From the NCBI GenBank assembly GCA_963796955.1, contig CAWCNJ010000004.1, positions 192,001 through 256,000 of the forward strand: DNA of 64,000 nucleotides, in the 5' to 3' direction. The notes below the pieces were generated by a model, which saw only the letters and a program-made list of their open reading frames with translations, was not told the DNA's origin and ran no database searches. The position numbers and the translations under genes are program-made. Below, one piece after another: positions 1 through 64,000 of the stretch; positions within the stretch are counted from its first letter, which is position 1, and each line of letters starts with the position of its first letter. The DNA is from Endomicrobiales bacterium (GTDB taxonomy: Bacteria; Elusimicrobiota; Endomicrobiia; Endomicrobiales; JALOBY01).

Positions 1-138
1 ATGTCGGCCAAAACCGATACCTGGTATATTTGGAACGGCAGCGATGACAACGCCCTCAGGGTTGTCCCGGGAATATATATCTATCAGCTTAAAGTAGGCG
101 AAAAACGTTACAACGGCACGGTGGTGGTGGCAAGGTGA
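1..138 (+). CDS. 3' end of a protein with an FlgD-Ig / T9SS-type (gliding-motility) C-terminal domain (5'-partial)
   Basis: My frame-1 translation ...WYIWNGSDDNALRVVPGIYIYQLKVGEKRYNGTVVVAR* matches the WxG...PGxYxY...GxVxVxR CTD pattern; the TGA overlaps the next start. Confidence 0.7.
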   Translation: MSAKTDTWYIWNGSDDNALRVVPGIYIYQLKVGEKRYNGTVVVAR

Positions 139-1709
139 GATCTATGAACACTAAACGCATAACAAAGTGTTGCTTGATCCTGTTGGCAGTTACTACTGCC
201 TGCTGCCTGCTCCCTGCTCCCTGCAGTTCCGCCTTTGACGAATATTTAACCGGCGCCCGGGTGCGCGCCATGGGCGGCGCATACGCGGCTCTTGCTGACG
301 ACGTGAACGGGGTGCTCGGTCAGCCGGCGGCGTTGGCGAACCTGGCTGATACCCAGCTGTCTGTCAGCTACGGGCAGTTATATCTGGGACTTTCTGACGG
401 AAGCAGGATCAGCGACAGCTCAATCCTTTTCGGTATGCCTGCCGGGAAACATTTTGGTATCGGCGCCGCTTACCAGTCCCTCTCCCTTAACAGTACCTAC
501 AGTGAAAACACCGCGCTGCTTGCTGCGGGAGCGTCCATCTGTTCGGGCCTGCGTGCCGGCGCGGCCGCCAAAATGTTGACGGTTTCCTACGGCCATGACG
601 GCTACACGGACCTCGATCCTGTTTTCGCCGGAGGAATGTCGAGATCGGCCATGGACGCTGATCTCGGTATTATCTGGCAGGCAACAGGTAAGATCTCTTT
701 CGCGTATACCAGGAACAACCTGCTTGGCGCCGACCTCGGTCTGGCAGAAACGGCGCCGGTCACTGCGCGGGACATAGTTGCCCTCGGGTATCGGGAAGAG
801 GATTTTACATTCGATCTTGAAGACCAGCAGGGCGGCTTGGAAAACCGCGTGGTCATTGGCATAGAAAAACTTCTTATTGATCATCTTCTGGCTCTCAGGC
901 TGGGTTTTGGTTCCGGGAACAGGGATTACCGTAAAGTCAGCACCGGCTTTGGCTTCAATATGAAACAATTCTCCATTGACTACGCTTTTGAATATCCGCT
1001 GTCCGGCATCGAGGGAACATCCGGCACGCACTACCTTACTATCTGTACGCATTTTGGCGCGCATCAAACACCTGCGGTGGAACAATGCAAGATCATTTGC
1101 GAACCGAAAACGCCTGTACCCGTTCCGGCACCGCAAATACCGGCTCAAGCGGAGCTACAAAAGCCAGTCTGTCAGGAAGTAAAGCCTGTGCCCGTTGAAA
1201 AGACCGTGGTAACCCCGGCCCCTGAAACCTATATGGGCAGCGGCAAATTACAATTGCTCAATATGCTTCAATTGCAACAGTTCGCGGTGGCCCCGTCGAC
1301 AACACCTGTGGTGCAACCGCCGGCGGTTTCCAGCGCCGCTGTCGTGCCGGCTCCGATAAACGCCGTTGCGCAAAGCACGGCGCCGGCAAATACCGAAATA
1401 AAGGCTGTTGTCCCGGACGCCGCAGAAGAGGATACCGAGGAGCCGGCCGCGATCCAAAAGATCCCAAAAGCAAAGCCTGCAATAGAAAAGCCGTCTCCTG
1501 TTGATGATGAGCTGCGCCCGCGGACGCTGAACGGCCAGGCCCCGGGCAAATATACCGCCATTCACAGGGTCGTCTACGGGGATTCCCTGCCGTCGCTCGC
1601 TGAAAAATATTACCACGCCAAAGCGCGCTGGGTTGATATATACGAGGCTAATAAAGATAAGATCGAGAAGGGCACTCTGCAGGCCGGACAAATACTGATA
1701 ATCCCTTAG
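135..1709 (+). CDS. PorV/PorQ-family outer-membrane beta-barrel with Pro/Ala-rich linker and C-terminal LysM domain
   Basis: Signal peptide; GARVRAMGGAYAALADD..QPAALA PorV/FadL-like N-terminus; LRLG..GFG..IDYA barrel end; C-terminal HRVVYGDSLPSLAEKYY..W..IY..N LysM. Alternative start at 144. Confidence 0.75.
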   Translation: MRSMNTKRITKCCLILLAVTTACCLLPAPCSSAFDEYLTGARVRAMGGAYAALADDVNGVLGQPAALANLADTQLSVSYGQLYLGLSDGSRISDSSILFGMPAGKHFGIGAAYQSLSLNSTYSENTALLAAGASICSGLRAGAAAKMLTVSYGHDGYTDLDPVFAGGMSRSAMDADLGIIWQATGKISFAYTRNNLLGADLGLAETAPVTARDIVALGYREEDFTFDLEDQQGGLENRVVIGIEKLLIDHLLALRLGFGSGNRDYRKVSTGFGFNMKQFSIDYAFEYPLSGIEGTSGTHYLTICTHFGAHQTPAVEQCKIICEPKTPVPVPAPQIPAQAELQKPVCQEVKPVPVEKTVVTPAPETYMGSGKLQLLNMLQLQQFAVAPSTTPVVQPPAVSSAAVVPAPINAVAQSTAPANTEIKAVVPDAAEEDTEEPAAIQKIPKAKPAIEKPSPVDDELRPRTLNGQAPGKYTAIHRVVYGDSLPSLAEKYYHAKARWVDIYEANKDKIEKGTLQAGQILIIP

Positions 1710-1723
1710 AAAGGAGCAGTTCA

Positions 1724-3808
1724 ATGGACGACAACAAAAACGAATTTAACACGGGTTTTTCCGACCTCGACGCCGAGATCGGCAGGCTTAAAGCCGAGCT
1801 GGCCCACCAGGGTGACATGGTCGACCAGATACGGGTGCCCGCTTCCACCGGTGATTTTTGGGGACGCCGGATGGAAGAAGAGAAGAAATTGAACGAAAAG
1901 AAAATGCTGCTCGCCGAGGAAGAAAAGCGCGTGCTGGAAGCCAGGATGGCTTCTCAGCAGGAGCAGGTAAAAAAGTACAGCGAATCGCTTGCGGAACTTG
2001 AAAAGCGTTTCGAGCGCGAGGCTAAGGGCTGGGAAGAACGCCTTAAGGCAAAAGAGGCCGATCTGCTGCTGGAAAAGAACCGTATTTTCTGGGAAGAGAA
2101 ACTGCGCGAAACCGAACATGAGAATCACTCGCTGCTGCAGCAGGTAGCCCGTCTTAACGAAGCCATTACGCAGCTCAAAGACGAACAGAACGCCGATAAA
2201 CTTAAATATGAAACATCAACGACCGAGGAAAAACAGCTTAACGAAACGAAACTGCATGGCATGCAAAAAGAGATGGACGCCCTCCGGGAACGCGCCCTGG
2301 ACCTGCAGTCTCAGTTAGCCTCCGCCAGCGATCAGCTGCGCACGGCGAAAGAAGGCTACAACGCAATAAAAAGGGAATTGGAACAAAAAATAAACGACCT
2401 GATAGGCGAAAAGACGTCGCTCGGCGAGAAAATGAACCTGGTCATAAAACAATCCGATGAGGAACGGGCGAAGGTGGAACTGTGGGTGCGCAATGTAAAT
2501 ACCGGATTCGTGCAAAAGATCCGTCATTACATCGGGTCCCTGGAAGGCCTGGCCCATTTTATTTCAGACAGGCCGCCCAGCAAAGCGACGACCAGCTATC
2601 TGGAAAGTATCATTCAGGAACTTGAGGGTGAGACGGAAATGCACGCCACCAGCCTGAAGCTGGAATCGTATCAGCGCTCATTCGTGGCTGTGGACCTGCT
2701 GGTAAACGACGAAGCCGCGATGTGCCGCAAGATCCTTTCGGTTACGGTCTCTGAGACGAAGATCGCCACGCCCGGTAACTTGATGGCGATGATAGAAAAA
2801 GCCAAGCCGCAGGTGCTGCTGGTCTCAGGTATCTATTACAAAAAAGCTCTGGCCGTCAACCGCCGTTGGCCTTTCCTGCCGATCCTTATTTTCGGCTCGT
2901 TCGACAAAGAGGCTGAGCGCAGGCTTAACTCGGCCAGCATCAAGATCATCGCGCCCCCGTTCATGAGCGGTGATATCGCCGATATCATTTCGAGCGTAGC
3001 CCGTCACAGCATCGCCAGACCCGAATATTGGGAACGCATTCAGTCGAAGCGCAGTTACCTGGGAACCATTGTCATGGCGGGCGCACTGGCGTGCGGCCTG
3101 CTGGGCGGATATTACTTCAAGGATATCACCGGCGGGATCGGCGCCATGGTCTATACCGCGCGGCCATCCACCTATATTCCGCCCTATACGAACCCTTCAA
3201 ATATTTCCTTTGACGGCAAGAATATCTGGGTCTGCGACTGGTTCGGCCAAAGCATTTACAAGCACAGCGCCGACAGCAAGTTCAAGGTGGAACACATTTA
3301 TTTCTATCCTGGTAAGCATTTTACCGCGATCACCTGGCACAACGGGGTTCTGTGGACTGCCGACGCGTGGGATAACAAAGTCTACCGGCATAATAATGAC
3401 GACGACCTGTCTGTGGCCGAGACCTTTACCGTGCCGGAAATGTCCATTACCGGCCTTGCCTCTGACGGGAAATCGCTCTATTCCTGCGATACGGCCAGGG
3501 GTCAGATCTATAAGCACCGCCTGGACGCCACGTTGTCCATAGATGCGGTTTACGACACACCGGGCAAGAATCCCTGCGGCTTATTCTACGACGGAAAGAA
3601 TCTCTGGAGCGTTGACAGCAAAACCGACCGGATCTACCGCCATCGCATGGATGCCAAACTGACGCCGGAAGCCTCTTTCCTGATCCCTGAACTGTCGCAA
3701 AAACCCGGTATGATATCCGGCGTGGCGATCGACAACGGCATTCTATGGCTGACCTCGGAAAAATATGGAAAAGTGATGAGCTACCCCCTGAGGCTGGCGA
3801 AGCAGTAA
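1724..3808 (+). CDS. Membrane protein: long coiled coil, degenerate HisKA/receiver-like region, one TM helix, C-terminal beta-propeller
   Basis: E/K/L-rich heptads in the first ~260 aa; TM YLGTIVMAGALACGLLGGYYF; repeated FDGKNIWVCD / WHNGVLWTAD / YDGKNLWSVD blades; AGGAG RBS. Confidence 0.6.
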   Translation: MDDNKNEFNTGFSDLDAEIGRLKAELAHQGDMVDQIRVPASTGDFWGRRMEEEKKLNEKKMLLAEEEKRVLEARMASQQEQVKKYSESLAELEKRFEREAKGWEERLKAKEADLLLEKNRIFWEEKLRETEHENHSLLQQVARLNEAITQLKDEQNADKLKYETSTTEEKQLNETKLHGMQKEMDALRERALDLQSQLASASDQLRTAKEGYNAIKRELEQKINDLIGEKTSLGEKMNLVIKQSDEERAKVELWVRNVNTGFVQKIRHYIGSLEGLAHFISDRPPSKATTSYLESIIQELEGETEMHATSLKLESYQRSFVAVDLLVNDEAAMCRKILSVTVSETKIATPGNLMAMIEKAKPQVLLVSGIYYKKALAVNRRWPFLPILIFGSFDKEAERRLNSASIKIIAPPFMSGDIADIISSVARHSIARPEYWERIQSKRSYLGTIVMAGALACGLLGGYYFKDITGGIGAMVYTARPSTYIPPYTNPSNISFDGKNIWVCDWFGQSIYKHSADSKFKVEHIYFYPGKHFTAITWHNGVLWTADAWDNKVYRHNNDDDLSVAETFTVPEMSITGLASDGKSLYSCDTARGQIYKHRLDATLSIDAVYDTPGKNPCGLFYDGKNLWSVDSKTDRIYRHRMDAKLTPEASFLIPELSQKPGMISGVAIDNGILWLTSEKYGKVMSYPLRLAKQ

Positions 3809-3814
3809 CGGACC

Positions 3815-4162
3815 TTATATTTTCAGTTTTGTGCCTTCCGAGTAAATTTTATCAAGGTTATAGAACCCCCGGGATTGCGGGGACATGATATGTATGACTA
3901 CTCCGCCATAGTCCAGCACGCTCCAGCTTACTGAATCCCTGCCGTCACAATACAGCGGCAGCAGGCCTTCGGTGTCTTTGAATTCCTGCATGATGGTTTG
4001 CCTGATGGCATTTACCTGTGTGGAACTGCCGGCTGAGGCGATAACTACGTAGTTGGCTTCCGAGGTGAGCTTTTGGATGTTAAGCGCCACAACCTCTTCG
4101 GCCTTTTTGTCATCCGCGATCTTTGCCGCAAATTTTGCCAACGTAAGAAAATTTCGTTTCAT
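3815..4162 (-). CDS. rsfS: Ribosome silencing factor RsfS (Iojap)
   Basis: DKKAEEV, YVVIASA.S..Q, WSVLDYGGVVIHIM..RGFYNLDKIY motifs; nadD-yqeK neighbourhood. Confidence 0.93.
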   Translation of the reverse strand: MKRNFLTLAKFAAKIADDKKAEEVVALNIQKLTSEANYVVIASAGSSTQVNAIRQTIMQEFKDTEGLLPLYCDGRDSVSWSVLDYGGVVIHIMSPQSRGFYNLDKIYSEGTKLKI

Positions 4163-4171
4163 TTAGTATTC

Positions 4172-5093
4172 CTATAGGTCCGTGCGCGCGCGGTTTAGTT
4201 TCTCGCGGTTAACTTCGTTCTCTCTGTTCTTTAAATTCTGGATCGACTCCGCCAGCTGTCCCGCGACAGCGGAAGTAATCAGGAATTGGTTCTTCCCGAA
4301 GGCGCCGGTCACCTGTCTGTTCCAAAGCCCTATAAAGCCGAGCATCGAGCCTTTCTTCATAATGGGTACTATCAACAGGGACTTCGCTCCCGCGAATGGC
4401 GGTAATTCCATTATCGTACCGGTATGGCACTGTTCCTTAGTACAGTCCTGTATCTCCTTAATGGCCGGCTCATTTTCCGGTATCGGCGCAGCAGCGGGGC
4501 CCGCGGCGCTGGGTCGAAGTCGTTGTTGAATTCATTGTGCAAATAAATAGCGCCGTCGGTAGCAGCGGGTATGGCCAGTTTCAATTCATCAAGCACCGCG
4601 CTGGTCATCGCGCGGATAGTAAAACTGTTGGCTATGATATTGCCGGTCTCGTAGACGGTCGCAAGCTCACGGCTGGTGTATTCAAGCCTGTCCATGGAAA
4701 CCTGAATAAGCCCCGAAAGTATCCGCAGGCCGGCCGATGCGTTCCTCGCTATGAACTCCGTAAATTCCGGGCGCGTATCGCAAGCAAAACGGAATCCCTG
4801 GTAGTTCTTGCTGTCGCGGTACGGGGGGCGTCCGCGAAAAAAGCCATCTCCCCGAATACCGAACCCTGTTCAAGTACCGCCAGCACCTTGCCGCTTTCAG
4901 GGCCGCGCTGTTTGGCTATCTCTATCTCTCCTGCTTCAATAATATAGAAGGCGTCGGCGGTCTGGCCCTCTTTAAAAATGGTGGTGTCAGCGTGCAGTTC
5001 AACGCGCTTTAATAACGTCATCAGCTGTGAAAGGAGCGACGGTTCTATGCCACGGAATATCGAAACGGTTTTCAGTAAAGATACAAGATCCAT
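4172..5093 (-). CDS. Cyclic-nucleotide-binding + GAF domain protein, split by two 1-nt frameshifts (~4772 and ~4512)
   Basis: IFKEG..AFYIIEAGEIEI..FGEMAFFADAPRTATA cNMP motif; downstream frames continue EFTEFIARNAS..MDRLE..ELATVYE and SLLIVPI..MLGFIGL (GAF). Confidence 0.7.
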
Positions 5094-5111
5094 ACATACC
5101 TCCGCATGCGA

Positions 5112-6278
5112 TTATTTGTCTTCCAGCGCGGGACAATCTTCGCCCAGGATCACCGATACATCTATCAGTCTTTTAGCGTCGTAGCGCGTTACCACTTCGC
5201 CGCAGGCAAGGCAGTCGCTGATCTTCTGCGCGGCCCGCAGGTTGCCGGTAAGGTCCTTAATAAGGGTCTTCTTCTGCCGGGTCGCGAAGTTACCGTAGTC
5301 CATCACGTCAAACCCCTGCTTGCGCAGCAGCCAGGCGACCTTTTCCGCGACATGGGGCCGGCCGGAAGCGTTCCAGACCTCTACTTTCATCTGCGGCCCC
5401 TGTGACACCGTCGCGGCGCCATTTTCAGGGAAAATTTTCGCAAGTAGTCCCATCGTGTTATCCTGATCTATTTCCCAAAAATTACCGTTCGTTGTGCCGG
5501 GCAGCTGGGCCAGGCGTAAATTCTTCTGCGAAAAATGCCGCGCCTCCAGCATGCAGACAAGAATATCCCAGGTATTAAGGTTTGTTTTTATATCTTTCGT
5601 GACGGTATAAACGATCTTTGGCATTGAAGCCAGCACCACCGGATTTTTAAGGCGGTCCAAAATAGCCTTGAAAAAATACTGCTGACGCAGCACGCGGCCA
5701 AGGTCTCCCGCTTTACTGCGGAAGCGAACGTATTCCAGCGCTTTTTGTCCGTCCAGGTGCTGCACGCCGGGTTCAAAATGTATGTGCAGTTTGCCGGCGG
5801 TGTCATCGTAATGCATCGGCTCTTCCACGTCGATGGTAACCCCGCCGATCATGTTTATAAATGTGCGGAAACTGGAATAGTCTATTTGCAGATAATAGGG
5901 CACCGCCACTTTGTTGGAGAACAATTCCTCTATGCCGGCCTGTACCTGCTGGCAGCAGTAGGCGTCATCCTTGCTTTTGCGCCAGTTGTAGGCGTATATC
6001 TCGTTTATCTTGTGCAGATTGTAGCCCTTCGGCGAGAAATGTGTGTCTCGCGGGATGGAGATAATATCCAGGAAGCGGCTCCGCGGATCGTAACTTGCGA
6101 ACATCATGGTGTCCGTATGCCTGGCGTAATCCACCAGGTCCGTGCCGAGGATCACGGCGTTTATGCGCTCGCCCCTGCGGATAGCCCTGGACAGCGGGCT
6201 TGTGTAACTGAAATAAATAGCAAATGCTATCAGCAGCGCGAAAGCAAGCAAAATGTAGTGAGGTGTTTTTAATTTCAT
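5112..6278 (-). CDS. LCP (LytR-CpsA-Psr) family protein with C-terminal LytR_C domain
   Basis: N-terminal TM; ILGTD..HTDTMM..SIPRDT, LDGQKALEYVRFR..DLGRVLRQQ; C-terminal VEVWNASG..DVSVILGED. Confidence 0.9.
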   Translation of the reverse strand: MKLKTPHYILLAFALLIAFAIYFSYTSPLSRAIRRGERINAVILGTDLVDYARHTDTMMFASYDPRSRFLDIISIPRDTHFSPKGYNLHKINEIYAYNWRKSKDDAYCCQQVQAGIEELFSNKVAVPYYLQIDYSSFRTFINMIGGVTIDVEEPMHYDDTAGKLHIHFEPGVQHLDGQKALEYVRFRSKAGDLGRVLRQQYFFKAILDRLKNPVVLASMPKIVYTVTKDIKTNLNTWDILVCMLEARHFSQKNLRLAQLPGTTNGNFWEIDQDNTMGLLAKIFPENGAATVSQGPQMKVEVWNASGRPHVAEKVAWLLRKQGFDVMDYGNFATRQKKTLIKDLTGNLRAAQKISDCLACGEVVTRYDAKRLIDVSVILGEDCPALEDK

Positions 6279-6279
6279 G

Positions 6280-6849
6280 TCAGACCGTTTCATTCCATGT
6301 TAAGATCGCGGTGGGGTGCAGCCAGGCGTTTTTTTTAATACAAAAATCAAGTTTTACCTTTTCCGCCTCGCGCATCGCCAGTTCCAGATTCCTCATCGCC
6401 AGGCGCCGCAACTTGCTCACGCTCGCATAGCGGCGGTCCGGCGCTGTAATATCGGCAACATAAAGTATTTTCGCGAGCTTCGTCATACTCGGCCCGCCGA
6501 GCGTATGCTGGGCTATCGCGTCAAGTACATCACGTTTTGTTACCTTAAACTTCGTGCGCGCGATATGGGCGCTTATATAGCCGTGCAGCAAAGAGGGGTT
6601 ATGTTTAATTATCTCTTCCCGGCAGGGTGCCTCCACCCGATGCTTTTTTGCGTACGTTATCATCTGGTCTTTGCTGTAACCTTTGCCGGCGTCATGCAGC
6701 AGCGCCGCGAGCACCGCGTCTTTAATATCAACGCCGTGCTTTTGGGCAAGTATCGCGGCCACTTTGGCTGTCCCGATGGTATGCCGGTATCTGGCTGGTT
6801 GCAGATGCGAACTTAAATATTCAGCGATGGTTTCATGCAATGTTTTCAT
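6280..6849 (-). CDS. yqeK: HD-domain Ap4A hydrolase YqeK
   Basis: RYRHT..AALLHDAGK..LLHG..HTLG..KILYVAD; adjacent to nadD. Confidence 0.9.
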   Translation of the reverse strand: MKTLHETIAEYLSSHLQPARYRHTIGTAKVAAILAQKHGVDIKDAVLAALLHDAGKGYSKDQMITYAKKHRVEAPCREEIIKHNPSLLHGYISAHIARTKFKVTKRDVLDAIAQHTLGGPSMTKLAKILYVADITAPDRRYASVSKLRRLAMRNLELAMREAEKVKLDFCIKKNAWLHPTAILTWNETV

Positions 6850-7423
6850 AAAGTTGATGTTTGGTGATATATTCAGCTACAGGCTTTGCGACAAGCGTCT
6901 CAATGCTTTTGCCCGCTTCTATCCCGGCCCGAATCCCGGTTGAAGAAATACCAGGTATCTTTCCTGAAAGTTTAACTATTTTCCCGTCGAATATACGAGG
7001 CACTGTAAATTTTGTTCCGCTTCTCATGCCTGCCGCTACCGTACAGAGCTTCGATATCAGCTCAGGCCGTTTCCACCCGCCAAGCTCGTTAACGGAATCA
7101 CCGCCTACAATAAAGAATAGTTTTCCGCCAGGGAACCGTGCCCTAAAATATTTCAGTGTCTGCCACGTATATGTTGTCCCATTCCTTTCTAATTCAAAGC
7201 GCGAAACGTTGTCTTTTGTGTCGATGCACAACTGTAACATTTTTACGCGCTCACCTGCCGCGGCCAGCCTTCTCTCCAGCTTATGGGGCGGGCATTTCGC
7301 CGGCACAAAAAATATCGTATCCAGCCCTAATTGCTCCCGTGCCAGTTCCGCGAGCGCCAGATGCCCCACATGCACCGGGTCGAACGACCCCCCGAAAATA
7401 CCGATCCTTTTTGTTTCCGCCAT
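6833..7423 (-). CDS. nadD: Nicotinate-nucleotide adenylyltransferase
   Basis: GIFGGSFDPVHVGHL, PPHK, TYT..TL, FIVGGD, ISSTGIR motifs. Confidence 0.95.
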   Translation of the reverse strand: MAETKRIGIFGGSFDPVHVGHLALAELAREQLGLDTIFFVPAKCPPHKLERRLAAAGERVKMLQLCIDTKDNVSRFELERNGTTYTWQTLKYFRARFPGGKLFFIVGGDSVNELGGWKRPELISKLCTVAAGMRSGTKFTVPRIFDGKIVKLSGKIPGISSTGIRAGIEAGKSIETLVAKPVAEYITKHQLYENIA

Positions 7424-7429
7424 ACCCAC

Positions 7430-7458
7430 ATTTTAGCAAATTCTGCACGCACCGCCAA
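7430..7458 (-). promoter_or_regulatory. Sigma70-type promoter of nadD, apparently leaderless
   Basis: Minus strand TTGGCG-17 nt-TAAAAT (with extended TG), 6 nt before the ATG at 7423. Confidence 0.5.
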
Positions 7459-7636
7459 ACAACCCGTATAGCGCTTAATTATACTACTGTAATAATGTGA
7501 AAATAATAGATACATAATGTGAAAAACGTGTGAAATGTAACGACAAGAAAATTCGTAGTATGATTAACAAACGACGTTGCCGCGGTGGATTTAAACAGTG
7601 TGTGAGCTCTCTGCCTGTTTGTTCAATCAAAAAGTA

Positions 7637-7698
7637 TTGACAATGAAGAAATTTAATTGTATATAATATATGTACATATGTATATAAATTATGTACAA
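7637..7698 (+). promoter_or_regulatory. Promoter with nested palindromic operator upstream of the wHTH-NTase pair
   Basis: TTGACA 7637-7642; TTGTATATAAT (7657-7667) and ATTATGTACAA (7688-7698) form an inverted repeat around the perfect palindrome ATATGTACATAT (7668-7679). Confidence 0.6.
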
Positions 7699-7713
7699 AT
7701 AGGAGATTGATGT

Positions 7714-8040
7714 ATGCTGGAATCGCTGTTTGGCAATAAGATTATCGAGAAGATCTTTTTTTACTTGCTGGTGTACGATAACGGATATATCCGGGGTATT
7801 TCCAATACATTTGAAGTTCCTGTGACTGGTGTTGTTCAGCAGTTGGATCGTCTTGAGAATGGTGGAGTCGTGGTAAGCCAGAAAAAGGGGAAGATACGGC
7901 TTTATCAGTTTAACCCGCGGTATCCGTTTTTGACCGAATTGAAAGTGTTCCTTCAACGGGCGATGGATGTGATGCCTCAGAGTGAGATAGAGAAATATTA
8001 CCGGATGCGCACAAGGCCGCGCAGGAAAGGGAAACCGTGA
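7714..8040 (+). CDS. Winged-helix DNA-binding protein (putative antitoxin/regulator)
   Basis: MLESLFGN..QQLDRLENGGVVVS..GKIRLYQFNPRYPFL ArsR-like wHTH; AGGAG RBS. Confidence 0.75.
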   Translation: MLESLFGNKIIEKIFFYLLVYDNGYIRGISNTFEVPVTGVVQQLDRLENGGVVVSQKKGKIRLYQFNPRYPFLTELKVFLQRAMDVMPQSEIEKYYRMRTRPRRKGKP

Positions 8041-8555
8041 TAGAGTGGAAAACTATCGATATTGAAGGTTTGGCGGTAGTAGTAAGCGCAGAACTCTCAA
8101 AGCACAATGTCGACGCCGTATTGGTTGGCGGCGCCTGCGTTTCCATATACTCGCATAACAAATATGAGTCTGCAGACCTGGATTATATTTCACATGCCGA
8201 GTTGAAAGAATTGGAAAGAATAATGCATGGAATAGGGTTTTACAAAAAAAGCGGCAGACATTTCGAGCACAGCGATTGTCCGCTTTTTGTTGAATTCCCG
8301 CCTCCCCCGGTGGCGATCGGCAAAGAAATGCCGATAACGAAGTTTAATCGTATGAAGACTGTGGTGCTGCTGACGCCGACTGACTGTGTTAAGGACAGGT
8401 TGGCGGCTTATTATCATTGGAATGATCCCCAGTCCCTTGAGCAGGCGCTGATGGTGGCACGGGCGCAGAAAATAGATATGAACAACATACGGAAGTGGTC
8501 GGAGAAAGAAGGCGCTGTGGAAAAGTTTACAAGATTCGAATCGTTGTTAAAATAG
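8037..8555 (+). CDS. Putative DNA-pol-beta-fold nucleotidyltransferase (AbiEii-like toxin candidate)
   Basis: AVLVGGACVSIYS..SADLDY (GG and DxD motifs); GTGA overlap with the wHTH gene. Confidence 0.65.
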   Translation: MIEWKTIDIEGLAVVVSAELSKHNVDAVLVGGACVSIYSHNKYESADLDYISHAELKELERIMHGIGFYKKSGRHFEHSDCPLFVEFPPPPVAIGKEMPITKFNRMKTVVLLTPTDCVKDRLAAYYHWNDPQSLEQALMVARAQKIDMNNIRKWSEKEGAVEKFTRFESLLK

Positions 8556-8575
8556 CGCTCGTGGGCACTCAGCGG

Positions 8576-8872
8576 TTACGACTTCTTAAAGAGTTTGTCC
8601 CATTTGGCTCGGGCGGTTGCAGCTGCATCTGCGGTGTTTTTAAGTGGCGGCGCACTTGTTTCCTTGAACTGGAATTCTTCGCAGAAATTGGCGCGTTCTT
8701 TGTTTAATACCGGTTCTATGCCGCGTTCTTTGCAATATGAGGCCGCGTGTTCGTCGAAATTTACGCAGTTGCGGCAGACGTGCAGGTCCTCGTTGCAGCG
8801 TTCACACGTTGCTCTTGTTGCGGGTTGACTTACGCCGTTCCATTCTGTGTTGCACTTCCAACAGAGTTTCAT
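8576..8872 (-). CDS. Small Cys-rich (zinc-ribbon-like) hypothetical protein
   Basis: CWKC, CERC, CRNC, C..C motifs; TATAAT 6 nt upstream of the ATG. Confidence 0.75.
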   Translation of the reverse strand: MKLCWKCNTEWNGVSQPATRATCERCNEDLHVCRNCVNFDEHAASYCKERGIEPVLNKERANFCEEFQFKETSAPPLKNTADAAATARAKWDKLFKKS

Positions 8873-8909
8873 AGAACTATTATAGCAAAATTCACAAAAG
8901 GCATAGTAT

Positions 8910-9425
8910 ATGATCCGCCGTATCCTTGTATTGGTGATCGCCGGTGTTTTAGCTGCCCTGCTTATCCGGGCTTATGTTGTTGAAGGTATTTATGTGGCGT
9001 CGGCTTCCATGGAGCCGACCCTGCCGGTGTGTGCTAATTTTTTTCTTGAAAAGATCACTATCAAGCTACATAACCCCGTGTATGGCGATATCGTTGTCTT
9101 TCCTTCACCGATAGCTGAAAACCATGATCTTATTAAACGTGTGATCGCCCTGCCGGGTGATACGATCGAGATAAAAGAGAAAGCGGTTTTCCGTAACGGT
9201 GTTCGCCTCGTTGAACCGTATGTGAAACATACCCGGCCGGGTGAGATCCTCGAGGGGGACAACCTTGGCCCGCTCGTTATTCCTAAAGGCATGATCTTTG
9301 TTATGGGTGATAACCGTGATGAATCGGGTGACAGCAGGGATTGGATAGATAAGAATACCGGCGAGCACATCTATTTTGTAGCGCTTGCAGCCATTAAGGG
9401 TAAGATTCTACAATTTCAGAACTAG
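8910..9425 (+). CDS. lepB: Signal peptidase I
   Basis: N-terminal TM, SASMEPTL, GDIVVF, LIKRVIALPGD, FVMGDNRDESGDSR. Confidence 0.93.
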   Translation: MIRRILVLVIAGVLAALLIRAYVVEGIYVASASMEPTLPVCANFFLEKITIKLHNPVYGDIVVFPSPIAENHDLIKRVIALPGDTIEIKEKAVFRNGVRLVEPYVKHTRPGEILEGDNLGPLVIPKGMIFVMGDNRDESGDSRDWIDKNTGEHIYFVALAAIKGKILQFQN

Positions 9426-10201
9426 ATCGTCTGAATGTTCTTTGTCGCGACCCAGCCTTTTAACCCTTCCGCTTTTATCGAGATCGCCGTCCAATCGCCT
9501 TGCACGCTTAACACCTCTATGCTGCGTCCTTCAGGAAGGGAAAATCCCACGGTTTCGTTCATGTCGGGGCCGTTACGCACTTCGGCGGGGCCCGCGGTAA
9601 CTACGGCGTGGCGGGTGATAATTTCGTCCTGCACTTTCAGGGCTAATATACCGGCGCCGGCGGCAAACAGGATCGCAGAAAAGAAAACCGACCACAGGGC
9701 GGCGCGATAACCGCGGAAAAGCCATATCGTCCCAAGGATCACGCAAAAATAAAGAAGTATTATAGAGGCGACCGCGGCTTCGTTCAGAGAGACAAAACCG
9801 GTCAGGATAGAGAGCATGTACTGGGCAAATCCGGGATCGGGCTCACCCGCCGTCTGCCGGATGAAAGCGGCGTTGTAACGGATATCGCTGTCCCTTGGCG
9901 CCTGCCGCAACGCCCTTTCGTATGATATCAAAGCGAGACCCGGTTTCTGGGCCCGGTAATAGCTGTTGCCCAGATCGTACAACAATGCCGCGCTCGGTGT
10001 TCCTTTCGCGGCCAGGGCCTCATACATGGCCACCGCCTGATCGAACTTCCCTTCCTTATAAAACCCTGCCGCCTGATTAAAATCTGCAAGAGGATCTGCT
10101 ATAGCCGGTTTGGTATCAGGTTGGGCATGAGAGAGTCTTACTCCAGCCGTTGCGATCATCAATAGTGCAGCCAATAGAGTGATTATTTTTTTGTTATTCA
10201 T
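9422..10201 (-). CDS. batE: BatE-like TPR + SH3 membrane protein
   Basis: TPR (YDLGNSYYR..YERAL..DIRYN), two TM helices, SH3b-like VRNGP..LPEG..GWV. Confidence 0.75.
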   Translation of the reverse strand: MNNKKIITLLAALLMIATAGVRLSHAQPDTKPAIADPLADFNQAAGFYKEGKFDQAVAMYEALAAKGTPSAALLYDLGNSYYRAQKPGLALISYERALRQAPRDSDIRYNAAFIRQTAGEPDPGFAQYMLSILTGFVSLNEAAVASIILLYFCVILGTIWLFRGYRAALWSVFFSAILFAAGAGILALKVQDEIITRHAVVTAGPAEVRNGPDMNETVGFSLPEGRSIEVLSVQGDWTAISIKAEGLKGWVATKNIQTI

Positions 10202-12039
10202 TTAAATGCCTTGTCCAGCTTGCTTAATAATTTCGCGGTTTCGTTATAGGACGCCTGCATCATTTCCGGCGTAGTTTGCGTTGGGGCAAAACGCACCAGG
10301 TCGCATTCTTCCAGAAGTTTTGCCATGGAAACGCGCAGCTCTTCCGGAATGTTTCGTCCAGCCATCGCTTCGGAAAGTGCGGCGACAGTGGCGCCTTCAG
10401 GGGAAACATTCAATTTGTGCGCGATATATTCAGTCACAGAGCGGGAAAGGGCCGCATAAAATTGCTGCACGTCTTTATTCTTCAGTTCAACTGCCGCAGA
10501 CTTAAGATATTTTTTCGCCACACCGGAAGCGCTCAGGCTGCGGGCGAAGGCGACATCTCCTCTCAGCTTGCGCTGCCACAGATAGTAGCCGAGGGTAAGT
10601 ATCCCAAATGGCAGCGGCAGCGCCGCAAGAGCGAGATACAGATTATTTAACACCAGCGGGCCGGTGCCTTCCTGCCATTTGTTCAGCGTTTTAAGAAAGC
10701 GTATGTCACGGTTCACCAGCGTTACGGACGGCATGCCGAGTGAGCTCGGGGCGGCGTTCTGGCCGGCAGGCAGAGTGCTTTGCGCCGATGATGCCGTTGT
10801 TGTGTTGCCGGGTGCCACATCAAGCGTTATCGGTTTTGTAGAGGCTGTGCGGTATGCCTTTGTTTTCGGATCGAAGAAAGTAAACGACAATGCGGGTATT
10901 ATTTTCTTGCCGGGGGATAACGGCGAAAGCACTGATTTAAATACCTTTGAACCGCGCGCAGAGCCTGAGGTTACGGAATAATCGGCATTCGCCGTCGTAT
11001 CGTATTTCTTTATGTCCTGCCAGTTCGGCAGCACCGGCTCGGGGATGGTTTTTATATTGCCTTCTCCTGAAACTGTAAAGCTGAGCGTTATGGCGTCATT
11101 AACCTTTGTTTTGTTCTTATCGGTAACGGCGGAGACGGTATAATCGCCGACGGCCCCGTTGAAGTCAGCCGGTTTGCCGTCCGTCGGCAGGGCATGCACA
11201 TTTATTGTGATCGGCAGCGTTTTTAACGTAACGGTTTTGCCGCCGAACGCGTTCGCGAAAAAATCGTCCGAGAACGGGTCGCCGTTCAGCGACATCGCCT
11301 GTACCTGTATCAGCGCGGGGTCTATAGTTATAAGGCCGGCCTTAGTGGGGAACAGCAACACCTTCAGCTCGCTTACCGCGTAAGAAGTGCCGTTAACGGT
11401 AGTCTGGCCGTTAGTAGGTTTAAATTCTTCCATCCAAAAACCCTCGAAGGACGGCTTCTGGAACGCAGGATTGCTGGTAAGGCGCGCGCGGTAATAAAAC
11501 CGGAAGGTGTAGGTAAGCTGCTCGTTAACAAAACAGCTCTTTTTATCAACGTTAGCTTCAACGAAGATCTCTTTGTTCTGGGTGCTTTGCTGCGCGTTCT
11601 GCGTGCGCCTGTGGTTGTTAGAGTACTGTTGCTGCTGCCCGCCCGCCGCTGGCGCATTGCCGGCAGTCACTTTTATTCCTATGGGCTGTGTTTGCCAGGT
11701 CTTACCGCTGTCTTCCACAACGATCGGCGGAATAGTAAAGCTGCCCACGGCATTCGGCGTAAGCATATAATTGAATGTAATAGAGCCGGACATGTGCCCG
11801 TTAACCACGGATATGCTCTGTGACCTGCCCGATCCTGTAATAGTAAAATTGGAAAGTGCCGGGATTTTTGGTTCAGGAATAGAAACCGTATCGCCGCTAA
11901 CCTGCACCTGCAACACCGCCTGCTCATTCCTGCCAATAACAGTCCGGTCAAGCGAGGCCTCAATAGAGAGGTTTGCTGCTTGGACAACACTGACAACGGA
12001 TATTAAGAGGAGAACGGATAAATGAATTTTTGTCTTCAT
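10198..12039 (-). CDS. batD: BatD-family (oxygen tolerance) protein
   Basis: Signal peptide, SQSISVVNG, GSFTIPP, FNGAVG, GEGNI, late TM, CDLVRFAP; Bat operon context. Confidence 0.85.
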   Translation of the reverse strand: MKTKIHLSVLLLISVVSVVQAANLSIEASLDRTVIGRNEQAVLQVQVSGDTVSIPEPKIPALSNFTITGSGRSQSISVVNGHMSGSITFNYMLTPNAVGSFTIPPIVVEDSGKTWQTQPIGIKVTAGNAPAAGGQQQQYSNNHRRTQNAQQSTQNKEIFVEANVDKKSCFVNEQLTYTFRFYYRARLTSNPAFQKPSFEGFWMEEFKPTNGQTTVNGTSYAVSELKVLLFPTKAGLITIDPALIQVQAMSLNGDPFSDDFFANAFGGKTVTLKTLPITINVHALPTDGKPADFNGAVGDYTVSAVTDKNKTKVNDAITLSFTVSGEGNIKTIPEPVLPNWQDIKKYDTTANADYSVTSGSARGSKVFKSVLSPLSPGKKIIPALSFTFFDPKTKAYRTASTKPITLDVAPGNTTTASSAQSTLPAGQNAAPSSLGMPSVTLVNRDIRFLKTLNKWQEGTGPLVLNNLYLALAALPLPFGILTLGYYLWQRKLRGDVAFARSLSASGVAKKYLKSAAVELKNKDVQQFYAALSRSVTEYIAHKLNVSPEGATVAALSEAMAGRNIPEELRVSMAKLLEECDLVRFAPTQTTPEMMQASYNETAKLLSKLDKAFK

Positions 12040-12093
12040 AAAATGGGCTCGCACCCAAGCATCGTCAAACTCGAGGCTGTGTTGTTGTAAATG

Positions 12094-12747
12094 CTACCAA
12101 TCCTCTTCAGTCTTAGGCATCGGAGGCTGAGCAGCCCTCTTTTTCTTCAGAGAATTCTTATCCGCGTCATCAAAAGACTGCAAAATTCGCTTTGCATCTT
12201 CCTTGCTCATGCCGCCTTTTTTTTGGTCTTGCTGTTCTTCGTTTTTGTCTTTGTTCTGCTGTTTCTTATCCTGATCTTTCTTCTTGTCTTTCTGGTTCTT
12301 TTTTTGCGGCTGATTTTTTGCTTTTGAGATATATTCAAGATTGTATTTAGCGTCTTCGTCTTTAGGGTTAAGCTTCAAGGCTTTTTTATAGTAGTCCGCG
12401 GCCTCATCATTCTTCTGATTCTTAAAGGCGCTGTTGCCCAGATTGTAATATGCCCTTGAACGTACTATCGGGTTTTTGCTGCTAAGAGCTTTGTTGAACT
12501 CGCTCTGCGCGTCTTCAAGGCTGTTCGTTTTATAAAGCGCATCCCCAAGGTTGAAGTGCACTACGGAGTTGTTGGGGTTTGACATTTCGGCGTCGCGGTA
12601 TTTTTTAAGCGCACCGTCGTAATCGCTTTGTTTGTACAGTTTATTGCCGTCGTTTATGCTGCCGCCGGCACCGGCGAATGCGGGCGACGCAGCAGCAATA
12701 AACAATGATATCATTAAAAGACTTGGTTTTAAAAGTTTAAATTTCAT
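12094..12747 (-). CDS. batC: BatC-like TPR protein
   Basis: GNKLYK..FNLGDALYK..YYNLGN..AKYNLE; Q/K/D-rich tail ending EEDW. Confidence 0.8.
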   Translation of the reverse strand: MKFKLLKPSLLMISLFIAAASPAFAGAGGSINDGNKLYKQSDYDGALKKYRDAEMSNPNNSVVHFNLGDALYKTNSLEDAQSEFNKALSSKNPIVRSRAYYNLGNSAFKNQKNDEAADYYKKALKLNPKDEDAKYNLEYISKAKNQPQKKNQKDKKKDQDKKQQNKDKNEEQQDQKKGGMSKEDAKRILQSFDDADKNSLKKKRAAQPPMPKTEEDW

Positions 12748-13741
12748 TTTTCTTCGTTTCCGGTATCATAAATTCCACCAGCAACAGCAGCAGGCCGAAG
12801 AACAGGAAATACTGATAACGGTCTTCCAGCTGGCGGTTCATTTTTGATGAGCGTTTAGAATGCTCCAGGGCGCCAAGGTCGCTGAGCAGACGGCTGTTGT
12901 CAATATTGCCGTCGATAGCGCGGAAATATTCGCCGCCGGTACTTGAGGCCATCTTAAGCAGCAGGCTTTCGTCCATCTTGGACATTACGACCGTTCCCTT
13001 CTTATCTTTTTTGTAGCCCGCGAATTTTCCTGATTCATCCGTGAGTGGTATCGGTTCGCCCTGCGGATTGCCAAAACCGATCGTATAGATCTTTATGCCC
13101 TGGCTGGCGGCGGTCGCCGCGGCGCCTTCGGGGTCAGAATGATGATCTTCACCGTCTGTCAGCAAAACTATCGCTTTTGATTTCGGCGCCGTTTTTTCAA
13201 GCCCTTTGGTAGCCAGGTTTATTGCGCTGCCAATGGATGTGCCTGGCATCGGTATAAGGTTCGCATCCATTATCTGCAAGAAAAGTATAGCCCCCGAGGT
13301 GTCCAGCGTTAAGGGGCACTGCCAGAACGATGTGCCCGCGAAGGCAATAATGCCTATGCGGTTGCCCTGCAATTGCTGCACCAGCTGGGAAAGCAGCATC
13401 TTCGCTTTTTCAATACGCGAAGGTTTTGTGTCCTGAGCCAGCATGCTGGTGGATACATCTACGCAGATAACGATATCGGAAGTGTTCTGTGTTACCTCTA
13501 CAAGCTTAGTGCCGAACTGCGGGCGTGCGAGCGCCAGTATGCAAAAGAAAAGCGCTGCGGAAAGAAGGATAAAACGAACAAGCCTCAGGCGCGGGTTCGT
13601 GTTAGAAAGTCTGCGCACCAGGGGTAGCTCGCCCCAGACAGCCAGCGACTTGTTCGTTGACCCTATAATATAAATGTAGAGAAATCCCAGTAAAGGTATT
13701 GTTATCAGCAAAAATAATGCCATCGGGTTCGCGAAATCCAT
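12737..13741 (-). CDS. batB: BatB VWA-domain protein
   Basis: ALARPQFG, DVSTSMLAQDTKPSR, FAG..PLT.D, LLTDGEDH. Confidence 0.88.
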   Translation of the reverse strand: MDFANPMALFLLITIPLLGFLYIYIIGSTNKSLAVWGELPLVRRLSNTNPRLRLVRFILLSAALFFCILALARPQFGTKLVEVTQNTSDIVICVDVSTSMLAQDTKPSRIEKAKMLLSQLVQQLQGNRIGIIAFAGTSFWQCPLTLDTSGAILFLQIMDANLIPMPGTSIGSAINLATKGLEKTAPKSKAIVLLTDGEDHHSDPEGAAATAASQGIKIYTIGFGNPQGEPIPLTDESGKFAGYKKDKKGTVVMSKMDESLLLKMASSTGGEYFRAIDGNIDNSRLLSDLGALEHSKRSSKMNRQLEDRYQYFLFFGLLLLLVEFMIPETKKNEI

Positions 13742-13742
13742 G

Positions 13743-14729
13743 TTACGGTAAGGTCCTCAGCCAGGTGTAGCGTAGCGCAAGTTCCAGCGCCAGCAGTATA
13801 GCTGCAAGAAATAGATATATGTGGAACTTTTCGGTATAACTTGTATGCTTCAGAGCTTTGATATCCGTTTTTTCCAGGCTGTCTATCTGGTGGAAAATGT
13901 CCTGCAGGGAACGGGTGTCCGTGGCGCGGAAATAGCGGCCGTTCGTAGTTTCGGCGATCTTCGCGAGCATATCTTCGTCAAGGTCGTTGTCCGGCAGCCG
14001 CACCAGCTGCCTGCCGAAGGGGGTGTCCACCGGGTAAAGCGCGCCGCCGGGCGCGCCGCAGCCGATAGTGTAGATCTTAATGTCCAATGCGGCGGCGGCC
14101 TGCGCGGCGGTCATCGGGTCTATCTCGCCGCGGTTGTTGCGGCCGTCGGTAAGCAGTATCATCACCTTGCTCTTGCCGGGTGTGTTCTTTATGCGGTTAG
14201 TTGCTGTGGCAATGGCGGAACCTATCGCCGTGCCGTCCACCTCCGTCATATCAACTTCCGCCTGGTCCAGAAAATTAAGCAGGGCTTCGTGGTCTATCGT
14301 CAAGGGGCACTGGGTATAGGCCATTCCGCCGAAAACAACTATACCGATACGGTCGTGGCTGCGGGAATTAACGAATTCTTTTGCCACATCCCGTGCTGCC
14401 TCAAAACGGTTCTTCGGCTGAAAATCCAGCGCCTTCATGCTGGAAGAGGTGTCCAGTATCATCATGATGTCTATGCCGCTGTTAGATATCTCCTCGGTAT
14501 TCTTGCCGACCTGCGGGCGGGCCATCGCGATGATCAGCAGTGCCAGCACGCCATACCTCAGATAGTCGGGCACATTGCGCAACCTGGCGCGCAGCGACGG
14601 AGCTATGCTCTCCAGTGGTTTGGTGTTTGAAAATACCATGCGCGCCTTTGCCAGATACTTCCACCGGTACCAGAAGATCAGCGGCAGGGCCAGCAATAGA
14701 TATAGGAAATTAGGGTTTGCGAAATGCAT
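13743..14729 (-). CDS. batA: BatA VWA-domain protein
   Basis: MHFANP, AMARPQ, DTSSSM..D..NR, GTAIG, LLTDGRNN, GRYFRA, IDSLEK. Confidence 0.9.
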   Translation of the reverse strand: MHFANPNFLYLLLALPLIFWYRWKYLAKARMVFSNTKPLESIAPSLRARLRNVPDYLRYGVLALLIIAMARPQVGKNTEEISNSGIDIMMILDTSSSMKALDFQPKNRFEAARDVAKEFVNSRSHDRIGIVVFGGMAYTQCPLTIDHEALLNFLDQAEVDMTEVDGTAIGSAIATATNRIKNTPGKSKVMILLTDGRNNRGEIDPMTAAQAAAALDIKIYTIGCGAPGGALYPVDTPFGRQLVRLPDNDLDEDMLAKIAETTNGRYFRATDTRSLQDIFHQIDSLEKTDIKALKHTSYTEKFHIYLFLAAILLALELALRYTWLRTLP

Positions 14730-14730
14730 G

Positions 14731-15651
14731 TTAGATACCGGTGCTTTCAAATATAAGATTCACTATCGTTCTGGCGCGTGCCAGCTCCGCGCTGCATTCG
14801 GCGGCTTCCGGGCGATATTTGGCGAATTTTACCAGATCGCAGTTATCAAATAATTCTCTTACGGGCATCGTAATTTTAAGTTCTTTAACGGCACCTCTTA
14901 GCTGGGAAAAGATCTCACTGGTGGTCCTGTCCAGCGTTTCTATGTTGTAAACAGTGCCCAGATAGGTGCGCACGATATCAGACAACGCACTATAGTATTC
15001 CTTGATACGTCCTTCGCCGACCGGGCCTGAATTCTCAAGTTGTGCAAGTTCCTCAAGCGCCACCTCATGAGGCGGCCGTGCGGGAACCGCGGGTTCCGTG
15101 GTGCCTCCGGCGGCAGCAAGACGTCTTTGGCGGAGATAGAACCATATGCCGGCTATCGCCAGAACTAGAATTAAAATTATGAACGGCCACAGGTTTATCA
15201 GCGCCAGCGGCGGCTTGATATCGCGGATATCTCCCTGATCGCCGTATTTATCCAGCACGCTCTCTACGGGTATTGTCGTCGAGCTTGTCGAAATATTTGA
15301 AACAGCGCCGGTTGAGCTGGTAAAGCTATACGCCAGCTCCGGCACCACAATGGCGCCGGTGGAAAACGCAATGAGAGAGTAGGTGATATCCTGAGAAGTG
15401 TTACCTGATTTTGTTTGCGCCGACGCTACTTTCATGTCGGCGACCGACCATTGGCCGATCTCCACAGGTTTTTCCGGGGGTGTCAGTTTTGAGCCGGCAG
15501 GGTACGTGAGCGTTACAGTATAATGGATGGGGTCGCCGACGGTAATGACTTTTTTCTCGGCGGAAGCGCTGACCGTTATATCTGATGCGACGGCGAGAGA
15601 TAGGGATAGTATTAACGCTACTATGGCCAACAATGATCGTTTCATGGTCAT
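14731..15651 (-). CDS. Bat-operon membrane protein (BatD-like Ig domain, TM, helical C-terminus)
   Basis: Signal peptide, IRDIKPP, TM, RPPHEVAL, DLVKFAKY. Confidence 0.75.
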   Translation of the reverse strand: MTMKRSLLAIVALILSLSLAVASDITVSASAEKKVITVGDPIHYTVTLTYPAGSKLTPPEKPVEIGQWSVADMKVASAQTKSGNTSQDITYSLIAFSTGAIVVPELAYSFTSSTGAVSNISTSSTTIPVESVLDKYGDQGDIRDIKPPLALINLWPFIILILVLAIAGIWFYLRQRRLAAAGGTTEPAVPARPPHEVALEELAQLENSGPVGEGRIKEYYSALSDIVRTYLGTVYNIETLDRTTSEIFSQLRGAVKELKITMPVRELFDNCDLVKFAKYRPEAAECSAELARARTIVNLIFESTGI

Positions 15652-16529
15652 CTGCTCTGTCTTTTCTCGCGCTTTCTGAAAAATTTAACCAGCGGCATTA
15701 TGTAGGGTACGTTCGTGGCAAGGGGTATCATGTCCACGCGCGCGCGACTTATCAGGGCGCTGGTCTCTTCGTCTTGAAGACGCCGTAACTCTATATATCG
15801 ATCGGTAACGCGCCGGTCTGAAGTGTCAACGCATACCGTCGTGCCCCGTTCGTTATCGTAAAGGTCTATCAATCCCACGGGCGGCAAGGTTTTTTCCCTG
15901 GGATCGTCTATTTTCACAGCTATAAGATCGTGGCGTTTACCGGTAACACGCAGCGCTTTTTCATATCCCTGGCCGTCAAAATCCGAAAGCACGAAGACCA
16001 CGGCTTTGCGACGCCATATCTCGTTAAGGTATTGCAGTGCCATCTCCAGGTTCGTTGCGGTCCCTTCGGGTTTAAAGAAGAGTATCTCCCGCACAAGGCG
16101 CATAATATGGTTGCGGCCTTTTTTGGGAAGCACAACTTTTTCTATACGGTCGGTGAACATTACCATGCCAACCCGGTCGTTGTTCTTGATAGCAGAAAGT
16201 GCGAGGATGGAGGCGATCTCGGCCGCAAGTTCGGCCTTAAATTTATTCTTCGTGCCAAAGCGCAGGCTGGCAGAGGCGTCCACCAGCAGTATCACCGTCA
16301 TCTCACGCTCTTCAGTAAAGCGTTTTACAAAAGGATGGCCGTATCGGGCGGTCACGTTCCAGTCAATAGTGCGTATATCGTCGCCGGGAGTGTATTCGCG
16401 CACCTCGGCAAATTCCATACCGCGGCCCTTAAAGACGCTCGAATACTGCCCGGCAAACATTTCGTTAACCAGTTTGCCGGAACGTATTTCTATACGGCGT
16501 ATTTGTTTGAGAATTTCTTTTGGAATCAT
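15648..16529 (-). CDS. DUF58 domain protein (MoxR partner)
   Basis: GQYSSVFKGRGMEFAEVREYTPGDDIRTIDWNVTAR..EEREM; start MIPKEILKQIRRIEI. Confidence 0.92.
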   Translation of the reverse strand: MIPKEILKQIRRIEIRSGKLVNEMFAGQYSSVFKGRGMEFAEVREYTPGDDIRTIDWNVTARYGHPFVKRFTEEREMTVILLVDASASLRFGTKNKFKAELAAEIASILALSAIKNNDRVGMVMFTDRIEKVVLPKKGRNHIMRLVREILFFKPEGTATNLEMALQYLNEIWRRKAVVFVLSDFDGQGYEKALRVTGKRHDLIAVKIDDPREKTLPPVGLIDLYDNERGTTVCVDTSDRRVTDRYIELRRLQDEETSALISRARVDMIPLATNVPYIMPLVKFFRKREKRQSR

Positions 16530-16539
16530 ATTACTTAAA

Positions 16540-16716
16540 TCCCCGTGATGGCGGTTGTCACAGGGGAATCGGGCTTCCCCTCCGGGGACTTGGTCGCTGT
16601 CGTGCCTATGCGGCACGCCATGACGCTCGGTCGCCGCCCATCCGAATATCCAGTTTCGCTGGCCAAACAATGCAATTTCTTCACCCGACACCCCTGCGCC
16701 AACCTTGGTTTGGGTG
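16540..16716. repeat. GC-rich multi-hairpin intergenic element between moxR and DUF58
   Basis: Hairpins CCCCGTGA..TCACAGGGG, TCCCC-TCC-GGGGA and CGTGCC-TATGC-GGCACG in a ~190-nt gap of a compact operon. Confidence 0.4.
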
Positions 16717-17706
16717 TTAGGGAACTGGAACGCCGTCAAAAACCTGTTTGACAATATCGTCACTCGTCATATCTTCGGCTTCAGCTTCATACGTCATGAT
16801 AACTCTGTGTCGAAGAACGTCCGGGCCTATTGTCTTTACATCTTCCGGTGTTACGTAACCCCTGCCTTGCAGGAATGCATACGCTTTGGCTGCCTGCGCA
16901 AGATAGATCGTTGCTCTTGGCGAACCTCCGTAAGCTATTAACGGTTTCAGGTTCTCAAGGCCGAAGGAGGCCGGCTCGCGTGTCGCGAAAACTATGTCTA
17001 CGATGTAATTCTTAACTTTATCATCAGTATATATCTTGGCAACGGTGTGGCGAGCTCTCTTGATATCTTCAGGGCCGATAACAGGACTTACTTTGAGCAT
17101 GTCATCAGAGGTCATGCGCTCCAATATCATTTTTTCTTCATCGCGCTTCGGATACGTTATCTTCAGCTTCATCATAAAGCGGTCAACCTGCGCTTCAGGC
17201 AGCGGATATGTTCCTTCCTGCTCTATGGGGTTTTGCGTCGCCAGCACCAGGAATGGTTCTTCCAGAGGATACGTTGTATCGCCAATCGTTACCTGACGCT
17301 CCTGCATAGCTTCCAGCAGGGCGCTTTGCACTTTAGCCGGAGCACGGTTAATTTCGTCGGCAAGTATTATATTGCTGAAGACGGGCCCTTTTTTTACGGA
17401 GAATGAAGCCGAGGCCGGGTTATAAACCAGCGTACCCACAAGGTCCGCCGGCAAAAGGTCGGGGGTGAACTGTATGCGCTGGAATTTGGTTTTCATCGCC
17501 GATGCAAGCGTCTTAACCGCCAGCGTTTTTGCAAGGCCGGGCACGCCTTCCAGCAGTATGTGTCCGTTCGCCAGAATGCTTATCACCATGCGCTCCAGCA
17601 AATACTGCTGGCCCACGATCACCTTGCTCATCTCGTTCATCAGCTGAGCGGTGAAAACACTTTCCTGTTTTACCAGCTCGTTTATCTCTTTAATGTCCAT
17701 CGCCAT
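16717..17706 (-). CDS. moxR: MoxR-family AAA+ ATPase
   Basis: GHILLEGVPGLAKT, RIQFTPDLLPAD, LADEINRAPAKVQSALLEAMQE, ATQNPIEQEGTYPLPEAQVDRF. Confidence 0.95.
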   Translation of the reverse strand: MAMDIKEINELVKQESVFTAQLMNEMSKVIVGQQYLLERMVISILANGHILLEGVPGLAKTLAVKTLASAMKTKFQRIQFTPDLLPADLVGTLVYNPASASFSVKKGPVFSNIILADEINRAPAKVQSALLEAMQERQVTIGDTTYPLEEPFLVLATQNPIEQEGTYPLPEAQVDRFMMKLKITYPKRDEEKMILERMTSDDMLKVSPVIGPEDIKRARHTVAKIYTDDKVKNYIVDIVFATREPASFGLENLKPLIAYGGSPRATIYLAQAAKAYAFLQGRGYVTPEDVKTIGPDVLRHRVIMTYEAEAEDMTSDDIVKQVFDGVPVP

Positions 17707-17746
17707 ACCGTCCCTCCGGTTTTTACTTATATGCATTCTGTGCTTT

Positions 17747-17872
17747 CGGTTGGGCATCCGGTTTTTCGGCGAGTATTTTCAGAGTGTGTCGCTTCTCGAG
17801 GCCCTCGTCATGAAACGCAGTTTCAGAGGGCCGTTCTGAAAATATCGAGCCGGAAAACAGCATGCTCAACCG
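17747..17872. repeat. ~125-nt long imperfect hairpin upstream of moxR
   Basis: CGGTTGGGCAT/ATGCTCAACCG, GTTTTTCGGC/GCCGGAAAAC, TATTTTCAGA/TCTGAAAATA, and inner GCCCTC/GAGGGC and TGAAAC/GTTTCA pairings. Confidence 0.55.
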
Positions 17873-17912
17873 TTATACTATAATTTAAGACAAAAGTTTT
17901 TAAAAAAAAGTT

Positions 17913-19178
17913 TCACTGCCGTATCTGCCCTGTGCCATGCACGATGTATTTTGTAGTCGTAAGTTCTTTTACGCCCATGGTGCCGCGGGCGTGCAGTTTT
18001 TGCGTAGACGTCCCTATCTCGGCGCCAAGGCCGAAAACGCCGCCGTCGTGCATTCTGGTTGAGGCGTTGTGCAATACGGCCGCAGCGTCCACATCCCGCA
18101 GGAACTCGTCGGCAGCCGCCTGGTCGTTCGTTACTATGGCTTCGGAATGGCCGGAACCGTGCGCGTTTATGTGGTCAATGGCTTCTCTCAGCGAACCGAT
18201 TATTTTTGCCGAGACTATAAGGCCCAGATATTCTTCATCCCAGTCCTTGTCGGTCGCCAGCTTCACGTCCGGCACTATCTTTTTCGTCAGGGCGCAGCCG
18301 CGTACTTCAACGCCGGCATCGAAATATGATTTGCAAAGGTCAGGCATCAGTTTGTTGGCCACCGCTTCATGCACCAGCAGGGATTCCATGGCGTTACAAA
18401 CGCCGGGCCTCTGGCATTTCGCGTTCAAGGCAATGCTTTTTGCCATAGCAAGATCGGCATCTTTATCAATGTAGACGTGGCAAAGTCCTTTGCCGTGGGC
18501 AAGCACCGGAACGGTAGCGTTCTCGCGCACCGCCCGTATCATCTCTGCGCCGCCGCGCGGTATCACCAGGTCTACAAGGGAATCCAGCTTGATCAGATCC
18601 ATTATCGCCTGCCGGTCGGTCGTGGGAATAAATTGAATCGCGCCTTCGGGCATGCCGAACTTGTACCCGGCCTCGGTGATTATTTTCACCAGTATGTGAT
18701 TGGAGTTCACGGCTTCGGAGCCGCCGCGCAGTATTATCGCGTTGCCGGCTTTAAGGCACAGGCCCGCCGCGTCTACGGTCACATTCGGCCTTGATTCGTA
18801 GATCATCGCTATTACGCCAAGCGGCACGCGCACTTGCTGCACGTGAATGCCGGAGGGCGGGGTCCAGTCCTTTATTATCTCGCCTACCGGGTCTTCCTGC
18901 GCGGCTACTTCACGAAGGCCTCTCGCCACATCGTTGAGACGCGCTTCATTGAGCGTCAGGCGGTCGATCAGCGCCTCGCTCATGGATGATTCTTTCGCGG
19001 CTTCAACATCTATCTCATTTTGAAACAGTATCTCGTCTTTTTGTTTTATCAAAGCATCGGCCATGCCTTTAAGAATGGCGGCTTTCTTTTCCGATGAAAG
19101 AATACCCATGTGGCGGCTCGCCGCCTTGGCGTCGGATGCGATCTTGATTATCATTTGATGCAATTCTTTTGTATCCAT
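17913..19178 (-). CDS. proA: Gamma-glutamyl phosphate reductase
   Basis: RVPLGVIAMIYESRPNVT, IPRGG, GLCHVY, CNAMESLLVH, HNASTR..GAEIG.STQKLHARG. Confidence 0.96.
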   Translation of the reverse strand: MDTKELHQMIIKIASDAKAASRHMGILSSEKKAAILKGMADALIKQKDEILFQNEIDVEAAKESSMSEALIDRLTLNEARLNDVARGLREVAAQEDPVGEIIKDWTPPSGIHVQQVRVPLGVIAMIYESRPNVTVDAAGLCLKAGNAIILRGGSEAVNSNHILVKIITEAGYKFGMPEGAIQFIPTTDRQAIMDLIKLDSLVDLVIPRGGAEMIRAVRENATVPVLAHGKGLCHVYIDKDADLAMAKSIALNAKCQRPGVCNAMESLLVHEAVANKLMPDLCKSYFDAGVEVRGCALTKKIVPDVKLATDKDWDEEYLGLIVSAKIIGSLREAIDHINAHGSGHSEAIVTNDQAAADEFLRDVDAAAVLHNASTRMHDGGVFGLGAEIGTSTQKLHARGTMGVKELTTTKYIVHGTGQIRQ

Positions 19179-21091
19179 TAAGCCCCCTTGATCCAATTCA
19201 ATAATCCGCCTGCCAGTAATATTTCTTTCTGCCGCGGCGTCAGGTCGTATATCGCTTTTATTGTCTTAGAACCCGACTTAAGCAGCAGTTTGTTGTTCTT
19301 GGAACTAAAGGCGGCCGGCACATCTCCAAAATCCAGCGTATCGCCGACGGTTATTTTGTCGTAATCAGACTGCTCTTCAAAGGTCAGCGGCAAAATGCCG
19401 AAGTTTATCAGGTTCGCCAGATGTATGCGGGCAAATGATTTTACCAGTACCGCGCGTATACCCAGGTACCGGGGGGCAAGGGCGGCATGTTCGCGCGATG
19501 AACCCTGGCCGTAGTTCTCTCCGCCTACGATAACACCATTGCCGCCTTCCTTTGCCCGTTTCACGAAGTCCTTGTCCACTGCTGTAAAGCAGTATTCAGA
19601 GATCGCAGGTAAATTGGAGCGCAGCGGCAATATCTTCGCTCCTGCCGGCATTATGTGGTCGGTCGTAATATTGTCGCCAACTTTCAGCATGACCGTTGCC
19701 GACAGGTCTTTCTCCATTTTAGGGAACTTTGGCAGCGGCGCGATGTTCGGCCCGCGCAGCACCGCTATCTTCGCCGGTGTTTTTGAAGGCATTTGGAACA
19801 GCTTTTCATCCACAAGAAATGAAACGGGCAGTTTTACTACCGGTTTTTTGCCGAGTTTGTTCGGGTCCGTTATTTTTCCGGTCAGGGCGGCAGCGACCGC
19901 TACTTCCGGCGAGCAGAGGTACACTTGCGCGTTCTTCGTGCCGCTACGGCCTTCGAAGTTGCGGTTGAAGGTACGCAGGCTTACCGCGCCCGTTGAAGGA
20001 GCCTGACCCATGCCGATGCAGGGGCCGCAGGCATTCTCAAGGATACGCGCGCCCGCTGATATCATATCGGCAAGGGCGCCGTTGTCGGCAAGCATGGTGA
20101 CTACCTGTCGCGATCCCGGGGAGATAACCAGGCTTACCATCGGGTCTATCTTTTTGCCTTTAAGCACCTTGGCCACCAGCATCATGTCCGCAAGCGAACT
20201 GTTGGTGCATGAGCCAATGGCTACCTGCTGCACCGGCGTGCCCGCAACCTCGGAAACTTTCTTAACATTGTCGGGGCTGTGCGGCAAAGCTATAAGCGGC
20301 TTAAGAGTGTTAAGGTCGATATCAATGCGTTCGTCGTATGCGGCATTTTTATCGGCAGCCATGGCTGTAAAGTCTTTCGTTCGTTTTTGCATGGTCAGGA
20401 ATTTTTTCGTAGTGACGTCAGAGGGGAACAGGGTAGTTGTTGAACCCAGTTCGGTTCCAAGGTTTGTGATAGTTGCGCGTTCCGGAACGGAAAGAGTTGC
20501 TACGCCGGGCCCTGTAAATTCAAATATTTTTCCGCGCCCGCCTTTTACCGTTAAACGGCGCAGCAGTTCCAGCATAATATCTTTCGCGCTGGTCCAGCCC
20601 TGTAATTTTCCTGTTAAACGTACCTCAACGATGTTCGGCATAGTTATATAGAACGGCTGGCCGGCCATGGCGCATGCCACATCTAACCCGCCCGCTCCAA
20701 AGGCAAGCATGCCGATACCGCCGCCCGTGGGGGTGTGTGAATCCGAACCAATTAATGTTTTGCCCGGTACGCCGAAACGTTCCAGGTGCACCTGGTGGCA
20801 AATGCCGTTCCCGGCGGGGGAAAACCGGATGCCGTATTTGGCCGCGATGCTCTGCAAAAAGCGGTGGTCGTCGGCGTTCTCAAAACCGGATTGTAATGTA
20901 TTATGGTCAACGTAGCTGACGGAAAGTTCAGTTTTAACTTTTGGTATACCCATAGCCTCGAACTGCAAATAGGCCATCGTCCCGGTAGCGTCCTGCGTAA
21001 GCGTCTGGTCAATTTTCAAACCGATCTCGCTGCCAACGTTCATTTCGCCGCTTACCAGGTGCGCTTTAAGTATTTTCTGAGCCAAATTCAT
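19178..21091 (-). CDS. Aconitate hydratase (short single-chain type)
   Basis: QDATG, DHN, GICHQVH, DSHT, IGSCTN, CGPCIG, FNRNFEGR, TTDHIMP, NYGQGSSREHAA. Confidence 0.92.
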   Translation of the reverse strand: MNLAQKILKAHLVSGEMNVGSEIGLKIDQTLTQDATGTMAYLQFEAMGIPKVKTELSVSYVDHNTLQSGFENADDHRFLQSIAAKYGIRFSPAGNGICHQVHLERFGVPGKTLIGSDSHTPTGGGIGMLAFGAGGLDVACAMAGQPFYITMPNIVEVRLTGKLQGWTSAKDIMLELLRRLTVKGGRGKIFEFTGPGVATLSVPERATITNLGTELGSTTTLFPSDVTTKKFLTMQKRTKDFTAMAADKNAAYDERIDIDLNTLKPLIALPHSPDNVKKVSEVAGTPVQQVAIGSCTNSSLADMMLVAKVLKGKKIDPMVSLVISPGSRQVVTMLADNGALADMISAGARILENACGPCIGMGQAPSTGAVSLRTFNRNFEGRSGTKNAQVYLCSPEVAVAAALTGKITDPNKLGKKPVVKLPVSFLVDEKLFQMPSKTPAKIAVLRGPNIAPLPKFPKMEKDLSATVMLKVGDNITTDHIMPAGAKILPLRSNLPAISEYCFTAVDKDFVKRAKEGGNGVIVGGENYGQGSSREHAALAPRYLGIRAVLVKSFARIHLANLINFGILPLTFEEQSDYDKITVGDTLDFGDVPAAFSSKNNKLLLKSGSKTIKAIYDLTPRQKEILLAGGLLNWIKGA

Positions 21092-21134
21092 CCAATTCTC
21101 CTGTGCTTGTCTTATAGTAGGCGCGTTAATTATA

Positions 21135-23727
21135 TCATTTTTGCTTAGTTGAGAATACCATCTGGTTTTCTCTTACGTCGGCGACAACGGTTGAGCCTTC
21201 TTTGATATCGCCTGAAAGCAGTTTTTGGGATAGCGGGTCCAGTAAACTGCGCTGCAGGGCTCTTTTGAGCGGGCGGGCGCCGTATACCGGATCATAACCC
21301 TCTTTTGCCAGAAAGTTATGGGCGTTCTTTGTAAGTTCCAGATGTATCTTTTTGTGGTCAAGCCTGGTTTGCACCAGCGCCAGCTGTATGTCTATAATGT
21401 GCTGTAATTGTTCGGCGCCAAGGCGGCCGAAGATAACTTATATCATCGATCCTGTTCAGAAATTCCGGTTTGAATTGCGCCTGCAATGCCGCCATGACCT
21501 GTTTTCTCATCTCTTCCGGTTTTGTGGTTTCCAGAATATATGATGAACCGACGTTGGAGGTCATGATAATAACGGTGTTCTTAAAATCAACGGTGCGACC
21601 CTGGCTGTCGGTAAGCCTGCCTTCCTCAAGAATCTGAAGGAAAATATTAAAGACATCGGGGTGAGCTTTTTCTACTTCATCAAAAAGCAGCACGGCGTAG
21701 GGGCGGCGGCGCACGGCCTCCGTTAACTGGCCGCCTTCCTCAAAGCCGACATAGCCCGGGGGCGCGCCGATAAGGCGGGCGACGGCGTGCTTTTCCATAT
21801 ACTCGCTCATGTCGATGCGCACCAGGTTCTTTTCATCGTCGAAAAGGAATTGTGCCAGCGCCTTGGCGAGTTCTGTTTTACCGACACCGGTGGGGCCCAT
21901 AAATATGAATGAACCGATAGGCCGGTTCGGATCGGAAAGGCCCGAGCGGGACCTTCGCACCGCGTTGGCCACGGCATTTATCGCTTCCTCCTGGCCGACA
22001 ACACGCTCTCTCAGTCGTTCTTCCATCTTAAGCAGCTTAGCCGTCTCGCCTTCCATCATGCGCGACAGCGGTATTCCTGTCCACTTACTTACAACTTCCG
22101 CTATATCCTCGTCGGAAACCTCTTCTTTAAGCATGCGGGTATCTTTTTGAAGGGTCTCGAGTTTTGTATTAGCATCGTCCATGGCTTTTTGGGCCTGCGG
22201 TATTTTGCCGTAGCGGATCTCAGAAACAGCGTTAAGGTCTCCGCCACGCTCGGCTTTCTGTTCTTCAAGCTTCAGGTTTTCCAGCTCTCCTTTCATCTTC
22301 CTTATTTTGCCTATGGCCTCTTTTTCTTTAAGCCAGTGTTTTTTCATCACGGCGGAGCGATCTGTTAAGCCTTTCAGCTCGTCTTCTATTTTTGCAAGGC
22401 GTTCTTTTGAGATCGCGTCCGATTCTTTTTTCACGGCCTGGCGCTCTATCTCCAGCTGCATTATCTTGCGTTCCACTTCGTCCAGCTCCAGCGGCATGGA
22501 GTCTATCTCTATGCGCAGGCGGCTGGCGGCCTCGTCGATAAGATCAATAGCCTTGTCCGGCAGGAACCGGTCTGCGATATAGCGGTGGCTCAGGGTTGCT
22601 GCGGCTACCAGCGCAGAATCTTTAATGCGCACGCCGTGATGGACCTCGTAGCGTTCCTTCAAGCCGCGCAATATCGCTATGGTGTCGTTCACCGTCGGTT
22701 CGCCGACGTATATAGTCTGGAATCTGCGTTCAAGTGCCGCGTCTTTCTCAATGTGTTTGTGGTATTCATCAAGCGTGGTCGCGCCCACCATGCGCAGTTC
22801 GCCGCGCGCCAGCATGGGCTTAAGCATATTGGCGGCATCTACCGCGCCTTCGGCGGCGCCAGCCCCCACGATAGTGTGCAGTTCGTCGATGAAAAGTATT
22901 ATACTGCCGCCGGCCGCCTGTATTTCTTTTAACACCGCTTTAAGACGATCTTCAAATTCGCCGCGGTATTTGGCGCCGGCTACCAGCGCTCCCATATCCA
23001 GAGAGATAACTTTCTTATCTTTAAGCGTTTCCGGAATATCACCCGATATTATCCGTTGCGCAAGGCCTTCAACGATCGCTGTTTTGCCGACGCCCGGCTC
23101 GCCTATCAGCACCGGGTTGTTCTTGGTCCGGCGGCTGAGCACCTGAATAGTACGCCGTATTTCATCGTCGCGGCCGATGACCGGGTCAAGCTTGCCTTTG
23201 CGGGCAAGGTCGGTAAGGTCGCGGCTGTATTTTTCTATAGCCTGATATTTCTGTTCCGCATTCTGGTCGGTAATACGCTGGCTGCCGCGAATTTCCTGCA
23301 GCGCCTCCAGCACCGCCTGCTTAGTTATGCCGGCCTGTTTTAAAATGGCGGCCGCGTACGTAGTGCCTTCTTCTATAATGCCCAGCAGCAGGTGCTCGGT
23401 GGCAACGAACTCATCCTTCAGCTCCGTCGCTTCTTTTTGTGCCTGGGAAAAAATAGTGTTGGTGGTGTTCGAAACATAGAACTGGCCGCCGCTGACCGTT
23501 GCCCGTTTAGCAAGGTCCTGCTGCAGCAACGCGGTAAGTTTTTCCGGTGTCTGCGGGGAGAGGGTGGGTATCTTTCCCAGCAGCGGGGCCACGACGCCCT
23601 CATCCTGTTTCAGCAGCGCACTGAGTAGATGTTCCGCCGTAAGTTCCTGGTGGTGGTAACCTCCGGCGATATCCTGGGCTTCGGCAATGGCTTCCTGGGC
23701 CTTTATGGTGAATTTATTGAGGTTCAT
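21135..23727 (-). CDS. clpB: Chaperone ClpB, with one frameshift at ~21438
   Basis: Two AAA+ modules ([16 protein letters not shown]) and coiled-coil M domain; removing one A after LNRIDDI restores [20 protein letters not shown]. Confidence 0.93.
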
Positions 23728-23755
23728 AATATTCTCCGTCACTAAAATGTTATAA

Positions 23756-23809
23756 TTGGCACTCACATACCACGAGTGCTATTTTAGCACAGCAGCTCTA
23801 TTTTGTCAA
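23756..23809 (-). promoter_or_regulatory. clpB promoter with CIRCE (HrcA operator)
   Basis: Minus strand TTGACA(23809-23804)-17 nt-TAAAAT(23786-23781), then ATAGCACTC-N9-GAGTGCCAA (23782-23756). Confidence 0.88.
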
Positions 23810-23824
23810 GAGTTCGGCAGGGGT

Positions 23825-24574
23825 TCAGGAAGGTTTTACAGGGATGACAAGGGCGGTATATTTTTTTACCAGGTCTATCAGCGTGCCCGGATCAAAGGGT
23901 TTTTGAAGACAGAGATAGCCGCCTTTGTTGACTATGTTGGCGGTATTCTGGTCGCTCTCTGCGCCATTCATCATGACGACGCTGGTGTCAGGATTGATAT
24001 TTTTGATCTGCTGGTAAAGTTCCAGGCCGTTGACATCCGGCAGCTTCATGTTCAGCAATATAACTTTGTATTGGTCGCCTTTCATTTCATTAATAGCCTG
24101 CGCGCCAGTCGGCGCGGTTTTCACCGCGAACCCGTTGCCCCCGAGTATCTTCGACAATGATTCGGCGAAGCGCACATCGTCATCAACTATTAAAATAGCA
24201 TTTTTGTTCTTCAGGTTCTTTATGGTCTCTATAATGTTCTCAATGTTTACCGGTTTGCTCATGCAGGCATAGGCGCCTTCACGCAGCGCTTTTTTGATCA
24301 ACTCTTCTTCGGCGAACGCGGTCATCATGAAAACTACGGTTGTGGGGCTGGATTGTTTTATATGCATGAACAGATCAACGCCGTTCATTCCCGGCATGCG
24401 GATGTCAAGAAATGCGATATTGAAGGTTGTCGTTTTGGCTGCCTCTACCGCCTTCAGGGGATCACCAAAACTGGTAACGGTATAGCCTTCCATCTCGAAG
24501 ATGCCCGCCATCGTCTCGCGCATGGATTCCTGATCATCTACCACCAGAATGTGTATGGAGCTGTTGTCGGTCAT
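23825..24574 (-). CDS. Response regulator with two tandem receiver domains
   Basis: ILVVDD..FLDIRMPGMNG..MTAF..KP, then ILIVDDD..LLNMKLPDVNG..KPF. Confidence 0.88.
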   Translation of the reverse strand: MTDNSSIHILVVDDQESMRETMAGIFEMEGYTVTSFGDPLKAVEAAKTTTFNIAFLDIRMPGMNGVDLFMHIKQSSPTTVVFMMTAFAEEELIKKALREGAYACMSKPVNIENIIETIKNLKNKNAILIVDDDVRFAESLSKILGGNGFAVKTAPTGAQAINEMKGDQYKVILLNMKLPDVNGLELYQQIKNINPDTSVVMMNGAESDQNTANIVNKGGYLCLQKPFDPGTLIDLVKKYTALVIPVKPS

Positions 24575-24595
24575 GTGGTTCCTCGCAGGGCAAAA

Positions 24596-25309
24596 TTATG
24601 GGAGCGTTTCCTCGAACTCTTTTTCTACCGCCTCTTTCTGATCTGCCAGCGGGTCCGTCGAATTTTTTATGCCGTCGCACGATTCCAGCAGGGCGACGCG
24701 CTTTTCCAGTTCCTTCTGTTCCTTCAGGACCAGCCGTATCGCATCGGCCACAGGGTCGGGCAGGTTCGCGTGCTGCAACAGGTCTGACCCTTTGACGTTA
24801 TTCTTAATGCCAACCCGGGCCGGTATGCCGACGGCAGTTGAGTGCGGCGGCACGTTATGCAACACGACCGAGCCCGCCCCGACTTTTGAATGTTCGCCCA
24901 GCGTTATCGCGCCCAGCACCACCGCGTTCGTGCCCACGATAACATGGTCGCCCAGCGTCGGGTGGCGTTTTTTCTTTTCGGACGATGTTCCGCCAAGGAC
25001 CACGCCTTTGTAGAGCAGCACATCATCGCCTATTTCCGCTGTCTCGCCGATAACCACGCCCATGCCGTGATCAATAAAGAACCTGCGCCCGATAGTGGCG
25101 CCCGGGTGTATCTCTATACCGGTTAAAAAACGGCCCAGATGCGAGACCATTCTTGCTAACAAAAAAAGTTTTTTCCCATAGAGCCAGTGCGCTATACGGT
25201 GTGCCCACAAGGCATGAAGCCCCGGGTAGCAGGTCAGCACTTCTAAATAGGAGCGTGCCGCCGGATCTCTATGGAACACATTATTAATATCTTCAATTAT
25301 ATTCAGCAT
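24596..25309 (-). CDS. cysE: Serine O-acetyltransferase
   Basis: [47 protein letters not shown]. Confidence 0.95.
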
Positions 25310-25391
25310 ACCCAGAGTTTAATACATATTAACTATATTTTCAACAGGTGCTATTGCGTTATGGGATAAAAGTTGCTATATTCCTTCTAAT

Positions 25392-27410
25392 ATGGTTAAC
25401 CAAGACGACAGTTGCGGCATAAAGAGCTCGCGTTTTGCGCGGCTGAAAGATCTGATAATCGGCAAGTCCCATAATCCGTACGACTCTTCTCTGTACGAGA
25501 AACTCTCCCTTATCGCCTTCTTTGCCTGGGTAGGTCTTGGCGCCGACGGCCTGTCCTCGTGTTGTTACGGCCCCTCCGAAGCTTTCGCGGCGCTCGGCAG
25601 CCATATCTATTTAAGCATATTCGTCGCACTAGGTTCCGCCGTTACTATCCTGGTCATCTCTGCCAGCTATTCCCAGATCATTGAGCTTTTTCCCCATGGC
25701 GGCGGCGGTTATGTGGTTGCCAGTAAGCTGCTGACCCCGGAGCTCGGCATGATCTCCGGCTGCGCCCTGATGATAGACTACGTACTTACGATCACGGTTT
25801 CCATTGCCAGCGGCGCCGACGCTATTTTCAGTTTTCTGCCCATGTGGATGCTTTCGATAAAAATGGAATTCGCCATCTGCATACTGCTGGTGTTGATAGT
25901 GCTTAATCTGCGCGGTGTCAAAGAATCGGTTTTACCGCTGGTGCCCATATTCCTTACTTTTATCGCGGCGCATGTGTTCATCGTAATTTACGCGCTCTTC
26001 ACCCACGCCGGTTCGTCGGTCGCTATTACCCATTCTATTGCTAATGATATCCGCGTCTCCCACTCGCAAATAGGTTTATGGGGAATGTTCATAATCCTGC
26101 TGCGTTCCTACAGCATGGGCGCGGGAACCTATACCGGTATAGAGGCCGTCAGCAACGGCATGCCGGCGCTGAGGGAACCGCGTGTTAAGACCGCCAAACG
26201 CACTATGCAGTATATGGCATTTTCTCTCACGTTCATGGTGTTGGGCTTGATGCTTGCCTACCTGTTCTACAATGTAAGCCCTCAGGTAGGAAAGACCCTG
26301 AATGCCGTCTTGTTCGAAAAAGTAACTACCGGCTGGGGCGGGTGGGGGCGAACCCTGGTGCTGGTCGCCCTTATTTCAGAGGCGGTTCTTCTTTTTGTCG
26401 CCGCGCAGACGGGTTTTTTAGGCGGGCCCATGGTGTTGTCCAGTATGTCTTTGGACCGCTGGTTCCCTACCAGGTTCGCCATGTTGTCCGATCGTTTTGT
26501 CAATCAAAACGGGGTGATAATTATGGGCCTTGCGGCCCTGGTGGTGCTGGTGGCAACCCGCGGCTCGGTTACCTTTCTGGTGGTTCTCTACTCCATCAAT
26601 GTGTTCATCACGTTCTCGCTCTCACAACTGGGTATGGTGCGGCATTGGTGGTCCGTGCGGTCTAAAGAGAAAGGTTGGAAAAAGCGCATTATCATCAACG
26701 GCGTCGGCTTGCTGATGACAACCTTCATACTGATATCCATGGTCGTGATAAAATTTGACGAAGGCGGCTGGATAACCCTGCTTATTACCGGCGCCTTGAT
26801 AGGTATCTCGGTTTTTATAAAGAACCATTATTTCAAGACCGCCAAGCTGCTGCGCCGTCTCAATTCGCTGGTGACGGCGGTCGGACCCATACCGGGCACG
26901 AATGCGGAAGGGGACGTAACCGAGATCCCGCAGCCCAAAAGTGAATTTGACGCCAATTCTAAAACGGCCATCCTGCTGGTCAGCGGTTTTAACGGCTTGG
27001 GGCTGCATACGTTGTTCGCGCTGATCAGGCTTTTCGGTGCAACCTTCAAGAACATCATCTTCGTACAAGTCGGTGTTATAGATTCCGGCAATTTTAAGGG
27101 CGAAGAAGAGGTGTGCCGCCTTGAACAGGAAGTCAACGACGACATTGCAAAATATGTTAATTACTGCCGCTCGCAGGGCTTTCTTTCCGACGGTATAGCG
27201 CTGATAGGGACGGGTGTTGCCGACGAGGTAGATAAACTCATGCCGCGCATACAGGAACAATTCCCCAACGCGGTATTTTTCGGCGGCCAGCTGGTGTTCC
27301 CGGAAGAAACCTACATTACCCGCTTGTTGCATAACTATACGGTTTTCGCTTTGCAGAGAAAGTTTTACGCGCAGGGCATACCGTTCGTGATGCTGCCCAT
27401 ACGTGTCTGA
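25392..27410 (+). CDS. APC-superfamily permease, KimA/YdaO-like
   Basis: GADGLSS..YGP.EAF, SY.QII..FP.GGGGY, DYVLTITVS, TGIEAVSNG; ~12 TM plus cytoplasmic C-domain. Confidence 0.85.
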   Translation: MVNQDDSCGIKSSRFARLKDLIIGKSHNPYDSSLYEKLSLIAFFAWVGLGADGLSSCCYGPSEAFAALGSHIYLSIFVALGSAVTILVISASYSQIIELFPHGGGGYVVASKLLTPELGMISGCALMIDYVLTITVSIASGADAIFSFLPMWMLSIKMEFAICILLVLIVLNLRGVKESVLPLVPIFLTFIAAHVFIVIYALFTHAGSSVAITHSIANDIRVSHSQIGLWGMFIILLRSYSMGAGTYTGIEAVSNGMPALREPRVKTAKRTMQYMAFSLTFMVLGLMLAYLFYNVSPQVGKTLNAVLFEKVTTGWGGWGRTLVLVALISEAVLLFVAAQTGFLGGPMVLSSMSLDRWFPTRFAMLSDRFVNQNGVIIMGLAALVVLVATRGSVTFLVVLYSINVFITFSLSQLGMVRHWWSVRSKEKGWKKRIIINGVGLLMTTFILISMVVIKFDEGGWITLLITGALIGISVFIKNHYFKTAKLLRRLNSLVTAVGPIPGTNAEGDVTEIPQPKSEFDANSKTAILLVSGFNGLGLHTLFALIRLFGATFKNIIFVQVGVIDSGNFKGEEEVCRLEQEVNDDIAKYVNYCRSQGFLSDGIALIGTGVADEVDKLMPRIQEQFPNAVFFGGQLVFPEETYITRLLHNYTVFALQRKFYAQGIPFVMLPIRV

Positions 27411-27496
27411 TCTTTACACAAAACCGTTGTAAATTCAGTGTTAAGTGGTATAATACTAGTGTTCGATGCCAGTGTCCCATGCAGAGGAGACCGATC

Positions 27497-28771
27497 ATGT
27501 GCCCGTCATTGCTGATCCGTAAAATTGGGAGTTGCGCTCTTTTTGTTGTTCTGATCTCCGCCGCGTGCGGGTGGGCGCGGGAAGACGCGTACACGACCCT
27601 GGCAACTGAACTTTCTACCGTATCTGAAACCATTCAAAATCCCAAGATCGCTATTATCCCTTTTACCTATGTGGACAAACGCCAGTCTCCGGCGGGAATT
27701 GTCATCTCCGAGCGCCTTACCACCAGAATGGTCAGGCTGAAAAAATGCACGATCGTGGAACGCCAGATGCTTGAAGATGTTATGAAGGAACTTCACCTTG
27801 AAGCGACGGGCGTCATAGACGCTGCCCACACCAAAGAGATCGGCAAGATGCTGGGCGTTGACGCCATTATTTCCGGCTCGCTGATGGATATTTCCGACAA
27901 CCGCGTTGAGGTTAACGCACGGGTGGTAAAGACCGAGACCGCGGAGGTCGTGACCACTTCTTCCGTCGACCTTGACCGTGATTGGGAGAATACCCAGGGG
28001 CAGGCGCCGCAACCGGAATACCAGCAGGCGGTCTACAAAAAGAGCGAGGCAGCCGAAGTATCCGAGACTTATTCTGCACCAGTGCGCTCTTCGCGTCCGT
28101 CGCCGGTTGACGGTTTCTTCGATATTTTTACGGGCGGCGGCAGCGGCACAATAGACCTGACACTGTCAAATAGCGCTTCTCCTTTGACCACCGCGAACAT
28201 CGGCTTTAACCTGCCGGCTCCCACGTATTCGCTCAAACTAACCGGCGTAAAAACCGAGGCCGGCTCTCCTCCTCTGATAGGTTTGCGCGTGGGCGGTTTC
28301 GGGAAATATTTTGGCGGAGACTTGGAAATGTCGTACTATACTCAGCACATCGCTATCCAATCGAATTCGTCATATTATTTTACGAAAGACGATTATTTGA
28401 CGGTGGGGGTATTCAATTTGCTGACCGGCGATATCTTTCTGCGGTATCCCGGTAAATACTTACAGCCTTATGTCGGCATGGGTTTTGGTATGACATTGAA
28501 CTCTGTAACATCGCCGTATATGTACGGCTATAATGGCTCCTCTACGTACACGCGTGGCATGAACGATATAGGTATCGGCTTCACGTTCAGAACACCGATA
28601 GGGATCAGGCTTATGCTCGGTGATTTCGGCTGCGTGTTCCTTGAAACCCGCCCCACCAAGAATACCTTCACTTTTGACCGGGGCATAAATAATGAAAAAG
28701 ATACCGTTTCAATGGATACGACCTTTACCATTATAGGCTACTCGGCCAGATTTGGCACTCCTTCCCGTTAA
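27497..28771 (+). CDS. FlgO/CsgG-like periplasmic domain fused to an outer-membrane beta-barrel
   Basis: KIAIIPF..SERLTT..IVERQ..IGKMLGVDAIISGS..NARVV.TET; C-terminal amphipathic strands (QPYVGMGFG); GAGGAG RBS. Confidence 0.65.
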   Translation: MCPSLLIRKIGSCALFVVLISAACGWAREDAYTTLATELSTVSETIQNPKIAIIPFTYVDKRQSPAGIVISERLTTRMVRLKKCTIVERQMLEDVMKELHLEATGVIDAAHTKEIGKMLGVDAIISGSLMDISDNRVEVNARVVKTETAEVVTTSSVDLDRDWENTQGQAPQPEYQQAVYKKSEAAEVSETYSAPVRSSRPSPVDGFFDIFTGGGSGTIDLTLSNSASPLTTANIGFNLPAPTYSLKLTGVKTEAGSPPLIGLRVGGFGKYFGGDLEMSYYTQHIAIQSNSSYYFTKDDYLTVGVFNLLTGDIFLRYPGKYLQPYVGMGFGMTLNSVTSPYMYGYNGSSTYTRGMNDIGIGFTFRTPIGIRLMLGDFGCVFLETRPTKNTFTFDRGINNEKDTVSMDTTFTIIGYSARFGTPSR

Positions 28772-28792
28772 AAAGATAGTAAACTAAAAATT

Positions 28793-28827
28793 AAAACCAC
28801 TCTGTCAAAAGACGGGGTGGTTTTTTT
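28793..28827 (+). terminator. Rho-independent terminator
   Basis: AAAACCACTCTGTC-AAAA-GACGGGGTGGTTTTTTT. Confidence 0.8.
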
Positions 28828-28913
28828 ATCAGTGATAACGGGACGCCGGATAATCGCAAGGTTGGGAACATTTAGTAAACTATACTTACGAATATAGTGC
28901 CAAAGGAGGAATT

Positions 28914-29465
28914 ATGGCTACCGAAAAAATGACGGTGCTGGATAAGAAGGCCGCGGCTGATGAAATGATGAAAAAGTATATGCAGCTTGGTACGCCGGTG
29001 GCGGAACATAGGCTGCTTGCGAAGATGGCGGGAAAGTGGACCGCTAAAATTAAATCGTGGATGGAGCCGGGCGCACAAGCCATGGAAGGCACCGGGACCA
29101 GCGAAGGCAAAATGATACTTGAAGGACGTTTCCTTGCGCACACCGAAACCTGGGATCAGGAGATGATGGGCAGACATTATATGGGCATGGGCGTTATGGG
29201 CTTTGACAACCATACAAAAAAATACGTCTCCACCTGGTTCGACAACATGGGCACCTCGATCCTGTTCTTTGAAGAAGTGCCCACGATGGACAAAGATTCC
29301 ATGGTCATGGAAGCCCGCCACATGGACGCTATCCAGGGTCTGGTGACCTACCGCACGGTAGAAACAACGATCGATAGCGACAACTACCGGCTGGAGCTGT
29401 ATGTGGTAGACAAGAACAATATGGAATTCAAGATGATGGATACGTTGTACACAAGAATGCAATAG
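28914..29465 (+). CDS. DUF1579-like protein
   Basis: P..EH..L..MAGKW..W..P..MILEGRFL..GFDN..KKYVSTWFDNMGT; GGAGG RBS. Confidence 0.8.
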   Translation: MATEKMTVLDKKAAADEMMKKYMQLGTPVAEHRLLAKMAGKWTAKIKSWMEPGAQAMEGTGTSEGKMILEGRFLAHTETWDQEMMGRHYMGMGVMGFDNHTKKYVSTWFDNMGTSILFFEEVPTMDKDSMVMEARHMDAIQGLVTYRTVETTIDSDNYRLELYVVDKNNMEFKMMDTLYTRMQ

Positions 29466-29481
29466 GAATTAGTTTAAGGTT

Positions 29482-29572
29482 TCGGCGGCTCAGGATATTC
29501 GGTCGTCCCCTTCGGGGACTCCCTCATTTCGCTCGCCGCTAAACTGCATCGGCGGCTCAGGATATTCGGTCG
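29482..29572. repeat. Perfect 24-bp direct repeat flanking a REP-like hairpin
   Basis: TCGGCGGCTCAGGATATTCGGTCG at 29482-29505 and 29549-29572; GTCCCC-TTCG-GGGAC-type hairpin between them. Confidence 0.8.
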
Positions 29573-30693
29573 CGGAAGCGGATGGCGGCGAGGGAAGTTA
29601 CGGCTACAAAAAATACCACGGTAATGGCGACGTTCGTCCAGACCAGTTCGGGGTTGGCGCCTTTAAGCATGACGTTGCGTACTATCTGGACGAAGTAGGT
29701 GAGCGGGTCCAGATGTGCTGTGGCCCGTATGAACGCGGGCATGTTCTCTATGGGGAACATGATGCCGGACAATAATATCGCCGGAAAGATAAACAGGAAC
29801 GAGCCCATCATGGCTTGCTGCTGATTTTTCGCTATGGTAGAGATGAAGATACCGATCCCGACGGCGGTGCTCACGAACATCAGGGCCGCCAGTATCAGCA
29901 GCAGCAGGGAACCTCTCAGCGGCACGCCGAATATTAAAAACCCCCCGGCCGTTACCAGCAGCGCGTTGACCACGCCCATCACAATGAAGGGGAAAGATTT
30001 CCCGAGGATTATCTCCAGCGGGCGCACGGGTGCTGCTATTATGGTCTCGAAGGTGCCCAGCTCTTTCTCCCTGGCAAGCGACATGCTGGAAAGCATAACG
30101 GTGGTAATGCACATGATCATAACAATAATGCCCGGTACCATGAAAAACGCTGTCTCCATGGTCGGGTTATACAAGAACCGTGTGTCAAAAACTACTGCCG
30201 GGCGCAGCCGGGCCTGCGAGAGTTTGTCTTGAGAGAATTGCAGCGTTATAAGGCGGAAATAATTTTCTATCGCCCGTGCCTTGGTCGTGTTCTGGGCGTC
30301 TATCAGTAGTTGAATGCGGGCTGCATGGCCGGAGCCAAAGGGTTCGCCCCTGCCGATGGCTTTGGTAAGGCCGCCCGGCGGCATGATCGCTACGGCATCG
30401 GCGGCGCCCGATCTCAAATAATCTTGCGGCGTTGTTTTTGAAGAACTCGGCAGAATGAACCAGCCTGAGGCGTAAAGCCGGTCATGCAGCTGGCGGGCCA
30501 CAACATCACTTGGTTCAAAAACAAATGAAAGTTTTAAATTCTTGAATTCGTTCGAGATCGCGTAACCGAAAAGCGTCAGCTGCACCACCGGAACCACCAG
30601 CAAAAATATCCTCATCACCGGATCGCGCAACACCTGCGCGAATTCCTTCTTAAAAAATCCTTTAATAACGCGATGGTCTATATTCATGTTCAT
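29557..30693 (-). CDS. ABC-2 exporter permease (YbhR-like)
   Basis: KEFAQVLRD, FGYAI, YNP, VPG, AREKELGTFE, LSG..FPIENMP. Confidence 0.9.
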   Translation of the reverse strand: MNMNIDHRVIKGFFKKEFAQVLRDPVMRIFLLVVPVVQLTLFGYAISNEFKNLKLSFVFEPSDVVARQLHDRLYASGWFILPSSSKTTPQDYLRSGAADAVAIMPPGGLTKAIGRGEPFGSGHAARIQLLIDAQNTTKARAIENYFRLITLQFSQDKLSQARLRPAVVFDTRFLYNPTMETAFFMVPGIIVMIMCITTVMLSSMSLAREKELGTFETIIAAPVRPLEIILGKSFPFIVMGVVNALLVTAGGFLIFGVPLRGSLLLLILAALMFVSTAVGIGIFISTIAKNQQQAMMGSFLFIFPAILLSGIMFPIENMPAFIRATAHLDPLTYFVQIVRNVMLKGANPELVWTNVAITVVFFVAVTSLAAIRFRDRIS

Positions 30694-30695
30694 GA

Positions 30696-31817
30696 TTAAG
30701 GTTCAATATCCCTTTTAAAGCGTTTTGAGGCGGCGACTAACAGCAGTACGCTCATGAAGGCCAGCACAAGGAAGGGGACCATAAGGTCCAGAAGGCCGGC
30801 TCCCTTAAGCATGATACCTCGTACTATCTGCATGAACCAGCGCTGAGGAAGCAGCATGGTAAGGCCCCTGAAAAACATGGGCATGCTTTCTATCGGGAAA
30901 ATGAAGCCCGATAAAAGCAGCGACGGCATAAGGCCTATTATCAAAGATGCCTGCATTGCTTTTTGCTGCTGGCGGGCGGTGATGGATATCATGAGACCGA
31001 TCGCCAGGGCGATAAATGTGAACAATACGCAGGCGACGCCAAAAAGCAGGTAGCTGCCCTGGAACGGTATCGAGAAGACCATTTGCGCCATGGCCAGCAC
31101 CAGTACTATGCCGCTTAAACCCAGGACCGCATAAGGAAGTATCTTGCCGATTATAACCTCCAATGGTGTTACCGGAGTCGATAGCAGCATCTCCATGGAA
31201 CCATTCTCCCATTCCCGGGCTATGGTAAGAGCGGTCAATAAAATAGAGAGCAAACCGGTGACTACTACAATTAGGCCGGGTACCACGAACCATTGAGTAT
31301 TGAGTTCCGGATTATAAAGAAAACGCGTGATCACGGGGATCGGGTCGTGAGTCGTTACTCCGGTCAGCTTTGAGGAAGCCGCTACCTGCAGCTGTGCCAG
31401 ATAGCCGCCGATAACCCCTGCCTTTGTATTGTCCGAACCGTCCAGCAGGATCTGCACGTTCGCCGGCGCCCCTGTTTGTATCTTTTTTTCGAACTCCGGC
31501 TCTATGATCAGCGCCGTCGAGACCCGTTCGGATTCTATAGCGCCGATAGGGCTCAGTCCCTCCGGCGTGCCGGTCGGGATGAAATATTCGCTCGCGGCGA
31601 AGGTCTGCACCAGTTCGCGGGACTGCTCGGTGCGGTCCCTGTCGAAAACGGCAAGTTTTATATTACGAAAATTAAAATCTATCGTAAATCCAAAGAATGC
31701 CACCAGTATCACCGGAACGCCCACCGCCATGGCGATGGTAAAAGGATCCCGTAACACATGCATTACTTCCTTGCGGGCGATGGCGAGCGCTCTGGCCGGA
31801 ACGAAAGAACCGTTCAT
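30696..31817 (-). CDS. ABC-2 exporter permease (YbhS-like)
   Basis: KEVMHVLRD, DGSD, YNPEL..VPGL, AREWENGSME, LSGFIFPIESMP. Confidence 0.9.
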   Translation of the reverse strand: MNGSFVPARALAIARKEVMHVLRDPFTIAMAVGVPVILVAFFGFTIDFNFRNIKLAVFDRDRTEQSRELVQTFAASEYFIPTGTPEGLSPIGAIESERVSTALIIEPEFEKKIQTGAPANVQILLDGSDNTKAGVIGGYLAQLQVAASSKLTGVTTHDPIPVITRFLYNPELNTQWFVVPGLIVVVTGLLSILLTALTIAREWENGSMEMLLSTPVTPLEVIIGKILPYAVLGLSGIVLVLAMAQMVFSIPFQGSYLLFGVACVLFTFIALAIGLMISITARQQQKAMQASLIIGLMPSLLLSGFIFPIESMPMFFRGLTMLLPQRWFMQIVRGIMLKGAGLLDLMVPFLVLAFMSVLLLVAASKRFKRDIEP

Positions 31818-32737
31818 CTTGAGTCTCCTTCCACTAACCGCATGAAAACGTCTTCCAATGATGGAGTAATGACCCCTGAGCTGTAACCCTGCGGCAGGGA
31901 GCGCCGTATCTTTTCGACGGAGTCTTTGCTTTTCGTGACGGCATGATAGCGTAATCCCATGGGCCAGAAACGGGCGACCTCGCTGTCTGCCGACAAATGA
32001 GCGGCGATACGCTGATGACCAACACCGGGAGCAGATATCTCCATCACCGGTTCCGGATAGGCCTGCGCTTTAAGTTCGGCCGGGCTGCCCATGGCGATAA
32101 CAGAGCCCGCGCGCATCAGCGCTATCCTGCCGCATTGCTCCGCTTCGTCCATATAATGAGTTGTTACTATAACCGTTTTGCCTTTGCCTGCCAGGTTTCG
32201 TATCAGTTCCCAGAATTTCGCCCTGACCGACGGGGAAACGCCCGAGGTAGGCTCGTCGAGAAAAATGATCGATGGGTCGTGCAGCAGGGTGGCCGCGAGG
32301 GAAACTTGTTGTTTTATGCCGGAGGGCAGATCCCGGACCATGGTGGCTATGGGATAAATAAAACCTATGAATGAGAATAATTCTTCCATACGCTGCTTCG
32401 CCAGGATCGGTTCCATACGGCGCAAGGACGCCTTAAAGGACATATTTTCCGCCACCGTAAGATCATCGTACAGCGTGAATTTTTGCGACATGTAACCGAC
32501 GATAGATTTGATATCGCGGCCGTGGGCGGCACAATCCTGCCCGCCAACGCACACCGAGCCCGAGGTTGGCATAAGCAAACCGCACAGCACGCGAATAGTG
32601 GTGGTCTTGCCCGCGCCGTTGGCCCCCAGAAAACCGAAGATCTCTCCCGTTGCGACAGAGAAACTCACGTTGTCAACGGCCGTGAAATCGCCGAACTTTA
32701 CGGTTAATCCGTTCAGTTCTATCGCAGGACCGTTCAT
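31814..32737 (-). CDS. ABC exporter ATP-binding subunit
   Basis: GANGAGKTT, YMSQKF, LDEPTSGV, TTHYMDEAE. Confidence 0.92.
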   Translation of the reverse strand: MNGPAIELNGLTVKFGDFTAVDNVSFSVATGEIFGFLGANGAGKTTTIRVLCGLLMPTSGSVCVGGQDCAAHGRDIKSIVGYMSQKFTLYDDLTVAENMSFKASLRRMEPILAKQRMEELFSFIGFIYPIATMVRDLPSGIKQQVSLAATLLHDPSIIFLDEPTSGVSPSVRAKFWELIRNLAGKGKTVIVTTHYMDEAEQCGRIALMRAGSVIAMGSPAELKAQAYPEPVMEISAPGVGHQRIAAHLSADSEVARFWPMGLRYHAVTKSKDSVEKIRRSLPQGYSSGVITPSLEDVFMRLVEGDSR

Positions 32738-33453
32738 GCTTTTGCCTTCTGTAGGAATATCTCGTCGAAACTGCCGGCAGCGGCATCCTTGAGCAGCGCG
32801 CCCGGTTCGCCGTTGAGCAGTAGTTTTCCGTTGTCAAGAAAGTGCACTCTTGAGCAGCGTTCCGCCTCATCCATATACGCGGTTGAAACGATCACGGAAA
32901 TGTTGTCGGCGATAAGCGCATAGAGCAATTCCCAGAATTCCCTGCGGCTTATGGGGTCGACCCCGTTGGTGGGTTCATCCAGAAGAAGTAATCCGGGCGA
33001 TTGCAGCAGCGTACACATCAGGGCGGTTTTTTTGTACATCCCGCCTGATAATTTTCCAACGGGTCTTTCCACAAAGCTTTCCAGCCGCGTTATGGCAAGC
33101 AGTTCCTGACGACGCTTGTGATACGCGTCCGCCGTCAACTGATAGAGATCTTTAAAGAACTCCAGGTGTTCGTTAATGGTTAGATCGGGGTACAAACTCG
33201 CTTTAGAAGGCATATAGCCTATTTTTGCGCGAATGTCGTTAAAGCGTGCAGGTGCGCCCTTAAAGGTATAATTTATTTTGCCGCTTCCTGCGTGCAGCAG
33301 CCCGGCCATGATGCGCATAAGTGTCGTCTTTCCCGCGCCATCGGGACCGATAAGCCCGTGCAGAAGTCCCGGCTCAAATGATACGGTCAGGTCGTTGAGT
33401 GCCGTGGTTTTATCGAATGTTCGATATAAATGTTCTGTTTCAATGCCTATCAA
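32734..33453 (-). CDS. ABC exporter ATP-binding subunit
   Basis: GPDGAGKTT, LSGGM, LDEPTNGVDP, STAYMDEAE. Confidence 0.92.
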   Translation of the reverse strand: MIGIETEHLYRTFDKTTALNDLTVSFEPGLLHGLIGPDGAGKTTLMRIMAGLLHAGSGKINYTFKGAPARFNDIRAKIGYMPSKASLYPDLTINEHLEFFKDLYQLTADAYHKRRQELLAITRLESFVERPVGKLSGGMYKKTALMCTLLQSPGLLLLDEPTNGVDPISRREFWELLYALIADNISVIVSTAYMDEAERCSRVHFLDNGKLLLNGEPGALLKDAAAGSFDEIFLQKAKA

Positions 33454-34172
33454 GGCAGTTTCACCTCTACCGTCATGCCGGGTTTCATGAACCGGTCTGC
33501 ATTATTGAAATTGATCTTGACACCGTACACCAGTCTGGTGCGCTCATTGCGCGTCTGCACGTTCTTGGGGGTGAACTCGGCTTCCTCGTTGATCTTTATT
33601 ATGGTACCCGGTATGGTTTTCATGTTCGCTTCAGCCACGACGCCCTCCACCGTCATACCGGTTTTGATCTTCGCCAGACCATCATGCGCTACATATATAT
33701 ACGCCCATACGGTAGAGAGATCTTCCAGCATTAAAAGTTTTGTGCCGGGGTTCACCATCTCGCCGGGTTCATGGTACCTGGTGATCACGGTGCCTTCCAG
33801 CGGCGAAGAGATCGTACACCAGCTTAAGCGCACCATCGCGTCATCGTATTTAAATTTAAGCCGGTCGAAGGTTTCACGGTTCATCGAGCCGTCCGCCAGC
33901 AGCTGCACCGCCCGCCGGTAATCCCGCCCTGCGGCATCGGCGGCCACCCGCACGTCGTCGCCCGAGATGGAGACCAGCAGATCGCCTTTCTTTACGTTGT
34001 CGCCCTCCTGCACGGTCACCTTTTCGATGGTGCCCATCAGCCGCGATGACAACTCTACCGTCGTCGCTTCCACCGTTCCTGCATACAGGAATTGACTTCG
34101 CTTGCCGGCCACAAAAGCCACTATCCCCGCGAGCACCAGCACCGCAATAATGACCGGTATCCGTTTTTTCAT
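33450..34172 (-). CDS. HlyD-family periplasmic adaptor (YbhG-like)
   Basis: GTVEAT, V.EGD.VKKG, ISSPLEG, AEFTPKNVQT..ER..LVY.VK. Confidence 0.9.
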   Translation of the reverse strand: MKKRIPVIIAVLVLAGIVAFVAGKRSQFLYAGTVEATTVELSSRLMGTIEKVTVQEGDNVKKGDLLVSISGDDVRVAADAAGRDYRRAVQLLADGSMNRETFDRLKFKYDDAMVRLSWCTISSPLEGTVITRYHEPGEMVNPGTKLLMLEDLSTVWAYIYVAHDGLAKIKTGMTVEGVVAEANMKTIPGTIIKINEEAEFTPKNVQTRNERTRLVYGVKINFNNADRFMKPGMTVEVKLP

Positions 34173-35557
34173 TTTGTTGTTTCTCCTTCTTGTGTTGAAG
34201 CCAGTATCGCCTCGTTTATCAATAACTGTATCTGTACCCGTGCCAATTGCAGCTCGGCCTCAAGCACCTGGTAATTTGCAGTCTGTAATTCCAGATACGT
34301 AAGGGCGCCGGCCCGGTAAGACCGGTAGGATATGCCGGCAAGCTCACCGGCCTCCGATGCCGCCTGAGCCGCCATCGTCCGTTGACGCTTTAACGCTGTT
34401 AACTGGTCGTGTGCCTTTGCCCAGTCGCGGAAGAGGCCGCGCGCGATCTGTTCCCGCCTGGCCTGCGCTGAAAGCTCCTGAGAGCGATAGCCGGCAGCGC
34501 GATCTTTATCCGCATTACCTTCGAACAATGACCAGCTGAGGTTGGCGCCCAAGGTGTTCTGATTTATGGTTTCAAGCACCATGGTGTTCGGGTAATCTAA
34601 CGATGTCCGGGCGGTTAATTGCAGGCGCGGCCAGAAGGCTGCATCCGCTGCGGCCGCGGCGTAATGGGCGGATTCTATCAGTTTCTGCGCTTCCATCAGC
34701 GTCGGGTGCGCCTCCCATAATGTACCTTCGTCGTAGCGCGAGAACCGGGAAAGCAGGTCGTCTACCGGATCGATCTGGGTGATGATGTTCGGTTCAACGG
34801 TATCTTTTAATGTTAAACCGCTGACACGTTTGTCCAGGGGAATGCACGTTCCGGGCAGCGCCGGTGTGCCGCCCGTAAGCGCCGCAAGCTCGCGCAACGC
34901 GCCTGCCATATCAGCCTGGGCCCGGGTTAGCTGCTGCTGCCGTGAAAGCAGTTCCTGGTGCGCGGAAAGTTGATCGATGCGGCTTTTCGCGCCGGCCTTC
35001 ACCTGCTTGGTTATATCGTCGTACTGTGTGCCGGAAAGATTAACGGAGTTAGAAAGCACTACCAGTTGTTCGCTGGCCAGTGTAAGTTGAAAATAGAGGG
35101 TACGGCATACCAGCAGTTGCTGGCGCTTGACAGCCTCGGCTTCCTGCTCTTTTGCGTTTGCATCTGACATGGCGCTGCCGTAAGAGTTGCGTACGGCCCC
35201 GCCGTCAAAGGCTGTCCAGGCGAGTGTCGGACCGACAGAATAATTGGTGTTATCGCCAAGTTTTTGATCGATTGCCAGGGGACCGGCTTTTACATTGAGC
35301 TGGGGCACCACCGTAATGTAACGGTAACTGCCTTCTATGCTCAGGCGCGGATAGACCGGCCCGTGCAGAGCGTCGGCCCGGTAGTGCGCCGCCTTTGCGT
35401 CGTTGAGCGCTGCCTGATATTGAGAGGAATTTTCCAGCGTTAGCTTTTCCGTCTGTGCCAGAGAGACCATCACCGTCGCAGGTTCGGCCGCGTACAACGG
35501 CAGACTGATAACATTCAGCAGGGCGACCAGCACGGCTCGTTTTGAAGATGTGCGCAT
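34169..35557 (-). CDS. TolC-family outer-membrane efflux protein
   Basis: Signal peptide, two OEP repeats (YPRLS..W..FDGG; WPRL..WSLFEG), Y.AG..YLEL. Confidence 0.85.
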   Translation of the reverse strand: MRTSSKRAVLVALLNVISLPLYAAEPATVMVSLAQTEKLTLENSSQYQAALNDAKAAHYRADALHGPVYPRLSIEGSYRYITVVPQLNVKAGPLAIDQKLGDNTNYSVGPTLAWTAFDGGAVRNSYGSAMSDANAKEQEAEAVKRQQLLVCRTLYFQLTLASEQLVVLSNSVNLSGTQYDDITKQVKAGAKSRIDQLSAHQELLSRQQQLTRAQADMAGALRELAALTGGTPALPGTCIPLDKRVSGLTLKDTVEPNIITQIDPVDDLLSRFSRYDEGTLWEAHPTLMEAQKLIESAHYAAAAADAAFWPRLQLTARTSLDYPNTMVLETINQNTLGANLSWSLFEGNADKDRAAGYRSQELSAQARREQIARGLFRDWAKAHDQLTALKRQRTMAAQAASEAGELAGISYRSYRAGALTYLELQTANYQVLEAELQLARVQIQLLINEAILASTQEGETTK

Positions 35558-35656
35558 GGTGTGCCTCTTTATGTAAGATGTCGGTCGAAGTATAGTTATA
35601 CAAACGTATCAATAATGGTGTCAATAGTTATTTCGACCTCGCCGGCATGGGGTAAA

Positions 35657-35684
35657 TGTGAAAATATTGTGAACATCCTGTGAA
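35657..35684 (+). promoter_or_regulatory. Three TGTGAA direct repeats at 11-bp spacing (putative regulator boxes)
   Basis: TGTGAA at 35657, 35668 and 35679 in the divergent tolC/kinase intergenic region. Confidence 0.45.
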
Positions 35685-35777
35685 ATAAGCATGGAATTAG
35701 TCGGCTGGTTTTGCTATAATAATTGGGAAGCACAGAATATCTAGTTTAATATGCGCAACTCCCCCCGGAGATACATA

Positions 35778-37187
35778 ATGGTATTGCAGAATGTTTTGTT
35801 ATCATTGCTTGGGTCTGCGTTTTTCCTGCTCTTATGCGCCGGGGCATATCTCTACGCCGGTCTGCGCCGTAAGAACGGTGCGCTGAAAGACTTAACCCTT
35901 CAACTGGAACAGAAATTAGTAGACAATACCCGGGAACTGTCGCAGACTATCAGCGACCTGAAGCGCAGCGAAAAGGCCAGAAAAGAATTTATCGCGGGCA
36001 TTACCCACGACCTGAAATCGCCGCTGGCGGTCGTTGTGGGCCACACCGAACTGATCAAGTACGCCGTTCAGCCGGGTTCCGACATGTGGAAGTTCTCTGA
36101 AAATATTTTCGCCTCGGCAAACCATCTAAGCCGCCTGGTAGACCGGCTTGTTTCCACCGCCCTGCTGGAGAGGGAAGAAAGACCCATCCTTGACCTCTAT
36201 GATTACGCGTTCTATGTCCGGACATTTTTCAATATGTTTCAGGATGCCGCCCGCAGGAAAAACATCCGTTACGAACTGGTCATAGCGCCCGAACCCATCA
36301 TTATACAGGCGGACATCACCCTGCTGGAAAGAACTCTTGCCAACCTGGTGCAGAACGCGTTTAAATTCACACCGGAAGGCGGCAGCATCACCATGCAGGT
36401 GCACAAGCAGGGCTCGCTCGTTTACACGCGGGTGATCGACACGGGCGTGGGAATCCCTGCCGACAAACTGGACCGGATCTTCGAGAGAGGTTTCCAGGCG
36501 AATGCCGATCATAAAGACCTTGGGTTCGGCCTTGGTTTGAACATTGTAAAAGAGACGCTGGTTAAACTTGGGGGCGACATAATCGCCACCTCCACTGAGG
36601 GAAAAGGCAGCACGTTCACGTTGTCGCTGCCGCTCCACGCAAACCAGCAGGCCGATGTGCAAAGGACGACGGCACGTATCCTCGGCGCCTCTACCGATCC
36701 CAAAGACAGCATTATTCCGATGCTGAAACAGGCGATCGAATCGGAATCAAAATATCCCGCCTTCAGGAACGATCCCAGGTCGTACGAAAACAAATCGCCG
36801 GAAAAACTTACGCTGATGCTTGTTGACGACACCCCGGGTCAGCTGTCGCTGACCATCGCCTCCCTGAGCAAAGACTTCAACCTGCTGATAGCGCAAAGCG
36901 GCGCCGAAGCTCTTGAAAAACTTGCGAAGCATAAAGGTAAGGTCTCAATGGTCCTCTCCGATATGAGAATGGACGGCATGTCCGGCCTTGACCTGCGCCG
37001 TGTATTAGCCGAGAACGTAAACTACAGCCACATCCCCTTCTTTATCCTGACCGCATACGCCAATGATGACGACGCGCTTAAGTCTTACAAGATAGGCGCA
37101 TTCGAATATCTCTCAAAACCCGTAAATTCTTACATATTGAAAGAACGCATCAACCTGTGGCTGAATAAGACACAGGGGCATTGCTGA
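35778..37187 (+). CDS. Hybrid histidine kinase (TM-HisKA-HATPase-REC)
   Basis: ITHDLKSPL H-box, NLVQNAFKFT, DTGVGI, GFGLGL, C-terminal LMLVDD..SDMRM..LTA..KP. Confidence 0.92.
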   Translation: MVLQNVLLSLLGSAFFLLLCAGAYLYAGLRRKNGALKDLTLQLEQKLVDNTRELSQTISDLKRSEKARKEFIAGITHDLKSPLAVVVGHTELIKYAVQPGSDMWKFSENIFASANHLSRLVDRLVSTALLEREERPILDLYDYAFYVRTFFNMFQDAARRKNIRYELVIAPEPIIIQADITLLERTLANLVQNAFKFTPEGGSITMQVHKQGSLVYTRVIDTGVGIPADKLDRIFERGFQANADHKDLGFGLGLNIVKETLVKLGGDIIATSTEGKGSTFTLSLPLHANQQADVQRTTARILGASTDPKDSIIPMLKQAIESESKYPAFRNDPRSYENKSPEKLTLMLVDDTPGQLSLTIASLSKDFNLLIAQSGAEALEKLAKHKGKVSMVLSDMRMDGMSGLDLRRVLAENVNYSHIPFFILTAYANDDDALKSYKIGAFEYLSKPVNSYILKERINLWLNKTQGHC

Positions 37188-37262
37188 ACCCGAACAACCC
37201 TGATATATTCTCTTAACATTAACTGGCCCCGTTTATAATCCTGCGATGCAAGGGAGTTCGAA

Positions 37263-38807
37263 ATGGTCAATCGATCAAAGCAACGCGTAGAGATCACGGT
37301 AGACGCCGGCATGAAAGTACGTTGTCTGAACCAGCCTAACCTGGCCGGAAATGTGATACTGGTAGACGTGTCGATCAACGGTATGAGCCTGATCGCCGGA
37401 CACCCTCTCGAAAAAAAAATAGATGCCGAAATACAATTGCCGGACAGGTATGTAACCAAAGGTATAGCATGTAAGTTCTCCGTGAAAGCGGAACTTATGT
37501 GGATGAGGTATAGCGAGAATGATAAAACATATATACATGGTTATAGATTTGTAACCCTGGACGAAATAGCAGAGCGCTGCCTGGCCATGCTCATTGAGTA
37601 TGAAATAGAAGAGGACAGGAAATCACTGAAGCTGTTGATACCCAAAGAGCGGCATGACAACTATACAAGGAGCGCCATTAAGGACCGGCTCCAGTGGCTT
37701 TCACACAAAACAAAAACAGGTTTTGCGCATATTCCGCGATTCTCCGTAGATCCCGCCACTTACAAGGGTAATGTTGAAAATATGATCGGAGTCTGCCAGG
37801 TGCCACTGGGGATAGCCGGTCCATTAAAGATTAATGGACAGGAAGCACGTGGTGAATTTTATGTTCCGCTGGCAACAACAGAAGGCGCGCTCGTCATGAC
37901 CTACGATTTAGGAATGCGGCTTATCACAAAGTCTGGTGGAGCCACTACCAAGGTGATACGAGATGCAATACAAATATCTCCGATATTTCACATAGGACGC
38001 ATGTCAAAATCCGATGAGTTTAGCGAGTGGATAAATAAGAATTACGCGACGGTTAAAGATAAGTTCGAAGGGACAACACACCATGGAAAACTCATTAGTG
38101 TAGTGCCCGTTACAATAAACTCGCATGTTGTGGTCAAATTTACTATGTTCACAGGAGATGCACAAGGTCTAAATATGATAAACCGCGCCGTACGCGAGGC
38201 GTGTGAATATATCTCACAATCGACGGGTTACTCCTATATCCAGCGCGCTAATTATTCAGGTATAAAGAAAGTAAATATGGATAATATCTTTAATGGTTTG
38301 GGTAAATCTGTCGTTGCAGAAGTGACAATACCAAGGTCGATACTGAAACTATTGCGTGTGACACCTGAACAGGTGTGCGCATACTACAATAACTGCTTGC
38401 TGGCAAGTGTGTATTCGGGAATGATAGGTATGAATGCTCATGTTGCAAATGCCCTCAGTGCAATATACATTGCATGTGGCCAGGATGTCGCTGACATTCA
38501 TGTTTCTAGTATCGCATACATATCTTATGAGATGACGGAATCTGCCGACCTGTACGCCAGGCTGTATATACCTAATCTTCTCGTTGGTACTGTCGGTGGG
38601 GGGACATCGATCGGCACTCAGAGGGAATGTTTGGAAATACTGGACTGCCATGGTTCCGGAAGATCAAAGAAATTTGCCGAAATTGCCGCGGCATCAGCTT
38701 TGGCAGGTGAAATCACCGTTGTTGCTGCACTAATAAATGGCGAGTATGTTGGAGCACATGAAAAGTACGGTAGAAATAAGACCAAGCATTTGAAGGCGGT
38801 CGCTTGA
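37263..38807 (+). CDS. PilZ domain fused to a class I HMG-CoA-reductase-like enzyme
   Basis: N-terminal RSKQR..DVSINGM..WMR..HGYRF (PilZ); ENMIG, PLATTEGALV, TGDAQGLNM, GQDVA, VGTVGGGT, LAGE, AHEKYGR (HMGR). Confidence 0.85.
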   Translation: MVNRSKQRVEITVDAGMKVRCLNQPNLAGNVILVDVSINGMSLIAGHPLEKKIDAEIQLPDRYVTKGIACKFSVKAELMWMRYSENDKTYIHGYRFVTLDEIAERCLAMLIEYEIEEDRKSLKLLIPKERHDNYTRSAIKDRLQWLSHKTKTGFAHIPRFSVDPATYKGNVENMIGVCQVPLGIAGPLKINGQEARGEFYVPLATTEGALVMTYDLGMRLITKSGGATTKVIRDAIQISPIFHIGRMSKSDEFSEWINKNYATVKDKFEGTTHHGKLISVVPVTINSHVVVKFTMFTGDAQGLNMINRAVREACEYISQSTGYSYIQRANYSGIKKVNMDNIFNGLGKSVVAEVTIPRSILKLLRVTPEQVCAYYNNCLLASVYSGMIGMNAHVANALSAIYIACGQDVADIHVSSIAYISYEMTESADLYARLYIPNLLVGTVGGGTSIGTQRECLEILDCHGSGRSKKFAEIAAASALAGEITVVAALINGEYVGAHEKYGRNKTKHLKAVA

Positions 38808-40942
38808 TAAAGTATTTCCTATTCGGTTGTTATTTAAATAGCTTGGTCAGCGCTCTAGTGGCTGTATTTGTACTTATAAAAGCGCCGTCTAAAAAAATAA
38901 ATGTGCTATGGTGCTTGTTTGGCATCAGCGTTGCACTATGGAGCCTCGGTCTGGGAAGAATGTCATGTTCAGTAGATCAACGAACCGCGACCTTCTGGCT
39001 CGAAAAAGTACATTATCTTGGCGCCATATTCATCCCGACTCTCTTTCTCCATTTCGTACTTGCGATGACGAAAATGGATAATGATAAACGTGGAAGGCTC
39101 ATAATATTATCGGCCTACATATTCTCAGTGACTATGCTTGTTGCTAACTTCAGCCATGCACTTGCTACAGTAGTTCCCAAGGAACCTTTCAATTATTACA
39201 CATACCCCGGGCCTTTATACAATGCATTTTCTGTCGGTTTTTTTGTATACATAGTTTATTCTCTTTACGTGCTGTATCACGAATATAAGCATCTTTCAGG
39301 AATAAAAAGGAACCAATTTAAATATCTGTTTTTTGGTATGGGTGTCGGATTCGCGGGTGGATCGACTGCATTCTTTCCAGTGTATAATATTCCGATCCCG
39401 CCGGTCGGTATTATATTCGCATCATTGTATATTGCGATAGTATCGTATGCCATCGTAAAATATCACCTGCTGGATATCAAGGTCGTCATCACCAGAGCGA
39501 GTATGTTTGTGGTTGTGTATGCATTCGTGATGGGCATACCTTTTTTCCTTTTATATCATATAAACTCGCAAATTTTGACATTGATAGTTGCCATGGTTTT
39601 AGCGACCATCGGTCCTATCTTGTATCGCAAGCTTCAGCAAAAATCTGAAAACCTGCTGCTTGCAAAACAGAGGGAATATCAAAAGCTGTTGCGTAATGTT
39701 TCGAAGGAAATGCTCAGGGTTCGCGATCTTGATAAGTTGCTTCCGTATATTGTGGAAAGCGTTACCAATGCGGTCAATCCGGAGTTTTCCGCTATATATC
39801 TGGCGCATGAAGGGGAATACGTTTTAAAGGCGTGGCGCAAGGTCAATCCCGAACCGGCGTACAGCTCTATTTCTGCCGGTCATCCCATGATAAAAGTGCT
39901 TAAGAACGTGGGCCCCATTGTTTTTTATGATGAAATGAAGGAGAATATATCTGAGATCGCCCTTCCGCTTCATTTATTGATCTCTCTTAATGTCGATAAC
40001 CGGCTGGTGGGCATATTGCTGCTGGGCAAGAAGATGGACGGCGATATGTACAGCAGCGATGACCTGGATGTATTCGAGATACTGGCGCGCCAGGCGGCTC
40101 TGGCCATAGATTATTGCATGTTCAATAAAGAGTTCCAGAAGAACGAACGAAAAATCTACGGCGATGAACTGCGTGCCAGCGTTACCGGCATGGCGAAAAC
40201 CGTGGCGCACCAGATGGTCAATCAACTCAGCAAGTTCTCCATGCCGGCGCAGTACCTTAATATGGAGTTCGAAAAGTTCCTTGAAGAGAATGCAAGCCTC
40301 GTAAAAGCGAACCCCAATTTGAAAGAGGCGATAAATAACGTTTTTAAAGTTTCAGGCGAAATAGAGATCAACGTGCAAAAAGCGCGTAACATGCTTGATA
40401 AGATGAGCTATTTCGTTAAATTCCAATCCGAAATAGCGCATGCGCACGATTCTTTAGATATAAAGCCGTTGATGGATATGGCCATGAATGAGGTACGTAA
40501 TAAACATTCCCTGCGCGATATACAAATTAACATTTCGATCCCGGAAGGCGCAAGAATATACGGCATAAAATCCATGGTTTATGATACCTTATACAATCTG
40601 CTGGATAATGCGTACGATGCGGTAGAACATAACGCCGAGGCCCGTTCCCAGAAAGAAATAGCTGAACCATATATTCCGTCGATAACTATTGCGCAATTGG
40701 ACCATGCGGACAGGGCGGTTATCTCCGTCACTGACAACGGCATCGGGATGAACGGCAAGATCTACGATAAGGTATGTAATCCCTTCTTTACCTCGAAGTC
40801 GTCTGCCACCGCTTCGATAGGAATCGGACTGTATATGGTTAAGTGCATGGTCGAAGAGATACATAACGGCAAATTATGGTTTGAATCTGAATACGGTGTG
40901 GGCTCGGTCTTTTATGTGTCGTTCCCTCACCGCAAGGCTTAA
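38804..40942 (+). CDS. Sensor histidine kinase with N-terminal multi-TM (HisKA_7TM-like) and GAF-like domains
   Basis: 7+ hydrophobic helices, YAIVKYHLLDIKVVI, GILLLGKK..YSSDD..LARQAALAI, AHQMVN, NLLDNAYDA, DNGIG, PFFTSK, GIGL. Confidence 0.85.
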   Translation: MIKYFLFGCYLNSLVSALVAVFVLIKAPSKKINVLWCLFGISVALWSLGLGRMSCSVDQRTATFWLEKVHYLGAIFIPTLFLHFVLAMTKMDNDKRGRLIILSAYIFSVTMLVANFSHALATVVPKEPFNYYTYPGPLYNAFSVGFFVYIVYSLYVLYHEYKHLSGIKRNQFKYLFFGMGVGFAGGSTAFFPVYNIPIPPVGIIFASLYIAIVSYAIVKYHLLDIKVVITRASMFVVVYAFVMGIPFFLLYHINSQILTLIVAMVLATIGPILYRKLQQKSENLLLAKQREYQKLLRNVSKEMLRVRDLDKLLPYIVESVTNAVNPEFSAIYLAHEGEYVLKAWRKVNPEPAYSSISAGHPMIKVLKNVGPIVFYDEMKENISEIALPLHLLISLNVDNRLVGILLLGKKMDGDMYSSDDLDVFEILARQAALAIDYCMFNKEFQKNERKIYGDELRASVTGMAKTVAHQMVNQLSKFSMPAQYLNMEFEKFLEENASLVKANPNLKEAINNVFKVSGEIEINVQKARNMLDKMSYFVKFQSEIAHAHDSLDIKPLMDMAMNEVRNKHSLRDIQINISIPEGARIYGIKSMVYDTLYNLLDNAYDAVEHNAEARSQKEIAEPYIPSITIAQLDHADRAVISVTDNGIGMNGKIYDKVCNPFFTSKSSATASIGIGLYMVKCMVEEIHNGKLWFESEYGVGSVFYVSFPHRKA

Positions 40943-40951
40943 GGAGCGCTG

Positions 40952-42119
40952 ATGAACGAAAATACTCAGATACAGGTGCTTGTTGTTGACGACGATAAAA
41001 GTTTGTGTGAAACTACCGCCGCGCTTATAAACGCCGGGAATGGGTATCATGCGGAGTACGTGCAGTCCGGTTCTGGAGCGCTGCACTATTTGGACGAACA
41101 TCCAGACACCGATATTGTTTTGCTGGACTTCAACCTGGGACCTGACCAGATGAACGGTCTGGATGCGCTTATGCAGCTAAAAAAGCAGAACAGCCGGGCG
41201 CAGGTTATCATGCTTACCATTGAAGATACGCTCACGACAGGGATAGCCTGTATGAAGGCGGGCGCCTTCGATTATCATGACCAAGCCGTTCCATATTAAA
41301 GTCTTCGACGAAAAAGCAAAGACCGCGCTGGAAAAACAGCGGGCTCACGAACTTTCTGAAAGCGAAAAGAATGCCATGATCGCCGGTATGGCGGAAGGAT
41401 TATCCCACTCTATCAATAACAGGTTGAGTGATTTCTCTCTTTCATCCAGCGTCCTGATCCTTGAGATCGAAAAGATGATGGAGTGCGGTTTTCGCGGGAT
41501 CGAAGGCAATCCCGAGGTGAAAAGATCGATGGATAATATCTTGAATGTGGCCTACGGCATCAGCAACAATGTCGTCAAGACGGCGGGCATCGTTCGCGGC
41601 ATTGCGAATTACGCACGTATGAAAACAGAAGGGCGCTCGAACGATTATTTTAGTTTTGAAGACAGCGTGGAAGCCGCTCTCAGGGTGCTGCGGGTTAAAG
41701 ACGGTATCGGGGATTTTCCACTGGAGGTATCGGTGGTCGGCGGCATGACGGGGAACATCGCGGTGTTGACCGAAATACTGATCGCGTTGCTGGAAAACGC
41801 GTATGAGGCGACTCAAGAGAAGGCGAATCTTGGTTCCGGCGGATATTCGCCGCACATAAAACTTTCCTTCTCAAAAGAAAAAGATACGATCACGCTGCAG
41901 GTTACCGACAATGGCATCGGCATAAAAGAGGATGTAACGCATAAAATTTACGCGCCGTATTTTACCACAAAAGCATCGGCAAGGAATTATATCGGCAGCA
42001 GTCTGTTCATGGTTAAAAAAATGATAACGGAAGAATACAACGGGCGGATCCTTTGCAGCTCGGAATCGATGAAGGGAACTGCTATACTTATAGAGATACC
42101 TGATAATGGGAGACATTAA
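40952..42119 (+). CDS. Receiver-histidine kinase hybrid, with one frameshift at ~41277
   Basis: REC (VLVVDDD..LLDF..MLT..GAFDY) joins MTKPF if one C is removed from GATTATCATGACC; then LSHSINN, LLENAYEA, DNGIGI, PYFTTK. Confidence 0.8.
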
Positions 42120-42468
42120 GTCAGTACTTATCATAGACGATGTTGAAGGGTTGAGTTATTATCTGGCCAGGACCTTTGAACGGGCCGGCGTAAAACCTTA
42201 CGAAGCCCGCGGCGGCGAGCAGGGCATACGGTTATTCAGGGAGGCCGCCCCGGACCTTGTTCTGCTGGATATGCATTTGCCCGATATGAACGGACTGGAT
42301 GTGCTGTTGAAGATCAGGGAGCTTGGTCCCGCGGCCCGAGTCATGATAATGTCCGGTGACGCCGGACTTGTCGCCCAGCTGAGGCAGACAGTCCCCGCGA
42401 TAGAATTTGTTGACAAACCGATCGACATGCGGGATCTTTTCGAAAAACTTGGACTTTCGCACAGGTAG
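42106..42468 (+). CDS. Single-domain response regulator
   Basis: VLIIDD..PDLVLLDMHLPDMNG..MSG..KP. Confidence 0.9.
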   Translation: MGDIKSVLIIDDVEGLSYYLARTFERAGVKPYEARGGEQGIRLFREAAPDLVLLDMHLPDMNGLDVLLKIRELGPAARVMIMSGDAGLVAQLRQTVPAIEFVDKPIDMRDLFEKLGLSHR

Positions 42469-42499
42469 CTGGCGCAAATGAAAAATAAGGAGGCTTGCT

Positions 42500-42946
42500 A
42501 TGGATGAACACACTGAAGCCGGTCAAAACGATTTTGGAGGCAGGCGCAGCGCGCCGCGGGCCTTTGCCAACGACCTGCTTTGCAAAGTTTCGACCGTCGA
42601 TATTCCCAATAGCGTGCATGCCAATATTTTAAATATCGGCACCTACGGCCTTATGGTGGCCCTTAAACTTAAACTTGCATCGGCCATGCCGGTTATAGTG
42701 AATATTTTCCTGCCGGTGCCGTTCGGCGAAATAGCATTAAAAGGAACCGTTTCCTGGGTGGCGAAAGAACAGGAACATTATGTGTGCGGGATTGATTTCA
42801 CTGAAAATGATGAGGACGGCAATCTGGCAACGATGAGGAGATACGTGACCAACGTCATCAAGGACACGAATATTGTCGAACGCAGGAAAAGCCGCGGGCG
42901 TGGCGCAAAAGTATCGGTGGAACGAAGGGCCAAGCGCCCCCGCTGA
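42500..42946 (+). CDS. Stand-alone PilZ-domain protein
   Basis: RRSAPRA..NIGTYGL..GTVSWV..CGIDF; AGGAGG RBS. Confidence 0.7.
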   Translation: MDEHTEAGQNDFGGRRSAPRAFANDLLCKVSTVDIPNSVHANILNIGTYGLMVALKLKLASAMPVIVNIFLPVPFGEIALKGTVSWVAKEQEHYVCGIDFTENDEDGNLATMRRYVTNVIKDTNIVERRKSRGRGAKVSVERRAKRPR

Positions 42947-42976
42947 CGCCTGATATCAGCCTCTGCGAGATTTAAG

Positions 42977-43008
42977 CCGCTTTCTTCACGAAGGCGGTTT
43001 TTTCTTTT
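42977..43008 (+). terminator. Rho-independent terminator closing the signalling cluster
   Basis: CCGCTTTC-TTCAC-GAAGGCGG followed by a T-tract. Confidence 0.7.
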
Positions 43009-43102
43009 ATGGAACCAGGTCAGCGTTATTATGAAAAACACGATTATGTTTTCCAACGAATTCAGCTATATTTGTGATGAAGGTTGAGTTAATGGAGGGA
43101 TC

Positions 43103-43825
43103 ATGCGTAAAATAGTCTATTCGATAATACTGCTGTTAATTTCTATAGTGCCGGTATATGCGGGCGGGACCGACCTGAGTTTGTGGGGCGGTTACGCGAC
43201 GTTCGCCATGAATGATGTTAATAATTTCCTCAAAGACAGCGTGGGGTCGGGCGGATCCGTTACAAAAGTAAGCGATGGCTATCTCTTCGGTGCTGATGCG
43301 TTGTTCCAGGTTAACGGAGCGCCCATGCTTTGGCTTGGTCCCCGCGTAGAGTACCTGGGCTGTACCCGGGGTAAGGCCTCAAATGCGACCGTGGATCTTA
43401 AGGAAGATCAGTACCTTATCCCTATCCTGGTCGGTGGAAAATATCAGCTGGCTGAAAGCGGCAAGTTCGGGCTTGATGGGAAGGCCTTCCTCGGAGTCGG
43501 TCTTGGGTATGCGACCACTAATTCTACCAGTTATTCCGGCACGGGTTTTGTAGGAGAATTGGGCGTCGGCGGAACATATAAAGCGTCAAGTGTCATCAGT
43601 ATTGGCTTGGACGTGGGCTATCGGTTCGCCGATCTCGGTTCGATGGGTTCCGGCGGGTATGGAAGCAGCAGCAGTAGCACCGGCACCGGGACGGGCACGG
43701 GGACTACGTATGCGAAAGGACTTAACAACACACCGCCTTTGGTAAACCCGGTCACCGGCTCCAATGTTAAGTATGATTTCAGCGGTATGATCTTGAATCT
43801 TGGCGTAACGTACCATTTTAAATAA
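43103..43825 (+). CDS. Small outer-membrane beta-barrel protein
   Basis: Signal peptide, alternating strands, C-terminal LNLGVTYHF beta-signal; S/T/G-rich loop. Confidence 0.75.
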   Translation: MRKIVYSIILLLISIVPVYAGGTDLSLWGGYATFAMNDVNNFLKDSVGSGGSVTKVSDGYLFGADALFQVNGAPMLWLGPRVEYLGCTRGKASNATVDLKEDQYLIPILVGGKYQLAESGKFGLDGKAFLGVGLGYATTNSTSYSGTGFVGELGVGGTYKASSVISIGLDVGYRFADLGSMGSGGYGSSSSSTGTGTGTGTTYAKGLNNTPPLVNPVTGSNVKYDFSGMILNLGVTYHFK

Positions 43826-43871
43826 GTAACAGTTCTTTTAGGTGCTCAGGGGGCGTAAGAGTTGTAGCGGC

Positions 43872-45026
43872 TTACTCTGAAAGGTCAAGGCTTGCGACGC
43901 TTTCGATGTGAGTGGTTTGGGGGAACATATCGACTGGTTGTATAGCGGTGGCCTTGTAGCCGAGGGTTTTCAGGACAACGAGATCCCTGGCCAGAGACGC
44001 AGGATCGCAGGAAACATACACGACCCTGCGAGGTTTAAGCCGTGCGATCTCCCTGAGCACCGATATTTCACAGCCCGCACGCGGCGGGTCCAGCACAACG
44101 ATATCAGCGGTTATACGGCGGGCTCTGGCAAGCGCGGGTAATATGGCCTCTGTTTTACCGGGAAAAAACTGAACGTTGGTTATATTATTGAATTTCGCAT
44201 TGCGCCTCGCATCATCTATCGCGGGGACCACCTCTTCTATCCCGAAAACTCTTTTAACCTTTCCTGCAATGTACAGTGTTATGGAACCGGTGCCGCAATA
44301 AAGGTCCAGCACTGAATCCTCTTTCGTGAACTTGCCCAGTTTTACGACCGTATCATACAGAACCTTTGTCATTTCCGGGTTAATCTGAAAAAACGATACC
44401 GGCGAGATGTTGAATTTAACATGGCCGATGGTTTCCCTCACCGTGTCGGCGCCGAACAGATTATAGGTTTGCCCGCCCAGTATCGCGTTACCGCGTTCCA
44501 TATTAATGTTAGTGAATATGCCTGCCACTCCCGCGATCGCTGAAAGCTCTTTCGCGATCAGCGCGGCCCGCGGCATTCTTTCCGAGTTTATAACGAAGCA
44601 TATAAGGGCTTTATTCTGGGCTGCAGAAACCCGGATAAGCACATGGCGTAAAATGCCGGTGTGTTTTTTTTCGTTATACAGCGGCACGCGGAATTTTGTG
44701 ATCGCGTCCCTGATAGGTGCTATTAGTTTGTTCGCCAGAGGATGCTGGGTAAGGCATTCTTCAATGCCGATAAGCTCGTGAGTGGCTTTTTTGTAAAAGC
44801 CAAGCGTAGGCTTGCCTGAAATATATTGCGCGGGATATTGCGCCTTGCAGCGGTAATGCCATGGTTCCTTCATTTCGATGACCGGTGCCACCAGGGAATC
44901 GTCGAGGCCGACCTTCTTCAGAGAATCTACAACGCTTTGTTTTTTATCCAGAAGCTGGGAGGGGTAATCCATAAGCTGCAACTGGCAGGAACCGCAATCG
45001 GCGGCGTAGCGACAGAGCGCCTTCAT
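43872..45026 (-). CDS. rlmD: 23S rRNA m5U1939 methyltransferase
   Basis: C..CGSCQLQ Fe-S motif, SFFQIN, DLYCGTG, DPPRAG, YVSCDP, DMFPQTTHIE. Confidence 0.92.
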   Translation of the reverse strand: MKALCRYAADCGSCQLQLMDYPSQLLDKKQSVVDSLKKVGLDDSLVAPVIEMKEPWHYRCKAQYPAQYISGKPTLGFYKKATHELIGIEECLTQHPLANKLIAPIRDAITKFRVPLYNEKKHTGILRHVLIRVSAAQNKALICFVINSERMPRAALIAKELSAIAGVAGIFTNINMERGNAILGGQTYNLFGADTVRETIGHVKFNISPVSFFQINPEMTKVLYDTVVKLGKFTKEDSVLDLYCGTGSITLYIAGKVKRVFGIEEVVPAIDDARRNAKFNNITNVQFFPGKTEAILPALARARRITADIVVLDPPRAGCEISVLREIARLKPRRVVYVSCDPASLARDLVVLKTLGYKATAIQPVDMFPQTTHIESVASLDLSE

Positions 45027-46444
45027 GAATGCGCTTTCAAATATTCGTCAATGGCGCGCGCGGCTTTTTTGCCCATGCCCATGGCTCGTATCACCGTGTC
45101 GCCGCCTACAATGTCGCCGCCGGCGAAAACACCGGGGATCGAGGTCATGAATGTATCGTCAATCTTTAGGTGGCCGTCCGGCAGTGTTTCAAGGCCCTTG
45201 GTCAAAGAAGGCAGCACGGGATTCGGCGAAAGGCCGATAGCGATTATCGCCATATTGATATCCAGCACGAAATGAGAGTCCAGGATCTCTACGGGGCTTC
45301 TGCGCCCTGTCTTATCGGGTTCGCCCAGTTCCATTTTAAGGCATTCCATACCGACAACGAATCCTTTTTCATCACCGATCAAACGCACGGGAGCGGTTAA
45401 AGCATCCAGTTGCACGCCTTCCTCGATCGCATGTGCTATCTCTTCAACGCGGGCCGGCATCTCTTCCCTGCCCCTGCGGTACACAAGATGAACTTCGGCG
45501 GCCCCGAGCCTCTTGGCCGTGCGGGCTGCATCCATCGCGGTATTACCGCCGCCCACAACCGCCACTTTGCTACCGGTATAAACAGGTGTATCGCTTACCG
45601 GGAACTTCCAGGCTTTCATAAGATTAACGCGCACAAGGAATTCGTTCGCAGAATAGACGTTGTTAAGATTTTCGCCGGGAATGTCCAGGAATTTTGGCAA
45701 GCCGGCGCCGGTGCCCACGAAAATAGCCTTATAACCTTCGCCGAAAAGCTCCGGCACCGTCTTTGTGCGCCCTATGAGATGGTTAGGCAGTATTTTTACG
45801 CCGAGGTTTTCAAGGCTTTTCAATTCGGCGTCAAGCACGCGGCTCGGCAGACGAAATTCTGGGATGCCGTATCTTAACACACCGCCCGCGGCGTGCAGCG
45901 ATTCATACACTGTTACCGCATACCCCATTTTAGCAAGGTCTCCTGCCGCGGTAAGGCCTGCGGGGCCTGAACCTATAACAGCAACGGCGAGTTTCGAGTC
46001 TCGAGTTTCGAGTCTCGAGACTGGCAAGGGATCGTTAGTTGAATTTTCTCGAGACTCGAGATTCGAGACTGAAGTTTCTTTGCCGTGATCTGATGCGTAT
46101 CTCTCCAGCCAGCCGATCGCTATGGGATTGTTCTTTTTATTAAGGATACAGGCCTTTTCGCACTGGTTCTCCTGCGGGCAAACACGCCCGCATACGGCGG
46201 GAAGATTATTTTTTTGTTTTAAGACAGCAAGGGCTTTGTCATTATCGCCTTTTGCTATGGCATCTATGAAGCCGGGAATGTTTATTTCAACGGGGCAGCC
46301 CGAAACACAGGTGGGATTTTTGCATTGGAGACAGCGCTTCGCCTCAGCGAGCGCCTGCTCGGTCGTCAGGCCAAGGTTAACTTCTAAAAAATCTTTATTG
46401 CGTTCGTTCGCCGGGCGTTCCGGCATATGAGTTGTTTTAGCCAT
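45023..46444 (-). CDS. nfnB: NfnB/SudA-like flavo-iron-sulfur subunit (glutamate synthase small-subunit homologue)
   Basis: EAKRCLQC..CP, CGRVCPQENQCE, GSGPAGL, YGIPEFRLP, GGGNTAMD; paired with an nfnA-like gene. Confidence 0.8.
   Translation of the reverse strand: MAKTTHMPERPANERNKDFLEVNLGLTTEQALAEAKRCLQCKNPTCVSGCPVEINIPGFIDAIAKGDNDKALAVLKQKNNLPAVCGRVCPQENQCEKACILNKKNNPIAIGWLERYASDHGKETSVSNLESRENSTNDPLPVSRLETRDSKLAVAVIGSGPAGLTAAGDLAKMGYAVTVYESLHAAGGVLRYGIPEFRLPSRVLDAELKSLENLGVKILPNHLIGRTKTVPELFGEGYKAIFVGTGAGLPKFLDIPGENLNNVYSANEFLVRVNLMKAWKFPVSDTPVYTGSKVAVVGGGNTAMDAARTAKRLGAAEVHLVYRRGREEMPARVEEIAHAIEEGVQLDALTAPVRLIGDEKGFVVGMECLKMELGEPDKTGRRSPVEILDSHFVLDINMAIIAIGLSPNPVLPSLTKGLETLPDGHLKIDDTFMTSIPGVFAGGDIVGGDTVIRAMGMGKKAARAIDEYLKAHS
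45988..46070. repeat. Intragenic heptamer tandem repeat forming a 24-bp inverted repeat
   Basis: CGAG(TTT/TCT/ACT) x5 at 45988-46022; arms 45997-46020 and 46047-46070 are complementary with 2 mismatches. Confidence 0.85.
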
Positions 46445-47264
46445 TTTTATTTTTCCGGTCCAGAGAAGCTTTCTCCTGGGTTTTAAATGATGCCTGGCGG
46501 GCTATCAGTTGGTTCCAGTCTACCTGGTGGCCGTCGAATTCCGGGCCGTCCACGCAGGCAAACTTGGTTTTGCCTTCTATGGAACAGCGGCACACGCCGC
46601 ACATGCCCGTGCCGTCCAGCATGATGGGGTTTAGGGAAACGATGGTTTTTATACCGTATCCCTTCGTCAAATTGGCCACTGCCCGCATCATAGGAACCGG
46701 GCCGATGGCATAGATCATGCCGACCGTTATCTTTTTGGCGAGCAGTTCCTGCAGTTGTTCGGTCACAAAACCCTTCTTACCGTAAGAGCCGTCGTCCGTC
46801 ATCACAAATACTTCGTCGCAGGCGGCTTTCATTTCAGCCTCAAGGATTATCAGTTCTTTTGTCCTGGCACCTGTGATGCCTATAACCCGGTTGCCTGTCT
46901 TACGCAGAGCATCCGCTACGGGGAGTGCCTCGGCAACGCCTACGCCGCCGCCCACGATTATTACGGTGCCGTAATTGATCAACTCGGTAGGGTGGCCAAG
47001 CGGGCCCACAATATCAGCGATATTGTCGTTTGCGTTCAAAGCTCCCAGCAATTTCGTGGTGGTACCTACTTCCTGGAATATCAGCGTTATGCTGCCAGCC
47101 GTCGTGTCTTCCCCGGCGATGGTAAGGGGAATACGCTCGCCGTTCTCGTCCACGCGCAAGACTATGAATTGGCCGGCTTTCGCGTGAGCCGCTATAACGC
47201 CCGCCTCCACTTCAAGGCGCACAACATTCTCAGACAGCCTGGTCTTCGCGATTATACGGTTCAT
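46437..47264 (-). CDS. nfnA: NfnA/SudB-like FAD/NAD-binding 2Fe-2S subunit
   Basis: [51 protein letters not shown]. Confidence 0.85.
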
Positions 47265-48625
47265 GCTTTCACTTTCGGCAAATGGTGCAGCGCATCCTGT
47301 ACCCTTTCCGCCGGGTATTCAAAATCCACCAGCTTGCCGGAAAGATAATTATCGTAGGCGGTCATATCAAAGTGGCCGTGCCCTGAGAGGTTGAACAATA
47401 TCGTGCGTTTTTCTCCACACTTTTTCGCGTCCAGCGCCTCGTCGATAGCCGCGCGGATGGCGTGCGAGGATTCCGGCGCCGGAATAATACCCTCGGATTT
47501 GGCGAACATAAGCGCCGCCTCAAAACAGGGGACCTGTTTATAGGCTTTCGCCTCAATAAGCTTCTGGTTATAGAGCGCCGAGACGATCGGTGACATGCCG
47601 TGGTATCTCAAACCGCCGGCGTGGATGCCTTCCGGCACAAAATTGTGGCCGAGCGTATACATTTTCGCTACCGGCGCCATACCGGCGGTGTCGCCGTAAT
47701 CGTAGGCATAGTGGCCCTTTGTTAATGTCGGGCAGGCGGTAGGTTCCACGGCGACCGCGCGTACTTTTTTGTGTTTACCCTGCAATTTGTCCATCAGGAA
47801 GGGGAATGCAATGCCGGCGAAATTCGAGCCGCCACCCACACAACCGATCACCACATCAGGATACGCATCCAACTTCTCCATCTGTTTTTTTGCTTCAAGG
47901 CCGATAATGGTCTGGTGCATGCAGACGTGGTTCAGAACGCTGCCAAGCGCGTATTTCGCGCCGGTCTTAACCGCCATCTCAACGGCTTCGGAAATAGCTA
48001 TGCCGAGCGAACCGGTTGAATCCGGGTCTTGTTCAAGTATTTTTTTGCCTGCGTCGGTATGGTTGGTCGGGCTTGCGTGCACTTCGGCCCCCCAAATATG
48101 CATGAGCGAACGGCGATAGGGTTTTTGCTGATAAGAAACTTTCACCATGTAGACGTCGCACTTCATTTCGAAATAATTGCAGGCAAGCGCGATAGAGCAG
48201 CCCCACTGGCCGGCGCCGGTCTCCGTCGTTATCTTTTGCACGCCCTGCATTTTGTTATAGTAGGCTTGTGGTATGGCGGTATTCGGTTTGTGCGAGCCGG
48301 CCGGGCTCACGCCTTCATACTTGTAATAGATCTCCGCCGGTGTATCCAACAGTTTTTCAAGTCTGTATGCCCGGTGCATGGGGGATGGGCGCCACAGCTT
48401 GTAGATATCCCGCACCTGCTCCGGTATGTCTATCCAGCGTTCAGTGCTTACTTCCTGCTTGATCAATTCCATAGGGAACAAAACGGCAAGATCCTCGGGT
48501 CCGATGGGGTTCAGCGTTCCGGGATGCATGACGGGCGGTAAGGCTACCGGCAGGTCAGCCTGAATATTGTACCACTGCGAGGGCATATCTTTTTCAGACA
48601 AAAGTATCTTGGTTTCTTTCACCAT
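47261..48625 (-). CDS. trpB2: TrpB2 (tryptophan synthase beta-like PLP enzyme)
   Basis: [54 protein letters not shown]. Confidence 0.93.
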
Positions 48626-48652
48626 GGCCTCCTGATATTGTTTTGGTACTGC

Positions 48653-49282
48653 TTAACGGGCAGAGTTATTGTTCTCGGTGATCTCGTGGTCCAGCTCCAT
48701 GTTCCAGTACATTGTATCAACAAAGCGTTGCCAGGAGGTTTTCATCTTGGCAGGTGAGCTGAACACCAGGGACATTGGGCCGCGCCAGGCGGGTTTGGAA
48801 GGTTTTACCAGCAGCTTCATATTCGCTTCTTCGGGAAGGCAGCTGCCTTTTTTCAGGTTGCAGGGAATGCAGGAGGTAACGATATTTTCCCAGTTGGTCT
48901 TGCCGCCGCGGCTTCTAGGCAGTATGTGGTCCAGGTTAAGTTCCACGCTGCCGAGTTTTTTGCCGCAATAGCAGCAGCGGTAATGATAATGCTCATATAT
49001 GTTGCGGCGGGTAAATTTCACTTCGCTGGAGGGAAGACGGTCGTAGCAGCGCAGGGCGATGACGTCCGGTATCGCTATTTTCAGGGCCGGCGTATGCACA
49101 AAGCCGGAGGGATTTGTTTCGATGATCTTTGAAAGTTCCCGCCAGTCCTCAAAAGAATAGCAGCGATAATCTTCATCCACCACGTGAGCGTGATCCAGAT
49201 AAACCAGCGACAGCGCCCGCTGCCAGGATATTACCTGAATGGCATAAAAACTTCGATTAAGTACCAGTACGTCGCTGCCCAT
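48653..49282 (-). CDS. HNH endonuclease
   Basis: VLVLN, FTRRNIY..CCYCG..LNLDHILPRSRGG..WENIVTSC..CN..K. Confidence 0.9.
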   Translation of the reverse strand: MGSDVLVLNRSFYAIQVISWQRALSLVYLDHAHVVDEDYRCYSFEDWRELSKIIETNPSGFVHTPALKIAIPDVIALRCYDRLPSSEVKFTRRNIYEHYHYRCCYCGKKLGSVELNLDHILPRSRGGKTNWENIVTSCIPCNLKKGSCLPEEANMKLLVKPSKPAWRGPMSLVFSSPAKMKTSWQRFVDTMYWNMELDHEITENNNSAR

Positions 49283-49291
49283 AATAAAGTA

Positions 49292-49332
49292 ATTATATCC
49301 GTTTGTGCTTTTATTGTCAAATATGGTAGAAT
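49292..49332. promoter_or_regulatory. Overlapping divergent promoters of the HNH gene and feoB
   Basis: Minus: TTGACA(49320-49315)-17-TATAAT(49297-49292). Plus: TG-G-TAGAAT at 49324-49332. Confidence 0.6.
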
Positions 49333-49344
49333 TTTGTAGCGATT

Positions 49345-51273
49345 ATGGAAAATAAGAATGTTGAAAAACTAATACTGGTCGGGAACGCGAACGTAGGCAA
49401 ATCGGTGATCTTTAACCGGCTTACCGGCAGCTACGCCGTTGTTTCAAATTATCCGGGGACCACGGTTGATATCAGCCGCGGCAGCGCGACCGTTAACGGG
49501 AAGACCTTTGAGGTCATTGATACTCCCGGCACCGCTTCCCTTCTGCCGGATTCCGAAGATGAGCAGGTAACCCGGGATATACTGTTCAATGAAACTGATT
49601 ATGCAGTTGTGCAGGTTGCTGACGCCAAGAACCTGAACCGTTCATTGCTCTTAACACTGGAGCTTGCCGAGCTGAAAGTTCCCATGGTGCTGGTGCTAAA
49701 CATGAGTGACGAGGCCAGGGAACGCGGTATAAAAATTAACCGTGAAAGGCTGGAAAAACTGCTCGGCATACCGGTGCTGGAAACGGTAGGGGTTACCGGT
49801 GAAGGTGTTGCGGAATTTAAAAAGCGCCTGGCACAGGCCGCCGTTGCGGCAGTAAAAGTTGATTACGCGCCTGAATTAGATCGGCTCATTAAAGCGGTTA
49901 TAGAGGCTGCTGGAAATGTGACCGCGGCGCGCTTGCTTGCAATGATGTTGCTGTCGGGCGATGAAAGTTCTTACCGCTTTGTGCCGGGGCAGGTATATCA
50001 GCAAACGCGGGAGACGGTGAGCCGGCTTCTGGGCACCTTTGCCGCCGATCCCAAATTCCTGTTCTTTGATCACCGTAACGGTGCTGCCAGCGAGATCGCG
50101 GCGCAGGTGTTAACTATAGAATCTGTCTCCGGCCGGGGTGTCTGGGCCTGGCTTGGGCAGGTAAGTCTTCTTCCGGTGCCCGGTTTCATTATAGCCGCTC
50201 TCGTGCTTGTGTTAATGTATGAGTTCGTGGGCGTATTCGGCGCCGGCTATCTGGTAGATCTGCTGGAACGAAAATTTTTCGGCGAATTAATGAACCCCTG
50301 GCTTATTACCTTTGTTAATAACACCGTGCCATGGGCGCATGTCAGGGACTTTCTTATAGGCCGTTTCGGCCTTATAACTATGGCGGTAACCTACGCGCTA
50401 GCGATGTTATGCCGATAGTCGCGACCTTCTTTTTCATGTTCGGCCTGTTTGAAGATTCCGGATATCTGCCGCGCCTCTCGGCGATAATGGACCGCTTTAT
50501 GCGCTTGATGGGACTGAACGGCAAAGCGGTGCTGCCCATGATACTGGGTCTCGGCTGCGGCACTATGGCCACGCTCTCTTCCCGCGTGCTTGAGACGAAA
50601 AAAGAACGTTTGCTGGTGATCCTGCTGCTGGCTCTGGGGGTCCCCTGTTCGGCGCAGCTGGGCGTAACGCTCGGTATACTTTCCGGAATGTCGGCCTCGG
50701 CAGCTCTGATATGGGTTATCTGCACGCTCGGCTCCATGATGGTGGTCGGGGTTGTCGCTAACCGTATATTGCCCGGCTCACGTTCCTGCTTTATTATAGA
50801 AATACCGCCGCTGCGGCGTCCTTTGATCGGGTAATGTGCTGGTAAAAATAAAGATGCGCATGCTCTGGTATCTGCAGGAGGCGAGTGCCCCTGTTGATCC
50901 TGGGCGACAGCGATCTCTTTACTGGATTCCTTTGGAACGCTGCAGATAATAGAGCGGCATTCCACGCCGCTTATTACCGGTGTGCTCGGCCTGCCCCCTG
51001 AAACCACCGGCAGCTTTATAATGGGTTTTCTCAGGCGGGACTACGGCTCGGGCGGGGCTTTACATGATGGCAAAACAGGGTTTACTTACCAACCGCCAGA
51101 TGCTGGTAAGCATAACGGTGATAACGCTTTTTGTGCCCTGCGTGGCCCAGTTCTTCATGATGATAAAAGAACGCGGATGGAAAACAGCGGCTTTGATACT
51201 GCTGTTCGTTACAGCGTATGCCTTCTCGTTCGGCGGAGTTTTGAATATGGTGCTTGCGGCGATAAAATTCTAA
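49345..51273 (+). CDS. feoB: Ferrous iron transporter FeoB, with several frameshifts (~50405, ~50830-50920, ~51050)
   Basis: GNANVGKS, NYPGTTV, DTPG, NMSD GTPase motifs; later frames EDSGYLPR, GLGC, PCSAQL, GFLRRDYG, LFVPCVA. Confidence 0.88.
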
Positions 51274-51278
51274 AAGGG

Positions 51279-51304
51279 TCCGCCTGCGCCAAGGCTTCGG
51301 CGGA
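51279..51304. repeat. Short REP-like hairpin
   Basis: TCCGCC-TGC-GCC-AA-GGC-TTC-GGCGGA between feoB and the DtxR gene. Confidence 0.45.
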
Positions 51305-51338
51305 TTTCGCCTAATGATAAAACCAAGGGGAGTTCAAG

Positions 51339-51995
51339 ATGGATTTAATGAAAATGCATGATACCGAGGAAGCGCTGGGGGTTGTCTGGCGCAAACGCGA
51401 GCTTGGGGAACGCGGCGTTGAGACGATCCGAAAAGTTATAGAGGAAGGCGTTTGCGGCGATGTGTATGATTCCCTGCGGGAACGCGGGTATCTGACGGAA
51501 GCGGACGGCCTTATAACCCTGACCGAATCCGGAGAGACGCTCGCGCGCAGTATAACCCGCCGCCACCGCCTGGCGGAGCGGCTGCTGACGGACGTGCTTG
51601 AAATACATACCGAGGAAATAGATAAGAACGCCTGCCAGTTCGAACACGTGCTTTCCAGCGATGTTGCCGATGCAATCTGCACGCTGCTTGGACATCCGCG
51701 CATGTGTCCGCATGGAACGCCCATACCTCTTGGCCCCTGCTGTGAGAAATCTCAGTCGATAATTGAATCCATCGTATCGCCTCTGTCTGCGTTCCCGGTA
51801 GGCCAGACCGGCCATGTAGCCTACATCGTTACGTCTAACCATCCGTATCTGCACAAAGTGCTTGCCATGGGTGTTGTGCCCGGGGCGGAGATATCCCTGC
51901 ATCAGAGAATACCGTCATACGTTATCCGCGTGGGCGAAACTCAGATAGCTCTAGACAAGGAAGTGGCAGGCCAGATATACGTGCGCCGCCGCTAA
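51339..51995 (+). CDS. DtxR/MntR-family metal-dependent repressor with FeoA domain
   Basis: LTESG..RRHRLAERLL..ACQFEH..CPHGTPIP; C-terminal LAMGVVPG FeoA. Confidence 0.9.
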   Translation: MDLMKMHDTEEALGVVWRKRELGERGVETIRKVIEEGVCGDVYDSLRERGYLTEADGLITLTESGETLARSITRRHRLAERLLTDVLEIHTEEIDKNACQFEHVLSSDVADAICTLLGHPRMCPHGTPIPLGPCCEKSQSIIESIVSPLSAFPVGQTGHVAYIVTSNHPYLHKVLAMGVVPGAEISLHQRIPSYVIRVGETQIALDKEVAGQIYVRRR

Positions 51996-52002
51996 ATACA
52001 TT

Positions 52003-52482
52003 ATGACCGACAGAATCAATAGTGATGCCGTAAGGGCCGCCTGGGAAGATGTTGCGCAGCTGACACCGTTGCAGCTGGAAGTCGAATTCGGCCTTTTTGA
52101 GACGGCCCAGCCCCAGATCGCGCAGGCCATCGACGAGATATGCCGACAGCTGGAGATCGAACAGGACGAACAGATAAGCGCCGCCGCGATCGCTGTCTGG
52201 AAGGTGTTCCCTCTGCATATGCCGGTTATAGAAAAAATCGAGTTTATGAAGGTTTTTGAAGAGATAGAGCACAAATACAAGGGGCTTGCAGCGATAGAGC
52301 CACAACGAAGGGATAAAATACTTGAGCTGACCGTGCCGTATGAACGCCAGCCGGCGGTCTTCGGTTTTATTCTCGGCATTGTCCATGAGCTTATCATGGC
52401 GAAAGCTGATCCAAGGAAAATAGCTTTTCTGATAGTTCTGCTGGACGCCGAAGCAACGGTTTTCGATCAGGCAGCCGGTTGA
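52003..52482 (+). CDS. Hypothetical protein
   Basis: 159-aa ORF tightly packed between co-oriented genes. Confidence 0.6.
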   Translation: MTDRINSDAVRAAWEDVAQLTPLQLEVEFGLFETAQPQIAQAIDEICRQLEIEQDEQISAAAIAVWKVFPLHMPVIEKIEFMKVFEEIEHKYKGLAAIEPQRRDKILELTVPYERQPAVFGFILGIVHELIMAKADPRKIAFLIVLLDAEATVFDQAAG

Positions 52483-52743
52483 ATGTGGTACCTATATATA
52501 GTCGAATGTTCCAATGGATCGCTTTACACAGGTATAACAACCGACGTTAAACGCCGGTTCAAAGAACATGCACTCGGAAAGGGTGCCCGCTATACCCGGG
52601 CCTTCGGCGCTGAACGAGTAGTACATACCGAACTTTTCCGAACAAGGCCGACTGCCTCGCGCCGCGAGGCTGCCGTGAAAAAATTGACCAGGAAAGAAAA
52701 ACAATCGCTTATCAAGAAAAAGAAAATAAGGCGGGGATCATGA
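52483..52743 (+). CDS. GIY-YIG nuclease (YhbQ/UPF0213-like)
   Basis: WYLYIVEC..SLYTGITTD..RRF..H..GKGARYTR..REAAVKK. Confidence 0.9.
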   Translation: MWYLYIVECSNGSLYTGITTDVKRRFKEHALGKGARYTRAFGAERVVHTELFRTRPTASRREAAVKKLTRKEKQSLIKKKKIRRGS

Positions 52744-54629
52744 ATATAACAAAGTACGCAGTGGTTTTGTTTTGTTGTACGGTTTGTTCTTCAATCGTCT
52801 ATGCACAACCTAAAAACGTCGCGGTGGTTCCTGAAGTTATCCTTTCAACGGCGCCAGCCGCCCCTGAGCCACAGGTAACGGTCACCAAGGATTCCTTGTT
52901 CATCATCCATCCCGGCGCAGATGCCCACATCGGCGCGGTCCCTTCCACTTTTGTGTGCGGCCATGCCGATCCCCGGGGCATGCTCACGATAAACGGCCAA
53001 CCCGTCAAAGTGGAACCTTACGGCGGATTCATGGCGATGGTACCCTTAAAACCGGGAAGCTTCACCATAAAAGCCGACCTCGTTTTTCCGACAACATCGT
53101 GCAGCTTTACCAGGCATGTTGATGTTGAGGGTCCGTATGAGCCGTTGCCCGCTAAGCCGCTTGCCATCGGCCGCGTCTGGCCGGATGCCCAGCTGGAAGT
53201 GCTGGCCGGCGATGAGATCTCCGTCGGATGCACCGCAAGCCCGGGTATGAAGGCATATATCACCATGAGCGGCGCCACGCGCAAGATCCCTCTGGTAGAA
53301 TCGGGCGATGGCGTCTACCACGGAACGCTCGTAGTACTTCCGTCGGACAATTTCAAGAAAGCAAAGATCAAAGCAACCGTTTCCACAAAAAAAGGTCAAT
53401 CAAAATCTAAAACCTCCGAAGGCTCGTTAACCTCATTTGCGATGCAGGTACCGTATATGGTCACGGTCTCCAGCCCCAATGTCGCTTTAAGGGCCGGCCC
53501 ATTGCTGTCTATGGAAGACAAGGCCGGCTATGTGCTTTATCCGCCCGTCGGCACGCTGCTGCGGGTGACCGGGCGGCGCGGCAGTGAATACCGCGTTCGT
53601 CTCAGCAAAAGCCGCGATGTCTGGGTGAGCCTTGCCGAAGTAACAGCGCTGCCGGCCGGCACGCCAATTCCGCATGTTACTGCCGGCGTGGTCACGGTTA
53701 CCGGCGACGACCGTTCCGCCAATGTGCGGGTATTCCTGGGCGCAAAATTGCCGTTCGAAGTTATCCCTGACGTGAACGGTAATTATATGGACGTTAATAT
53801 TTTTGGCGCATATTCCAACACCGACTGGATCCATTACCCGTCCAGCGGCACGGTCATTGAGCAGTTGAAATGGTATCAGGATGATGACGACACGTACCGC
53901 CTGCGCATTCAGACAAAACCCGGCAAATGCTGGGGCTACGATGCCAGATACGAAGGAGGCTCCTTTGTGCTGGAAGTGCGGGCCGCTCCGAAAATGGATG
54001 AGGCGAACGATGCCGCTCCTCTTGCGGGGCTGAGGATCGCCGTTGATGCCGGCCATTGCCCCGACACGGGCGCTATTGGCTGCACGCGCGTAGTTGAGCG
54101 CGATGTGAACATCCTTATTGCCAAAGATCTTGCCCAAATGCTGAGAGATAAAGGGGCAACGGTGATCATGACCCGCGAATCCAATGAATGTGTTGCCCTC
54201 TACGATCGCCCCAAGATCGCCTGGCAAAACCACGCAGACATCCTGATAAGCTGTCACAATAACGCGCTTGCCGACGGCGGAAACCCGCTGGTAAACAACG
54301 GGTACGGTGTTTACTACGCCAACCCCTGGAGCTTCGCTCTGGCAAAAGAGATCCACGCCGCTTACGATGACGTGATCGGCGCGAAAAGCACCTTAACGCC
54401 TCCACTTGGCGATGACGGCCTTCATTACGGCAATCTTGCCCTGCCCAGGACCCCGGAAATGGTCTCGGTGCTCACGGAATCCGCCTACATGATAGTACCG
54501 CATGAAGAATATTTGTTGACCACGGACGCCTTCCAAAAACAATGCGCCCAGGCCATGGCCACCGGCATAGAACGTTACATCAACAAACTGCGCCCGCAAA
54601 GAGTGCAGGTAAAGAGTAAGAAGCAATAA
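52740..54629 (+). CDS. N-acetylmuramoyl-L-alanine amidase (Amidase_3) with long N-terminal extension
   Basis: Signal peptide; IAVDAGH..E..N, MTR, ISCHNNA, SVLTESAY. Confidence 0.88.
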   Translation: MNITKYAVVLFCCTVCSSIVYAQPKNVAVVPEVILSTAPAAPEPQVTVTKDSLFIIHPGADAHIGAVPSTFVCGHADPRGMLTINGQPVKVEPYGGFMAMVPLKPGSFTIKADLVFPTTSCSFTRHVDVEGPYEPLPAKPLAIGRVWPDAQLEVLAGDEISVGCTASPGMKAYITMSGATRKIPLVESGDGVYHGTLVVLPSDNFKKAKIKATVSTKKGQSKSKTSEGSLTSFAMQVPYMVTVSSPNVALRAGPLLSMEDKAGYVLYPPVGTLLRVTGRRGSEYRVRLSKSRDVWVSLAEVTALPAGTPIPHVTAGVVTVTGDDRSANVRVFLGAKLPFEVIPDVNGNYMDVNIFGAYSNTDWIHYPSSGTVIEQLKWYQDDDDTYRLRIQTKPGKCWGYDARYEGGSFVLEVRAAPKMDEANDAAPLAGLRIAVDAGHCPDTGAIGCTRVVERDVNILIAKDLAQMLRDKGATVIMTRESNECVALYDRPKIAWQNHADILISCHNNALADGGNPLVNNGYGVYYANPWSFALAKEIHAAYDDVIGAKSTLTPPLGDDGLHYGNLALPRTPEMVSVLTESAYMIVPHEEYLLTTDAFQKQCAQAMATGIERYINKLRPQRVQVKSKKQ

Positions 54630-54638
54630 GGAGATCGC

Positions 54639-54809
54639 ATGTCCCAAAAAGGTATCATCATGACGTTTATGACCATTGGCTCCTTCATAGGCGGCTACGT
54701 CCCCTCAATGTTCGGAGCCGGCATCCTCTCCTTCTGGGGCATTTTTACCAGCGCTGCCGGCGGCATCCTCGGCATCTGGCTGGGCTACAAGATCTCCCGG
54801 GGAAGATGA
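54639..54809 (+). CDS. 56-aa Gly-rich membrane protein (not in the ORF track)
   Basis: AAGGAG RBS; MSQKGIIMTFMTIGSFIGGYVPSMFGAGILSFWGIFTSAAGGILGIWLGYKISRGR*. Confidence 0.7.
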   Translation: MSQKGIIMTFMTIGSFIGGYVPSMFGAGILSFWGIFTSAAGGILGIWLGYKISRGR

Positions 54810-54862
54810 CTATGTATCACTTGCACGGTATGTGTTAATATAGTATACTATGAACAGAATAT

Positions 54863-55153
54863 ATGATCATATCCTTTAAAGACAAGGCTACTGAAGATAT
54901 ATTTAATGGCAGCAATACAAAGGCGGCCAGGTCCATACCTCAGGCGATCTGGCCTGTTGTGTGCCGTAAATTGGATATGATCAATGCCGCTCACGATATA
55001 TGTGATTTGCGTGTGCCGCCAGGGAATATGCTTGAGCGCTTAAAGGGTAACCTTGCGGAGCATTACAGCATAAGAATAAATAATCAATATAGAGTGGTGT
55101 TTGTCTGGTCTCAGGGCAACGCAGGGGATGTATTGGTCACTGACTATCACTAA
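54863..55153 (+). CDS. higB: HigB (RelE/ParE-family) toxin
   Basis: MIISFKDKATE..RKLDMI..DLRVPPGNMLERLKG..YSIRINNQYRVVF; promoter TTGCAC-17-TATACT at 54821-54849. Confidence 0.9.
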   Translation: MIISFKDKATEDIFNGSNTKAARSIPQAIWPVVCRKLDMINAAHDICDLRVPPGNMLERLKGNLAEHYSIRINNQYRVVFVWSQGNAGDVLVTDYH

Positions 55154-55166
55154 AAAGGAGATTATA

Positions 55167-55439
55167 ATGTTACCCAAAAATAGAATGCCGTCACATCCTG
55201 GGGTGATATTGCTTCAGGAGTTCCTTATGCCGATGGGAATATCTCAAATGGAACTTGCCCGGAGAATGAAAGTACCTGTGCAAAGGGTGAATACGCTTAT
55301 AAACGGGCGCCGTGATATGTCCGCAGAAACAGCGGTTCTTCTTAGCCAAGTATTGAAAACGACCCCCGAGTTTTGGATGAACCTTCAGGTTGCCTGCGAC
55401 CTGTACGCAGCAGAAAAAGCGTTGTTGAAGGTTGCGTAG
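55167..55439 (+). CDS. higA: HigA antitoxin (HTH-XRE)
   Basis: HPGVILLQEFLMPMGISQ..LA..INGRR..TPEFWMNLQ..DL. Confidence 0.92.
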   Translation: MLPKNRMPSHPGVILLQEFLMPMGISQMELARRMKVPVQRVNTLINGRRDMSAETAVLLSQVLKTTPEFWMNLQVACDLYAAEKALLKVA

Positions 55440-55453
55440 GTTTGGAAAATTTC

Positions 55454-55655
55454 TTGACTTTTCTGGCGAGGATTTGTATAATCTAAACATAATGAGTTAT
55501 ACATTTACAAACATTATTAAACGTTCCCGCGTATGCATGGGTCTTGTATTGGCACACAAGACTGATGGAAGGGGTGCGTTTTAACTCATTAAGGTAGCAA
55601 AAACAACTTTTTGAATTTTAACCACCACCGCAAGGACAGGTGGTTTTTTTATTTT
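55454..55655 (+). promoter_or_regulatory. Promoter + 30-codon uORF + terminator (putative leader-peptide attenuator)
   Basis: TTGACT-17-TATAAT (55454-55482); uORF 55492-55584; ACCACC..GGTGGT hairpin with T-tract at ~55620-55655 just before AGGAGG. Confidence 0.55.
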
Positions 55656-55671
55656 CTAACAGGAGGGAATC

Positions 55672-56085
55672 ATGTGCAACCAGATCAAGTTTAATGCAGT
55701 TTCAGTGCCGTTCTTTACAGAGGTTTTTGAATCAATAACAAAAAATGGTGTTTATAAGGTTATGTTCGAGCATTGGCATAGCCCGCGGATTCGCCCGCAT
55801 ACATTAGAGGCATGCCGAAGCTTCTTTGAGGACGCCGGGTTCGGGACAAGTCATATAGCTGTTGAGCGCGAATCGCGATGTTGCACCGTTGATGAGGCAT
55901 TTGATATCTACCGATCCGATGAGTACCATGGAGCAACGATAAAAGAAGGTTTTGATATCGATGTCAGCGAAGAATTCATCCAAACATTCAACAAAGAGGT
56001 CAAAGAGGAATTCTCGCGAAGGGCGAAGGACGGTAAAGTGGTGCTGGATCTTAACAGGCTGTACTATATAGGAGAAAAAACATGA
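55672..56085 (+). CDS. Hypothetical protein resembling the C-terminal half of a class I methyltransferase
   Basis: AGGAGG RBS; ..FFEDAGF.. and terminal RLYYIGEK strand; no GxGxG SAM motif. Confidence 0.4.
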   Translation: MCNQIKFNAVSVPFFTEVFESITKNGVYKVMFEHWHSPRIRPHTLEACRSFFEDAGFGTSHIAVERESRCCTVDEAFDIYRSDEYHGATIKEGFDIDVSEEFIQTFNKEVKEEFSRRAKDGKVVLDLNRLYYIGEKT

Positions 56086-56271
56086 CGAATATATTTCAAA
56101 GGTTTCAAGAGTTCAGGTTCGCGTTAGAGAATTACAGGACATTCAGGACAATAAAGGCCGTTGTGGCGCAGTATCTGGAATACGAAAGGCTTAGCAGATA
56201 AACCGCAGGAGCTATTTGACTTACAGGCGGTATTAGAAGTAAAATCATCTACTGGAAATCGGAGGGAAACT

Positions 56272-56904
56272 ATGAAATACAGCACGTTACAAAAGCTTGG
56301 CGGCATCGCGCTTATCAAAGGCGCGGTATTATTGACGGTTTACGCCGTCGCCTTCATGACCTTGCTGCCTGCATCTGAAGCAAGGCACGACTTTACGCAG
56401 CTGGTACAAAACTCTAACTGGGTCTGGATAGCGCTGGTTGCGTTTGGCGGCGTTTTAGCTATGATATTCGGCTTCATCATGGTATATTCAAAGATATATG
56501 TTGAGGCCGGGATCACTGGTTTGATAGGTGTCATTTCTATAGTCTTTGCCTATATCCTGCAGGCCTGCAAAGTAACCTGGGAAATATTCCTTTACCCGGT
56601 GATCTGCGCCAGCCAGACATACGCCCCGCTGCTTAAGGACCTTGTTATCCAGCACAGTACCGGTGTGGTGATCTTCAGATACGCGGCAAGCCTTTCCATA
56701 CTTATAGGCATAGTGTTTTTTTGCATAGCGCTTATCCGGTCAACGGCATTCCCGAAAATAGCGGGTATCCTGATATTTACCGGTGCTCTCGTATACGGCA
56801 TCGGCCCGATGCTGAATGTATTTATCGCCATAGGCGGCATAGTAGTATTGTCTGTCGGCTGCTCTATAATAGGTCTTGATATGGTAAAGGCTCAGGAAGT
56901 TTAA
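56272..56904 (+). CDS. Integral membrane hypothetical protein (~6 TM)
   Basis: GGAGGG RBS before MKYSTL; multiple hydrophobic helices. Confidence 0.7.
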   Translation: MKYSTLQKLGGIALIKGAVLLTVYAVAFMTLLPASEARHDFTQLVQNSNWVWIALVAFGGVLAMIFGFIMVYSKIYVEAGITGLIGVISIVFAYILQACKVTWEIFLYPVICASQTYAPLLKDLVIQHSTGVVIFRYAASLSILIGIVFFCIALIRSTAFPKIAGILIFTGALVYGIGPMLNVFIAIGGIVVLSVGCSIIGLDMVKAQEV

Positions 56905-56912
56905 GGATAATA

Positions 56913-57881
56913 ATGGAAACAATCGTAACGTCCAAACTTACAAAAAAATATGGGTCACTAACGGCTGTTAACGGCATAGACCTAACCGTCAAAAAAGGCG
57001 AGATCTTTGGCTTGCTTGGGCCTAATGGCGCGGGTAAAACTACCACGCTTATGATGCTTTCTTCCCTGCTGAAACCTACCTCTGGAACGGCCTCTATCAA
57101 TGGTTTTGACGTTTTAACGCAGGCGCGGCGCGTGAGAGAATCTATCGGTATGGTTTTCCAGGATCCAAGCTCCGACCCTGTGCTTACGGCCTATGAAAAT
57201 CTGAAGCTGCACGCGCTCTTATATGATGTGCCGATGAAATTGATAGATTCAAAGATCGACGAAGTGTTGAAGCTGGTTGACCTGGAAAAGCGTAAGAAGG
57301 ATGTGGTAAAAACCTTCTCCGGCGGAATGCGCCGCCGTATGGAGATTGCCCGGGGGCTTTTGCATCAGCCGCATGTTTTCTTTCTTGACGAGCCAACGCT
57401 GGGCCTTGATCCGCAGACCAGGGACCATATCTGGCAGTACATAAAGGATCTCGCGCAAAAAATCGAGATGACCATAGTCCTTACGACCCATTACATGGAA
57501 GAGGCTGAAAAGCTTTGCCACAGGATAGCGATCATCGATCACGGCAATATTGTGGCGCTTGATACCCCGCAAAACCTTATCCGAGGCCTTGGCGGCGATA
57601 CCGTGCTTTTGCGCGGTCGGATCGATATTGAAAAACTCAGCAAGCTCCCCTTTGTTAAGGATACACGTGAGGCGGACGGCGGCTGCAGGTTGTCCGTCGA
57701 AAATTCAGGGAAGAACCTTCAGGCGCTGCTTGGAGTCGCCGGTATCGTTGAATTTGTGGAAGTGCATTCTCCCGACCTTAATGATGTTTTCCTGCATTAT
57801 ACCGGTCGTGCCATGCGTGAAGAAGAAGGCGATGCGACCGGCTTTTTACGTGATATGAACCGGGCACGGGGGAACAAATGA
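56913..57881 (+). CDS. DrrA-like ABC exporter ATP-binding protein
   Basis: GPNGAGKTT, FSGGMRRR, LDEPTLGLDPQ, TTHYMEEA, PDLNDVFLHYTG. Confidence 0.92.
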   Translation: METIVTSKLTKKYGSLTAVNGIDLTVKKGEIFGLLGPNGAGKTTTLMMLSSLLKPTSGTASINGFDVLTQARRVRESIGMVFQDPSSDPVLTAYENLKLHALLYDVPMKLIDSKIDEVLKLVDLEKRKKDVVKTFSGGMRRRMEIARGLLHQPHVFFLDEPTLGLDPQTRDHIWQYIKDLAQKIEMTIVLTTHYMEEAEKLCHRIAIIDHGNIVALDTPQNLIRGLGGDTVLLRGRIDIEKLSKLPFVKDTREADGGCRLSVENSGKNLQALLGVAGIVEFVEVHSPDLNDVFLHYTGRAMREEEGDATGFLRDMNRARGNK

Positions 57882-58633
57882 AGATCAAAACAGCCCTCAA
57901 AGGCATTTATGCCGTCTGGTATCGCGAGTTCAAGGTCTTTACCCGCGAAAAAAGCAGGGTCATATCGGCGTTGTTCCTGCCGCTTTTCTGGTATTTTATT
58001 TTCGGCGGCGGCGTAGGCACCATCAGCAACGTGCCGGGCAATTACCGTCATTTTATTTTCCCGGGCTTCCTTGCAATGACAATAATTTTCACTGCCCTCT
58101 TTAACGGCGCCTATATTGTGTGGGATAAAAAAATAGATTTCCTGAAAGAGGTGCTTATCGCGCCGCCTTCAAGGACCACTATCTTTATCGGCAAAATGAT
58201 AGGCGGCATGACGGACGCCCTTCTGCAATCCTACATACTGCTTTTCATAGGCCTGATACTCGGCGTGCCATTAACCGTTAAAAGCATTGTGCTGAGCATG
58301 GGCATGCTTTTTATACTGGCGATGGGCCTCGTTAGCCTTGGCCTAATAATCGGTTCTTTCCTCGAAAGCCTGGAGGGGTTCGGTCTAATTTCCAGCTTCG
58401 TCATCTACCCGCTCTTCCTGCTTTCCGGAGCGCTGTATCCGCTGGACAAGCTTCCGCCCTGGATGAAAATACTGACGCACCTGGACCCCGCCACATATGC
58501 AGTCGACGGCCTTCGGCAAATTATAATCGGCGTTTCATCAATGCCGCTCATTGTAGACATAACGGTAGTTCTTGGTTTCGATGCGCTGCTGATAGTTGTG
58601 GGTACCTGGGCATTCGGTAAGTTGAAGTTATAA
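57878..58633 (+). CDS. DrrB-like ABC-2 permease
   Basis: WYRE, FIFPG, FLKEVLIAP, LSGALYP, PATYAVDGLR. Confidence 0.9.
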   Translation: MKIKTALKGIYAVWYREFKVFTREKSRVISALFLPLFWYFIFGGGVGTISNVPGNYRHFIFPGFLAMTIIFTALFNGAYIVWDKKIDFLKEVLIAPPSRTTIFIGKMIGGMTDALLQSYILLFIGLILGVPLTVKSIVLSMGMLFILAMGLVSLGLIIGSFLESLEGFGLISSFVIYPLFLLSGALYPLDKLPPWMKILTHLDPATYAVDGLRQIIIGVSSMPLIVDITVVLGFDALLIVVGTWAFGKLKL

Positions 58634-58647
58634 AATGGGAGGATCGT

Positions 58648-59430
58648 ATGAAGACAATTCTGTATTATTTTACCGGCACAGGCAATTCGCTGAAAGTGGC
58701 AAAAGATATCGCGGCAAAGCTTGGCGATACCCGGCTTGCAGCCATCAGAAAGCCTTTTCCCCAGAGCTTCGATGTTTCCGCCGACAGGATCGGTATAGTA
58801 TTCCCAGTCTATATGTGGGGCCTGCCTATAATTGTTAAAGAATTTGCAGTGCACTTAAATGCCTCTCCCGACAAGTATATTTTTGCCGTCGCCACCTACG
58901 GCGGCTTCCCGGCCGGCACATTAAATATGCTGGACGAAGAACTGCGCTCCCATGATATGAAACTTTCCGCCGGTTTTGGTGTGCAGATGCCCGGCAATTA
59001 TACGCCGATGTACGGCGCCATATCTGATGAAAAACAAAAAGCGATGTTCGACAAGGTTGCCGCCAAGGTAGAAGAGATAGTTGAAGTGGTAAAAAGCGGC
59101 AAGCCCTCGAAGATCGAGAACAATTTCTGGCTGGTGAATAAACTATTTACAGGTTTCATCTATAACGGCGGAAGCAAACAGATACCAACCGCCGATAAAA
59201 AATTTATCTTGCAGGACAGCTGCACCAAATGCGGCATCTGCGCCAAGGTCTGTCCGGCGGAGAACATTAAACTTGTTGAGGGCAAACCCACCTGGCTTAA
59301 CCACTGCGAGCATTGCCTTGCTTGCCTGCAATGGTGCCCTGTAGAAGCCATCCAATACGGCGAAAAGACCATAGGCCGTAAACGTTACCACCACCCGTCT
59401 GTATCTGTAGTAGATATTTTCAAGCACTAA
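58648..59430 (+). CDS. EFR1-family flavodoxin/4Fe-4S protein
   Basis: YFTGTGNS, FPVY, MPGNY, CTKCGICAKVCP, CEHCLACLQWCP. Confidence 0.9.
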   Translation: MKTILYYFTGTGNSLKVAKDIAAKLGDTRLAAIRKPFPQSFDVSADRIGIVFPVYMWGLPIIVKEFAVHLNASPDKYIFAVATYGGFPAGTLNMLDEELRSHDMKLSAGFGVQMPGNYTPMYGAISDEKQKAMFDKVAAKVEEIVEVVKSGKPSKIENNFWLVNKLFTGFIYNGGSKQIPTADKKFILQDSCTKCGICAKVCPAENIKLVEGKPTWLNHCEHCLACLQWCPVEAIQYGEKTIGRKRYHHPSVSVVDIFKH

Positions 59431-59454
59431 CAACAACTTGTACCGGAGCCATTA

Positions 59455-59992
59455 ATGAAAGCAAGGAAACTGGCGGAGCCGGAGATACACACCTCGTCGT
59501 TTGTGCACCCAACCGCTGTTATCGCCGGGAACGTGCGTATCGGTAAAAATGTTTTTGTCGGGCCCTTGGCTCGTTATCCGTGCCGATGAAAAAAACAGTT
59601 CCGTATCTATCGGCGACAATTGCAACGTCCAGGACGGCGTTATTATTCACGCGCTGGGCGGCACTGATGTGCGCATAGGCTGCCGATCCTCCCTGTCCCA
59701 CGGCGTGCTTGTGCACGGACCGTGCGCAATAGGCAACAGGTGCTTTATAGGTTTCCGCACAGTCGTTTTCCGTGCCACCGTGGCAGATGGAGTCTATGTA
59801 GGCGCGGCCGCCGTTGTACAAAATGTGACACTGCCTGCCGATCGTAAAGTTAGCGCCCAGTGCCTGGTAAACCGCGAGGGCTTCATCAGCGGCCTGAAAA
59901 AATGCGGCCCGGAAGATATATCGTTCGCTAAACAGGTAGTAAACGCAAACCTGGACCTGGTGCGCCTCTACCGCCAGGGTGAGATAAAGTGA
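59455..59992 (+). CDS. Gamma-class carbonic anhydrase family protein, with one frameshift at ~59571
   Basis: MKARKLAEPEIHTSSFVHPTAVIAGNVRIGKNVFVGPLA, then after a frame change VIRADE..NVQDGVIIH..LSHGVLVHGP. Confidence 0.82.
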
Positions 59993-60225
59993 TCTACCTT
60001 TTTGCCGCAGCAGCCACATTAATACTGGTATTATCCCTTGAATCCCAAAGCCCGTCCCGAAAATATCCCATAGCCATCGGCGTTACGCTCTGGCTTGGCT
60101 CCGTCGTGCTGGGGTTCGTATATTTCCATCTCTTCACCGGCTTTTGGTTCTTCTCTGCCACACTATTAATGGCAGCCGCATGGCGCTGGCTATTGCATGT
60201 GTTGTTTCCAAAGAAAAGTAAATAA
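59989..60225 (+). CDS. Small membrane hypothetical protein
   Basis: GTGA overlap, three hydrophobic segments. Confidence 0.55.
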   Translation: MIYLFAAAATLILVLSLESQSPSRKYPIAIGVTLWLGSVVLGFVYFHLFTGFWFFSATLLMAAAWRWLLHVLFPKKSK

Positions 60226-60236
60226 GGTTTGCGATC

Positions 60237-60626
60237 ATGGAAAAAATAACCCTTAAGACGCAGAAGCATTCACAATTTATTGATATTACCCGCCAGGTGC
60301 AGGGAGCTGTGGACAGGTGTGGGGTTATAGACGGTGTTTGTACGGTGTTCGTGCCGCACACAACGGCCGGCGTTACTATCAACGAGAACGCCGATCCGGA
60401 TGTGGTATCGGATATCCTAGGTTCTCTTGAAAAACTAGTGCCTTGGAAAGCCGGCTATGCCCACGATGAGGGGAACTCCGCGGCGCATATTAAGGCCGGT
60501 TTGCTTGGATTCTCGCAAAATATCATCGTTCATGGCGGAAAACTGCAGCTGGGTACCTGGCAAGGGATATATTTTGCCGAGTTTGACGGTCCCCGTTCCC
60601 GCGAATTTTGGGTAACCATAAAATAA
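60237..60626 (+). CDS. yjbQ: YjbQ (UPF0047) family protein
   Basis: PHTTAGVTINENADPDV, GNSAAHIK, LGTWQGIYFAEFDGPR. Confidence 0.93.
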   Translation: MEKITLKTQKHSQFIDITRQVQGAVDRCGVIDGVCTVFVPHTTAGVTINENADPDVVSDILGSLEKLVPWKAGYAHDEGNSAAHIKAGLLGFSQNIIVHGGKLQLGTWQGIYFAEFDGPRSREFWVTIK

Positions 60627-60752
60627 GCCTTTGCCCGTCGTTGACTGCGTACCTCCCTTTTTGGTAAAATATACCTACGAATTTCAATGTTTTGTGCCCG
60701 CCCTGGCGGACACTTTTTTGCTTTTTATTACTAGCAACGGGAGAAATGCATC

Positions 60753-62540
60753 TTGAAGAGAACTAACTATTGTGGAAGCTTGAGAACTGCCGATATCGGG
60801 AAAAAAGTCGTTGTTTGCGGGTGGGTACACTCTCGTAGAGACCACGGCGGTGTTATATTCATAGACCTTCGCGACCGCGAGGGTGTGGTACAGGTAGTTT
60901 TCAGCCCCGAGCAAAAAGAAATATTCGCCCAGGCCGAAAAGATCCGCAGTGAGTATGTGCTTGCGGTAACCGGTCTGGTGCGGGTACGCCCCGAAGGAAC
61001 AAAGAATCCTCACTTGCCTACCGGTGATATAGAGATAGCCACCGAATCGCTCGAAATAGTAAATGCCTCCGCTCCGCTTCCTTTCGAGATATCGGATTAC
61101 AAAGAGACCAACGAAGATCTTCGCCTGCAGTACCGTTATCTGGATATGCGCCGGCCGGCTATGGCGCATAACTTTATTTTTCGCCATAAAATGCTGCAGG
61201 CCGTGCGAACCTTCCTTTCCAACAGCGGATTCCTTGAAATAGAAACGCCGACGCTTATCAAGACCACTCCGGAAGGCGCGCGCGAATTCCTGGTGCCGTC
61301 GCGCCTGAACCAGGGCCACTTTTTCGCCCTGCCTCAATCGCCGCAGATCTATAAGCAGATCTTGATGGTTGCCGGCATGGACAAATATTTCCAGCTGGCC
61401 CGCTGCTACCGCGACGAAGACCTGCGCGCAGACCGCCAGCCGGAATTCACACAGGTTGATATGGAGTTGTCTTTTGTAGACGAAAATGACGTGATGGGTG
61501 TTATCGAAGGTCTTCTCGCGGCTATATTCAAGGACGCTATGGACATAACGCTTCAAACGCCGTTCCTCCGCATGCCTTACGCCGAGGCTATGCTGCGTTT
61601 CGGCTCGGATAAGCCGGACGTTCGTTTCGCTATGGAGATAACCGACCTTACCGAGGAACTGAAGAATTGCGGTTTCAAGGTGTTCGGCGATGCTGCTAAA
61701 AAAGGCGGCGCTATCCGCGGTCTGTGCGTGAAGGGCGGCGAGCAGTTCTCGCGTTCCAAGATAGATGAAATGACTAAATTCGTTGCCAACTACGGTGCCC
61801 GTGGCCTTGCCTGGATGAAGATAACAGCCCAGGGGCCGGAATCGAACATAGTTAAATTCTTCTCGGCGGAAGAGCTGTCCGCCATGCAAAAGAAAATGGA
61901 CGCCGTTGCCGGTGATATCCTGCTTTTCCTTGCCGATGATGTTTCCGTTGTTGCGCAGGGCCTTGGCGCACTTCGGTTGAACCTGGCTAAAGAACTTAAC
62001 CTGATACCGAAGGATGTCTATAATTTCCTCTGGGTCGTGGATTTCCCGATGTTCGAGTGGGATACGGAAGAAAAACGCTGGAACGCCATGCATCACCCCT
62101 TCACGGCGCCCAAGGTGGAAGACCAAGCCATGCTCGGCGATGACAAAACGATGGGCAATATCCGCGCTCGCGCCTATGATGTGGTGCTGAACGGCGTTGA
62201 ACTGGGCGGCGGCTCTATCCGCATACACACCCAGGCAGTGCAGGAAAAAATATTCCAGGCGCTTAATATTTCAGACGAGGAAGCATGTGAGAAGTTCGGC
62301 TATCTGCTTGAAGCCCTCACCTTTGGCGCACCGCCCCACGGCGGCATTGCCCTCGGTTTTGACCGCCTTTGCGCTCTGCTGCTTGGCGAAGAATCTATCC
62401 GTGAAGTGATAGCCTTCCCCAAGACACAAAAAGGTACGTGCCCGTTATCGCGCGCGCCGGGCCAGGCCAGCGAAAAACAGCTGAGGGAGCTGGGCATAAA
62501 GATGCGCACTCCTGAGAAACCGGTCATCGGGCAGGCATAA
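60753..62540 (+). CDS. aspS: Aspartate-tRNA ligase
   Basis: GWV..RDHGG..FIDLRD, ALPQSPQ..KQ, RDEDLRADRQPEFTQ, GAPPHGGIALGFDR; TTG start. Confidence 0.97.
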   Translation: MKRTNYCGSLRTADIGKKVVVCGWVHSRRDHGGVIFIDLRDREGVVQVVFSPEQKEIFAQAEKIRSEYVLAVTGLVRVRPEGTKNPHLPTGDIEIATESLEIVNASAPLPFEISDYKETNEDLRLQYRYLDMRRPAMAHNFIFRHKMLQAVRTFLSNSGFLEIETPTLIKTTPEGAREFLVPSRLNQGHFFALPQSPQIYKQILMVAGMDKYFQLARCYRDEDLRADRQPEFTQVDMELSFVDENDVMGVIEGLLAAIFKDAMDITLQTPFLRMPYAEAMLRFGSDKPDVRFAMEITDLTEELKNCGFKVFGDAAKKGGAIRGLCVKGGEQFSRSKIDEMTKFVANYGARGLAWMKITAQGPESNIVKFFSAEELSAMQKKMDAVAGDILLFLADDVSVVAQGLGALRLNLAKELNLIPKDVYNFLWVVDFPMFEWDTEEKRWNAMHHPFTAPKVEDQAMLGDDKTMGNIRARAYDVVLNGVELGGGSIRIHTQAVQEKIFQALNISDEEACEKFGYLLEALTFGAPPHGGIALGFDRLCALLLGEESIREVIAFPKTQKGTCPLSRAPGQASEKQLRELGIKMRTPEKPVIGQA

Positions 62541-62560
62541 GAGGTTTGTAAAAAAGAACT

Positions 62561-63579
62561 ATGGTAACAAAACGCATCTACCTTAAAAGTTCCGATGAAA
62601 GTGCTTCGCATCCTGGGTGAGCAGGACGCGAATATGCGCTTATTGGAAAACAAATATGGTGTGCAGATATTCGTTAAACAGGGCGGCGCGCAGGGTGATT
62701 TCTCTCTGGTCGTGCGCGGGGCCGGCATTAAGGTGGATCGCGCCGTAGGGGAGATAGAAGGCTTGCGCTCTGCACCGACGGCTCGGGTCGAGCAGGTAAA
62801 GCCTGTGCCGGCCGCCGTGCAAGCAGGGCGTTCCCTGGAACCCGCGTTCTTTGCTGTTCCCTCCAACGGCCCAATGAGCCCGGATACGATCTATGTTACC
62901 GTCCAGGGAAAGCGCATCGTGCCCAGGTCAGCTCATCAAAAGAATTATGTAGAAAGCATACTTAAACACGATATGGTGATGGCTATCGGCCCGGCCGGAA
63001 CGGGAAAAACCTTTCTCGCCGTCGCCTGCGCTCTTCGCGCCCTGCAAAACGGTAAAGGTTAACCGCATCGTTCTGACCCGTCCCGTCGTCGAAGCGGGTG
63101 AACGTCTGGGTTTTTTACCGGGCGATCTCTATGAAAAGATCAATCCGTACCTGAAACCGCTTTATGACGCCTTTTACAGCATGATAGGCCCTGAACGCTT
63201 TCGTTTTTTCCGTGAGGAAGAAACGATAGAGATCGTGCCGCTTGCGTATATGCGCGGACGTACCATTGATAACGCCTTTATTATCCTTGATGAGGCGCAA
63301 AACACTACGCCTGAACAGATAAAAATGTTCCTGACCCGCATGGGCTCTAACAGTAAAATGATAATTACCGGCGACCCGACGCAGACGGACTTGCTGGATA
63401 GAAAGCAATCGGGCCTGGTGGTCGCTGAAAAGATCCTGAACGAGATAGAGGGTATAGATTTTGTGCGTTTCGGTGAAGAGGATGTCGTCCGGCACGCGCT
63501 GGTTAGAAAGATCATTAACGCCTATGACGCCGCCGATAAAAAGTCGGCCAATGGAAAGACGCCCGGAGCTTCAAGATGA
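62561..63579 (+). CDS. phoH: PhoH-family ATPase, with frameshifts at ~62598 and ~63055
   Basis: [11 protein letters not shown]; after removing one [54 protein letters not shown]. Confidence 0.9.
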
Positions 63580-64000
63580 TAGCCGCCTTGCGCAGTTTTG
63601 TTCGCAGCATACTTCACTTTCTTCTCAGGTTGACTGAAGAGCATCATGTATCCGCCCAGACTGCCCGCGGAGCCGCAAATATTTTAAAACATGAGATAAA
63701 CCTGCCGCCGATCCTCACGGCAATGGCTAGTGTCGGGGTTTTTTTCATGGTGTTGTTGTTCGAGGTCGGCCTTTCCTGGACGAAGATCGTGGCCCTTATC
63801 CTTTTCCTGTCCATAATATATTTTTCACTGCTCGCCTACCTTAAATTCCAGCAGCCGGAGATCATCGAAGACAGTGAATCGGTCATGCTATTGGGTTTTC
63901 TTTTCACCAGCGCGGTGCTCTTTATGCAGTTGCTAAAAGACTGGCACGCGCCGTTAGCGACGCCGATAGCCGCATTCCCCATGCTCGTGGGGCTGTTGCT
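63576..64000 (+). CDS. 5' part of a 7TM-HD (PgpH-like) membrane phosphohydrolase (3'-partial)
   Basis: ATGA overlap with phoH; open hydrophobic frame to the window end (..[12 protein letters not shown]); phoH-7TM-HD gene order is common. Confidence 0.55.

Follow-up and report, generated by a model that had tools for sequence, protein, structure and literature searches.

A PilZ-fused HMG-CoA reductase homologue paired with a 7TM sensor kinase: apparently an undescribed lipid-signalling module in an Endomicrobiales bacterium

The window, a stretch of 64,000 nucleotides of an Endomicrobiales genome, harbours an operon (37263–42946) whose ORFs and Pfam domains follow the order claimed in an earlier note on this DNA: a PilZ-HMG-CoA reductase (HMGR) fusion, a 7TM-GAF kinase overlapping it by 4 bp, receiver (REC) proteins, a PilZ protein and a terminator (Table 1). 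The overlap places the start of the sensor gene on the stop codon of the enzyme gene. The hybrid kinase reported just upstream was also found, and it is probably a member of the enzyme's signalling unit. The gene described as a REC-kinase has the expected domains but is not a single intact ORF, being divided into two ORFs that lie in different frames and overlap; the frame breaks inside the receiver motif GAFDY/xTKPF (at the slash), and the two ORFs are therefore regarded as one REC-kinase gene with a frameshift, which either arose in the assembly or is a genuine lesion. In the stand-alone PilZ protein, the first motif is present (RRSAPR) and the second is degenerate (NIGTYG, Ser to Gly). The divergent efflux operon could export a hydrophobic product and is given as context only.

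Table 1. Features of the operon and its flanks (window coordinates)
Feature	Position	Strand	Basis and remarks
Tripartite efflux operon (OEP/TolC-like, HlyD, two ABC ATPases, two ABC-2 permeases), divergent	29557..35557	-	Pfam
HisKA-HATPase_c-REC hybrid histidine kinase	35751..37187	+	ORF, Pfam; 75 nt 5' of enzyme gene
PilZ-HMGR-fold reductase, 514 aa	37263..38807	+	Pfam, alignment, AlphaFold model
HisKA_7TM-GAF-HATPase_c sensor kinase, 712 aa, TTG start	38804..40942	+	Pfam
REC-histidine kinase, two ORFs (REC 40952-41299; HATPase_c kinase 41277-42119)	40952..42119	+	Pfam; frameshift near 41272-41280
Single-domain receiver (REC)	42106..42468	+	Pfam, translation
Stand-alone PilZ, 148 aa	42500..42946	+	Pfam (34.9 bits, cut-off 22.5), translation
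Intrinsic-terminator-like hairpin, 11 pairs, then T-run	42974..43000	+	Operon end

The AT-richness ascribed to the first two genes is real but only modest, with a GC content of 0.450 (enzyme) and 0.435 (sensor) where the genome as a whole averages 0.507 (sd 0.04, 1.5-kb windows), and about 6–7% of genome windows equal them in low GC. A Pfam scan of 72 window ORFs detected no mevalonate-pathway family, as had been claimed. By Pfam, the operon is also without FadL, KS, ACP and c-di-GMP enzymes, which was counted against the main reading developed below, and an OMP_b-brl match at 43103–43825 is weak (24.8 bits, under the cut-off of 28.7).

The enzyme consists of a PilZ domain (aa 4–111, nt 37272–37595; 29.0 bits, cut-off 22.5) connected by a helix and linker, up to about aa 135, to a reductase core covered by a complete HMG-CoA_red match (aa 138–504, nt 37674–38774; 349 bits, profile positions 1–368 of 368), and in its AlphaFold model (mean pLDDT 78) a beta-domain at the N-terminus accompanies an HMGR core. 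It aligns to class I HMGR from Methanothermococcus thermolithotrophicus (6hr7, E 6e-83) and human (1dq8, E 1e-53), with which it has in common the fold, the full-length domain match, the motifs ENxIG, DAxGxN and GTVGGGT and the catalytic tetrad, human E559, K691, D767 and H866 being kept as E207, K335, D408 and H499. Unlike class I HMGR, it carries PilZ in place of the membrane or N-domain, no mevalonate pathway was found in its genome and the HMG contacts are replaced. These contacts, given as R590, S684, D690 and K735 in the available text of PMC9500038, align with I238, R328, I334 and N376, and the position of human L862 is occupied by a bulky Tyr (Y495).

A relative of this enzyme class has been published: FcrA, which the available text of Grossi et al. 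(2025, ISME J, PMC11948995) describes as an HMGR homologue reducing fatty acyl-CoA and not HMG-CoA, the exclusion of HMG being ascribed to the loss of K735 together with a bulky residue at L862. The window enzyme resembles FcrA, as there described, in its class I HMGR fold, its catalytic Glu, Lys, Asp and His, both of these substitutions, a host without the mevalonate pathway and variable N-terminal accessory domains. Because the HMG-contact residues are lost and this homologue reduces fatty acyl-CoA, not HMG-CoA, the enzyme probably acts on fatty acyl thioesters, which supports the earlier suggestion of a reductase converting another acyl thioester to an alcohol. The two also differ: in FcrA, position L862 is Trp, S684 is often Glu, and R590 and D690 are retained, whereas the corresponding residues of the window enzyme are Tyr, Arg, Ile and Ile, and FcrA bears Lad or ACP domains and is associated with wax-ester/ether-lipid genes (PMC11948995, available text). 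The FcrA residue pattern is that of a 23-row Trp-bearing clade, outside which the window enzyme falls (FastTree); this placement and the Arg at S684 were counted against the main reading. The terms PilZ, histidine kinase, response regulator and c-di-GMP do not occur in the main text of the FcrA paper.

The fused PilZ domain retains both c-di-GMP motifs, as the note had stated, in the form RSKQR (R4..R8) and DVSING (D35..G40), and since they are intact, the enzyme may be under c-di-GMP control; we infer its substrate, product and c-di-GMP binding from the sequence. PilZ-HMGR fusions are common, with both Pfam families present in 35 of 120 relatives among the matches listed. Both motifs are kept in only 11 of 22 aligned fusions, a further observation counted against the main reading. 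Known PilZ-gated enzymes, such as the cellulose synthase BcsA, synthesise polysaccharides at the membrane and have PilZ at the C-terminus. As in BcsA, a PilZ domain with RxxxR and DxSxxG is joined to a catalytic domain, implying allosteric c-di-GMP control, although here it is N-terminal and the enzyme would be a soluble one of lipid redox metabolism.

The sensor matches HisKA_7TM with 66 bits (cut-off 28.6), and the model of its aa 1–300 (pLDDT 87) is a bundle of helices that includes a beta-hairpin (aa 121–135). Residues W46, P78, H83, Y105 and Y215 are invariant across 17 enzyme-linked sensors.

The enzyme and sensor genes are inherited jointly across several phyla of uncultured bacteria. 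Among 172 distinct loci of the HMGR family, 19 keep the neighbourhood proposed in the earlier note, with a HisKA_7TM sensor within 2.6 kb (directly adjacent in 17); these 19 are from Elusimicrobiota, Nitrospirota, Omnitrophota and metagenomes, and the other 153 have no such sensor within that distance. Stop and start codons of the two genes overlap in many linked pairs. On a FastTree tree, the 19 linked enzymes require 4 label changes, where shuffled labels require 18.3 on average (0/500 shuffles as low), enzyme and sensor co-diverge (Mantel r 0.63; 0/5000 permutations as high) and for 11 of 17 pairs the two proteins have the same nearest neighbour. The pair is kept in at least three phyla, at 40–58% enzyme identity, where all other neighbours differ. 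Four linked enzymes (L018, L148, L184 and L189) have Phe at the position of catalytic His866, which was likewise counted against the main reading.

The domain wiring of the 19 linked loci is diverse. The enzyme N-terminus is PilZ by Pfam in six and PilZ-like by profile in six, REC in one, 4HBT_2 (thioesterase-like) in one and an extension of about 56 aa without a recognised domain in two; it is absent in three. The 7TM-GAF sensors of L094 carry C-terminal HD-GYP domains, and further c-di-GMP or nucleotide genes are REC-HD-GYP (L018), GAF-GGDEF (L169) and a nucleotide cyclase (L171). The source genome itself has six GGDEF matches. Recurrent neighbours of the linked enzymes point to hydrophobic molecules, with FadL/TodX in 6 of the 19 loci and KS, alone or with ACP, in 2; together with the lack of lipid-assembly families among the scanned neighbours, they were counted in favour of the main reading, as were the GGDEF and acyl-CoA-ligase-type matches of the source genome.

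Sensors of this type also occur without the enzyme. In the sample of 301 genomes of the same phylum, the 7TM family is present in 80 and the HMGR homologue in five (10/301 in a second phylum), and the sensor type is therefore independent of the enzyme's product. In eight of the nine loci examined, enzyme-less paralogues adjoin lipid-type enzymes of other kinds, including methyltransferase, FAD amine-oxidase-like, B12-radical SAM, ICMT/PEMT, KS and START-like proteins. This diversity suits the tailoring of membrane lipids no less than the making of a signal and, like the wide spread of the sensor family, was counted against the main reading. At L201, a FAR-type NAD_binding_4 acyl reductase takes the enzyme's place 5' of the 7TM kinase, which favours the main reading; the exchange is a single case, however, and only one of seven strong FAR matches in the phylum sample adjoins a 7TM sensor, which was counted against it.

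Autoinducer synthases and membrane sensor kinases are paired in CqsA/CqsS, LqsA/LqsS and RpfF/RpfC, the last acting with the HD-GYP protein RpfG. The present operon resembles them in that an enzyme for a putative lipid-derived small molecule adjoins a polytopic sensor kinase, and related loci (L018, L094, L201) tie to HD-GYP or c-di-GMP as in RpfF/RpfC-RpfG. There is no homology, the enzyme having an HMGR fold as opposed to that of an aminotransferase or crotonase and the sensor being HisKA_7TM; unlike in those systems, the enzyme itself carries PilZ or REC, and diffusibility and sensing of the product are putative. A literature search found no paper describing the pairing of an HMGR-like enzyme with a 7TM kinase; FcrA, the published relative of the enzyme class, was not known to the note.

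The enzyme quite likely reduces acyl thioesters other than HMG-CoA and is functionally coupled to the sensor. The further step proposed in the note, in which the sensor's ligand would be the product of this enzyme (an autocrine or quorum-type loop), is tentative, the alternative role for that product being a membrane-lipid precursor, and the reading as a whole, a c-di-GMP-gated acyl-thioester reductase with a lipid-sensing 7TM kinase, loop included, falls slightly short of an even chance.

Membrane-lipid homeostasis fits much of the same evidence as a diffusible signal. In Bacillus subtilis, the membrane-fluidity circuit DesK-DesR-Des works at the level of transcription, the kinase controlling the enzyme gene by way of a DNA-binding regulator. 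By analogy, the 7TM kinase would sense the physical state or the composition of the membrane and the reductase, switched by c-di-GMP or phosphorylation, would be the output, supplying fatty alcohol for ether or neutral lipids, its product not being the ligand. Here too a polytopic sensor kinase gene lies beside a gene for a lipid-modifying enzyme, the PilZ and REC domains on the enzyme are those expected of an output, the 7TM-GAF paralogues adjoin lipid-tailoring-type enzymes, a CMAS-like methyltransferase adjoins the enzyme in L091 and ether-lipid roles are proposed for some FcrA (PMC11948995, available text). This explanation is nonetheless rather unlikely: acyltransferase, AGPS, WS/DGAT and other lipid-assembly families are absent from the scanned neighbours of all 19 linked enzymes, WS/DGAT was not found in the source genome by a search lacking a positive control, the enzyme is patchily distributed in both phyla, and tandem arrays of two to six 7TM sensors would be odd for one physical variable, as would an outer-membrane FadL channel. 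Unlike in the DesK circuit, the enzyme bears a second-messenger or receiver domain, and the outputs are mostly c-di-GMP or receiver proteins without DNA-binding domains, not transcription factors of lipid genes.

Catabolic operons under sensor control, such as tod, contain FadL-family genes, and 6 of the 19 linked loci have FadL/TodX within 1.5 kb. An exogenous hydrophobic compound, such as a fatty acid, could be admitted by FadL, detected by the 7TM kinase and, once activated, reduced to a less harmful or storable alcohol; in the source genome, FadL adjoins a second, enzyme-less 7TM-PAS kinase (L195) and four AMP-binding matches are of the acyl-CoA-ligase type (FadD-like). Such a module is improbable, as no acyl-CoA ligase, beta-oxidation or alcohol-handling gene adjoins the enzyme in the scanned linked loci, the KS and ACP (L115) or KS (L094) next to it in 2 of the 19 suggest synthesis, not uptake, and the window operon has no FadL.

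A genuine HMGR, placing mevalonate for an unrecognised or partial isoprenoid route under c-di-GMP control, is very improbable. The full-length Pfam match and the four catalytic residues favour it, and the absence of mevalonate genes is no proof because the genome is only 81% complete and pathway genes could be missed. Against it, four HMG-contact positions are replaced, two by Ile, homologues are confined to 5/301 genomes of the phylum, with one only in the source genome, and FcrA is inactive on HMG-CoA (PMC11948995, available text). The choice between mevalonate and MEP routes raised in the note also comes out in favour of MEP, with Dxr and IspH present and HMG-CoA synthase (N-domain) and mevalonate kinase not found in the 81% complete genome. 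Meaningless adjacency of two genes hitch-hiking on a mobile segment, suggested by their low GC and patchy distribution, is scarcely credible given the signalling receiver domains on the enzyme and a pair that overlaps at its stop/start codons, co-diverges and persists among differing neighbours.

In the c-di-GMP-gated reductase and lipid-sensor reading, an FcrA-type, NAD(P)H-dependent reductase with an HMGR fold would most likely convert a hydrophobic acyl-CoA or acyl-ACP to an alcohol by transferring four electrons, under c-di-GMP control through its N-terminal PilZ, as the intact motifs suggest. The translationally coupled 7TM-GAF histidine kinase would be its obligate partner and would most likely detect, within the membrane, the lipid that the enzyme makes. 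From there, signalling would run via the REC-kinase, REC and PilZ proteins and the cellular c-di-GMP pool, which would close the loop back onto the enzyme. The operon is thus apparently not the site of a mevalonate gene but a lipid-signalling module of a kind that appears to be undescribed.

Seven consecutive plus-strand open reading frames (ORFs), called from the sequence and assigned with Pfam, span positions 35751-42946 of the window and include P0001, a PilZ-fused reductase of the HMG-CoA reductase (HMGR) fold, and P0002, the adjacent HisKA_7TM sensor kinase, whose TTG start shares 4 bp with the P0001 stop codon. An 11-pair hairpin with a T-run closes the unit, which agrees with the terminator described in the earlier note, and none of the 72 ORFs scanned in the window is a mevalonate-pathway gene, as that note had also stated. 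The gene order it proposed holds in that all domains are present, but its REC-kinase reads as two ORFs: the receiver frame at 40952 ends ...GAFDYHDQAVPY* and the kinase frame at 41277 starts MTKPFHIK, so that the receiver motif DYxTKPF is severed near 41272-41280. The two frames are a single gene split by a frameshift, which may be an assembly error or a real lesion. The AT-richness claimed for the first two genes is present but only mild: their GC contents (0.450 for P0001 and 0.435 for P0002) lie some 1.5 sd below the genome mean of 0.507, and values this low occur in 6-7% of 1.5-kb stretches across the genome. Elsewhere in the window are a BatA/BatD-type operon, a tripartite efflux operon divergent from the signalling operon, and a PhoH-like gene that is read as two ORFs (62595-63579), a second possible frameshift or gap in the assembly besides the REC-kinase.

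Coordinates of the features in the window and at the compared loci (L-numbers, loci around HMGR-family or 7TM-sensor genes; G-numbers, genomes, G000 being the source genome)
Feature	Coordinates	Strand	Basis
BatA/BatD-type aerotolerance-like operon: MoxR AAA_3 ATPase, DUF58, two VWA, TPR, BatD	window 10198-17757	-	
Tripartite efflux operon: OEP, HlyD, two ABC ATPases, two ABC-2 permeases	window 29557-35557	-	
Hybrid kinase	window 35751-37187	+	ORF and Pfam
PilZ and HMG-CoA_red fusion, 514 aa (P0001)	window 37263-38807	+	ORF and Pfam
HisKA_7TM-GAF-HATPase_c kinase, 712 aa (P0002)	window 38804-40942	+	ORF and Pfam
Receiver	window 40952-41299	+	ORF and Pfam
Kinase	window 41277-42119	+	ORF and Pfam
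Receiver	window 42106-42468	+	ORF and Pfam
PilZ protein	window 42500-42946	+	ORF and Pfam
11-pair hairpin and T-run, end of operon unit	window 42974-43000		
PhoH-like gene, first ORF (profile 2-48)	window 62595-63062		
PhoH-like gene, second ORF (profile 90-205)	window 63181-63579		
Second pair in the source genome: FadL/TodX, 144-aa ORF, HisKA_7TM-PAS-HisKA-HATPase_c kinase	L195 5557-9371 (G000:C4:321556-325370, outside the window)		
FadL, FabF-like ketosynthase, 4HBT_2 thioesterase, six tandem HisKA_7TM-type sensors, REC-PAS kinase	L204 2812-16001 (G284)		
Acidobacteriota-clade HMGR gene clusters	L090 5496-10743; L007 5324-9185		
HMGR-fold proteins (993 and 900 aa) with a C-terminally fused EcKL/APH-type small-molecule kinase	L193 1163-4144, L194 1361-4063 (G486)		
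Acidobacteriota-clade homologues with N-terminal extensions	L024 6816-9218; L037 6705-9194; L139 6525-9227		

The c-di-GMP motifs of PilZ domains are RxxxR and (D/N)xSxxG, and the fused domain of P0001 (PF07238, 29.0 bits against a cut-off of 22.5) retains both, as the earlier note had read them, in R4..R8 and D35-V-S-I-N-G40. The predicted P0001 structure agrees with a PilZ beta-barrel, with strands over residues 8-98 and then a helix spanning 101-122. An alignment of 22 fusions has RxxxR in 18 and (D/N)xSxxG in 11, with both motifs in 11, including P0001. Six GGDEF matches in the source genome imply that the organism makes c-di-GMP, and P0001 may well be gated by this second messenger.

The reductase part of P0001 gives a full-length PF00368 match (349 bits, profile positions 1-368 of 368), and its best solved relative is the enzyme of Methanothermococcus thermolithotrophicus (6hr7, E 6e-83), followed by human HMGR (1dq8, E 1e-53), which places it among the class I, archaeal/eukaryotic-type HMGR-fold enzymes. 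In human numbering, taken from the 1dq8 chain alignment with an offset of +421 and verified on E559, K691 and D767, the catalytic residues E559, K691, D767 and H866 are retained as E207, K335, D408 and H499. According to the available text of PMC9500038, the polar contacts to HMG are made by R590, S684, D690, K691, K692 and N755, and K735 forms a salt bridge with the HMG carboxylate. In P0001, four of the HMG-contact positions are changed (R590 to I238, S684 to R328, D690 to I334 and K735 to N376), and the position of L862 is occupied by Tyr495. Judged by these residues, P0001 is not a normal HMG-CoA reductase. The H866 position is Phe in the PilZ-fused enzymes of four sensor-linked loci of a Nitrospirota-type subclade (L018, L148, L184 and L189), in which the other three catalytic residues are retained.

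Residue patterns at the HMG-contact positions and at L862 (human numbering), from a table of 172 HMGR-family proteins that fall into three patterns
Group	R590	S684	D690	K735	L862
Archaeal rows (30)	kept in 30/30	Ser in 26	Asp in 29	Arg/Lys in 24	mostly L
23-row clade agreeing with FcrA as published	R	E, A, S or R	D in 22/23	variable	W
The window's group	I, V, F, L, M or S	R, Q, A or H	I, N, V, D or E	variable	Y or F

The enzyme class already has a published relative, FcrA, an HMGR homologue described in 2025. According to the text available (PMC11948995), FcrA reduces long-chain acyl-CoA to the alcohol with NADPH, has no activity on HMG-CoA and is insensitive to simvastatin; its specificity is ascribed to the bulk of the residue at L862, to a Glu at S684 and to the loss of the Lys that pairs with the HMG carboxylate, which is printed as Lys795. 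Like FcrA, P0001 keeps the catalytic tetrad, has lost K735 (N376) and carries a bulky residue at L862 (Y495). The match is one of kind and not of residue, since P0001 has Tyr where FcrA has Trp at L862 and Arg (R328) where FcrA has Glu at S684, and P0001 goes further, with two extra hydrophobic replacements. In an unrooted FastTree phylogeny built from our rows only, in which the characterized FcrA sequences are not included, P0001 falls outside the 23-row Trp-bearing clade (support 99). The residue patterns across the 172 proteins indicate that P0001 shares the logic of FcrA, in which the catalytic machinery is retained and the HMG pocket dismantled, and the probable reaction of P0001 is the reduction of a hydrophobic acyl thioester, with an alcohol as product. 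The main text of the FcrA paper (PMC11948995) makes no mention of PilZ, kinases or c-di-GMP.

The source genome (2.10 Mb, 11 contigs, 81% complete) has a single HMGR-family gene. At this completeness, it gave no match to the HMG-CoA synthase N-domain (PF01154) or to mevalonate kinase (TIGR00549), while Dxr and IspH of the MEP pathway are present, and the check proposed in the earlier note, of one isoprenoid pathway against the other, thus came out on the side of MEP. Four AMP-binding matches of the acyl-CoA-ligase type were also found; a WS/DGAT search was silent in the source genome, but equally silent in control genomes.

Fusions of PilZ to HMG-CoA_red recur, with 35 among the 120 relatives listed, next to two proteins carrying REC and two carrying a 4HBT_2 thioesterase-like domain. 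The matches listed for the fusion-alignment profile are mostly unfused HMGRs, and the fusions were found through phylum-wide genome searches, in which HMGR homologues are rare in both phyla sampled: in the window's phylum they occur in 5 of 301 genomes, every one N-terminally extended, and in the Nitrospirota-type phylum in 10 of 301. Deduplication left 172 distinct HMGR-family genes among the matches listed, which is not a census, and their surroundings were scanned with local profiles and Pfam. The linkage to HisKA_7TM kinases postulated earlier is conserved in this set, a sensor lying within 2.6 kb at 19 of the 172 loci. Seventeen of these sensors are immediate same-strand neighbours of the enzyme, and in most of these pairs the stop and start codons overlap; at L094 a ketosynthase gene separates the two, and at L091 a distance of 2.5 kb separates the enzyme from a sensor upstream of it. 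A sensor is missing at the other 153 loci, among them an Acidobacteriota clade (65), an Actinomycetota clade (11), the FcrA-like clade and the archaeal rows.

On a quick, unrooted FastTree phylogeny (172 rows by 366 columns), the 19 linked enzymes occupy one region beside the archaeal clade; the linked label requires 4 changes against 18.3 when shuffled, and none of 500 shuffles was as low. Enzyme and sensor identities are correlated across 17 pairs (Mantel r 0.63, with none of 5000 permutations as high), and nearest neighbours are concordant in 11 of the 17, which shows co-inheritance and no more, because the relatives are not independent. This conserved adjacency of an enzyme to a polytopic sensor kinase, clustered on the tree, resembles the CqsA-CqsS and RpfF-RpfC pairs. 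Unlike in a homologous system, however, Pfam gives only PilZ and HMG-CoA_red on one side and HisKA_7TM, GAF and HATPase_c on the other. PilZ-HMGR fusions and their pairing with HisKA_7TM kinases are not described in the literature searched, outside which most subscription journals lie, nor are a class I HMGR with a histidine kinase or an HMGR-like protein with a ketosynthase. The earlier claim that no system of this form has been described stands to that extent, but must be narrowed for the enzyme class by FcrA; second-messenger-gated enzymes and enzyme-plus-sensor signalling pairs are kinds already known.

The remaining neighbours vary between linked loci, as do the enzyme N-termini, which are PilZ by Pfam at 6 of the 19 loci (one of them double), align to the PilZ region of that profile for the fusion without a Pfam match at another 6, and are REC at one, 4HBT_2 at one, a short extension with no recognized domain at two and absent at three. 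A FadL/TodX outer-membrane channel is encoded within 1.5 kb at 6 of the 19. A ketosynthase and an ACP precede the enzyme at L115, and a FabF-like ketosynthase follows it at L094, where both 7TM-GAF sensors terminate in HD-GYP and not in a kinase. Further signalling genes, which tie the linked loci to c-di-GMP or cyclic-nucleotide signalling, comprise a REC-kinase, an NtrC-type regulator and a REC-HD-GYP protein (L018), a GAF-GGDEF protein (L169), and a receiver with a nucleotide cyclase (L171). In the stretches scanned, no acyltransferase or wax-synthase family lies beside any linked enzyme. An ABC transporter (FtsX, ABC_tran) is encoded immediately upstream of the enzyme at L094.

Other HMGR clades were noted in the same survey. 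The Acidobacteriota clade has V/I at R590, E at D690 and R at K692, and at L090 and L007 its gene follows two ketosynthase genes resembling a KS/CLF pair and, at L090, precedes an FAD amine-oxidase-like gene; these clusters, which have no 7TM kinase, look like a type II PKS/FAS-like lipid cluster. Homologues of this clade at L024, L037 and L139 carry N-terminal extensions of 390-490 aa, and that of L024, the one scanned, gave no Pfam match. The fusions to an EcKL/APH-type kinase at L193 and L194 form a separate, long-branched clade.

P0002 matches HisKA_7TM (PF16927) at 66 bits against 28.6 and HATPase_c at 63 bits against 26.4. It has no HisKA Pfam match, with a candidate His within 'VAHQMVNQL', and most orthologues at other loci have HisKA. 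A confident model of residues 1-300 (pLDDT 87) consists of a bundle of helices and a conserved hairpin; the solved structures that Foldseek matched to it are all generic class C GPCR bundles (TM-score 0.45-0.5, rmsd 5-6 Å, E near 1e-3) and give no hint of a ligand. The sensor family is broader than the enzyme: in the window's phylum the 7TM-region profile has matches in 80 of 301 genomes, and its five best matches are enzyme-adjacent sensors by construction, since these were included in the profile. In the literature searched, as far as its text was available, HisKA_7TM appears in domain lists only, with no ligand named.

Of nine high-scoring sensors taken from genomes without an HMGR-type enzyme, eight adjoin lipid-type enzyme genes. 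The neighbours are a methyltransferase (L196), FAD amine-oxidase-like proteins with a methyltransferase (L197), FadL, a ketosynthase and an unknown protein (L198), a ketosynthase, ICMT/PEMT and a B12 radical SAM protein (L199), an FAD oxidase with an NAD_binding_4 acyl reductase of the FAR type (L201), two B12 radical SAM proteins (L202), a START/polyketide-cyclase-like protein (L203) and the FadL, ketosynthase and thioesterase genes of L204; L200 has none. The sensor array of L204, beside a two-enzyme lipid module, is unusually large. At L201, a non-homologous acyl reductase occupies the place of the HMGR-fold enzyme. This is a single case, and the FAR reductase was rejected as a common substitute, given that one of seven strong NAD_binding_4 matches in the 301 genomes adjoins a 7TM match. 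The association of FadL with 7TM sensors does not require the reductase, as in the second pair of the source genome (L195), where no HMGR-type enzyme is found and the 144-aa ORF, which overlaps the next gene by 4 bp, has no Pfam match.

All functional readings proposed here are drawn from sequence. Sensor and enzyme probably work in one circuit, whose direction could be read in several ways. The main rival, on balance somewhat unlikely, would make the enzyme the output of a homeostasis loop of the DesK kind; receiver domains borne by the enzyme itself and the varied lipid-tailoring enzymes adjoining paralogous sensors speak for it. We tentatively prefer the loop of the earlier note, in which the product of the enzyme would be the ligand of the neighbouring 7TM kinase, because enzyme variants without a regulatory domain still adjoin a sensor, sensors are arrayed in tandem, FadL and KS/ACP are recurrent neighbours, no lipid-assembly gene lies in the stretches scanned, the outputs are of c-di-GMP and receiver type, and the distribution of the module is patchy. 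A role in which the pair would sense and process exogenous lipids appears improbable. P0001 is very unlikely to be a true HMGR, and a meaningless adjacency is least credible of all. What the sequences themselves show is the domain content, catalytic residues and PilZ motifs that are intact, HMG contacts that are lost, a genome with no detectable mevalonate genes, and an enzyme-sensor pair that is conserved and co-diverges.

A wider reading of the product-as-ligand loop is put forward here as on balance somewhat unlikely. HisKA_7TM sensors would be lipid-signal receptors, and the HMGR-fold reductase, gated by c-di-GMP or phosphorylation, would be a new signal synthase making a fatty alcohol (or aldehyde) autoinducer that crosses the outer membrane via FadL, with the co-inherited 7TM kinase as its receptor. 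The family would have spread by gene transfer among Elusimicrobiota, Nitrospirota, Omnitrophota and other uncultured phyla, with sister cassettes in which other lipid enzymes make other signals.

By implication, the label 'HMG-CoA reductase' probably misstates the function of many proteins that bear it in MEP-only bacteria. If the signal-synthase reading is true, these loci represent an unrecognized family of quorum or autocrine signalling systems. P0001 would be the first lipid redox enzyme on which c-di-GMP acts directly. The pairing offers a first hypothesis, open to test, about the ligand of the widespread HisKA_7TM sensors, and, if the product is the signal, it would open a route into the chemistry of cell-cell communication in phyla with almost no cultured members.
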